40,703 nucleotides of DNA from Spirochaetia bacterium (GCA_046542935.1 JBKHAJ010000001.1:1-40703); one strand, 5' to 3'; positions 1 through 40,703 are shown, counted from the first letter of the stretch. The notes: a model not told the origin generated them from the sequence alone. Numbers and translations: made by a program.

Positions 1-1
1 C

Positions 2-931
2 TTGTCCATGCGGAACTTCCTGATAGCCCGGGGCGCCAAGGACAACGGGGCGGCCCGGGTGGTCCTCCTCGAGCCCGACCTTTATTACAGCGCCCAGGAC
101 CGGGGACCCCGGGAGGAGCACGGTTTTGTTCCTTTCGAGAGGGATAAGGAGGACTATAAGAAGTTCGACGGCCAGCCCTTTTCCGCGAAACTCTACGCCG
201 AGCTCCTGAAGACGGCGGGTTACGACGAGGTAGTGACCGTGCACAATCATTCGATCTCGGTTAGAAATATCTTCATGGACCGCTTTTCGGGGGGATTTTA
301 CAATTTAAAACCAGCAGAGGTCTATACCAGCTACATGATCCAATCCGACGTGGTGGACCACGGGAATCTCGTCCTGTGTGCTCCCGACAAGGGCGCGGTG
401 GAGTTCGCGAAAGAAGTCCAAGACTCCTTCGCCGGGCTGGAAGTCCCTCTCATAATCATGGACAAGAGCCGCCGCGGAGAAAGGGGTGTCAAGGTCGAGG
501 TTGCGGAGGAATCACAGATAGATATCGATTCCGTCTCCGGAAAGGATATCGTCGTGGTCGATGATATGGTCCGCACCGGAAACACCATTGTAGAGTGCTG
601 TAAGATGATTCGGGAGGGGAACCCCCGGAAGGTGGTCTTTTTCGTGACCCACTTCTACTCGAGCAGAGAGGGGCGGATCAATATGAACGATTCCTGCATC
701 GACGAGATCGTCACAACCAACACCATACCGCAGATTTTGAACCGGGATTCCCAGGGACGGCTCCGGCACAAGATGGTCGTTCTCCGCCTCGAGCGCTGGA
801 TTGCCCGCTATCTTATGGAGCTCATGGAGCAGGCCTGTGGTGAGTTCACCGGTCCCCTGTACCGGGAGGACATGTCGTCCAAGAATCCCCGATGGAAGGG
901 AAAGATGGGGCCTCTCTTTTCCGGGGTATAG
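2..931 (+). CDS. ribose-phosphate pyrophosphokinase (PRPP synthetase) family protein, 5' end cut by window edge
   Basis: The frame is open from the window edge. It has the PRPP-binding loop VVVDDMVRTGNT, CAPDKGAVEFA (cf. Prs SPDxGGVxRA) and YYSAQDR (cf. Prs YARQDR). An extra roughly 12-aa insertion follows QDR compared with the canonical Prs I remember. Confidence 0.75.
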   Translation: MSMRNFLIARGAKDNGAARVVLLEPDLYYSAQDRGPREEHGFVPFERDKEDYKKFDGQPFSAKLYAELLKTAGYDEVVTVHNHSISVRNIFMDRFSGGFYNLKPAEVYTSYMIQSDVVDHGNLVLCAPDKGAVEFAKEVQDSFAGLEVPLIIMDKSRRGERGVKVEVAEESQIDIDSVSGKDIVVVDDMVRTGNTIVECCKMIREGNPRKVVFFVTHFYSSREGRINMNDSCIDEIVTTNTIPQILNRDSQGRLRHKMVVLRLERWIARYLMELMEQACGEFTGPLYREDMSSKNPRWKGKMGPLFSGV

Positions 932-932
932 C

Positions 933-2339
933 ATGGATATATCGGACAAGCGTTTTCGCATAGCCGTGGTATGCGGCAAGCTCGGCGACGTCGACGGGGT
1001 ATCCCTGGAGGTGGATAAGTGGATTGATATTTTTACCTCCTTAGGCCATGAGGTTTACACCATCGCCGGGGTGTACGGCGGCAATCTGAAGGGAGTCCCC
1101 GGGGATCGTCGGTACACCGTGGATTCCATCCGTTTTACCTCCGAGGAGCAGAAGGGGTTCGAGACTCAGGTCTTTCCCCACATGTTCAAGCATCCCCCTT
1201 ATCTGAGCGAAGAGGGCAAGCGGACCCTTCTCTATCAGCTCGAGGCCCTAGGGAGCAGGACAGCGAATATCATCCTCGAGTACATTCGCGACAGCGACAT
1301 CGATGTCCTGATAGCCGAAAATACCAACGCCATGCCCATGACTTTGATCGGCGGAACGGCGGTTTATAAGCTCGCCGTGGAACAGCGGATAGCCACAATC
1401 TTCCACCACCATGACTTTTGGTGGGAACGGAGCAGGTTCAGTCACAATTATATCGATAATCTTTTGAACCGGATCATGCCGCCGGCCGATCCGGGGCTGG
1501 AGCACGTGGTCATTTCGTCATACTCGGCCCATATCCTGCGGTCGCTGAAGCGGGTACAGCCTAAGGTGATCCCTAACTGTGAGGATTTCGAACACGCCAT
1601 TGGAATCGACGAGTACAACGGCGATTTTCGAACTTCCCTCGGATTCTCCGATACGGATGTTCTCGTCGTCCAGCCTACGAGGATCGTCCGGCGCAAGCGG
1701 ATCGAAGATTCCCTCGCCCTTGTTCACCGGCTGGTAACTAAGTACCGGGACTTGGATGGGCGTATCCGGTTCGTCATCTCCCTGTATCAGGGGGATGAGC
1801 CCGACGAGAACTATATCGAGTACATTTGCGGAATAGCCGAGTCGCTGAATATTCCCTTTCATATGATCTCCGAACGCGTCTCGGCGGAGCGAGGGGTCGA
1901 CGAGATGGGCCGTAAACAATATACCAGCCGGGATGTCCTGGCCCATGCGGACATCGTGACGTATCTGCCGGTATGGGAGGGATTCGGAAACGCCCTCTTA
2001 GAGGCGATGGCCGCCCGGGTTCCGGTGGTGACCACAACATACCTGGTCTACAAGACCGATATCAAAATCATGGGTTTCGACAACATCGAAATTCGGGACG
2101 TCTATAACGAGGAGGGGCGTCTGGTCATCCCCGAAAGGGCGGTCGACGAGATGTATAAGCTGCTGACTCATCCCGAGGAGCGGAACAGGATCGTCGAGAA
2201 AAACTTCAGGATCGCCAAAAAAGAGTTCGGCTTCAAGAAGCTCAAGTCGAGTCTCAAGGATCTCCTGGAGGATTATACTCCCGAAATACTGGCCTCCCGG
2301 AAACGGATCGAAAAAGGAAAGCGTTCTTATTCGGTGTAG
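933..2339 (+). CDS. GT-B fold glycosyltransferase (family 4-like)
   Basis: The long ORF 801..2339 is trimmed to the in-frame ATG at 933, 1 nt after the upstream stop. The C-terminal motif EGFGNALLEAMAARVPVV is typical of GT4 retaining glycosyltransferases. The N-terminus RIAVVCGKLGDVDGVS looks like a Rossmann-like beta1. Confidence 0.75.
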   Translation: MDISDKRFRIAVVCGKLGDVDGVSLEVDKWIDIFTSLGHEVYTIAGVYGGNLKGVPGDRRYTVDSIRFTSEEQKGFETQVFPHMFKHPPYLSEEGKRTLLYQLEALGSRTANIILEYIRDSDIDVLIAENTNAMPMTLIGGTAVYKLAVEQRIATIFHHHDFWWERSRFSHNYIDNLLNRIMPPADPGLEHVVISSYSAHILRSLKRVQPKVIPNCEDFEHAIGIDEYNGDFRTSLGFSDTDVLVVQPTRIVRRKRIEDSLALVHRLVTKYRDLDGRIRFVISLYQGDEPDENYIEYICGIAESLNIPFHMISERVSAERGVDEMGRKQYTSRDVLAHADIVTYLPVWEGFGNALLEAMAARVPVVTTTYLVYKTDIKIMGFDNIEIRDVYNEEGRLVIPERAVDEMYKLLTHPEERNRIVEKNFRIAKKEFGFKKLKSSLKDLLEDYTPEILASRKRIEKGKRSYSV

Positions 2340-2399
2340 GCGCCGTCCGCGCCGGTGGGAAATAAAGATACGCAAAAACAAAGAAATAGGAGTTATTAC

Positions 2400-3551
2400 A
2401 TGAAAGCGGAGAAGAAGGTGATCGCGGGGCAAGAGTCCTGGGTCGTGAGCAACGGAACCGTGGAGCTGAGCGTAACCGTCTTGGGCGGACACATGGCCCC
2501 GGTCACGTTTTATTCCGACACCGGGAAACCGGTTCGGCCCTACCACGTAGCACCCTGGGCGGAGGAATCGGGAAAAATCGACGATCCGGTCCTCATTCCC
2601 CTGCGGGGAGATTTTTTCTGCATGCCCTTCGGCGCGGGAAGCACCTACCGGAAGGACATGTATCCGACCCACGGTGAAACCGCTTCGGCTAAGTGGAAAA
2701 ACGCGGATATTCGCGAGGAGGGGGATGAGACCACCTTTTTCGCTCAAATGGACACTAAAATCAAAGAGGGAACGGTTACCAAGAAGATAACCCTCAAAGA
2801 GGGGCATAATGCGCTCTATATTCAACACACTTTAGAGGGATATTCCGGTCAAGCGAGCTTAGGCCATCACGCGACCCTGAAGATGCCCGCCGTCCACGAA
2901 GGACTGCACGTTTCCACCTCGCCCACCCAATTCGGCTTTACCGGGCCCCGTCCGGAGGCCAATCTGACCGATACGGGAGGCGTAGAGTACTACGCCCTTC
3001 CCCCGGCGAGGAAGTTTACGAAAATCGATAAGGTCCCCACCCTGTGGAAGGATGTGCCCTATACCGACTGTTCCGCCTTCCCGACCCGTATGGGGTTCGA
3101 GGACATCCTGGGGGTAGCGGCGAAGCAGGGGAATAAGCCCTCCTGGACGGCCGCGGCGGTCCCCTCCGAGGGATACCTGTGGTTCTCACTCAAGGACCCG
3201 AAGGTCCTCCCGCTTACCCTCTTCTGGATGTCCATGGGGGGGCGCCACATGCCGCCGTGGAACGGACGGAACGTCTGCTTAGGATTAGAAGAAATCTGCG
3301 GATTCTTTGCCGCAGGGATGGCCGACAGCGCCAAAAAGAACTTTTTGAACGACCTCGGCGTGGCGACGACTGTGAAATTTTCCGCGAACAAGCCTACGGA
3401 AATCCGCAACATCCAGGGAGTCGTCAAGATCCCAAAGAGCTTCGACCGGGTCAAGAAGGGGTCTTTCTCCTCCGGCGAGGTTACCTTCACGTCCGAATCG
3501 GGGAAGGAGGTGAAAACCCAAGTGGATTGGGAGTTCCTTGGGATGGAGTAG
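2400..3551 (+). CDS. hypothetical protein (possibly mutarotase-like beta-sandwich; unassigned)
   Basis: A 383-aa ORF from ATG 2400, preceded by AGGAG at about 2389-2393. Composition is coding-like, and it is followed by a strong intrinsic terminator. I recognised no family motif with confidence. Confidence 0.6.
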   Translation: MKAEKKVIAGQESWVVSNGTVELSVTVLGGHMAPVTFYSDTGKPVRPYHVAPWAEESGKIDDPVLIPLRGDFFCMPFGAGSTYRKDMYPTHGETASAKWKNADIREEGDETTFFAQMDTKIKEGTVTKKITLKEGHNALYIQHTLEGYSGQASLGHHATLKMPAVHEGLHVSTSPTQFGFTGPRPEANLTDTGGVEYYALPPARKFTKIDKVPTLWKDVPYTDCSAFPTRMGFEDILGVAAKQGNKPSWTAAAVPSEGYLWFSLKDPKVLPLTLFWMSMGGRHMPPWNGRNVCLGLEEICGFFAAGMADSAKKNFLNDLGVATTVKFSANKPTEIRNIQGVVKIPKSFDRVKKGSFSSGEVTFTSESGKEVKTQVDWEFLGME

Positions 3552-3580
3552 ATCTTCAATCCCCACGATCGGGGGCACTT

Positions 3581-3627
3581 AAAAAAAGCCCGGACCACGC
3601 CGTGGACCGGGCTTTTCTATTTTTTTC
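3581..3627. terminator. bidirectional intrinsic terminator between convergent genes
   Basis: An A7 tract (3581-3587) precedes a GC stem GCCCGGaCCA/TGGaCCGGGC (3588-3612, one A-A mismatch), followed by the T-rich tract TTTTCTATTTTTTT (3613-3626). Confidence 0.8.
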
Positions 3628-3635
3628 GTCCGCCC

Positions 3636-4832
3636 CTAGAACTGCAGCCGGACCCCTGCCTGAGCGCCTAAGCTTTGGGCTAAGATGTCGTACATGATCG
3701 ACGCGTCGATCTTTAAGACCCACAGGTTGATGGAAAGTCCGCCGTAGACCCGGAACCCCCATCCGTTAACCCACTGGTTTACGACGAAACCGTCCGCAAC
3801 CGAGGGATCGGGGATAGTCATTCCGGATAAATCTTCCATACCGTAATCGGCGGGATCCATTCCTGCGGCCGTTATCTGCTCGTATATCTCGATAGCGTTC
3901 TGGAGGTCCCGGTCCAAGTCGTCGTAGTTGCCGTCACCGCTGACGGTCATGCCCGAGTAGATTCCGCCGCCCGCCCGGGAACGTCCGTAGGAGGCCCCGA
4001 CCCCGGCGTAGGGGGTAAACAGGAGGAGGAGTTTCTTGCTGATCTGGGCCTTGAAGTCGATGACGTGGCTCTCCCACTGGAAACCCACTTCCGGGGAATC
4101 GAAATTCACATCGTAGGTATTGGTATAGGTATCGGCATCTTCCCACGTCGACTGATCGTCGGCCGATACTTGGTCCGCGTCGGGGAGGATTATTCCGTTC
4201 ATCTGGAAATCATCAATAATTCCGCCCATAGCAAGCTTGCCCCGGAAGTAATTGTATCCGCCTCCGACGGTTATGTCGGGAACGATGCTCCGCTTCCGTT
4301 CCTTGATTAAGGCCATCCTTATGTCGGCACCCCATAAAAGATAATCGAGCTGCTGGATCTCGGGTACGGCACGCCGGATCTCATCCCGGGCGAAGGCGGG
4401 AAGCATCCCGAACTTGAAACCTATGTCGAAGGGGAGTCCTAAGCCCCCGATACGCAGGTCGGTGGTGGCCGCCGGAAATGGGAGGCCGAGGCCGTAATTC
4501 TTCATAGTGGCGAAGGGCTCCTCCGCGTAGAGTTCAGAAGCGCTTACACCGGTCAAATCTTCGAGGAGGCTCAAGGAATCCACGACGGTATTAAGCGGTA
4601 TCGAGGCGAATCCCGCGGTCACCCCGAAGCCGAGATGGGGAAGCTGCCCTATGTAGGCATCCGACCACTGGAGCCCCACCGTGGAGGCCATGGGAAGGAC
4701 GTTGGCGACACCTAAGGCGAACTGGTCGAAGGCGTCTTGATAGGTGTCGAGCTGGGTGACATCCACCTGTCCGAAGGCGAGTCCCCCGGCGGTGAACAGC
4801 AGTATTATCATCACTACTAGAATTTTTCTCAT
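3636..4832 (-). CDS. outer-membrane beta-barrel protein (unassigned family)
   Basis: Signal peptide MRKILVVMIILLFTAGGLAFGQ. Amphipathic alternating strands run throughout. The C-terminus AGVRLQF ends in an aromatic residue, as expected for a BAM substrate. AGGGAG lies upstream of the ATG. Confidence 0.7.
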   Translation of the reverse strand: MRKILVVMIILLFTAGGLAFGQVDVTQLDTYQDAFDQFALGVANVLPMASTVGLQWSDAYIGQLPHLGFGVTAGFASIPLNTVVDSLSLLEDLTGVSASELYAEEPFATMKNYGLGLPFPAATTDLRIGGLGLPFDIGFKFGMLPAFARDEIRRAVPEIQQLDYLLWGADIRMALIKERKRSIVPDITVGGGYNYFRGKLAMGGIIDDFQMNGIILPDADQVSADDQSTWEDADTYTNTYDVNFDSPEVGFQWESHVIDFKAQISKKLLLLFTPYAGVGASYGRSRAGGGIYSGMTVSGDGNYDDLDRDLQNAIEIYEQITAAGMDPADYGMEDLSGMTIPDPSVADGFVVNQWVNGWGFRVYGGLSINLWVLKIDASIMYDILAQSLGAQAGVRLQF

Positions 4833-4945
4833 ACAAGCTCCCTGTAAATCCTTAAGAAGGAAGTTTTACATCCGAATATCAGTATATCACCCGCCGGCAA
4901 AAAATCCAAGGATGATTCGCAGTTTTTAGAGGTATTTTAGAAAAA

Positions 4946-7189
4946 TTGATTATTATGCTTGAAATGATCCGCCCTCGAGGGTACACTTTAAGCATTATGA
5001 TCGACAACGAGGGCCTCCTCCGTTTGAACTCCCGATTTCTGTCCATAGAGTCGACGGTGCGGGACCTCGAGCGAGATCTTAAATATCTCCTCGACGCAAT
5101 GGCTCATTCCCCGGGAGACGGCGAAAAGAGGTGCGGCGACGGTGGATATCTCGTGGTCGCGGAAGACGGTTCCCTCTCCGAGGTCTGTGATGCAGCGTGC
5201 CGAATCCTCAATTGCCCACGTAAAACCCTGATAGGGAGGAACTTCATCGAGTTCATTTCCCCGCATCTGAAGGCCCAGGCGGCCCGGCGGCTGCGGTCGG
5301 GCACTCCCGGCGACGAGATCAGGATCAATTTCACCCATCCCGACGGATACGAGGTCCCTCTTATTCTTACCGTGATCGAGGTAGAACGGACCGGCCGCAT
5401 TGCCTTATGCGTACGGGACAATTCCCTGCGCCGGGAGCTCGAAGAAGCTCTCGAAGTCAGCCGGGAGAACTATCAAATCCTCGCGGAGACGGCGAGCGAT
5501 GTAATTATACAGATGGGGATGAATTTTTCGATCCTCTTTGCCAACAGCGCCGTGGAGTCGGTCTTCGGATACAAACCTGAAGAGCTCAAGGGACGTCCGG
5601 TGCGGATTCTCTTTCCCGAATCCCGTTATGGGAAGTATTCCGAACAGTTCAAGAAGTATTTTATCATCGACGAAAGACACCGCCGGAGCACCGGACTGGA
5701 GAATACCTTCGAGGTCCTCGGCCGGAGGCGGGACGGCGAGCTCGTCCCCATGGAGATTTCTTTCGGCAACTCCCGGGGGGTAGGAACCGATCGGATTCTT
5801 ACCTGTATCATCCGGGATATCGTGCTGCGGAAGAAGGCGGAACGGAGACTCAAGTACTTAGCGTACCACGATAAGCTCACCTCCCTGGGAAACCGGGACC
5901 GGATGAATGAGGCCTTGGATCAGCTTATTACCGAAATAGAAAGAGACCCGGAAAGGAACGCGGCAATCCTCTTTCTCGACCTCGACGGCTTCAAGAAGGT
6001 TAACGACAGCCTCGGCCACGAGATGGGGGACCTGATCCTCAAGGAATGCGCCCGGAGGCTCAGTAATTGCACCCGGGCGGAGGACCAGGTATACCGTGTT
6101 GAGATGGAGGATATCTTCCGCTTAGGCGGCGACGAGTTTACCGTGGTCCTGCCGCGGATCCGCCGCCCCGAAGACGCGGCTCTGGTCAGCCGGCGTATCA
6201 TCGAGACGATCCTCGAACCCTTTACATTGGCCGGTTACGGTCAGATAGCGGATGTAAGCATCGGGGTAAGCCTCGGGATCGCCCTGATTCCCCAGGACGG
6301 CCGGGACAAGACCACCATCCTCCGCAATGCCGACGCCGCCATGTACAACGCCAAGGAGCTCGGAAACACCTACGTCTTTTTTACCGAGGACATGAACAAC
6401 AAGGCTATGGAACGCCTTATGATCGAGGATGGACTCCGGCGTTCTATCGGCGGCAAGGAGTTCGTGCTCCACTATCAGCCTATAGTCGACGGGAAGGGGA
6501 CCGTCCGCGGACTGGAAGCACTGATCCGGTGGTTACGTCCGGGGCAGGGGACCGTCATGCCGGAGCGGTTCATCGAAGTCGCCGAGGACACCAGGCTGAT
6601 CCTTCCTATCGGACGGTGGGTTTTGGAGACTGCCTGCCGGCACATCAAGCGGTGGAAGAAGATGGGATTCGATATCTACGTGAGTATCAATGTTTCTCCG
6701 GTACAGCTCGACAAAGAGGACTTTGCCGAGGCGGTCCGGTCTATCCTGAGGCGCCAGGGGATAACCGGAGAATCTCTGATCCTCGAGCTGACAGAAACCC
6801 CGCTGATGAGCAAACCGGAGACCTCGATCGACAAGATGAACTTGATCGTCGAAGAGAACGAGGGAATCCGCCTGGCCGTGGACGATTTCGGGACCGGCTA
6901 TTCCTCCCTGGGGTATCTGTCCCGTTTTCCGGTCAAGATCCTCAAGATCGACAGGTCCTTTGTCAACAGTCTTGATGCCGATGGCAACAATCTCAAGATA
7001 ATCCGCTCGATCTTGAGTCTCGGCAAGAGCCTCGACCTCGAGATCGTCGCCGAGGGTGTGGAGACGGAGTATCAGCTCGAGATGCTTAGCAAGCACGGGT
7101 GCGACGCCTTCCAGGGATACTTTTTTTCACGGGCGATGCCCTTCGAAGAGGTTACCGAGTTCATCCGGAAGCACCGGGAATTACGCTGA
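4946..7189 (+). CDS. PAS-containing diguanylate cyclase/phosphodiesterase (GGDEF-EAL)
   Basis: GGDEF motif RLGGDEFTV. EAL-domain motifs LEALIRW, DDFGTGYSS, KIDRSF and EGVET. PAS-like repeats lie upstream. The start is uncertain (TTG 4946, ATG 4955 or ATG 4964). Confidence 0.9.
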   Translation: MIIMLEMIRPRGYTLSIMIDNEGLLRLNSRFLSIESTVRDLERDLKYLLDAMAHSPGDGEKRCGDGGYLVVAEDGSLSEVCDAACRILNCPRKTLIGRNFIEFISPHLKAQAARRLRSGTPGDEIRINFTHPDGYEVPLILTVIEVERTGRIALCVRDNSLRRELEEALEVSRENYQILAETASDVIIQMGMNFSILFANSAVESVFGYKPEELKGRPVRILFPESRYGKYSEQFKKYFIIDERHRRSTGLENTFEVLGRRRDGELVPMEISFGNSRGVGTDRILTCIIRDIVLRKKAERRLKYLAYHDKLTSLGNRDRMNEALDQLITEIERDPERNAAILFLDLDGFKKVNDSLGHEMGDLILKECARRLSNCTRAEDQVYRVEMEDIFRLGGDEFTVVLPRIRRPEDAALVSRRIIETILEPFTLAGYGQIADVSIGVSLGIALIPQDGRDKTTILRNADAAMYNAKELGNTYVFFTEDMNNKAMERLMIEDGLRRSIGGKEFVLHYQPIVDGKGTVRGLEALIRWLRPGQGTVMPERFIEVAEDTRLILPIGRWVLETACRHIKRWKKMGFDIYVSINVSPVQLDKEDFAEAVRSILRRQGITGESLILELTETPLMSKPETSIDKMNLIVEENEGIRLAVDDFGTGYSSLGYLSRFPVKILKIDRSFVNSLDADGNNLKIIRSILSLGKSLDLEIVAEGVETEYQLEMLSKHGCDAFQGYFFSRAMPFEEVTEFIRKHRELR

Positions 7190-7564
7190 TTCCTCCCGCT
7201 CTTGAGCTCGCTCCCTGCACTTGGCGCATAGATTGGAATCGTGAAAGGCTATATCGTTGAAATCCATGGACGCGCTGCATTCCCGGCACTTGAACCGGAA
7301 GGGGAGTATCTTCTCACGGAAGATGTACATGATCGGCTCCGCGATTGCAACATATAAGAGAAGGAGGTAGTCGGAGAGCTCGAACTGAACGATCAGAATG
7401 CCCGCACAGTAAAGACCGAATACGATGATCGCCAAAAAGAGGATAGCCATCCGCTTCTTACGGGCCGTCCTCTGGTGCTTGCGGGAAAACACGTTCAAGG
7501 CGAGAACGCCTAAGAATACCCAATAGAAATTATCCGCGATAAACTTTGCAACTGGTTGTTCCAT
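7181..7564 (-). CDS. small membrane protein with C-terminal CxxC...CxxC zinc-ribbon
   Basis: Three hydrophobic helices are followed by CRECSASMDFNDIAFHDSNLCAKC. The 3' end overlaps the GGDEF-EAL stop by 9 nt (convergent). Confidence 0.55.
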   Translation of the reverse strand: MEQPVAKFIADNFYWVFLGVLALNVFSRKHQRTARKKRMAILFLAIIVFGLYCAGILIVQFELSDYLLLLYVAIAEPIMYIFREKILPFRFKCRECSASMDFNDIAFHDSNLCAKCRERAQEREESA

Positions 7565-7602
7565 AGTTCGTTACTATATCATCGTTTCCCTATCTATACT
7601 AC

Positions 7603-8721
7603 CTATGCCGGTCCTATACTCCCGGCTCGGTGCAGAAGGAGGTGATCCAAGAGAATAATCGCGGTCATCGCCTCGACCACCGGAACGATTCGGGGTGCGA
7701 TACAGGGATCGTGACGCCCCCGGATTCGGATTTCCCGTTCCTCGCCCCCTTTGCCGACCGTATGCTGGGGCAGTGAAATAGAGGGAGTCGGCTTGACCGC
7801 TATGCGAAAGACGATGGGGCTGCCGGTGGAAATCCCCCCGAGAACTCCTCCCGCCCGGTTTGTCTCGAATCCTTCTCCGGTCATGCGGTCGTTGCTCTCG
7901 GAGCCGGTCATATCGGCGAAGGCGAATCCCGATCCGAACTCGATAGCCTTGACGGCGCCTAGGCTGAGCATTCCCCCGGCCAAGGCGGCGTCGAGCTTGT
8001 CGAAGACCGGATTCCCCAGTCCCGGAGGAGTACCCGTGACTCTGCACTCGACGATTCCTCCGGCGCTGTCTCCCTTCTCGGCGAGCTTCCGCACCGCTTC
8101 GACCATCCGTTCGGCGGCCGCGGGATCGGGGGCCCTCATGGGATTAGCCTCGATGATCGCCTGATCGAAGAGAATTTCTTCGGGAACGGCCTCCGGAGCA
8201 TTAATTCCGGCGTTACCGGAATAGTCCCGGCACGATACTCCCGCGGCCTTCAGGGTAAAGGCCTGAATCCGAATTCCATAGGAGCTCAAGACCTTTCGTG
8301 CAACCGCTCCGGCCGCGACCCTTGCCGCGGTTTCCCGTCCGGAGCTTCTTCCGCCTCCCCGATAGTCCCGTATTCCGTACTTCTCGGTGTAGGTGTAGTC
8401 GGCATGTCCGGGCCTGAACACATCGGCAATATCGTCGTAATCTCCGGACCGGGCACCGGTATTTCGGATAAGAAGGGCCAGAGGTGTTCCGGTACTCTTC
8501 CCCTCGAAAACACCCGAGAGGATCTCTACCCGGTCCCGTTCATTTCGCGAAGTAGAAACCGGTGAGCCCCCGGGACGGCGCCTATCGAGGTCACGCTGGA
8601 TTTCCTCTTCGTTCAATTCGATTCCCGGAGGAACTCCGTCTATCACCGCTCCTAAGGCGGGGCCGTGGGACTCACCGAAGGTCGTTACCGTAAAGACGGT
8701 TCCCAAGGTGTTGCCGCTCAT
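7603..8721 (-). CDS. aroC: chorismate synthase
   Basis: The N-terminus GNTLGTVFTVTTFGESHGPALGAVIDGVPPGI and the later motifs GRSSGRETAARVAAGA and RHDPC are the AroC signature regions. Confidence 0.95.
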   Translation of the reverse strand: MSGNTLGTVFTVTTFGESHGPALGAVIDGVPPGIELNEEEIQRDLDRRRPGGSPVSTSRNERDRVEILSGVFEGKSTGTPLALLIRNTGARSGDYDDIADVFRPGHADYTYTEKYGIRDYRGGGRSSGRETAARVAAGAVARKVLSSYGIRIQAFTLKAAGVSCRDYSGNAGINAPEAVPEEILFDQAIIEANPMRAPDPAAAERMVEAVRKLAEKGDSAGGIVECRVTGTPPGLGNPVFDKLDAALAGGMLSLGAVKAIEFGSGFAFADMTGSESNDRMTGEGFETNRAGGVLGGISTGSPIVFRIAVKPTPSISLPQHTVGKGGEEREIRIRGRHDPCIAPRIVPVVEAMTAIILLDHLLLHRAGSIGPA

Positions 8722-9392
8722 TCTTTCCTCCCTGATTCAGTTCCGCGCAGGCGCCGCGAGATGTGCCGGACAGCCTCCCCGGCGATTTCCCGGGGGGTCT
8801 TTCCCCGGGTGTCGATTATTATATCGGCCTGCTTCATGTAGAGCTTCATCCTTCGGGTATAGAGTTCGAGAAAACCGGCGTAGATGTCCCGTTCCCGCTC
8901 GATTTTTCCCCCGGGAGACCCTGCGCCGCCTCTCAGGAAGGGGGGGATTCCTCCCCTCATGATCCTTGCGAAGAGCTCTTCCGGATCGGCATCGAGGAGG
9001 ACGAACAGCCCGAAGCCCTGGAGGACCGAAATCGCGTCACCGTTCTCTATGGTCCCCCCCCCAAGGGCGGCCACGGCCCTGATCCCGGCGGGTGACGGGG
9101 AGTTGTCTTTTTCGTGTTCTCCTCGAGGTCCCGCGAGCTCTTCGAGGCGCTTCGCCGCGGCCGCTTCGTACCATAAGAAACTGGGTTTTCCGTACTCCCG
9201 GTAGATATCCCTGCAGCTGAGAAGGCTTCCCGTCTCGTCGGCGCAGCTCTTTTCCACTAAACCGTCGAGGTCGAAGAAGGGAATGTCCCACTCCTCGGCG
9301 GTGATCTTTCCCACCGTCGTCTTTCCGCAATGCTTGATTCCGCTGAAGAAGACGCAGCTTTTAGGGTGAGTGTCGGTCCGGTCTACCGCCAT
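8718..9392 (-). CDS. aroK: shikimate kinase (long form with internal insertion)
   Basis: P-loop GIKHCGKTTVGK, and LGGGTIEN corresponding to the shikimate-binding GGG. It has an ATGA overlap with aroC at 8718-8721. Confidence 0.8.
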   Translation of the reverse strand: MAVDRTDTHPKSCVFFSGIKHCGKTTVGKITAEEWDIPFFDLDGLVEKSCADETGSLLSCRDIYREYGKPSFLWYEAAAAKRLEELAGPRGEHEKDNSPSPAGIRAVAALGGGTIENGDAISVLQGFGLFVLLDADPEELFARIMRGGIPPFLRGGAGSPGGKIERERDIYAGFLELYTRRMKLYMKQADIIIDTRGKTPREIAGEAVRHISRRLRGTESGRKE

Positions 9393-12373
9393 GAATCGAC
9401 CTCCCGTTTTCGGATTTCCCGCTCATGGGGGGCGAAGAGGGTGGAGAGGAAGCTGTCTAATCCGACAAAGACGTAGAGACTAAAGTCCTCCCCCGGATTG
9501 ACCGGACGGGTAAAGCTCCGGTCGAAGCGGAAGCTCAATCCTATTCCTACCGGCAGGGTGGCGAGACTGTTCCCTACGATCAGGATTAGCTCGATGCCGG
9601 TGTAGATGAACCGGTCGAATTCGATCTGCGGTGACGCAAGGGACCATTCCGCCGCGGTCTCTATGTGGATTCCCCCGGCGATTCCCTGAAGGTTGAAACC
9701 GAACATATTGTACCCGATGGGAAAAGGTACGTCCACGAGGGCGAAAGCCGCGAGATAATCGAGGCTTAGACGGGTAAGTCCCTCGAGCTCTTGGGTCACC
9801 CGGGGATACCCCCCCCTGCCCGCGGCGTCCCGTCCGCCTAAGAGTTCGGTCGAGGTATAGCTGTTCCTTATCCCTAAGCGGATGAATTGGTGCCTGAACG
9901 AGGGGAATTGGAACGCCAGGGTGTTCGACAGGTCGACCCCGGTGGGAGTGGTGGGAAGTAACTCGAGAGGAAAGCTTCCCCCGAAGGCGGCGGTGAATTT
10001 CAGGGGTGAGAAGAAATCCCTGTCCGTTGCCGCCCTCCTTACTTGAAAGCTCAAGCCCGCGTAGGGGGCAAGGCTGTGCGTCCGGGAAACCCGGCTCAAA
10101 TCGAACCCGTCGAAGAAGACGAAGGGGTTCGTGTGATAGAGAAAGAAGGTATGGGTCATACCCGCCGAGAGGGACAGGCCGATCGATGTAAGGAGCCGGG
10201 AGCGGTTGATAATAGGGATAGAGAGGCCCAGCGACTGCCGGGTAACCTGCTTGTAGAGGAGGTCCGCGTCCTGGAAGTAGGCCTGCTTCAAGCTGTAGTC
10301 GATGTTCGCGTAGGGAACGGCGAAGCTGAAGTAGGCGTCTATCCCCGGCTGGGCGGGCTGGAACCGGGAGGTCGCGGCTACTTGCCAGGAGGCGCCGCCT
10401 AAGATCGACCGCCCGTAGGAGAAGATACCTAAGCCGAATGCCGGCGCCGCTCCTGCAATGGTGTTCACGTAAAAGGGAACCGGAAGCCATACCAGTGGGT
10501 GCGGCACGTCGATGTAACGCCGGGAGGGGAGGGGCTCGGGCGGGGGCTGGGCAGGGTCTATGTCGCGGAGCCCTTTCGCTCCGTCCCGGCGGACACTCGG
10601 CAGGACCAGACCCGGGACCCGGGGTGTCGGTTCCGACGGGGCGGCGGTATCGGCGGTATCGGCGGTCTCTTCGGCGTTGGAGGGGGAAAATGGCGCCGCA
10701 AGTACCCGGTATCCGGTGGAGCGGTAGGTACCGTAGTAGAGGGTGTCTCCGACGACGGTGCCGTAGAAAGCCCCGACCGGATCGTTCTTGAGGGGAAAAA
10801 CCGTATCGGCTTCGAGGTCGTACATGTAGAGGGCGAGCTCACCGCTCCGGTCGGAGGTAAAGATGAGGTTTCCCTCCGGGGTAAAATCGGGATAGTAATC
10901 GATGGTACCCGGAACCGCCGGGACCCGACGGACGGCACCGGTATCGAAACTGTATATCCACACCCGTTGAGTTCCCCGGTGATCGACCGCGAAGGCGAGG
11001 GTCGACCCGTCGGGAGAGAAGACGGGATTCAAAAATTTGGTCTTGTCCCCTTCGATGAGGGGTTTTATTTCTCCGGCGGCGATATCTAACTCGACGAGCC
11101 GGGTATAGCTGCCCGTGAGCTGCACCGCGATCAGGCGGTTCCCGCCGGGAGAGATCGCCGGCTGAACAAGGTGGGCATCCTTGGAGAGACGCCGGATCCG
11201 TTTCGACCCCCGGTCTATCCGGTAGAGGTCGGAAATATAGGTCAATCCGGAGGGATGATTCTCCGCGGCAGCCGGGGAGGCGAAGACCACCGTATCGCCG
11301 GAGGCGGACACATCGAAGGAGTCCCGGTCGGTCAAGGATACCGATACGAACCGCTCGAGATTGCCGGTTTGAGGATCGTACACGTCGATTCCGGGATGGG
11401 CGTCGGGACGGTCGCTGTAGAGATAGATCTTTCCGCCGGAGGCCCGAGGGTGGTAGTAGCTTCCGATTCCTTCGGGCACAATAGGGGTGTCGGAAGAGAG
11501 GGGACCGGTTGAAAGGGAGTCCCCGGAGGTTCCGTACTTTTCTTCGAGCTCTTTCTTCATGCCTTCGTAAATTTCGGCAAAGGTCACCCCGGTTACCCGC
11601 CTTACGGCGTACCGGGGGCCGAGAAGGGGAAATTTCAGGAATTCCCGGTGGATCCGCACCAGGATGTCCGGGCCGAACCGGCGGCTCATGTAATCGACGA
11701 TCATATAGCCTGCAACGTAATGCCGCCCGGGGGGGGGAAACCGGGAGGAGTAGGCCGCTTCGCGGAGCGTAAAGAGGGTGTCCTCGAGTACGGGAGCCTT
11801 CCAGTAGATTTCGAAAAAGGGATTCCGTCCCCGACCGCCCTCGGTCAGACGGGTCTCGAGCTCTACCTGAAGCCCTTCTATCATCCAGCCGGGCATGAAG
11901 CCGGCGGGAAAGCTGCTTATGTCGAAGCCGAACACCTTAGAGAGTCCCGCGAAGAAACCGGAATCCAGGGTCAGGTGGAGATAATGGGCCAGCTCATGGA
12001 TGAAGAGAACCTCGAGCCAATTTTCGGTGCGCGCCCCCATCCACGGTGCGGTGGGTGAGGTAACGTAGAGATTGATGTGGCTGGGAAAAGGAACGTAGGA
12101 TCCGTTGGCGGTATCTATACGTCCGTGAAGCACTACCGGAATAGTATCGGGGCGGTAGTCGAAGTATTTCGAGAGCTCGTCGTAGACATCCTCGGCGAAA
12201 GAGAGGAGCTCCCGTACCGAATCGGCGTCCTTCTCCTCATAGATGAAAACGAAATGCTCCGTCCCGGTCGTTCGGTACCCCCGGAAGGGGTCTTCCCCGA
12301 AGGCGGGAACACACAACGGGAGAAGCATAAAAAAGTAGAGAATCAACTTAGGTAACACCCTTCGTGGTCCCAT
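9383..12373 (-). CDS. secreted multidomain protein: HExxH (MA-clan-like) peptidase domain + TolB/PD40-like beta-propeller + C-terminal beta-barrel-like region
   Basis: Signal peptide LILYFFMLLPLCVPAFGE. Zinc motif FIHELAHYLH. PD40-like repeats ISPGGNRLIAV, FSPDGSTLAFAV and FTPEGNLIFTSDRSG. A Pro-rich linker follows, then about 370 aa of alternating amphipathic strands. AAGGAG lies before ATG 12373. Confidence 0.7.
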   Translation of the reverse strand: MGPRRVLPKLILYFFMLLPLCVPAFGEDPFRGYRTTGTEHFVFIYEEKDADSVRELLSFAEDVYDELSKYFDYRPDTIPVVLHGRIDTANGSYVPFPSHINLYVTSPTAPWMGARTENWLEVLFIHELAHYLHLTLDSGFFAGLSKVFGFDISSFPAGFMPGWMIEGLQVELETRLTEGGRGRNPFFEIYWKAPVLEDTLFTLREAAYSSRFPPPGRHYVAGYMIVDYMSRRFGPDILVRIHREFLKFPLLGPRYAVRRVTGVTFAEIYEGMKKELEEKYGTSGDSLSTGPLSSDTPIVPEGIGSYYHPRASGGKIYLYSDRPDAHPGIDVYDPQTGNLERFVSVSLTDRDSFDVSASGDTVVFASPAAAENHPSGLTYISDLYRIDRGSKRIRRLSKDAHLVQPAISPGGNRLIAVQLTGSYTRLVELDIAAGEIKPLIEGDKTKFLNPVFSPDGSTLAFAVDHRGTQRVWIYSFDTGAVRRVPAVPGTIDYYPDFTPEGNLIFTSDRSGELALYMYDLEADTVFPLKNDPVGAFYGTVVGDTLYYGTYRSTGYRVLAAPFSPSNAEETADTADTAAPSEPTPRVPGLVLPSVRRDGAKGLRDIDPAQPPPEPLPSRRYIDVPHPLVWLPVPFYVNTIAGAAPAFGLGIFSYGRSILGGASWQVAATSRFQPAQPGIDAYFSFAVPYANIDYSLKQAYFQDADLLYKQVTRQSLGLSIPIINRSRLLTSIGLSLSAGMTHTFFLYHTNPFVFFDGFDLSRVSRTHSLAPYAGLSFQVRRAATDRDFFSPLKFTAAFGGSFPLELLPTTPTGVDLSNTLAFQFPSFRHQFIRLGIRNSYTSTELLGGRDAAGRGGYPRVTQELEGLTRLSLDYLAAFALVDVPFPIGYNMFGFNLQGIAGGIHIETAAEWSLASPQIEFDRFIYTGIELILIVGNSLATLPVGIGLSFRFDRSFTRPVNPGEDFSLYVFVGLDSFLSTLFAPHEREIRKREVDSWR

Positions 12374-12491
12374 CAGTTCTCCTTACCTACAAGATAACCA
12401 TAAAACAGAGTCCTGTTAACGGTATATCAGAAGACTATCAGCGGCGCGTCCAATAATACAATGAAAACCATCAGAGTATCTGGAGGACTTA

Positions 12492-13766
12492 ATGAAAGTT
12501 TTGTTGGTCGGCGCCGGAGGCGTGGGCGAAGCCGTGGTGCTTCTGACGGAGAAATACGCGACCCCCTGGCTGGAAAAGATGGTGGTGGCGGATTACAATC
12601 TTGCCCGGGCGGAGGAGGTAGCCGCCAAGACCAAGAAGTCCGCCCGGTATCCCGTGGAGAGGATCGACGCCTCCCAAAAGGAGGAGATCACGGCCCTGGC
12701 TAAGAAGTATGGGGTCGATATGGTCCTGAATGCCTGCGCCCCTCAATTCAATATGCCCATCTTCGAGGGATCTTTCGACGCGGGCTGCACCTACATGGAT
12801 ATGGCGATGAGTCTCTCGCAGAAGCATCCCACCGACCCCTACACGAAGACCCACGTCAAGCTCGGGGACTTACAGTATGAACAGGCCAAGCGGTGGGAGA
12901 AAAAGGGGCTCCTCGCGGTCTGCGGATCCGGTGTCGAGCCGGGGATGGTCAACGTGTTCGCTCGGTACGCCGCGGACCACCTCTTCGACGAGATTTACGA
13001 GCTCAATGTCCGGGACGGGGCCGACTTGGAGACCCGGGGGATCGACGCGCCCTTCGGTTTTTCCGTGTGGACCACTATCGAGGAATGCCTCAATCCACCG
13101 GTGGTGTGGGAGAAAAAGCGTGGATGGTATACCACCGAGCCCTTCTCCGAACCGGAGATCTTCAATCTTCCCGAGGGAATCGGACCGGTGGAGATGGTAA
13201 ATGTGGAGCACGAAGAAGTCTTGATGATGCCCCGGTACTTCCGGAACAAAGGCCTCAAAAGGGTCACCTTCAAATACGGCTTGGGAACGGAGTTCATCAG
13301 TCTCTTAGAAACCCTGCGCCGCCTCGGGTTGGATAAGACCGATCCCTTGACCGTTGACGGGGTCCGGGTGTCGCCCCGGGACGTGGTTGCGGCGGCCGCT
13401 CCGGATCCGGCTCGAATAGGCGAGGCCATGTACGGAAAGACCGCCGCGGGGCTGTGGGTGGTCGGAAAGAAAGACGGGTACGACCGTTCGGTGTATATCT
13501 ACCAGATCGCGGACAACCAGGAGTGCATGAAGAAGGTCGGCAGTCAGGCGGTGGTCGCCCAGACCGCCTTCAACCCCGTCATAATGATGGAACTCCTCGC
13601 GGAGGGGATCTGGAAGGGGACCGGAGTCCAGAATCCGGAGTACTTCCCCGCCGAGCCCTTCATCAGCCGCATGGAGTACTACGGATTTCCGCCGGGAATG
13701 GTGGAGATGGATTCCGAATACAAGGAGGCCGAGGATAGGGAGGCCTTCCGGGTGGGGCTTTCGTAA
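12492..13766 (+). CDS. saccharopine dehydrogenase-family NAD(P) oxidoreductase, paralogue 1
   Basis: Rossmann MKVLLVGAGGVGE. The GSGVEPGMVNVF block corresponds to G(L/F)DPG of LYS9 and carboxynorspermidine dehydrogenase. There is extensive block identity with the 28201..29511 ORF. GGAGGA lies before the ATG. Confidence 0.85.
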   Translation: MKVLLVGAGGVGEAVVLLTEKYATPWLEKMVVADYNLARAEEVAAKTKKSARYPVERIDASQKEEITALAKKYGVDMVLNACAPQFNMPIFEGSFDAGCTYMDMAMSLSQKHPTDPYTKTHVKLGDLQYEQAKRWEKKGLLAVCGSGVEPGMVNVFARYAADHLFDEIYELNVRDGADLETRGIDAPFGFSVWTTIEECLNPPVVWEKKRGWYTTEPFSEPEIFNLPEGIGPVEMVNVEHEEVLMMPRYFRNKGLKRVTFKYGLGTEFISLLETLRRLGLDKTDPLTVDGVRVSPRDVVAAAAPDPARIGEAMYGKTAAGLWVVGKKDGYDRSVYIYQIADNQECMKKVGSQAVVAQTAFNPVIMMELLAEGIWKGTGVQNPEYFPAEPFISRMEYYGFPPGMVEMDSEYKEAEDREAFRVGLS

Positions 13767-15043
13767 TGGAAAATGAAAGAAAAAAAACTGCAACTGCGCG
13801 CAATTTGAGCCCGGTGTGGTTCCGGGGTTCCTCGGTGACCGCCGTAAGGGGCGAGGGGATTTACCTCTATGATGATAGGGGCTCCCGGTATATGGACTTT
13901 ACCAGCGGGATCGCCGTAGTGAGCACCGGCCACTGCCATCCCCGTATTGTTGAGGCGATCCGCGAACAGGCGGAGCGCCTCATCTTCGGGCAGATCAACG
14001 TGGTCTATCACGACGCGGCCTTCGATCTGGCCTCGGAGCTCCTTGAGGTGGTGCCGCGGGGACATGACCAGTTCTTTTTTTCCAACAGCGGGGCGGAAGC
14101 GGTCGAGGCCGCGGTCAAGCTCGCCAAGCACCGGACAAAACGGACCAATATTATCGTCTTCCAGGGCGGATACCACGGCCGGACCCACCTGACCATGGGG
14201 ATGACCACCAGCAAGACGGTCTACAGGATCGGATACCAGCCCTTGGTTCCGGGGATCTTCGTGAGTCCTTACCCGGCGTCCTTCTCTTACGGGTGGGACG
14301 ACGAGACCACCCTGCGTTTCGCGGTGAGGGAGCTCGAAAAGCTCCTTGCCACTCAGAGCGCTCCCGAAGAGACCGCCTGCATCGTGGTGGAGCCGGTCCT
14401 CGGCGAAGGGGGCTACATTGTGCCGCCCAAGGGATTCCTCCGGGCGGTCCGGGAGATATGTACCAACCACGGCATCCTCATGGTTGCCGATGAGATCCAG
14501 TGCGGAGCGGGGCGGACCGGCAGGTTCTTTGCCGTGGAGCACGAAAATGTACTCCCCGACATCCTGGTATTCGCCAAGGGGATAGGATCGGGGATGCCCC
14601 TCTCCGGGATCGCTTATCCCGCCGCGATGGCCGACTCCTGGGTGGTGGGAAGCCACGGGGGTACCTACGGGGGAAATCCTGTGGCTTGTGCGGCGGCGGC
14701 GGAAACAATCCGGGTAATTCGGGACGAAGGGCTCGTGGAAAACGCCGCCGAGCGGGGAGAGCAGCTCCTCACGGGTCTTAAGAAACTCCAAGAGCGGTTC
14801 GACTTTATAGGCGACGTAAGGGGTCTCGGTCTTATGACGGCCGTGGAGCTCGTCGACGGCGGTGAGCCCGACGTGGAACGTACCAGGAAAGCGATAGCGG
14901 GGTGTCAGGAACGGAAGTTCCTCCTCCTTACCTGCGGCGCGGGAAAAAATGTCATCCGTTGGATGCCCCCGCTTATAGTCACGGAAGCGCAGATCGATGA
15001 GGCGCTCGCTGTCTTTACCGAGGTCCTGGAGGGACTCGGCTAA
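13766..15043 (+). CDS. class-III (omega-amine) PLP aminotransferase, GabT-like
   Basis: DEIQCGAGRTGRFFA and FAKGIGSGMPLSG (PLP-lysine region), plus SGAEAVEAAVKLA. The start overlaps the upstream stop (TAATG at 13764-13768). Confidence 0.9.
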   Translation: MENERKKTATARNLSPVWFRGSSVTAVRGEGIYLYDDRGSRYMDFTSGIAVVSTGHCHPRIVEAIREQAERLIFGQINVVYHDAAFDLASELLEVVPRGHDQFFFSNSGAEAVEAAVKLAKHRTKRTNIIVFQGGYHGRTHLTMGMTTSKTVYRIGYQPLVPGIFVSPYPASFSYGWDDETTLRFAVRELEKLLATQSAPEETACIVVEPVLGEGGYIVPPKGFLRAVREICTNHGILMVADEIQCGAGRTGRFFAVEHENVLPDILVFAKGIGSGMPLSGIAYPAAMADSWVVGSHGGTYGGNPVACAAAAETIRVIRDEGLVENAAERGEQLLTGLKKLQERFDFIGDVRGLGLMTAVELVDGGEPDVERTRKAIAGCQERKFLLLTCGAGKNVIRWMPPLIVTEAQIDEALAVFTEVLEGLG

Positions 15044-15050
15044 GGGAACC

Positions 15051-18000
15051 CTACAAGACCGTTTCGTTTCGCCACATCATCTCCGACGGGGGGGTTCCCG
15101 CGAGAAGCCGGTCTTTGAGCTCCACCGTCTTGGGGTCCGCGGCTATCCCGTATTGTTCGCTGAGGGCGGCATCCAGTTTTTCATAGATACGGGTAATCGC
15201 GGTGCGGTTTCCGATGGCGACGCTCGCTATCATGGAGAGTCTATAAGCCGGCTCGCAGAGGGGGTCCTTCGATATGAGGCGGTTAGCCCACTCGAAGCCC
15301 TTCTGCGGCCGGTTTGCCTTCAGGCAGAGCCTGGCTAAGCTGAACAAACTCTGTCTATACCTGTTTTTGAGGTTTTCCCGTTCGTCCCGCAGGTAATCGT
15401 GGTAGAAACCTCCCTCGAGGAAATCTCCGGTATAGAGCCCGGCGGCGGTCTCGTAGAGCTCGATTGCAGCGGAGGGATTAGCCTCTTTTTCGGCCCGTTT
15501 GGCCCTGTCAAGGCATTCGAGAAAATCATCGACATCCGCCGCGTAAAATTCCTCGTTGAGCTTGATAATGTTCATTTCGGTGGAGAGAAGCTCATGGTCA
15601 TTGCTTAAAATCTTTCTCAAGCGGTAGACCACGGTATTCAGATTGTCCCGGGCGCTCTTGTAGGAATACCGGGGCCAGAAGACATCGTAGACAACCTCCT
15701 TGGAAATCCCGTTTTTCCTGAAAACCAGGATAAGCTTTAAGAGATCGATGACCCGCTTCTGCCGGGTCAGGACCGATGCGGGAATCTCTTTTCCCTCTTG
15801 GAATATCTGAAACGCCCCGAGGGTCTTGAAATAGAAGGGGACCTCTTTCCCCTTAAAGGGATCCGTGGACACCGCCTTCGGGCGGGGATAGCGATGAAAC
15901 GAGGTAAAATCCTTTCCCGAGGCTTCGGCGATCTCGAGCAGCAGTTTCGGATTACAGATGTCCAGGTTCCGGTACCCCTTGGCGTCGAGGATCGCCGCCA
16001 TCGAAGCAAAGCGGCCCGCCGCTTCCTTCTTCCGCCCCTCCTTATGGGCTAGGAGTCCCGCGAGGGCTTCCGCGGTGGCCCGGGGATAGGGGTAGGAGTT
16101 AGGCGGGGTGTCGTCGAGGATTCGGGACAGGTATATACGGACCGCCTCCGGTTTGTCGAGGAAGAGGCACACCTCGCTCAAAGAGAGATAGCCGAAGGGG
16201 AAATCGGCCCTCAGCAGATTTTCGTTTTGATCCTCCATGAGCCGCTTACAGTAGTATTCCGCCCTGAGTTTGTTGCCTTTCCTGTATGAGATGAGCATCT
16301 GCAGGAGATAGATCCAAAAGTACTGGGCGTAGGGGTTATTGGCTATCTGTTTCCGTCGGAACCCCTCGAAGAGCTCCTCCGCCTCGGCCACCTCTTCCGA
16401 GTACAGGAGGTAGTAGATGAGATTGAGCTCCAAAAACCTCCGGAATGCGAAGGTCGGGTTCGACTCACCCAGCGCCTTTCGGGTTCTGTCGACCGCCTTA
16501 TCGATCTCCCCTAGGTAGAAGTGGGCGTCCCCGATAAAAAAGCTTAATAGCGGTTTGTAGAAGGCGGCCTCCTCGGAGTCTTCGAACACCCTTTCGGTCT
16601 TTTCGAGGAGGTCGAGGGACTCGTAAAACTCTCCACGGTCAATATAAAGCTTCGTCAGGACCAGCCGTGCGCAGAGAAAGGCTTCGAAGTTGTGGAACCG
16701 GTACGAGGTTTCTTCCGCTCTCAAGGCGGTCTCGAAGGATTCCTCCCGGCCGGGATAGACCGAGCCGGTGCCCAGGGCGATGAGGGTGTTGAGGATCTCG
16801 CATTGGGACGGCTCGAGTTTCAGCTTGTATTCGGCGATAAAGGCCGAAGCCTTTTCGATGAGCTCGTTTATGAGCTCCTCCTGTTCGAAGTAGAACAGGT
16901 AGTTCGTCAGGAGCTCGCTAAATATCCTGGCCTCCCGAGTGTAGTCTTTCTTGCGGTGAAAGGCGTCTAGGAGGGACAAGAGCTTTTCCCGGCTTGAAAA
17001 GGGTTTGACCAGGTTGGCTACGATCCCGTCGTAGTAGGCCATGTACAGGTCCGTTTCCTTTTCTTCCTCGGGAAAATAGGCGAGAAGGGTTTTTAAAGAT
17101 CCGTAGGAATTAGTCTCGAGCAGCTCGTCCGCGAGGGGGATGAAGTGATTCTTCGCCTCTTCCAAGGAACCCGCCGATGCGTAGAAGCGGACCGCCTTTT
17201 CGGTTTCCCGTTTTCCGGTAAAATACTTGGCCGCCGCCCGGTAGTGAGGAATTTTCTCCTCCTCCCTGCGGTTGGAAAAGAGTTTGGCGAGGTATTCCCG
17301 CAGGAGAGGGTGATACCGATAGCGTTCGGTTCCCGCAGGAAGAAGAAAAAGATGCCGGTCTAAGAGCTTGCTTAAAAGCGCCTCTCCTTCGGAATCGAAG
17401 AAATACCGGAGCAGATCCGAGTCAAAGGAGTCGAAAACGCTCAATGTTACGGCGTGGACGAATTCCTTCCCGTCCAAATGGTTCGAAAAGTGTTCCCGAA
17501 AAAAAGCATCGAGGACGGTAAGTCTTTTCGTTTTGAAGAAATGGTTGAGAATTTTCGACCTTGTCTCCTCATCCTTGAGGTACAGTTCTTCGAAGAGGTA
17601 GATGCACGGGGTTATCCACCCCTCGGTGAGCTCTCCTATCCGTTTTATGGTCTCTCCGTCGAGGCTGAGCTGATATTTGGCTTCGGCAAGGTCGGCGAGC
17701 TCCCTTTCGGTAAAGAGAAAGTCTTCTTCCCGAAGCTCTACCAGTTCTTTTTCCGCTCGTATGTTGCTCAAGAGCCCCGAAGGGATCGAGGAATAGATAA
17801 GAATAAAATGATACTCCCGGGGCAGCTCTTCTATGAAATACTCCAAAAAATCGGTAAAATCCCGGTTCCCGCAGCGGCTGTCGAGGTTGTCTATAACGAA
17901 AAAGATGTCCGGTGCCTTCCCCGACGATTCGGAGAACTCAAGGGAGAGCTTCTTTGCCGATTCGAGCACCCCCTTGAGGAGGATTTCGAGATCCTCTTCT

Positions 18001-18323
18001 TCGACCTTCGGGCCGGGGGGCGGTTCGGGAGCGGCCGAATCGATCCCCACTGTCCGGGTGAAGGCCTCGAAAACGAGGGAAAGAAAGTCCGCGGAGCTTG
18101 TGCATTCCTCGGTGGGGTTTATCCAGATGAAGGGAAGGGTCTCGGAGCTCAAAAAGTCCGCGGCGAGAATCGATTTCCCCGTGCCGAGCATTCCGTGAAA
18201 GAGAAAGACCCGCCGTTTACTCCGCTGTCTGAGATAGGATATCAAGTGTTCCCGGCGCAGGGTTTTTTCGAGGGAGGGAGGCAAAAATGAGTGCTGCCTC
18301 CATACATAACCTTTTTTCATCAT
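15051..18323 (-). CDS. large STAND/AAA ATPase-TPR transcriptional regulator with C-terminal SARP module (OmpR-type wHTH + BTAD)
   Basis: Walker A GMLGTGKS (nt about 18171-18194) and Walker B-like IFFVIDNLD. A long helical/TPR-like middle follows. The last roughly 263 aa (nt about 15054-15842) contain NLNTVVYRLRKIL (wHTH wing/recognition region) and the BTAD pattern LY.GDFL...DPLCEPAYRLSMIA. Confidence 0.8.
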   Translation of the reverse strand: MMKKGYVWRQHSFLPPSLEKTLRREHLISYLRQRSKRRVFLFHGMLGTGKSILAADFLSSETLPFIWINPTEECTSSADFLSLVFEAFTRTVGIDSAAPEPPPGPKVEEEDLEILLKGVLESAKKLSLEFSESSGKAPDIFFVIDNLDSRCGNRDFTDFLEYFIEELPREYHFILIYSSIPSGLLSNIRAEKELVELREEDFLFTERELADLAEAKYQLSLDGETIKRIGELTEGWITPCIYLFEELYLKDEETRSKILNHFFKTKRLTVLDAFFREHFSNHLDGKEFVHAVTLSVFDSFDSDLLRYFFDSEGEALLSKLLDRHLFLLPAGTERYRYHPLLREYLAKLFSNRREEEKIPHYRAAAKYFTGKRETEKAVRFYASAGSLEEAKNHFIPLADELLETNSYGSLKTLLAYFPEEEKETDLYMAYYDGIVANLVKPFSSREKLLSLLDAFHRKKDYTREARIFSELLTNYLFYFEQEELINELIEKASAFIAEYKLKLEPSQCEILNTLIALGTGSVYPGREESFETALRAEETSYRFHNFEAFLCARLVLTKLYIDRGEFYESLDLLEKTERVFEDSEEAAFYKPLLSFFIGDAHFYLGEIDKAVDRTRKALGESNPTFAFRRFLELNLIYYLLYSEEVAEAEELFEGFRRKQIANNPYAQYFWIYLLQMLISYRKGNKLRAEYYCKRLMEDQNENLLRADFPFGYLSLSEVCLFLDKPEAVRIYLSRILDDTPPNSYPYPRATAEALAGLLAHKEGRKKEAAGRFASMAAILDAKGYRNLDICNPKLLLEIAEASGKDFTSFHRYPRPKAVSTDPFKGKEVPFYFKTLGAFQIFQEGKEIPASVLTRQKRVIDLLKLILVFRKNGISKEVVYDVFWPRYSYKSARDNLNTVVYRLRKILSNDHELLSTEMNIIKLNEEFYAADVDDFLECLDRAKRAEKEANPSAAIELYETAAGLYTGDFLEGGFYHDYLRDERENLKNRYRQSLFSLARLCLKANRPQKGFEWANRLISKDPLCEPAYRLSMIASVAIGNRTAITRIYEKLDAALSEQYGIAADPKTVELKDRLLAGTPPSEMMWRNETVL

Positions 18324-18461
18324 AACACCGCCCTTACTCTACCATATTAGCCCTGTATTTGGGAAATATTATTGATATGTCGTCGATATATTAGAGGCGT
18401 GAAAGAGCTCCTCTCCATAATAAGTCAACATCGCTTAAAAACGTACAAGGAGTAGTAGGCA

Positions 18462-19763
18462 ATGCGAAGCGGACCCATTTCAAAAAAGCTCTTCGATCGT
18501 GCTCGAAGTGTTATTCCCTGCGGGGTAAATTCCAATTTTCGCTATTGGGGAGATGATAAGACCCTCGTTGTCAAGCGGGGGGAAGGTGCATATATATGGG
18601 ACCAGGATGACAACAAGTACATCGATTACCGCCTGGGCTTCGGACCGGTTATCTTAGGACATGCGGAACGCGGAGTGACCGGCCGAATCCGAGAGGCCCT
18701 TGAGATGGGGAACACCTTCGCCATGACTAATGAATACGAAATCTCAGTGGCCGAGAGGATTAGGGAGCTCACCGGTGTCGACATGGTGCGGTTTTCCAAT
18801 ACCGGGACCGAGGTTACCATGCACGCCATCCGGATTGCCCGGGCCTTTACCGGCCGGGAAAAGATCCTCAAATTCGAGGGGCATTACCACGGTTTTCATG
18901 ATTATACCCTGTGGAACTGTTATCCCCCCATCCCCGGGGCCGGTTACCGAAGAGACCCGGTGCTCGTGGCTCACGGCTCCGGAATCCCCAAGGTGATAGG
19001 CGACCTGGTCTATTCCCTTCCCTTTAACGACTTCGGTCTGGTGGAAAAGAAGGTTCGTGAGCAGTGGGGTGATATCGCCTGCATCATCATGGAGCCTATC
19101 ATGGGAAATACCGCATCTATTATGCCTCAGAAGGGTTTTCTCGAAAATATTCGGAAACTGTGCGACCAATTTGGGATACTCCTTATCTTCGACGAGGTAA
19201 AGACCGGATTCAGAATCGCCAAGGGAGGGGCCCAGGAATTCTTCGGCGTCAAAGCGGACATCGCCACGTACGCCAAGGCCCTGGGGAACGGATTTCCCGT
19301 AGCCGCCATGGGCGGAAAAAGGGAGATCCTCTCCGAGATCGGCCCGGGGAAGATCCCCATGGGGGGGACCTACACCGGGAATGCCGTTGCCGTCGCGGCC
19401 GCGGACGCCACCCTCGAAGCCGTCCAAAAGGGGGCCTTGGAAAAGGTCGATGCGCACGGCAAACGGCTGATGGAGGGAATGCGGGAAATATTCGACCGGC
19501 GGGGGGTGCCCGCGGTCATTCAAGGACCGCCGTCGATGCCCGGCGTCGTCTTCACCGAACGTGATACGGTGGATGAATACCGTGATTGGGCGGAGTCGGA
19601 TCATCACACCTACGAGGAGGTCATCCTAGGCCTCTTCGAGCGGGGGGTTATGCCGGACAAGGACTCCCGGGAGCCCTGGTTTGTCTCCGCGGCGCATTCG
19701 GACGAAGACGCCGATTTTGCGCTCAATGCCTTAGACGATACCCTTAAGGAGGTGCTCGAGTAG
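18462..19763 (+). CDS. class-III PLP aminotransferase/aminomutase, HemL-like but divergent
   Basis: FDEVKTGFRIAKGGAQEFFG and YAKALGNGFPVAAMGG parallel HemL FDEVMTGFR / GKIIGGGxPVGAFGG. The N-terminal CGVNSNFRYW differs from HemL GGVNSPVRAF. AAGGAG lies upstream. Confidence 0.85.
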   Translation: MRSGPISKKLFDRARSVIPCGVNSNFRYWGDDKTLVVKRGEGAYIWDQDDNKYIDYRLGFGPVILGHAERGVTGRIREALEMGNTFAMTNEYEISVAERIRELTGVDMVRFSNTGTEVTMHAIRIARAFTGREKILKFEGHYHGFHDYTLWNCYPPIPGAGYRRDPVLVAHGSGIPKVIGDLVYSLPFNDFGLVEKKVREQWGDIACIIMEPIMGNTASIMPQKGFLENIRKLCDQFGILLIFDEVKTGFRIAKGGAQEFFGVKADIATYAKALGNGFPVAAMGGKREILSEIGPGKIPMGGTYTGNAVAVAAADATLEAVQKGALEKVDAHGKRLMEGMREIFDRRGVPAVIQGPPSMPGVVFTERDTVDEYRDWAESDHHTYEEVILGLFERGVMPDKDSREPWFVSAAHSDEDADFALNALDDTLKEVLE

Positions 19764-19860
19764 CCGTTCTTCTATCGCACATGGCGGACGGCAAATCGAT
19801 ATGGTAAAAAAGTTTATGTAAAAAAGTGCTTCAACACCAAAACTATAGGAGGAAGGAGCT

Positions 19861-21390
19861 TTGGATGAGATTGTTGTAAGACTGCACTTTGTAGACTGGA
19901 TCGTAATTGCCATCTACATCGGTTTCATGCTTTTCATCGGTTTCTGGTTCAATAAACGGAAGCAGGGATTCGATGACTACTTCATGGCGGGACGAAACCT
20001 GACCGCCCCGCTGTTGGTGGGGACCCTGGTGTCGACATTTTACGGTCTGGACACTCTTTTCGGGACCTCGGAGGTAGCGTTCTTCGAGGGAATCAGCGCG
20101 TTCTTCGCGTATTCACTGCCGTATACGGTGATGTACATCGTCATGGCTATCCTGTCGCCCAGGTTCAAGGATTTGTTCCCCAAGGGCACCACAATGCAGG
20201 AAATCACCACCAACAAATACGGAAAGAAGGCGGGGTTGTTCACCTCCATCGCGGCGTTCATCTACTCGACGAACACCATGGAGATGATGGGAATCGGGTT
20301 CATTCTCCATCTAGTCGCGGGGATCCCCTTCTGGATGGGAACTTTGATAGGGGCGATTATCGTCATCATCTACACCTGGACCGGCGGGCTGTGGGCGGTC
20401 ACCATGACCGACTTCATCCAGTTCATCGCCATGATGATTACGGTGGGACTTGCCCTTATCATCGGATGGAGGGCCATCGGAGGATTCGATCAAGTGATGG
20501 TCGGACTTTCCGAATACGCCGGCAGCACGGAGGATGCCGTCTACTTCTTCCGGGTAGGGGCGGGGTATCTTACCCCATGGACCCTATTCGCCTACTCCCT
20601 GACGGCCTTCGCCGTCCTTGCGGAACCGGCGTTCTTCCAGAGGATGTTCGCTTCCGCAGGCCCCAAGGAGATAAAGAAGGCCTTCGGGGCCGGTGTTCCC
20701 ATGTGGCTGAGCTTCGATTGGGCGGTGACCTTCTTAGGACTCATGGCCGCCGCCGCGGTGGGACTCGGAATCATCCCTGAGGTCGAGGCCAACGAGGCGC
20801 TTCTCGCCATCGTCGGGCAGTATCTGCCCATCGGTATCATGGGTATCTTTATTGCGGGCGTCTTGGCCTGCGCCATGTCCACCGCCGACAGTTACTTCTT
20901 GGTAGCGGGAGGAGTAGTCGGATACGATATCTACAAAAAGATGATCAATCCGAAAGCCGACGACAAGAAGATCGAGCGTGTTACCAAGTACGGTATCTTG
21001 GGTTCCGCAGCACTATCTCTGCTGCTGTCTTTCACCTTCGAGCGGATCATGGAGGTGTGGGTCTTTCAGGCGACCATCATCATCACCACCGCGCTCATAC
21101 CGGTGTACTTCGGAGCATTCTCCAAGAAGGCCCCGAAAAAGATCGCGGGAACTCTGGCCACCATCATCGGACTTGTCTTGAGTCTCATCTGGTACATCTG
21201 GTCGAACTTCTTCGGAAAGTGGAGTGATGACTGGGAAGTCTACGTCATCAGGATCGGCGGGGTCGAGTTCTGGCAGGAGTATGGAATTATCATCATTACT
21301 CCCATCGTCCTTATCATTTACCTGATTGCCAATGCCGTGGGTAAGAAGACGATGGAGAACGCGCCCGAGGCAGGAATACTGGAGGATTAA
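19861..21390 (+). CDS. sodium:solute symporter (SSS) family transporter
   Basis: A 509-aa polytopic protein with an SSS-like N-terminus DWIVIAIYIGFMLFIGFWF..FMAGR. A TTG start at 19861 sits directly after GGAGGAAGGAG. No in-frame ATG upstream of TM1. Confidence 0.8.
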   Translation: MDEIVVRLHFVDWIVIAIYIGFMLFIGFWFNKRKQGFDDYFMAGRNLTAPLLVGTLVSTFYGLDTLFGTSEVAFFEGISAFFAYSLPYTVMYIVMAILSPRFKDLFPKGTTMQEITTNKYGKKAGLFTSIAAFIYSTNTMEMMGIGFILHLVAGIPFWMGTLIGAIIVIIYTWTGGLWAVTMTDFIQFIAMMITVGLALIIGWRAIGGFDQVMVGLSEYAGSTEDAVYFFRVGAGYLTPWTLFAYSLTAFAVLAEPAFFQRMFASAGPKEIKKAFGAGVPMWLSFDWAVTFLGLMAAAAVGLGIIPEVEANEALLAIVGQYLPIGIMGIFIAGVLACAMSTADSYFLVAGGVVGYDIYKKMINPKADDKKIERVTKYGILGSAALSLLLSFTFERIMEVWVFQATIIITTALIPVYFGAFSKKAPKKIAGTLATIIGLVLSLIWYIWSNFFGKWSDDWEVYVIRIGGVEFWQEYGIIIITPIVLIIYLIANAVGKKTMENAPEAGILED

Positions 21391-21391
21391 T

Positions 21392-21520
21392 ATGGGATGG
21401 AATGTATTCAACTACATATTCGGAGCAATATGTATTATCGGACCTATTTGTCTCATTTTCTGGTACGGAGCGGCCGCTAAGCAGCGGATAAAAGAGATGA
21501 AGGCAAAAAACGGCGAATAG
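21392..21520 (+). CDS. 42-aa single-TM peptide, possible symporter accessory subunit
   Basis: ATG 21392 lies 1 nt after the symporter stop and is preceded by GGAGGA. The sequence MGWNVFNYIFGAICIIGPICLIFWYGAAAKQRIKEMKAKNGE has one hydrophobic helix and a basic tail. Confidence 0.5.
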   Translation: MGWNVFNYIFGAICIIGPICLIFWYGAAAKQRIKEMKAKNGE

Positions 21521-21522
21521 CC

Positions 21523-21589
21523 GCAGGTAAAGCAGGTAAAAAAGCTAAATAGGTAAAAAGGAGAAAGGACCGGCCTTCGGGCCGGTCCT
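21523..21589 (+). repeat. tandem GCAGGTAAA direct repeats plus GC-rich hairpin in the intergenic spacer
   Basis: GCAGGTAAA at 21523-21531 and 21532-21540, with a third degenerate copy ATAGGTAAAAA at about 21549-21559. A perfect 10-bp stem AGGACCGGCC/GGCCGGTCCT (21566-21589) has a TTCG loop. Confidence 0.6.
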
Positions 21590-21626
21590 CCTTGTCGGGC
21601 TGATCAAAAGAAAAAAGGAGATTCCC

Positions 21627-22844
21627 ATGAAAGTTGTTGTGCTCGGAGTAGGTGCTCAGGGAAGCATTATCGCGACCCGTCTGGATGAAGAACCCGCCGT
21701 TAAGGAGCTCATCTGCGCCGACTACAATATTGAGGCGGCGAAACGGTTGGAAAAGAACCTGAAGAAGGCTAAAGCCGTTCAGGTAAACGCGAAAAACAAA
21801 GAGGAGGTAAAGAAGGTAACCGAAGGGGCCGCTCTCTTGGTCAACGGGCTCCCGCCGGATTTCAATATCACCCTGATGGAGGCGGCCCTGGAGAACGGCT
21901 GCAACTACCAGGACATGGCGTCGGGGCCGGTGGAGGATATTGATTTTATTTCCGCGGTGAAAAGGCAGCTCACCATGGACGGTAAGTTCAAACAGGCGGG
22001 CTTGAGCGCCCTCTCGAACACCGGATCGGCCCCGGGACTGGTCAACGTCCTGGCGAGGCACAGCGCCGATCAGATGGACTCGATCGAGCATATCTCCATC
22101 ATGGTTTACGACGGGATATGGACGAACCGGTTCATCCCCTTTTGGTGGTCTCCGGAGACCGCCTTCGGCGATATGGCCGCCGAGCCTATCAACTACCGAA
22201 ACGGAAAGTGGGAACGCGTTCCCCCGTACAACGATCCGGTTATGGAGGATTTCCGGGGGGTCGGTAAGCGGCGGATGGTGGACCACGAACACGAGGAACC
22301 GGTCACCTTCGGCATCCACGCCGACCGGGTCTTCAAGGGGTGTCCGAATGTGAGCTTCAAATACGGCGGACCCGCTTTAGAGCTCTCCGAATCGTTCTAC
22401 AAGATGGGGCTCCTCGGAAGGGAGCCGGTGGAGGTGAACGGGGTAGAGGTAACCCCCCTCGATCTGGTGTGCAGGCTGACTCCGCCCGCCCCGAGCAGCC
22501 CCGAGGCCATCCGTGACGCCCTGTCCGAGGGAATGGCCTTAGAAGAGGGAGCGGCGGTGGTCCGCCTCGACGGGACTGTACAGGGAAAACCGGTCCGTTT
22601 CGAAAACTACATCAACGCCCCGGGTTTAACGGAATCCTTCGAGAAGTACGGAATAACCCACGAAACTTTCTTGACCGGGCAGTCGGCGTTCCTCTTTACC
22701 AAGATGTTCGTCAACGACAAGATCAAAACCAAAGGGGTTTTTACACCGGAGCTCTTCGAAAAACCGGAGAGGGACTACTACCTCTCAGAGGCCGCGAAGA
22801 TCGGCATAACCGTAGATCAGATCGTAGAGACGAGATTGTTTTGA
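21627..22844 (+). CDS. saccharopine dehydrogenase-family NAD(P) oxidoreductase, paralogue 2 (divergent)
   Basis: Rossmann MKVVVLGVGAQGS, GSAPGLVNVLARH block and VDHEHEEP (cf. VEHEE in the other two paralogues). AAGGAG lies upstream of the ATG. Confidence 0.8.
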   Translation: MKVVVLGVGAQGSIIATRLDEEPAVKELICADYNIEAAKRLEKNLKKAKAVQVNAKNKEEVKKVTEGAALLVNGLPPDFNITLMEAALENGCNYQDMASGPVEDIDFISAVKRQLTMDGKFKQAGLSALSNTGSAPGLVNVLARHSADQMDSIEHISIMVYDGIWTNRFIPFWWSPETAFGDMAAEPINYRNGKWERVPPYNDPVMEDFRGVGKRRMVDHEHEEPVTFGIHADRVFKGCPNVSFKYGGPALELSESFYKMGLLGREPVEVNGVEVTPLDLVCRLTPPAPSSPEAIRDALSEGMALEEGAAVVRLDGTVQGKPVRFENYINAPGLTESFEKYGITHETFLTGQSAFLFTKMFVNDKIKTKGVFTPELFEKPERDYYLSEAAKIGITVDQIVETRLF

Positions 22845-22928
22845 CCGGCGGGATAAAATAACGGTACCCCCGGTTCGACATTATAACGGCATTGCAGTGA
22901 CCCTTGACGGGGACTCGAGCGGATAGAC

Positions 22929-22959
22929 TCGGCCGGCGGGAGATTGTCCCGCCGGCCGA
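22929..22959. terminator. perfect 13-bp GC hairpin between convergent genes (atypical terminator)
   Basis: TCGGCCGGCGGGA-gattg-TCCCGCCGGCCGA. The flanking A/T tracts are in the inverse orientation to a canonical bidirectional terminator, so the function is uncertain. Confidence 0.4.
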
Positions 22960-22978
22960 ATAAAAAGAGAAGAAGATC

Positions 22979-23113
22979 TTAGAAGGTCTCGGAAGGCTGG
23001 TCTAACATTTGATCCTCTCCGGGAGGGGGCAGCTCGCCCTCTTCGATACATCCGGAAAACCCTATGGTGAGAGCTCCCGCGATGAGTAAAAGTAGAAAAA
23101 GTTTCTTTAACAT
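22979..23113 (-). CDS. 44-aa putative lipoprotein
   Basis: The internal ATG at 23113 is preceded by AAGGAGG. MLKKLFLLLLIAGALTIGFSGC has a signal peptide plus a lipobox-like FSGC. The 69-aa track ORF was trimmed. Confidence 0.5.
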   Translation of the reverse strand: MLKKLFLLLLIAGALTIGFSGCIEEGELPPPGEDQMLDQPSETF

Positions 23114-23265
23114 AGCATATTCCTCCTTGCCTGTTATCTGCATATAATGTAACGGAGAAATGTCCGAAAAATTCCTGGGAAATTTCAAGATTTTGTCAAG
23201 TCTTTCCCGTTTCTACCGCGGGCATTTACACTTTTTTGTGATCCGCGTAGGATGGAGTGTCCTAT

Positions 23266-24228
23266 ATGAAGAGAAACGGAATCCTTAAAGGACTTTTTGT
23301 GCTCATGATTTTCGTGTCGTGGGCGCCCTTCGAAATCGCCGCGTACCCCGATCTTCCCGAAGGGAAACGGTCCGTTACGGGTCCGGTAGCGCGGCTTAAG
23401 ATTACCGAAAATTCATTCCCCTTCCAGAGCGATATTCCGACTGGGGATAAAACCATGCGATTAGAGCAGGAGCGGGATCCCTCGACGGGGGCGGTGATCA
23501 GAGAGAAACTCTATGATGAAAGCGGTGTGTTCCAGTGGGAAAGCGTCAATACATACGATGAGGAGGGCAAACTCATCGAACAAAGCACTTATGATAAGGA
23601 AGGACGGCTCAAGTGGCGCAATATGTACGAACATTCCGATGAAGGGCAGGTTGAAAAGAAAATCCAGATGAGCGGCGCCGAGCAGATCGAGGCGACTATG
23701 ATCTATCGGTATTCGGACGACCGATTGGAAGAAGAGTCGATGTATAATGCCGCCGGAGCCCTTCAGTGGAGCAAAAAGTACACCTACTACAGCGACCGGG
23801 ACGTAGAATGCAGCACGTACTATCCCGACGGCAGCAGGATCAAGACGATCCGGGAAGTCTATAATTCAACGGGACTGATAATACGGGAAGTACATACCGA
23901 CGAGCTGGGTTCCGTCTTCGAGGACGCCCATTTCGTATACGATTCGGGGAACAGGCTCACCGAGCTCAGGGTCTATGACGGTTTCGGCCGTCTCAGGGAG
24001 CTGCGTCTGAGAGAATACAACCGCTACGGAAACATGATCCGTGAAGTCAAGGATTTTCCCTTTGAAAAAAGAGTGGCCGAATACCGGTATGGGTATACCT
24101 ACGATACCAACGCGAACTGGACGGAACGCACCGTCGATTATTACGTCTCCTACGACGGGGACGATATGGATCCGGTTTCCCGTACAGAGATCCTGCGGAC
24201 GATCGAGTATGCGTCGGAAGAAGAATAG
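23266..24228 (+). CDS. secreted protein built of degenerate YD/RHS-like repeats
   Basis: Signal peptide MKRNGILKGLFVLMIFVSWAPFEIAA. Recurring Y-D-x-x-G-x-L units include YDESGVF, YDEEGKLI, YDKEGRLK, YPDGSRIK, YDSGNRLT and YDGFGRLR. The start may be GTG 23257 or ATG 23266. Confidence 0.65.
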   Translation: MKRNGILKGLFVLMIFVSWAPFEIAAYPDLPEGKRSVTGPVARLKITENSFPFQSDIPTGDKTMRLEQERDPSTGAVIREKLYDESGVFQWESVNTYDEEGKLIEQSTYDKEGRLKWRNMYEHSDEGQVEKKIQMSGAEQIEATMIYRYSDDRLEEESMYNAAGALQWSKKYTYYSDRDVECSTYYPDGSRIKTIREVYNSTGLIIREVHTDELGSVFEDAHFVYDSGNRLTELRVYDGFGRLRELRLREYNRYGNMIREVKDFPFEKRVAEYRYGYTYDTNANWTERTVDYYVSYDGDDMDPVSRTEILRTIEYASEEE

Positions 24229-25624
24229 CACCTTTTTTTCTCAATTGTTCCTCGTTTTCGTCGGCTCGTTTCTGTTTCTCGTGCTGGTTCTGACGATGAT
24301 CTACTATTTTGGGATCCGCATATCCTTAGACGACTGGAATTTCCATTCCGGACGGCGGCTTCAGAGTATCATTCTTCCGGCCCTCACCCAGGTATACCGC
24401 GGGGACGGGCAGTTACGGGAACAGTCGGTATACAGCGGTCTGTCTCCTTTTTTGACGGTCAATATGTATCTCTACGTTTTCGATAAGGACTGGACACCGG
24501 TATTTTTTTTCGTACGGGGCGAACGGATCAGCCTGAGCAATTCCGCCCGTATACAAGAGGAAACGGATAAAATCGGTGACGGCAGGCGCAGCGCCCAGGC
24601 GATTGTGAACGAAAGCGATGTTGTAGGATATCTTTCGGTGGGAACTTTCGGATTCACCTATAATCTCGCGAACCGACAATTCCTTCGAAGCATCGCAGTG
24701 GCGATTTTTTTCGGTATGGGCATCGCCGTAGTTCTGTCCTTCGCCATATCCTTCCTGTTCTCCAGACTCCTCTCGAGGAACACCAAAATGCTCTGGCGTG
24801 GACTGCAGGCCCTGAACGAAGGAAACCGGACGGTAAGTTTTCCGACAAAGGGGGCCCGGGAAATCGTCGATATCGGCCGGGCGGCGCAGGAGTTGTCGGA
24901 GAGTCTGGAAAGGGAAAACTGGCTGCGGAAGAAACTGGCCCGGGACATAGCCCACGATTTACGTACCCCCATTACCGCCTTGAAGACCCAGTTCGAGAAT
25001 ATGGTGGAAGGGGTCACCGAGATATCGAAAAAGAGAATCCATTCACTCTACGACGAAATAATCCGGATCGAAAATCTGATATTCGACCTCATACAGCTCA
25101 GCAAGATGGAAAATCCGGAAATGTCGATCTCTATCGGCGAAATATACGCTCCCGCTTTTACGCGTGAGCTGAAATCACTCTTCACCGCTTCCTCACAGGG
25201 TGCGGACATCGGTTTTATCGTCCGATGTGATCCGGTACGGTTTTGCGGCGATGAAAACCTCCTCTACCGCGCAGTGTCGAATCTGCTGAACAATGCATTC
25301 CAGCACACTTTCCCCGGGGGCACCGTGGCGTTCAGCCTCGAGCGGGCGGAGGATAAGATCGTTTTGACCGTACGGAATACGGGCTTTGTCGACACCGAAG
25401 AAATTCCGAAACTCTTCGAACGGATGTATCGGGGCGGCAACTCCCGGGAAACCCCCGGGTCCGGCCTCGGTCTGCCGATAGCCCGGGCTATCACCGGGCT
25501 TCACGGCGGTGAAATATCCATGGTCCAGGAGGAAACGGAAACCGTAGTCCGAATGATCATTCCGGCGGTACCGGGTAAAACGAATCAAGAAGGTTCGCCG
25601 AGAAAACGGTACCCGAATCCGTAG
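24209..25624 (+). CDS. sensor histidine kinase (two TM, HAMP, HisKA, HATPase_c)
   Basis: The track ORF is trimmed to ATG 24209 (MRRKKNSTFFSQLFLVFVGSFLF, TM1). H-box IAHDLRTPITAL, N-box NLLNNAF and G-box GSGLGLPIA. The start overlaps the upstream gene by 20 nt. Confidence 0.85.
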   Translation: MRRKKNSTFFSQLFLVFVGSFLFLVLVLTMIYYFGIRISLDDWNFHSGRRLQSIILPALTQVYRGDGQLREQSVYSGLSPFLTVNMYLYVFDKDWTPVFFFVRGERISLSNSARIQEETDKIGDGRRSAQAIVNESDVVGYLSVGTFGFTYNLANRQFLRSIAVAIFFGMGIAVVLSFAISFLFSRLLSRNTKMLWRGLQALNEGNRTVSFPTKGAREIVDIGRAAQELSESLERENWLRKKLARDIAHDLRTPITALKTQFENMVEGVTEISKKRIHSLYDEIIRIENLIFDLIQLSKMENPEMSISIGEIYAPAFTRELKSLFTASSQGADIGFIVRCDPVRFCGDENLLYRAVSNLLNNAFQHTFPGGTVAFSLERAEDKIVLTVRNTGFVDTEEIPKLFERMYRGGNSRETPGSGLGLPIARAITGLHGGEISMVQEETETVVRMIIPAVPGKTNQEGSPRKRYPNP

Positions 25625-26274
25625 ATGGTCTCGATCCAGTCTTTGTTCCCAAGGCTGTTTCGTATATTCGCGATGTGGGTGTCCACCGTACGTTCCGATC
25701 CTGCGTGGGTATATCCGAGACACTCTCCGAGAATTTGCTCCCGGGACAGCGCCCGGCGGCCCCGGGACACAAGATAACAGAGGATGTTCCATTCCGCCGT
25801 AGTCAGGGATAATTGCCGCCCGTCTATCCGCGCCTTTCTCTGCTCCGTATCTATTTCCAGCTCGGAATCCTTCAACTTCCATCGGCCCGAAGTGTTTTCG
25901 GACGGAGTATCCCGGCGGGTCCTGCTCAAGATCGCCTTGACCCGGAGCAGGAGTTCTTTTGTGGAAAACGGCTTGACCACGTAATCGTCCCCGCCGACCT
26001 CGAAACCCATAATACGGTCCGATTCTTCTTCTTTTGCCGTCAGAAAGATGATAGGAACGGGAGACTGAGAACGGATCTCTTTCGCGAGGAGATAGCCGTT
26101 TCCGTCGGGGAGCATGATGTCGAGGATGACGACATCGGGCGGCTTGTGAAGGAGTGCTTCGAGGACACCCCGGACGCCGGAAAACTCCATGACCTCGATG
26201 TCGTTGACGGTGAAATAGTCCCTGACAGCTTCTCTGATGTGTTTATTGTCTTCCACTATGTAAGCGCGAATCAT
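25585..26274 (-). CDS. OmpR/PhoB-family response regulator
   Basis: Trimmed to ATG 26274 (MIRAYIVEDN). Receiver motifs VILDIMLPDGNG and VVKPF. The C-terminal wHTH is TVDTHIANIRNSL...YGFGYRF. Confidence 0.9.
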   Translation of the reverse strand: MIRAYIVEDNKHIREAVRDYFTVNDIEVMEFSGVRGVLEALLHKPPDVVILDIMLPDGNGYLLAKEIRSQSPVPIIFLTAKEEESDRIMGFEVGGDDYVVKPFSTKELLLRVKAILSRTRRDTPSENTSGRWKLKDSELEIDTEQRKARIDGRQLSLTTAEWNILCYLVSRGRRALSREQILGECLGYTHAGSERTVDTHIANIRNSLGNKDWIETIYGFGYRFLGEPS

Positions 26275-26394
26275 ACTTGGTACCCTTGGGCACAAATATA
26301 AGAAGAACGCCGTGTACGGGCAACTACTTGCTCAACCGGGCTAAAGAGGGGTATATTCCTTTACTATCGTTTTCTAAAGGCAAGGAGTTTTCGC

Positions 26395-27495
26395 GTGAAG
26401 AAATTGCCGCGTCCTCTGAGAAGGTTGCTGTTTATATGTGCTTCCACCGCCGCCATGGTCGCGGTGCTGCTCTTCGACCTCACGTACCTCGCGGGGCAGG
26501 GAGTCCGTATGCTTTCTGAACGGCGGGGCATGAATGAAGTCGAGGCGCTTCTCACCGACCCTGCGGTAGACGAGGATACCCGGGAGTTCCTGAGGCTTAC
26601 CCAGGACATCCGCAGGTTCGCCGTTGATGTGCTGGGACTCGAAGAGACGGAAAACTACACGGCTTATGTGGCGACGGATAGAAACTATCTCGTAGACGTG
26701 GTCTCAGCCGTGCGTTCCGATTCGCTGGAGAGGTATACCCGGCGTTATCCCCTGGTCGGGACAGTTTTCTACCGCGGTTTTTATAACAGCCGGGGCGCCG
26801 ACCGGTTTGCCGCCCGGCTGAAGCGAAGGGGATACGATGTGGTTGTAAGGAAGGTAGGGGCTTACAGCTCCCTCGGTTACTTGGTAGACCCCCTCTATTC
26901 GTATATGCGGGAGTATTCCGAATACCGGATCGCGGAGTTGATCATCCATGAGTTGACCCACGCCACGATATGGATACCCGGGAACAATCAGTTCAACGAA
27001 GAAGTAGCGTCTTTTATCGGGCGAAAGGGAGCGGAAGAATATATCCGTATGAAGTACGGAGAAGCTTCACCGCATTATACGGCGCTGTTTCCGGCCCGAA
27101 GGGACCGGGATAGGTTCGTCTCATTCCTCGGCGCAGTCTACGCTGAACTCGAAGAGGAGTATCGGGCGGCGAGCAGCCGGGAACAGCGGCTCTTGCACAA
27201 AGCTGAAATCCTCGCCCGGGAACAGGCTCATTTCTCCGAACGATATCGGGAGATCTACGAGACGGATACGTACCTTTGGGCCTCCACTCGGGACTGGGAC
27301 CATGCCTTTCTCGATATGTACATGCAGTACACCCGAGACCTCGATATATATTACGGCCTCCTCGAGATCCTGAACGGCAGCCTGCCCGCCGCAGTCGATA
27401 CACTTATTGATCTTTTCGATGATGTTCCGGACCCTAAGATCGCGATAAACGAGATCTTAGCCGGTGCCCCTCTCAATTCATCCGCTCTTCCATGA
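26395..27495 (+). CDS. predicted HExxH zinc aminopeptidase (COG4324/DUF2265-like), membrane-anchored or secreted
   Basis: A GTG start follows AAGGAG. The N-terminus LLFICASTAAMVAVLLF is hydrophobic. Zinc motif IIHELTHATIW. Confidence 0.65.
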   Translation: MKKLPRPLRRLLFICASTAAMVAVLLFDLTYLAGQGVRMLSERRGMNEVEALLTDPAVDEDTREFLRLTQDIRRFAVDVLGLEETENYTAYVATDRNYLVDVVSAVRSDSLERYTRRYPLVGTVFYRGFYNSRGADRFAARLKRRGYDVVVRKVGAYSSLGYLVDPLYSYMREYSEYRIAELIIHELTHATIWIPGNNQFNEEVASFIGRKGAEEYIRMKYGEASPHYTALFPARRDRDRFVSFLGAVYAELEEEYRAASSREQRLLHKAEILAREQAHFSERYREIYETDTYLWASTRDWDHAFLDMYMQYTRDLDIYYGLLEILNGSLPAAVDTLIDLFDDVPDPKIAINEILAGAPLNSSALP

Positions 27496-27943
27496 GCTCG
27501 GGATTCGCGTTGACGTAATTCGAGATTACCTGAAAGCGCTCGAGGGACATTCCCTCATCCTGGATGATAACGGTACTTTCATCCGTAAATTCCCTATTCA
27601 GCTTTTCGAGAGACTCGGCGATGTTCTCGTACTGGCGTAATTCCGTCCGGTCTATAGTATCTTTTTCCTCGGGGAAGGAATGCAGTATCCGGTTTATCTC
27701 GTTGAAGCGTTCGGCGGAAAGGGGCGATTCCTGAACGAGCTCGTCCGCTTCTTCCTGGTAGCCCTGCTGTTTCTCGATTATCTCCTCGAGGGCGTCGAAA
27801 AACACGTCTAATTCCTCTTCGGTTACATCGTCGGGTACAGGCTCCGTCTGGCCGTCGAATCCCTGCTCTTGAGCAAATACTGTCTGAGCGGAAACGAAAA
27901 TCATCATTGTTATTAGGCACAAAACCGTAATGAATTTTTTCAT
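27473..27943 (-). CDS. secreted acidic protein with two DUF4168-like repeats
   Basis: Signal peptide MKKFITVLCLITMMIFVSAQTVFAQ. The repeated units are LSAERFNEINRIL and MSLERFQVISNYVNANPEL. AAGGAG lies before the ATG. The 3' end overlaps the aminopeptidase by 23 nt (convergent). Confidence 0.65.
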   Translation of the reverse strand: MKKFITVLCLITMMIFVSAQTVFAQEQGFDGQTEPVPDDVTEEELDVFFDALEEIIEKQQGYQEEADELVQESPLSAERFNEINRILHSFPEEKDTIDRTELRQYENIAESLEKLNREFTDESTVIIQDEGMSLERFQVISNYVNANPELMEERMN

Positions 27944-28200
27944 AATTAAAGTACTCCTTATAATTGATTTCCTTCACTATACTCGAAGCATGTCAAGAAT
28001 CCGTAGAGGAAATGTCAAGATTTATTGAAGCTGTAATATAGCACCCCGATCGTTTAAAGGTAATCCTCCGGCAGCCGGCGTATAACCGCCGAACGTCCTT
28101 TTCGTTTTACTTCTTCGTCCTGATCAAAGGCCTGCAGTGTATAGTGTCGGACTATATGTAAAGGTCCGGGGATGCATCCACCCGTCCAAGGGGCTGCGGA

Positions 28201-29511
28201 TTATCCCAAAATCTCCTTGAAAATCTTCTTGTCCTCGTTCCGCTTGTACTCGGAGTCCTTTTCGACTATGCCGTAGGGGAAATCGTATTCCTCCATGAGC
28301 GCCATGTACGGCTCGGGGGGGAAGCCCTCCGGGGCGTGGACCCCTTTGACCTCTTTCCATACCCCGGTGCCCAAGAGCTCGATGCCGACGGCCGCGCCGA
28401 AGCCGGTCTGGGCGACCACCGCCTGCATTCCCAACCGTTCCATGGTGTCCCGGTTGTCCAAGGCCTGGTAGAGGAAGACGTTCCGGTCCAAGCCGTTCTT
28501 TTTCCCGTAAACGTCGATACCGACACACATTTTTCCGTGCATCTTTTCCCCCAAGTCGGTGGGTTGGGGCGCCACCGCGGCGACCACGTCCCGGGGACGC
28601 ACCGTGCATCCGCCGACTTCGGCGGGCTCGAGGCTGCGGAGTCCTAAGGCGTCTATGACCTTGAGGGCATGAATAAGCTCGTCGCCCAAGGCGATCTTGA
28701 AGGTGCACTTCTTGAGTCCCTGAGAGGCGAGATATTTAGGCATAAAGACCGTCTCTTCATGCTCGACCTTGACGAGTTTCTGCGATCCGACCCCCTCGGG
28801 GAAGTCGAAGCTCTCCTCCCCGTCGAAGGGAGGCGCGGTGTAGTATCCCTTCTGACCGTTTATGGTGTACCCCTCTCTTGATGAGTCCCAGGCGACGTTG
28901 GGGTTCAGGCACTCGTCCAAGACGGTCCACACGTTGAAACCGAAGGCGATTTCCATCCCTTCGACCTCGAGATTGTCGCCGTCTTTGACGTGGATCTCGT
29001 CGAGCTCGTCGAATAGGTGTTTCGCCGAGAACGCCGCGAAAACGTCCACCACCCCCGGGTCTATTCCGAAGCCGATCATCGCGGTTCGACCCTTCTCGAG
29101 CCACTCCCCGTGGCGGGCGAAGTTGTACTCGCTCATCCATTCTTTGTACGGCTTGCCGAAGGGGTCGGTTTCGTCGGGGACCGACCAAGTCCCCATGCTC
29201 ATATAGTCGCAGTCCGCTTCGAAGGCGGCGTCGAAAATGTTGTTCGAAACGAAGGGCGCCGCCGCGTCCATGATAAAATCGGTATCGTGGCTGCGGGCCG
29301 TGTCGACGATACTCCTTTTGTCGGTTGCATCGAGGCGGACCGGAACGTACCGGGGGCCGCCCCCGAGGCGCTTCGCCACCTCCTGCGCCTGTTTTTCGTC
29401 GTAGTCGGCGAGGACCACCTTTTCGAGCCACTTTCCTTCGGTGTCGCGGGAATTAAGAATTTTCGCAATAGATTCTCCCACCCCGCCGGTGCCGACCATC
29501 ATCATTTTCAT
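28201..29511 (-). CDS. saccharopine dehydrogenase-family NAD(P) oxidoreductase, paralogue 3
   Basis: Rossmann MKMMMVGTGGVGE, plus GFGIDPGVVDVF, VEHEE, RPRDVVAAVAP, QAVVAQTGF and EKDSEYK, all shared blockwise with paralogue 1. GGAGGA lies upstream. It starts 21 nt downstream of the AOR stop. Confidence 0.85.
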   Translation of the reverse strand: MKMMMVGTGGVGESIAKILNSRDTEGKWLEKVVLADYDEKQAQEVAKRLGGGPRYVPVRLDATDKRSIVDTARSHDTDFIMDAAAPFVSNNIFDAAFEADCDYMSMGTWSVPDETDPFGKPYKEWMSEYNFARHGEWLEKGRTAMIGFGIDPGVVDVFAAFSAKHLFDELDEIHVKDGDNLEVEGMEIAFGFNVWTVLDECLNPNVAWDSSREGYTINGQKGYYTAPPFDGEESFDFPEGVGSQKLVKVEHEETVFMPKYLASQGLKKCTFKIALGDELIHALKVIDALGLRSLEPAEVGGCTVRPRDVVAAVAPQPTDLGEKMHGKMCVGIDVYGKKNGLDRNVFLYQALDNRDTMERLGMQAVVAQTGFGAAVGIELLGTGVWKEVKGVHAPEGFPPEPYMALMEEYDFPYGIVEKDSEYKRNEDKKIFKEILG

Positions 29512-29532
29512 TCTGTTCCTCCTCTGCTGCTT

Positions 29533-31344
29533 TCAGTCCATCCGGGACAGATATGCCTCGTAAGCTCCGACAAACTCCTCTTCGATGCCGAGATTCCGGA
29601 GTTTCTCCGGCATCGGGCGGCCCCGCTCGTCCCAGCCGCGGAAGGCGTAGTATTCGTCCATGGCCCGGTCGAAGGCTTCCCGGGTCATCGGCTTGTCCTT
29701 GGGAGGACCCTCTTTGAGGAGCTCCTCGTAGAACCGTTTGGGGAGTATATCTTCCGACCGGTCGAAGCCGGCCATGATGTTGAACATCCGCTGGAGGTTG
29801 AAGATCCGCTCGCCCATGGTGTCGACTTTCTCCGCAGGCCACTCCCCTCCGTAGGTCGCCGCGTAGAGGCGGCCCAAGGTCTCGCTCGAAACCGGCCAGA
29901 AATCGCAGATTCCCATGGAGAACTTGGCGAATTGGGCGTTCTGCATTTCTGCGACCAGCTCCGCTTTCCCTTCGAAGGTAAAGGGGTCCAGGGTTCCCCA
30001 GGCCTCCTCGGCGATAGGGTAGGCGCTCATGTGGCATCCCCCCCGGGGGGCGGTAACGTAGGCGATCCCCATGCCCCAGGAGCCCCGGGGATCGTAGCCG
30101 GGGAGTTCGAGACCTTTTACCTGCATGGCGTATTCGGGGGCTCCGTATTCGGCGGCGAGGCTTTTAGATCCGTAGGCGGCTTTGTCTCCCAAGCCGCGGC
30201 GATGGGCGATATCCTCGAGAAGATTCAAAGCCTTGTCGACCTCCCCGAAACGGATATCGAAGTCGTGGATGCCCTTCTCAGTCGCCTCCATCATGTAGGC
30301 GATGGTCCCCCCGGCGGAGATGGTGTCCAGTCCCAGATCATCGCACCGGGCGTTGAACTCGATGAGCTTTTCTCTGCTCCCGTTGCCGATGGATGAGCCG
30401 CCTAGGGCGATGGTCTCGTACTCCGGTCCCTCCACCCGGGCCCGACCGTCGGCTACGTAGTTTCCGCAGGCGATTCCGCAGGAGAAGCAGGCCTTTTTGT
30501 TTTGCCTTACCGATTTGAGGCTCGTCCCGTCGATGGCCTTGTATTCCGAAAAAGTCCCCTCCTGGAAGTTGTAGGTGGGGAGGAGCCCCGAATCCTGGCT
30601 GAGATCGACTAAAACGGGGGTGCCGAACTCGTAGATCTCGTTTCCCGGAGCGGTTACCTCGTCCCGCTCGTGGAGCTCCGCGGCTAACGCCATACAGCCT
30701 TCGACGTCATCAACATGAACATCGAGCCATCCCCGGACGGCCACCGCCTTGAGGTTCTTATCTCCCATCACCGCGCCGATACCCCCGCGGCCGAGCTGCC
30801 GGTAGCGCTCGGAGGAGATGCACGAGTAGAGGACCCGGTTCTCCCCGGCCGGGCCTATGCACATGATCTTGACCTTATCGTCGGCCAAGGCGGATTTGAG
30901 CCCCGATTCGGTATCGAAGGTCCCCTTGCCTGTATATTCGGATGCATCCCGGACCTCGGCCCGGTCAGGGTCTATATAGATGTAGGACGATTTCTCGGCC
31001 CGGCCCCGGATCACCACGGCATCGTAACCCGCGTACTTGAGCTCGGCCCCGATGTGCCCTCCCACACTTCCGTCGGTTATGGTTCCGGACTGGGGGGATT
31101 TCGTCGCCACGGCGAGCTTCGCGGTGCACGATACGATGGTTCCGGCCATGATCGAAGTGGCCAGCACGATGCAGTTGTCCGGTGAAAAAGGATCGGTATC
31201 GGGGGTTATCTCGTCCATGAGAATCCGTGAGGCCAGTCCCTTCTGTCCCGCGTAGAGATCCACCCACTCTTTGGGGGTTTCTCGGACCTCGACGGTCTTC
31301 GAGCTCAGATCGACGTAGAGCATCTTTCCCATAAGACAATTCAT
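29533..31344 (-). CDS. aldehyde:ferredoxin oxidoreductase (tungstopterin AOR family)
   Basis: The AOR N-terminal domain pattern is GKMLYVDLS...YAGQKGLASRIL...GGHIGAELKYAGYDAVVIRG. The [4Fe-4S] ligand motif is CFSCGIACG. Its 603 aa matches the length of AOR sensu stricto. The start has an ATGA overlap with the ferredoxin stop (alternative ATG at 31332). Confidence 0.9.
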   Translation of the reverse strand: MNCLMGKMLYVDLSSKTVEVRETPKEWVDLYAGQKGLASRILMDEITPDTDPFSPDNCIVLATSIMAGTIVSCTAKLAVATKSPQSGTITDGSVGGHIGAELKYAGYDAVVIRGRAEKSSYIYIDPDRAEVRDASEYTGKGTFDTESGLKSALADDKVKIMCIGPAGENRVLYSCISSERYRQLGRGGIGAVMGDKNLKAVAVRGWLDVHVDDVEGCMALAAELHERDEVTAPGNEIYEFGTPVLVDLSQDSGLLPTYNFQEGTFSEYKAIDGTSLKSVRQNKKACFSCGIACGNYVADGRARVEGPEYETIALGGSSIGNGSREKLIEFNARCDDLGLDTISAGGTIAYMMEATEKGIHDFDIRFGEVDKALNLLEDIAHRRGLGDKAAYGSKSLAAEYGAPEYAMQVKGLELPGYDPRGSWGMGIAYVTAPRGGCHMSAYPIAEEAWGTLDPFTFEGKAELVAEMQNAQFAKFSMGICDFWPVSSETLGRLYAATYGGEWPAEKVDTMGERIFNLQRMFNIMAGFDRSEDILPKRFYEELLKEGPPKDKPMTREAFDRAMDEYYAFRGWDERGRPMPEKLRNLGIEEEFVGAYEAYLSRMD

Positions 31345-31751
31345 TCCTTTACCCTCTCCCTATCCCGGACGGATATGACGTCCTTCGGACACCACTCGAC
31401 GCATTTCGGCTCGCCTCCGCACAGGTCGCAGATAATCGATTTCTTGTTTTCATTCAGATAAATAACCTGCGTGGGGCAGGTTCGGACGCAGGTGCCGCAG
31501 CCGATGCAGGTGTCGTGATCCACCTCCATCCAGCGCCCGGTGTTTCGTATCGAATCGGTCGGACATGCCTCCTCGCACTTTCCGCAGAGGGTGCAGTGCC
31601 GCGATTTTATCCGAACGCCGTCGTCGGTATACTCGTGGATGATCTCGAGCCGGGCCTTCTGCGGATTGAACACCCCGTCGTGAGAGCCGGAGCAGGCGAG
31701 CTCACATAGTTTGCACCCCGTGCACTGGGAATAATTGAATCTTAAGGGCAT
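31341..31751 (-). CDS. polyferredoxin, four [4Fe-4S]-type Cys motifs (AOR electron-transfer subunit-like)
   Basis: The four Cys clusters are CTGCKLCELAC, CTLCGKCEEACP, CIGCGTCVRTCP and CDLCGGEPKCVEWCP. GGAGG lies upstream of ATG 31751. Confidence 0.9.
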   Translation of the reverse strand: MPLRFNYSQCTGCKLCELACSGSHDGVFNPQKARLEIIHEYTDDGVRIKSRHCTLCGKCEEACPTDSIRNTGRWMEVDHDTCIGCGTCVRTCPTQVIYLNENKKSIICDLCGGEPKCVEWCPKDVISVRDRERVKE

Positions 31752-31868
31752 GGACCCCTCCTTTTTCGGTCTTCTGTAATAGTATTCCCACCTCGTCGAA
31801 CGCGCAATTCAAATACGATCGATTTACCCAAATATCAGATTGATATTAGAACTGAAAAATGTTACCGC

Positions 31869-31896
31869 TTGACTTTTCATCCCGCCGGGTTATCAT
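31869..31896 (+). promoter_or_regulatory. candidate sigma70-type promoter for the ThiS/MoaD-like gene
   Basis: TTGACT (31869-31874), 16-nt spacer, TATCAT (31891-31896). The predicted TSS is about 31903-31905, at the GTG. Confidence 0.35.
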
Positions 31897-31904
31897 TGCA
31901 GGAC

Positions 31905-32108
31905 GTGCTTCGAGTGAACGGCAGGACAATTCCCTGGCATGAGGGAATCACCTTTCCCGAGATCTACTCCGCCTTGGGTTACACCCTGAGCGAACCCCTG
32001 GTCGTGGTCCGGGTAAACGGAACGCTTGTCGATAAGGGGAAAAGGGAAGGTTTCTCCATTCCCGACGGCGCGGACATCGAAATTATAAACAAGCTTCGCG
32101 GGGGATAA
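31905..32108 (+). CDS. ThiS/MoaD-family ubiquitin-like sulfur-carrier protein
   Basis: The C-terminus ends ...INKLRGG-stop (diglycine). The length is about 67 aa if GTG 31905 is used (MLRVNGRTIPW, cf. ThiS M.I.VNG). Start is uncertain (TTG 31869 / TTG 31896 / GTG 31905 / GTG 31914) and there is no clear SD. Confidence 0.65.
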   Translation: MLRVNGRTIPWHEGITFPEIYSALGYTLSEPLVVVRVNGTLVDKGKREGFSIPDGADIEIINKLRGG

Positions 32109-32148
32109 TCCGGAGTAAGGCTAATTTGGACTGAAGGAACGTGCAGGC

Positions 32149-33882
32149 ATGATTAACAAACGTATACTGGCGGCGGGAGTGCTCTCCATCGCGGTGATCG
32201 TAGGATTTGTGATGCTCCAAAATCGGGTCATCAGCCCCAAGGCGGCTCCGCCGGAGGCTCCCGGCGAGGTAGCGCAGGACGAGCAGCAGCCCGTGGAGCA
32301 GTTCGATGACCCGGCTGAAACCCGTGTCCCCGCTCTCGCGGAACTCCCGGAGCTCGACATCGCTCCCGCGGGAGCACTTCCCGGCGGGGAGCAGACCGCC
32401 CGGACGGTGCGCCTGGAAACGGGGGTCTACACGGCGGAGTTCTCCACCAGGGGTGGTACGGTCTCGTCCCTTAGGCTTAAAAGTTTTACAACCCCCGAGG
32501 GACAGCCCGTCGAGATGATTTTAAACGGCTCTTCCGAAATCTTGCCTTTCACCCTCACCTTCGGAAACGTCCACAACGAGCCGCTCGATGAGATCTTCCG
32601 AAGCTCCGTGGATGAGGAGAGGGGGGAAGTCCGCTTTTCTAGGGACTTCGTCGTCGACGGTCGTACCTTTACCTTGGAAAAAACGTACACTTTCCCCCCC
32701 GACGAGTACGCGATGCGCTTAGCCGTCACCATGACCGCCGCCGACGGAGAGGATCTTCCCGTAAACAGGAATGGAATTTCCTATACGGTGAGCTTCGGAC
32801 CCCAGATAGGACCTACCTACACCAAGCTCGACGACAGGAGTGATTACCGCTACTACAGCTTCTTCGACGGTGAAGAGAAGAAGAGCATGCGTACTTCCAC
32901 CGAGAAGATTACCCACATCGAGGAGGAGATGGAGTGGACCTCCGTCGAGGGAAAATACTTTACCGTCATCGGGGTCCCTACGGAATCCCACTTCATAGTT
33001 ACCGACTCTACACCGGCCGCGGGAGTGGACAGGCACTCTTCGTTCCATTTCACCTTTCCCGAGATCGATGCCTCCCGGCATTCCAGTGAGACTTACTTTT
33101 ATATAGGACCTAAGAAGAAGGAACAGCTTTTTAGATACAACCGGGCGGATTCGAATTACTTCGGCCTCGAAAACATGCAGTTCGATACCATGGCTTCCAA
33201 CGTCAAGATCTTAGGAGTTCTCTCGGAGATCTTAGGGGGTATTATAACGGGTATTCGCTACGTGACCCGGAACTACGGCCTTGCGGTCATCCTCTTCGCG
33301 GTCATAGTACGTCTGGCTCTCATTCCCCTGTCATGGCGAAACTTCCGGGACAACCGGAAGATGCGGGAGCTCGAGCCCAAAATTGCCGAGATACGCCGAC
33401 GCTACCAGTACAACGGAGCTCAGGCCAATCAGGAAATTACCGAGCTCTACCAGCGTGAGAAGATAAGCTCACTACGGAGGCTCCTCCCGCTGTTTATTCA
33501 GATCCCCATCATCATAGCCCTCTTCAGACTGTTTTCCACCGACTTCGATTTCAGGGACGCCGCTTTTCTCCCGGTCTGGATCGAACGCCTCTCCTCCCCC
33601 GATTCGATAGTGGAGTTTCCCTTCACGGTGCCCGTGGTCAAGTGGGATGCCTTGAGAATTCTTCCCTTTATCATGCTGGCAACGACCCTGGTGCAGACCC
33701 GGATTACCCAGCCGCCGGCCGAGGGGAGCACCGGGCAGAAGATCATGTCCTACGCGACCCCGATCCTCATCTTCCTGATCCTGTACAACATGCCCTCGGG
33801 GCTGGTTCTCTACTGGCTCGTCTACAACGGATTGGGTATCGCCGAACATTACGTCTTCCGGAGGCGGTACGAGGAGTCTTGA
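32149..33882 (+). CDS. yidC: membrane protein insertase YidC (long periplasmic-domain form)
   Basis: An N-terminal TM and a large P1-like domain are followed by a C-terminal 5-TM Oxa1 core. The core has the characteristic RLALIPLS..R....M..L.P and PSGLVLYWLVYNGLGI motifs. Confidence 0.9.
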   Translation: MINKRILAAGVLSIAVIVGFVMLQNRVISPKAAPPEAPGEVAQDEQQPVEQFDDPAETRVPALAELPELDIAPAGALPGGEQTARTVRLETGVYTAEFSTRGGTVSSLRLKSFTTPEGQPVEMILNGSSEILPFTLTFGNVHNEPLDEIFRSSVDEERGEVRFSRDFVVDGRTFTLEKTYTFPPDEYAMRLAVTMTAADGEDLPVNRNGISYTVSFGPQIGPTYTKLDDRSDYRYYSFFDGEEKKSMRTSTEKITHIEEEMEWTSVEGKYFTVIGVPTESHFIVTDSTPAAGVDRHSSFHFTFPEIDASRHSSETYFYIGPKKKEQLFRYNRADSNYFGLENMQFDTMASNVKILGVLSEILGGIITGIRYVTRNYGLAVILFAVIVRLALIPLSWRNFRDNRKMRELEPKIAEIRRRYQYNGAQANQEITELYQREKISSLRRLLPLFIQIPIIIALFRLFSTDFDFRDAAFLPVWIERLSSPDSIVEFPFTVPVVKWDALRILPFIMLATTLVQTRITQPPAEGSTGQKIMSYATPILIFLILYNMPSGLVLYWLVYNGLGIAEHYVFRRRYEES

Positions 33883-33978
33883 CGCCCCCGGAAAGAGGAG
33901 TCCAGCTTGACACCCGGGAGTCCTTTCCTTCATAGTGGAATGTAACCATTTTCCCCACTGAACCGGAGGCAATTACGC

Positions 33979-35715
33979 ATGGCAAACGAGGAAGCACTCG
34001 AAAAAATCAGACATTCCACCGCTCACGTCATGGCGGAAGCGGTGCTTTCCCTCTTTCCCCGGGGAAAGGTCGCCATCGGACCGTCAATCGAGAACGGGTT
34101 CTACTACGATTTCGATCTTCCCCGCCCATTAGTCCCGGAGGACTTGGAGACCATCGAGGCCAAGATGAAGGAAATCATCAATGAAAACCGGGAATTCAAG
34201 CGCCGGGTCCTGTCCCGGAACGAGGCCTTGGAGCTCTTCAAGGAACAGCCCTATAAGCTCGAGCTCATCCGGGACCTCCCCGGGGGCGAAGAGATATCGG
34301 TCTACTCCCAGGACGGGTTCACCGACCTCTGCCGGGGGCCCCATGTGGAGAGCACCGGGGAGCTCAATGCGGAGGCTTTCAAGCTTCTCTCCATAGCCGG
34401 CGCCTACTGGCGGGGTAAGGAAACCAATCCCATGCTCCAGCGGATCTACGGGACCGCCTGGCAGAACCCGAAGGAGCTGCGCAAATACCTGCAGCACCTT
34501 CAGGAGGTGGAAAAGCGGGACCACCGCCGTCTGGGGAAGGAGCTCGATCTCTTTTCGCTCCAGGACCAGGCCGGTCCGGGCTTAGTCTACTGGCACCCCA
34601 ACGGGGCCCGCATCCGCCTCGCTATCGAAGACTACTGGCGGAAGCGGCATATCGAGAGCGGTTACGATATCCTCTTTACACCCCACATCGGAAAGTCCTG
34701 GCTTTGGGAGACCTCGGGGCATCTGGATTTCTATAAAGAGGGGATGTACTCCTCCATGGAGGTGGACGAACAGGACTACTACATCAAACCGATGAACTGC
34801 CCCTTCCACATCCTGATCTACAATTCCTCATTGAGGTCCTATCGGGAGCTTCCTCTTCGTTGGGCCGAGCTCGGGACCGTCTACCGCTACGAGCGTTCAG
34901 GGGTCCTCCACGGACTCATGCGGGTCCGGGGCTTTACCCAGGACGACGCCCATATCATCTGTACTCCCGAGCAGATGGACTCGGAGGTGCTGGAGGTTCT
35001 CCGGTTCAGTTTGAGCATGTGGGAGGCCTTCGGGTTCAAGGAGATCAAGGCCTATCTCGCCACCCGGCCCGAGAAGAGTGTAGGCGATGAGTCTCAATGG
35101 ACCCAGGCCGGAGAATCGCTTAAGAAGGCCATCGAGGCCGAGGGGCTCGACTACGAAGTGGACCACGGCGGGGGGGCCTTCTACGGTCCGAAGATCGATC
35201 TAAAGATAAAAGACGCCCTGGGAAGAGAATGGCAAATGACCACCGTTCAGTTCGATTTCAACGAGCCCAATCTCTTCGACATGACCTACGTCGACGCCGA
35301 CGGCAAGGAAAAACGTCCCTATATGATCCACCGCGCCCTCTTGGGGTCCTTGGAGCGGTTCTTCGGGGTGCTGATCGAGCACTACGGCGGGGCCTTCCCG
35401 GTGTGGCTCGCCCCGGTGCAGTCGGTGGTGATTCCGGTGGCCCCGGCCTTCGACGAATACGCCGGGACTGTTGCCGATAAGCTCATGGCGGCGGGAATCC
35501 GTGCGGAGGCGGACTTGAGCGACGGAAGGATGAACGCCAAGATCCGGGCCGCCCAGAACCGGAAGGTGCCGTATATGATCATATTAGGCGAGAAAGAAGA
35601 GTCCGCCGGGACCGTTTCCATCCGGCCGCGGCAGGGGAATCAGATGCAGGGGCTCGCGGTGGAAGAAGCTATCACCTTCGTCCGTAATAAGATCGACGGA
35701 AAGGAGCTCCTATGA
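33979..35715 (+). CDS. thrS: threonine--tRNA ligase lacking the N-terminal TGS domain
   Basis: It starts at the editing-domain HxxxH ([12 protein letters not shown]). Class II motifs are [36 protein letters not shown]-like and [10 protein letters not shown]. GGAGG lies upstream. Confidence 0.95.
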   Translation: [578 protein letters not shown]

Positions 35716-37235
35716 GCAACCCCCTCGCCGAACTGAAAGAGGCGGGCAGGGAAATCTATCTCTTAGGTCACGCCGGGGCGGTCCTCGGATGGGACCAGGA
35801 GACCTACATGCCCCCCGCCGCCGTGGAGGAGCGCTCCGAGCAGCTGAGCCTCTTGGAAGGTCTTCTCCACGACCGGTTAACCGATTCCCGATTGACAAAG
35901 CTCTTCGCCGAGCTCGGAGCCACCGAGGAGAATCCCGCCGGTACGGCCGCGGAAAGCGAGGTCGACCGGGGATACATTAGGAAGTTTTTCCGGGACTACA
36001 CCCTGGCAACGAAGCTTCCCAAGAGGCTGGTCGTCGAGCTTGCCCGTCAGTCGAGTATCGGTCAAAACCGGTGGGTCGAGGCGCGGAAGAATTCCGATTT
36101 CTCCCTCTTCGAGCCGGTCCTTACCAAGCTCCTGGAGCTCAGCCGGGAGAAGGCGGAGCTCTACGGTTACGAGAATCACCCCTATGACGCATTGTTAGAC
36201 CAGTACGAGCCCGGCATGCGGACGGCGAAGGTAAAAAAGGTCTTCGATGATCTCATCCCGGGACTCAAAAACCTGCTTGGAAAGATCGAAACGGCGGTGC
36301 AGGTGGAAGACGGCTTCCTCCATGCCGCTTATCCGGTGGAGCTCCAGCGCCAATTCTCGAGGGAGGTCTTAGACGATATCGGGTATGATTTCGAAAGGGG
36401 GCGCCTCGACGATTCGGCCCATCCCTTTACTACCACCCTCGGCGCGGACGATGTGAGGATCACTTCCCGGTACAACGAATCCTACTTCCCCACGGGGTTC
36501 TTCGGCGTAGTCCACGAGTGCGGCCACGGGCTCTACGAGCTCGGGTTTTCCGATGAGATTCGGGGGAATATTCTCGCCGACGGCGCATCCCTTGGTATCC
36601 ACGAGTCTCAGTCACGGACGTGGGAGAACATCATCGGGCGGAGCCGTTTTTTCTGGCAGCGTTACTTTACCCGCCTGGGTGAGCTCTTTCCTCAGCCTCT
36701 CCTCGACACCGACGAAGAAGGATTTTTTCGGGCGGTCAACAAAGTCGAGCCGTCGTTTATACGAATCGACGCCGATGAAGTTACCTACAATCTTCATATC
36801 GCGCTGCGTTTCGGACTCGAGCTCGATATGATCTCGGGCAGACTTCCGGTACGGAACCTTCCCGACGAATGGAACCGACGATTCACGGATCTCTTAGGGC
36901 TTACCCCCGTCGATGACGCCGAGGGGGTGCTTCAGGACATCCATTGGTCCTTCGCCGCCTTCGGGTATTTTCCGACCTATACCCTGGGAAACCTCTACGG
37001 AGCCCAGTTCTTCCGTGCCCTTGAACGAGATCTTCCGGATTGGGCGGATCTGATCCGCACCGGGGACTTCTCCAGCCTGCTTACATGGATGAGGGAGCGG
37101 ATTCACCGGCACGGAAGCGTGTATACCTCCGAGGAACTCTGCGAGAGGGTTACCGGCGCCGCTCTCGATCCGCGGCATTTCATCCAATACCTGAACGAGA
37201 AGTTCGGCTCAGTATATGAACTGTCAGGGGATTGA
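35712..37235 (+). CDS. M32 carboxypeptidase (Taq-type metallocarboxypeptidase)
   Basis: HECGHGLYE (HExxH), HESQSR and DIHWS motifs are characteristic of family M32. It has an ATGA overlap with thrS and AAGGAG upstream. Confidence 0.9.
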   Translation: MSNPLAELKEAGREIYLLGHAGAVLGWDQETYMPPAAVEERSEQLSLLEGLLHDRLTDSRLTKLFAELGATEENPAGTAAESEVDRGYIRKFFRDYTLATKLPKRLVVELARQSSIGQNRWVEARKNSDFSLFEPVLTKLLELSREKAELYGYENHPYDALLDQYEPGMRTAKVKKVFDDLIPGLKNLLGKIETAVQVEDGFLHAAYPVELQRQFSREVLDDIGYDFERGRLDDSAHPFTTTLGADDVRITSRYNESYFPTGFFGVVHECGHGLYELGFSDEIRGNILADGASLGIHESQSRTWENIIGRSRFFWQRYFTRLGELFPQPLLDTDEEGFFRAVNKVEPSFIRIDADEVTYNLHIALRFGLELDMISGRLPVRNLPDEWNRRFTDLLGLTPVDDAEGVLQDIHWSFAAFGYFPTYTLGNLYGAQFFRALERDLPDWADLIRTGDFSSLLTWMRERIHRHGSVYTSEELCERVTGAALDPRHFIQYLNEKFGSVYELSGD

Positions 37236-37965
37236 TCCGGCAAATCCCTTCCTCTGGATTCTGGCCGCGGGCTTTTTTGCCGGAGCCGCGGTAAGCAGAC
37301 TTACCGGAATTCCCTCCCGGACCCGCAATCCCCGGCGTGCAGCGGCTTTGAAATGGCCCTTGTTCAGCATCTACCTGTCAATAGCCCTCCTCCTTTCAGC
37401 GGCGGGACTTATTTTTTCGGAGCCCCACAGATTCCTCACCTCGGGATCGCTCTACTTCTTCCTGTGTGTAGCGGCGGTAAGCCTCGCGGGCAACAGGTTC
37501 AAGCGGGCGGTGGGGGCTCCTCTCTTCTTTATTTTCTTAGGATGGTTCGTATACCTTCAGCTGGTACTTACCGGTTGGAGCTGTTACTTCGGTACCGAAG
37601 AGATAGCCCGGCTCAGGGTACTCGACCGCGGAGAAGAGAGGGTTGTTCTTTCAGTCGAGAGGGGGGATTCCGTGGATATCTTCGAAACCTCCGGGCCGGT
37701 CCCTAAGGTAGGAGTGACGGTCCTCGAAATCGATTCGCCCTACGTGCTCCACGGCGGGAAGAACTACTACCGTTTCTTAGAAGTGGACGGCGCCGACGAT
37801 ACCCTCCCGGACGGAGGGGAACGACACGCAAAACGGCTCGCTTCCGTGATGCCGGGGATGCGCTATCGACGGCATACGGCTTCCCTTGATGAAGAGGTCG
37901 AGCTCTTTCAGCTTTATAGGATCGTCCTCGACGGCACCGAGGTCACCGTCCGGGCCGTGTACTGA
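37216..37965 (+). CDS. hypothetical membrane protein (about 4 TM + soluble C-terminal domain)
   Basis: The ATG overlaps the carboxypeptidase 3' end by 20 nt. It has hydrophobic helices (FLWILAAGFFAGAAV, LFSIYLSIALLLSAAGLIF and others). No motif was recognised. Confidence 0.5.
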   Translation: MNCQGIDPANPFLWILAAGFFAGAAVSRLTGIPSRTRNPRRAAALKWPLFSIYLSIALLLSAAGLIFSEPHRFLTSGSLYFFLCVAAVSLAGNRFKRAVGAPLFFIFLGWFVYLQLVLTGWSCYFGTEEIARLRVLDRGEERVVLSVERGDSVDIFETSGPVPKVGVTVLEIDSPYVLHGGKNYYRFLEVDGADDTLPDGGERHAKRLASVMPGMRYRRHTASLDEEVELFQLYRIVLDGTEVTVRAVY

Positions 37966-38002
37966 TCGCTCGACGTTCCTATCAATCTTAGTCTTCAGGT
38001 CC

Positions 38003-38788
38003 TTACCCCCCGGAATCATCCTCCCTTTTGATTCTCCGCATTACGAACGCCTTGTCGAAGATGCTCGCCACTAAGGCGGCTCCCACGGCGTACTCGAGGA
38101 TGCCGACCAGCTCAGGTGCCCCCAGGTAGGGGACATTGAGGAACTCGAGGATCTCGAAGAGATACAGTCCCATGGTTGCGAAAACCGTGACCTTCCCTAG
38201 AAAGCTCCCGGTCGAATCCAATCGGTCTTTCGCCGCAAAGACATAAATGATCCATCCTGTTTGAAAGGTGAGACGGAACATGAGGAGGAGGAAAAACCAC
38301 AGCGGAATGAGCTCGAAGATGAAAAAGAGGATCGAAATGACTCCGAGGACGGAATAGTCACTGGCGCTGTCGATGTATTTCCCTATCTGGGTGGTTTGGT
38401 TGAGCTTCCGGGAGATCATCCCGTCGAAGAGATCGGTCAGGAATACGACGGCGGTAAAAACGGCAAGGAAGGGCAGCACCGGTTTCTCCCGCACTAACAG
38501 GAGGAGATAGACCAGGGTGGGGAGCGAGCTGACCCGAAAAAGGGTTATGATATTCGCCGCGTTGATCCGATTCAGGGGAGTCTTCGAGGGAAGGAGGTAG
38601 AAGTATCGCCGAAGAGCAATAAGCCCTCCGAGGAGCAGGGCATGAAAGCCCGCCGTAATCGGATAGAAGCCGATATAATCGCCAATTCGAGCTTCGTAAA
38701 TGATAAGTATACCGGTAAAAAGAATGGTTTGCAGGAGGAAAAATATTATGATCGTCAGTACGATGCTGCTCTTGAGCTCTCTGGCCAT
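38003..38788 (-). CDS. CDP-alcohol phosphatidyltransferase family protein (substrate unknown)
   Basis: The signature D-x2-DG-x2-(S/A)R-x8-G-x3-D-x3-D is seen as DLFDGMISRKLNQTTQIGKYIDSASD. It is polytopic, with GGAGGA upstream. Confidence 0.85.
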   Translation of the reverse strand: MARELKSSIVLTIIIFFLLQTILFTGILIIYEARIGDYIGFYPITAGFHALLLGGLIALRRYFYLLPSKTPLNRINAANIITLFRVSSLPTLVYLLLLVREKPVLPFLAVFTAVVFLTDLFDGMISRKLNQTTQIGKYIDSASDYSVLGVISILFFIFELIPLWFFLLLMFRLTFQTGWIIYVFAAKDRLDSTGSFLGKVTVFATMGLYLFEILEFLNVPYLGAPELVGILEYAVGAALVASIFDKAFVMRRIKREDDSGG

Positions 38789-38877
38789 ATCCTCCTATAA
38801 TCTAAGGCGCCTGTCCCGGTGCAGTCAATAGCCGGGCTTAAGGACCGCCGGCGCGGCATTCTAAAAATTCCGGACCG

Positions 38878-38906
38878 TTGACAGAGAAGCGCGGTGATAA
38901 CATACT
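38878..38906 (+). promoter_or_regulatory. candidate promoter giving a leaderless pgsA mRNA
   Basis: TTGACA (38878-38883), 17-nt spacer, CATACT (38901-38906). ATG 38913 lies 7 nt after the -10, and no SD is present. Confidence 0.4.
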
Positions 38907-38912
38907 GTTGTC

Positions 38913-39509
38913 ATGACGATACCGAACGTACTGTCTTCGCTCAGGCTGGTCCTGTCGCCGATCTTCTTTATCGTGTATTTCGCTCCGGTCTGGTTCGGGC
39001 TTCCCTTAGAGATTGCGATCGGGGTCCTATGGTTCTTGGGTATCATCATCGAGGTCTCCGATGCGCTGGACGGACATCTGGCCCGTAAGCTGGATCAAGT
39101 GAGCGATACCGGAAAGCTCCTAGACCCCTATTCAGACGTTATCAGCCGGTGTACTTACTTTCTGTGTTTTTCCTTTTCCGGAATCATGCCCATATGGATC
39201 TTCCTCATCATCTTTTACCGGGAGCTGAGCATCGCCTTCGTTCGGCTGGTAATGCTCAAGCGGGGCGTTGTTATGGCGGCCCGGTGGAGCGGAAAGCTCA
39301 AGGCTTCGAGCTATACCTTGGCCGGTGTCGTAGGTATGGCCGCCTATACCGTCCGCGGTCTCGCAAGTGCTTCGAGGGTCAACACAATCTTTCGATGGGC
39401 AGCTTTCGGAATCTTCGTCCTTGCCGCTCTTCTCGCTGTGATAAGCTTCACCGATTATCTTAGGATCTTGAGAAAGAGCCGTCCCGGGAACGGGGAAAAA
39501 GAGAAATAG
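38913..39509 (+). CDS. pgsA: CDP-diacylglycerol--glycerol-3-phosphate 3-phosphatidyltransferase
   Basis: N-terminus IPNVLSSLRLVLSPIF and signature DALDGHLARKLDQVSDTGKLLDPYSD. The size (198 aa) and topology are typical of PgsA. Confidence 0.8.
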   Translation: MTIPNVLSSLRLVLSPIFFIVYFAPVWFGLPLEIAIGVLWFLGIIIEVSDALDGHLARKLDQVSDTGKLLDPYSDVISRCTYFLCFSFSGIMPIWIFLIIFYRELSIAFVRLVMLKRGVVMAARWSGKLKASSYTLAGVVGMAAYTVRGLASASRVNTIFRWAAFGIFVLAALLAVISFTDYLRILRKSRPGNGEKEK

Positions 39510-39512
39510 GCC

Positions 39513-40343
39513 GTGCAGTCTCTGGATGGGCTCTCCCGCGACTCCCTTGCCCAGGTAAGATATATTCTCACCGACATCGACGATACCCTGACACGGGGAG
39601 GGAAGCTCCTTCCCGAGGCATACTCGGCTCTGTGGCGCCTAGAGGGTTCGAGGCGGATAGTTGTCCCGGTTACGGGACGGCCCGCCGGATGGTGTGACTG
39701 CATTATCAGGCAGTGGCCGGTGCGGGCGGTAGTAGGAGAGAACGGGGCCTTTGCCCTCCTCGAGAAGAAGGGGGAAATCTCCGTTTTACTCCACCCGGAA
39801 GTCGAGGCGGACAACGAAGGGCGGGGGAATGGAAATGGGCTTCGAACCCGCTTTCCGGAGGCATCCGGCGATCCGAGACTCGAGGACATCTATCGGGCAA
39901 TCAAAAAAGAGATCCCCGAGGCTCGCAAGGCCAAGGATCAGTTTGCAAGGTTGTACGATTTGGCGGTCGATTTTAGGGAAGACGAGCCTAAGCTCGATCT
40001 GTCGGCGGCCGAAAGGATGAAAGGCATAGCAGAGGAGCATGGTGCCCGTGCAAAAGTGAGCTCGATCCACGTCAATATCTGGTTCGGGGACTACGATAAG
40101 CTCGGCATGACCTGCTACATGATGTCCGAGGTGTTCGGATTATCCGAGGCGGAGGTCAAGCGGCAAGTCATGTTCGTGGGGGACAGCCCTAACGACGAGC
40201 CGATGTTTCGTTTCTTCCCGGTGAGTGTAGGGGTTGCTAACGTTCGGGAGTACGAGGGGATGATGACCTCGCTCCCTAAATACTGTACGCGATCGCCCTA
40301 CGGGATCGGTTTCGCGGAAGCCGCTGTGAAGCTGGGGGAGTGA
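39513..40343 (+). CDS. HAD-superfamily (IIB-like) phosphatase
   Basis: Motif I ILTDIDDTLT, motif II VPVTGR and motif IV VGDSPNDEPMF. A GTG start lies 3 nt after the pgsA stop, and there is no in-frame ATG near the N-terminus. Confidence 0.75.
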   Translation: MQSLDGLSRDSLAQVRYILTDIDDTLTRGGKLLPEAYSALWRLEGSRRIVVPVTGRPAGWCDCIIRQWPVRAVVGENGAFALLEKKGEISVLLHPEVEADNEGRGNGNGLRTRFPEASGDPRLEDIYRAIKKEIPEARKAKDQFARLYDLAVDFREDEPKLDLSAAERMKGIAEEHGARAKVSSIHVNIWFGDYDKLGMTCYMMSEVFGLSEAEVKRQVMFVGDSPNDEPMFRFFPVSVGVANVREYEGMMTSLPKYCTRSPYGIGFAEAAVKLGE

Positions 40344-40412
40344 GCATGTAAATGCCTTAAAGAACGGAAAACACCAATCTTTGGGGCAGTTTAACAATTT
40401 CCTCATATCCCC

Positions 40413-40441
40413 TTGACATAAATTCGACTAAAATGTATATT
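40413..40441 (+). promoter_or_regulatory. near-consensus sigma70 promoter P1
   Basis: TTGACA (40413-40418), exactly 17 nt, TATATT (40436-40441), in an AT-rich non-coding tail. Confidence 0.6.
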
Positions 40442-40559
40442 GCCCTCATAACAAAAAACGAAAGCAGCCGTAACGGTAACCCCCGGCTGAAAGACGGGGG
40501 ATAGCTTCGAGAAGAGCACAACAGTTGCGGCGGTTCGTTAAAAATGATTTGTCTCCTTA

Positions 40560-40588
40560 TTGACAAAAATTTTTTTTCTAGGTATATT
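40560..40588 (+). promoter_or_regulatory. near-consensus sigma70 promoter P2 (same hexamers as P1)
   Basis: TTGACA (40560-40565), 17-nt A/T-rich spacer, TATATT (40583-40588). It lies 147 bp downstream of P1. Confidence 0.6.
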
Positions 40589-40592
40589 GGAA

Positions 40593-40620
40593 GTCCGCCC
40601 TCTAAAAAGGCGGGCTTTTT
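40593..40620 (+). terminator. intrinsic-terminator-like hairpin immediately downstream of P2
   Basis: A 7-bp stem GTCCGCC/GGCGGGC (one G-U pair) with a 9-nt loop is followed by T5 (40616-40620). Confidence 0.5.
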
Positions 40621-40703
40621 AAGCGACGTGTGTCCGCCGTGCAAGCGGCCGGGCACCGACAGAAATGGTCTTTGACAAGGAATTAGGGAAGGGAGAATTA
40701 AGA

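Follow-up and report, generated by a model that had tools for sequence, protein, structure and literature searches.

We propose, at roughly even odds (a probability of about 50%), that a minus-strand operon found at positions 28201-31751 of the 40,703-nucleotide sequence analysed here (hereafter the window), from an uncultured Spirochaetia bacterium, is part of a dispersed anaerobic amine-catabolic gene set, in which its aldehyde oxidoreductase (AOR) would perform the aldehyde-oxidising step. The set would also comprise an SDH1-AT1 module, a MalT/BTAD-type regulator and an AT2-SSF-SDH2 module. The tight chaining of aor to the downstream gene SDH3 arose recently, by compaction in this species, and does not define either protein family.

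According to the ORF listing and the sequence, the operon begins with a ferredoxin-like gene (31341..31751, minus strand; 136 aa) encoding a 4x[4Fe-4S] small subunit and preceded by an AAGGAGG ribosome-binding site, followed by the AOR gene (29533..31344, minus strand; 603 aa) and SDH3 (28201..29511, minus strand; 436 aa). The ferredoxin stop codon overlaps the AOR start codon within an ATGA at 31344-31341, while the AOR stop codon (TGA, 29535-29533) is separated from the SDH3 ATG (29511-29509) by a hairpin-free spacer of 21 nt (29512..29532, minus strand) containing GGAGGA at 29522-29517, 5 nt ahead of that ATG. The tight packing of the three genes, the ATGA overlap and the short spacer with its GGAGGA had all been put forward in the original prediction and are borne out. 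A consensus scan revealed no promoter-like site between the three genes, and the aor-SDH3 junction was also free of terminator-like sites. The sole minus-strand terminator-like match (31482-31464) falls within the ferredoxin ORF, and such matches were fewer in total than expected from shuffled sequence. The folding of the junction RNA was not unusual (z = +0.86), and neither RNA folding nor the promoter and terminator scans detected significant structure in the SDH3 3' flank or the operon 5' leader. In this genome, the three genes are almost certainly transcribed and translated as a single unit.

The small protein, initially called a polyferredoxin, is better described as an electron-transfer subunit of the AorA/WOR5 type. 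Such subunits span ~130-190 aa, contain four CxxCxxCxxxC(P) motifs and are encoded directly upstream of the catalytic subunit. The 136-aa protein matches multiple Fer4 families in Pfam, carries 16 cysteines in four CxxCxxCxxxC-type motifs and is similar to the small subunits AorA (8c0z_C, 5e-22) and WOR5 (6x1o_B, 3e-20) as well as to 9mqx_E, and its gene precedes that of AOR in all orthologous loci. AOR itself exhibits full-length Pfam matches far over the cutoffs (AFOR_N, 1e-71, 241 bits; AFOR_C, 6.8e-121, 404 bits) and aligns with the Pyrococcus furiosus AOR (PfAOR, 1AOR) over residues 6-589 with 429 bits. In an alignment with PfAOR the four cysteine ligands of the [4Fe-4S] cluster, Cys288, Cys291 and Cys295 (CFSCGIAC) and Cys494 (GICDF), as well as the catalytic Glu313 (PEYE) and His448 (GGCH), all have equivalents. 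Judged from its sequence, AOR is a canonical member of the AOR family of (tungsto/molybdo-pterin) aldehyde oxidoreductases with intact active-site residues. It shares its two full domains, cysteine ligands and catalytic Glu/His pair with PfAOR, WOR5 (6X1O) and Aromatoleum AorAB (8C0Z) and, like the latter two, is preceded by a 16-Cys four-cluster small subunit, which here is translationally coupled. Unlike the Aromatoleum AorABC operon, the present one holds only the ferredoxin, AOR and SDH3 genes and lacks an AorC-like FAD/NAD subunit. An NAD-linked complex of the AorABC type was considered and rejected, as no Pyr_redox-type gene occurs among the window ORFs scanned. A ThiS/MoaD-like sulfur-carrier gene with ThiS matches (31869..32108, plus strand), divergent from the operon, probably serves pterin-cofactor maturation; it is conserved beside Fdx-AOR and is often joined by ThiF/MoeB in relatives (L093, L094, L098 and L099). 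Pfam and ORF family scans found no tungstate transporter in the window.

SDH3 had been presented as a saccharopine-dehydrogenase-type enzyme, a misnomer that merely reflects the Pfam superfamily name of its domains (Sacchrp_dh_NADP, 8.8e-13; Sacchrp_dh_C, 2.6e-19). It aligns over its full length, at ~1e-40 and with low identity, with structures of carboxy(nor)spermidine dehydrogenases (CASDH/CANSDH; 4RL6, 4INA and 8DEB). The catalytic triad His228-Glu229-Glu230 and Glu188 were defined in BfCASDH (PMC10413350), and their SDH3 equivalents, H251/E252/E253 and E200, are invariant in 27/27 homologues. The full-length homology together with these conserved residues suggests that SDH3 likely performs aldehyde + amine <-> secondary amine chemistry, the chemistry of its clade being the interconversion of a secondary amine with an aldehyde and a primary amine. 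SDH3 nonetheless departs from CASDH/CANSDH at several positions. The relay residue Ser144 is replaced by Val155, and D36, D38 and Q41 stand in place of Ser34, Thr36 and Lys39, the NADP-binding residues that mark the NADP-specific BfCASDH; D36 is kept in 24 of the 27 homologues. Against a family cutoff of 800 bits for NF043000 (carboxy(nor)spermidine dehydrogenase), SDH3 scores 148 bits, and its paralogues SDH1 and SDH2 reach 170 and 72 bits, respectively. These three paralogues lie beside transaminases and transporters, unlike CASDH/CANSDH, and a decarboxylase partner is missing: neither the window ORFs nor the neighbours of 38 SDH3-homologue clusters include a gene of the Orn/DAP/Arg decarboxylase family. 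SDH3 is predicted to be a distant CASDH relative and C-N oxidoreductase, probably of the NAD type. Saccharopine dehydrogenase/reductase and L-lysine 6-dehydrogenase were rejected as identities because only CASDH-type structures match strongly, 3ABI not being among the matches, and because these enzymes lack the His-Glu-Glu triad (PMC10413350) that SDH3 possesses. A 582-aa SDH3 in locus L001 reflects a scaffold N-run with duplicated flanks and no true extension.

A scan of genome contigs with a single protein returned only 4 loci, hence a broader alignment-based survey of metagenome contigs was carried out. In all, the loci sampled represent only four independent arrangement classes. Recurrent pairing of AOR with its Sacchrp_dh neighbour, which the original prediction would lead one to expect, did not emerge for SDH3. 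Among the sampled loci, direct aor-SDH3 adjacency is confined to one spirochaete lineage, and AOR occurs in 0/35 other SDH3-family clusters, including 25 whose upstream sequence spans at least 2.5 kb. The adjacency is also lost in the closest distinct (non-near-identical) relative (L005, 71% identity), where SDH3 stands alone and AOR is absent. Conversely, four AOR orthologues (65-73% identity) have no SDH3. In two of these loci, L093 and L094, orthologues of AT1 and AT2 nevertheless remain next to AOR; neither a Sacchrp_dh nor an aminotransferase gene lies near the AOR orthologues of L096 and L097. A fifth orthologue (L095) is accompanied solely by an SDH2 orthologue at a distance of 4.6 kb. 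The original prediction took separate promoters or terminators between aor and SDH3 as evidence against the link. None was detected in this genome, but the spacers of L006 and L013 (145 and 113 nt) contain strong hairpin and U-tract terminator-like structures, which partly count against it. Adjacency alone is weak evidence, since the conserved synteny of the lineage also takes in the unrelated yidC and synteny by descent is strong.

In the 35 other clusters, SDH3 homologues are accompanied by an amino-acid permease in 10 and by a glycine-GGAnGA riboswitch in 14. This permease matches just generic APC-family models and so gives no clue to the substrate. The CASDH-like subfamily of SDH3 is the main gene behind the glycine-GGAnGA variant riboswitch in Firmicutes. 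Rfam searches over positions 12000-32300 gave no match with either the gathering threshold or a cutoff of E<=1, and this Firmicutes-type riboswitch is absent from that part of the window. Our literature search returned no paper in which a riboswitch, of the glycine class or any other, is tied to the enzyme family of SDH3, and the paper introducing glycine-GGAnGA does not discuss the motif in its main text.

The other amine modules lie elsewhere in the window. SDH1, a CASDH-like protein 46% identical to SDH3, forms a translationally coupled pair with the class-III aminotransferase AT1 (12492..15043, plus strand), and this module probably belongs to the same pathway as the operon. A second module (18462..22844, plus strand) encodes AT2, a HemL/GntE-like class-III aminotransferase, an SSF Na+/solute symporter and SDH2, the third CASDH-like paralogue. 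Between the two amine modules lies a large MalT/BTAD-type regulator (15051..18323, minus strand), syntenic in L006, L092, L093 and L094. The transporters and the MalT-like regulator lend the set a catabolic flavour.

In related loci, the AOR clade is found near CASDH-like and class-III aminotransferase genes in three unrelated, non-syntenic arrangements, and orthologues of AT2 and SDH2 adjoin AOR in L093/L094, L095 and L099. In the first arrangement, that of the window, SDH2-SSF-AT2, the regulator and AT1 lie in the vicinity of Fdx-AOR-SDH3; in L093/L094, which belong to this type, AT2, the regulator and AT1 lie directly beside AOR. In L098, genes for a PotF-like binding protein, an SDH1 orthologue (66%), an agmatinase (460 bits, over cutoff) and a putrescine aminotransferase (624 bits for a cutoff of 612) are divergent from Fdx-AOR. 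The third arrangement (L099/L100) consists of an aminotransferase, a Na+-pumping decarboxylase, an acylating aldehyde dehydrogenase and ThiF-ThiS-Fdx-AOR, followed by an AT2 orthologue, and adjoins three SDH2-like genes. SDH1-AT1 is likewise followed by a CoA-acylating aldehyde dehydrogenase in L092; the presence of such enzymes in the same modules of L092 and L099 implies aldehyde intermediates. Across AOR loci the conserved core is YidC-ThiS-(ThiF)|Fdx-AOR, and the gene after AOR varies (SDH3, AT2, a LysR regulator, DUF3783 or glutaredoxin).

Under the proposed mechanism, import of a polyamine-like or omega-amino compound would come first, as suggested by the SSF symporter here and by the permease or PotF-like protein of other loci. 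NAD-type CASDH-like enzymes may then split secondary amines oxidatively into a primary amine and an (amino)aldehyde, a step suggested by the conserved triad and by the Asp at NADP-binding residues. Class-III omega-transaminases, going by the function of their family, would turn primary amines into further aldehydes. By oxidising such reactive aldehydes, AOR would form omega-amino or dicarboxylic acids, in keeping with its family chemistry and intact active-site residues, and its electrons would pass through the four-cluster subunit to a low-potential acceptor. The sequences show the gene anatomy, the family memberships, the conserved residues and the neighbourhood statistics; we infer the substrate, the direction of the reaction, the supplier of AOR's aldehyde and any thermodynamic pulling. 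The idea that the amino-aldehyde released by SDH3 is the AOR substrate gains from the clade chemistry and triad of SDH3 and from the three arrangements placing AOR near CASDH-like genes; its specific SDH-AOR pairing loses from the lack of AOR in L005 and the 35 other clusters, and the aldehyde could come from the omega-transaminases as easily as from SDH3. AORs are broad-spectrum enzymes, thus a specific partner is not required. Our literature search found no paper combining AOR with saccharopine dehydrogenase and no relevant link of AOR with putrescine or aminoaldehydes.

The adjacency might instead be a historical accident, Fdx-AOR (with ThiS/ThiF) being a self-contained broad-spectrum aldehyde scavenger and SDH3 an independent gene that landed downstream and was later compacted with no metabolic coupling. 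The constant AOR-locus core with its variable following gene, the terminator-like hairpins of L006 and L013, the solitary SDH3 of L005 and the association of SDH3 homologues elsewhere with a permease and riboswitch, never AOR, all fit this scenario. We nevertheless consider it rather unlikely: the recurrence of AOR near CASDH-like and class-III aminotransferase genes in three unrelated arrangements is hard to get by chance, as these families have few copies per genome, and the aor-SDH3 junction has been retained by selection and made tighter still in this species.

Two further readings give SDH3 a biosynthetic role, and both appear improbable. AORs are reversible, reducing acids in acetogens and Pyrococcus, and AOR could accordingly reduce an (amino)carboxylate with reduced ferredoxin, SDH3 then condensing the aldehyde with an amine into a polyamine-like secondary amine. 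All characterised CASDHs run in the condensing direction (PMC10413350, PMC11999265), and the agmatinase of L098 is also found in polyamine biosynthesis. This direction is made very improbable by the NAD-type Asp of SDH1, SDH2 and SDH3 in place of the NADP-binding Ser/Thr/Lys of biosynthetic CASDH, by the lack of a carboxy(nor)spermidine decarboxylase in the window, and by a context that looks catabolic, with uptake transporters, the MalT-like regulator, putrescine aminotransferase, acylating aldehyde dehydrogenases and a Na+-pumping decarboxylase. Scarcely better placed is a divergent carboxy(nor)spermidine dehydrogenase serving housekeeping polyamine synthesis, with AOR unrelated: the best PDB and NCBIfam matches of SDH3 are indeed CASDH/CANSDH and the triad is kept, but the NF043000 score, the low identity to CASDH structures despite full-length alignment, the replaced NADP-site residues, the three paralogues with no decarboxylase partner and the pairing of homologues with permeases and riboswitches, not CASDC, argue against it.

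The amine-catabolic reading would place AOR in a genomic context unlike that of known AOR-family enzymes, namely amine metabolism and not aromatic-aldehyde or peptide-derived aldehyde metabolism. With its PotF-like protein, agmatinase and equivalog-level putrescine aminotransferase by Fdx-AOR, L098 resembles the E. coli PatA/YgjG and PatD putrescine pathway. AOR would here take the place of PatD, with a ferredoxin-type acceptor as oxidant; in contrast to E. coli, L098 lacks an NAD-dependent aldehyde dehydrogenase and has additional CASDH-like enzymes. No paper in the literature searched reports an AOR-based putrescine aminotransferase pathway. A bolder version of the proposal, which we hold to be unlikely, is an oxygen-independent route by which anaerobes would break down polyamine-type secondary amines, combining NAD-dependent CASDH-like cleavage of the C-N bond, omega-transaminases acting on the primary amines released and a tungsten-type AOR that, with its four-cluster subunit, would stand in for NAD-dependent aminoaldehyde dehydrogenases and generate reduced ferredoxin. 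The ligand of the riboswitch found in Firmicutes would then be a possible substrate or product of the CASDH-like enzyme.

Known polyamine catabolism proceeds through O2-dependent oxidases, acetylation or glutamylation routes, or NAD-dependent aminoaldehyde dehydrogenases, and polyamine breakdown by strict anaerobes of sediments and guts is, to our knowledge, poorly defined. If the link between AOR and SDH3 is merely positional, the tight operon is a species-level compaction that ought not to be carried over into pathway annotations. If true, a module of CASDH-like enzyme, omega-transaminase and AOR would offer a testable oxygen-free polyamine route and a physiological substrate class for a widespread bacterial AOR clade. 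It would also provide a function for many proteins now wrongly annotated as saccharopine dehydrogenase, a large group abundant in human-gut contigs, for which the riboswitch association gives an independent experimental handle on the substrate.

Three tightly packed minus-strand genes, delimited from the ORF list and the reverse-strand sequence and assigned with Pfam, make up the run of interest: a Fdx-like gene encoding a small 4x[4Fe-4S] protein (31341-31751, 136 aa), the tungsten-type aldehyde oxidoreductase gene aor (29533-31344, 603 aa) and SDH3 of the Sacchrp_dh family (28201-29511, 436 aa). The Fdx stop and AOR start overlap in an ATGA at 31344-31341, and only 21 nt separate the AOR stop (29535-29533) from the SDH3 ATG (29511-29509), which is preceded 5 nt upstream by GGAGGA. 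The packing described in the original prediction is thus confirmed. A consensus scan of the aor-SDH3 junction found no promoter-like or terminator-like site, and the junction RNA is not more structured than its shuffles (z = +0.86). In the window genome, Fdx, AOR and SDH3 very likely share one transcript.

The window AOR is canonical by sequence. Among solved structures it comes closest to P. furiosus AOR (429 bits), 9MQX and Aromatoleum AorB, and in the alignment all four Cys that ligate the [4Fe-4S] cluster, together with Glu313 and His448, are retained. The small protein had been labelled a polyferredoxin; its 16 Cys form four cluster motifs, and with matches to both AorA (8C0Z_C) and the small subunit of WOR5 it is the electron-transfer subunit of the AOR enzyme rather than a free polyferredoxin. 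While Aromatoleum AorABC has an AorC FAD subunit, the window operon carries no AorC-like counterpart. Divergent from Fdx-AOR lie a ThiS/MoaD-like gene (31869-32108) and yidC (32149-33882), both kept in this orientation in spirochaete relatives 65-93% identical. Relatives also have ThiF/MoeB between ThiS and Fdx, where the window shows only a 117-nt gap. The ThiS/MoaD-like gene, with ThiF/MoeB in relatives, fits pterin-cofactor maturation.

SDH3, initially labelled saccharopine-dehydrogenase-type, is not a saccharopine dehydrogenase. Its only strong structural matches are carboxyspermidine dehydrogenases (CASDHs; 4RL6, 4INA and 8DEB, ~1e-40), and it retains their His-Glu-Glu triad and the equivalent of Glu188 of the NADP-specific reference enzyme BfCASDH; H251, E252, E253 and E200 are invariant in 27/27 homologues. 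The triad and Glu188 are specific to CASDHs and are not found in saccharopine reductase or lysine 6-dehydrogenase (PMC10413350). The NADP 2'-phosphate binders of BfCASDH, Ser34, Thr36 and Lys39, align with Asp36, Asp38 and Gln41 of SDH3, Asp36 being found in 24 of the 27 homologues. Since an Asp ending beta-2 is the classical signature of NAD preference, this residue points to a putative catabolic role for SDH3.

Dereplication at 90% identity reduced 92 loci bearing SDH3 homologues to 38 clusters. An AOR-family gene adjoins SDH3 in only three of them, L001 (93% identity), L006-8 (65%) and L013 (64%), all sharing one synteny, YidC-ThiS|Fdx-AOR-SDH3, while the flanks of the other 35 contain no AOR (in 25 of these, 2.5 kb or more of upstream sequence was available). 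The aor-SDH3 adjacency is lineage-restricted. The 582-aa SDH3 of L001 was dismissed as a scaffold-gap artefact of the public MAG, with an N run at 7290-7392 and an exact 55-nt flanking duplication. In L005, which carries the nearest distinct relative of SDH3 (71% identity), the gene stands by itself in an unrelated setting; an NJ tree places it sister to the window gene, within a clade otherwise showing the adjacency, which makes the adjacency ancestral to this small clade and lost once. Among the 35 clusters that lack AOR, an APC-type amino-acid permease lies directly downstream of the SDH3 homologue in 10 clusters, a SSF symporter lies nearby in 2-4 and an aldehyde dehydrogenase in one.

The orthologous aor-SDH3 spacers are longer, 145 nt in L006 and 113 nt in L013, and harbour strong hairpins that lead into U-tracts (dG -38.4, z -7.7 and dG -28.3, z -5.3, respectively). 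L006 7856-7925 and L013 5880-5935 share a small GGUCCGU(A/U)GGACC hairpin, behind which come a long hairpin rich in GC and a U-tract. Both hairpins are lost in the window, so the 21-nt gap and tight coupling reflect a recent, local compaction that the window species shares with its 93% relative. A promoter or terminator between aor and SDH3 had been named as evidence against their link: consensus scan and folding reveal none in the window, but the L006 and L013 loci have terminator-like hairpins.

In 14/38 dereplicated clusters (L009 7696-7872, L010 7673-7851, L034 5640-5814, L072 5685-5860 and ten further loci), SDH3/SDH1-subfamily genes are immediately preceded by a variant riboswitch, glycine-GGAnGA (RF03166, 133-178 bits). 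An amino-acid permease often comes after the linked gene. Many of these loci are human-gut contigs, and L034 has a hairpin with a U-run 3' of the aptamer. Our literature search found no report joining this riboswitch with the CASDH-like family, and none on its ligand.

Besides SDH3, the window encodes two further CASDH-like paralogues, SDH1 and SDH2. An ATGA overlap at 13766 couples SDH1 (12492-13766) translationally to AT1, a class-III aminotransferase; a MalT/BTAD regulator (15051-18323) and an operon-like run of AT2, a SSF symporter and SDH2 (18462-22844) are also present. The closest genome matches are uncultured Spirochaetales. AT2 (18462-19763), a HemL/GntE-like class-III aminotransferase, exceeds the NCBIfam cutoff for guanitoxin transaminase GntE (554 vs 525 bits), whereas its L099 orthologue falls under it (513 bits); the rest of the window shows no resemblance to a guanitoxin cluster, and the model probably lacks specificity. 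Two 398-aa ORFs, 2355-3551 (+) and 3636-4832 (-), have no Pfam match at E<=0.001. It is the orthologues of the 12492-22844 genes, not of SDH3, that recur beside AOR elsewhere.

At the loci of AOR orthologues (65-73% identical), Fdx-AOR is retained, in most cases together with ThiS/ThiF and, among spirochaetes, also yidC, while the gene 3' of AOR varies. L093 and L094 have AT2 (70%), the regulator and AT1 (61%) but not SDH3; L095 has a SDH2 orthologue 4.6 kb from AOR; L096 has a LysR regulator and no related genes; and Desulfobacula (L097) has a permease, an acyl-CoA dehydrogenase and a MtaA-like gene. Divergent from Fdx-AOR in L098 are a PotF-like polyamine-binding protein, a SDH1 orthologue (66%), an agmatinase (460 bits, over cutoff) and an equivalog-level putrescine aminotransferase (624 bits vs a 612 cutoff). 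This gene content suggests breakdown of agmatine/putrescine, AOR standing where E. coli has aminobutyraldehyde dehydrogenase. L099 and L100 successively encode an aminotransferase, a four-gene Na+-translocating MmdA-type decarboxylase, a CoA-acylating aldehyde dehydrogenase, ThiF-ThiS-Fdx-AOR, a 191-aa ORF and an AT2 orthologue (62%), with three tandem SDH2-like genes convergent on this run. The whole stretch (L099 467-15851) resembles a complete locus for omega-amine fermentation with energy conservation. The SDH1-AT1 operon of L092 runs on into an acylating aldehyde dehydrogenase. The gene content of the L092 and L099 modules implies that aldehyde intermediates require oxidation there.

Direct adjacency of aor and SDH3 argues only weakly for coupling because it is lineage-restricted, relatives have terminator-like structures, and their synteny also keeps the unrelated yidC. 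That it is a positional accident is a possible though less favoured explanation, and the specific claim that the SDH3 product is the AOR substrate is just as doubtful. Unlike this adjacency, the association of the AOR clade with CASDH-like and class-III aminotransferase genes is real and recurrent, being found in three mutually unrelated arrangements (window type, L098 and L099); such a neighbourhood would arise by chance at ~1-3% of loci, a rough, uncomputed estimate assuming a few family copies per ~3000-gene genome and ~14 genes per neighbourhood. SDH3 shares the CASDH triad, yet reaches only 148 bits against the carboxynorspermidine synthase model (cutoff 800) and carries the NAD-type Asp; a plain divergent CASDH is very unlikely. 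A biosynthetic route, in which acid reduction precedes condensation by CASDH-like enzymes, appears slightly more improbable still beside that same residue.

We favour, at a probability of about 0.5, a reading in which AOR carries out aldehyde oxidation within an anaerobic gene set for amine catabolism, for which we infer both substrate and direction. The CASDH-like enzymes would run oxidatively; they, the omega-transaminases or both would supply the aldehydes. All components belong to known families, and our literature search found no report tying AOR to Sacchrp_dh-type enzymes, putrescine or aminoaldehydes. What is new is a pathway context for this AOR clade and for CASDH-like enzymes.
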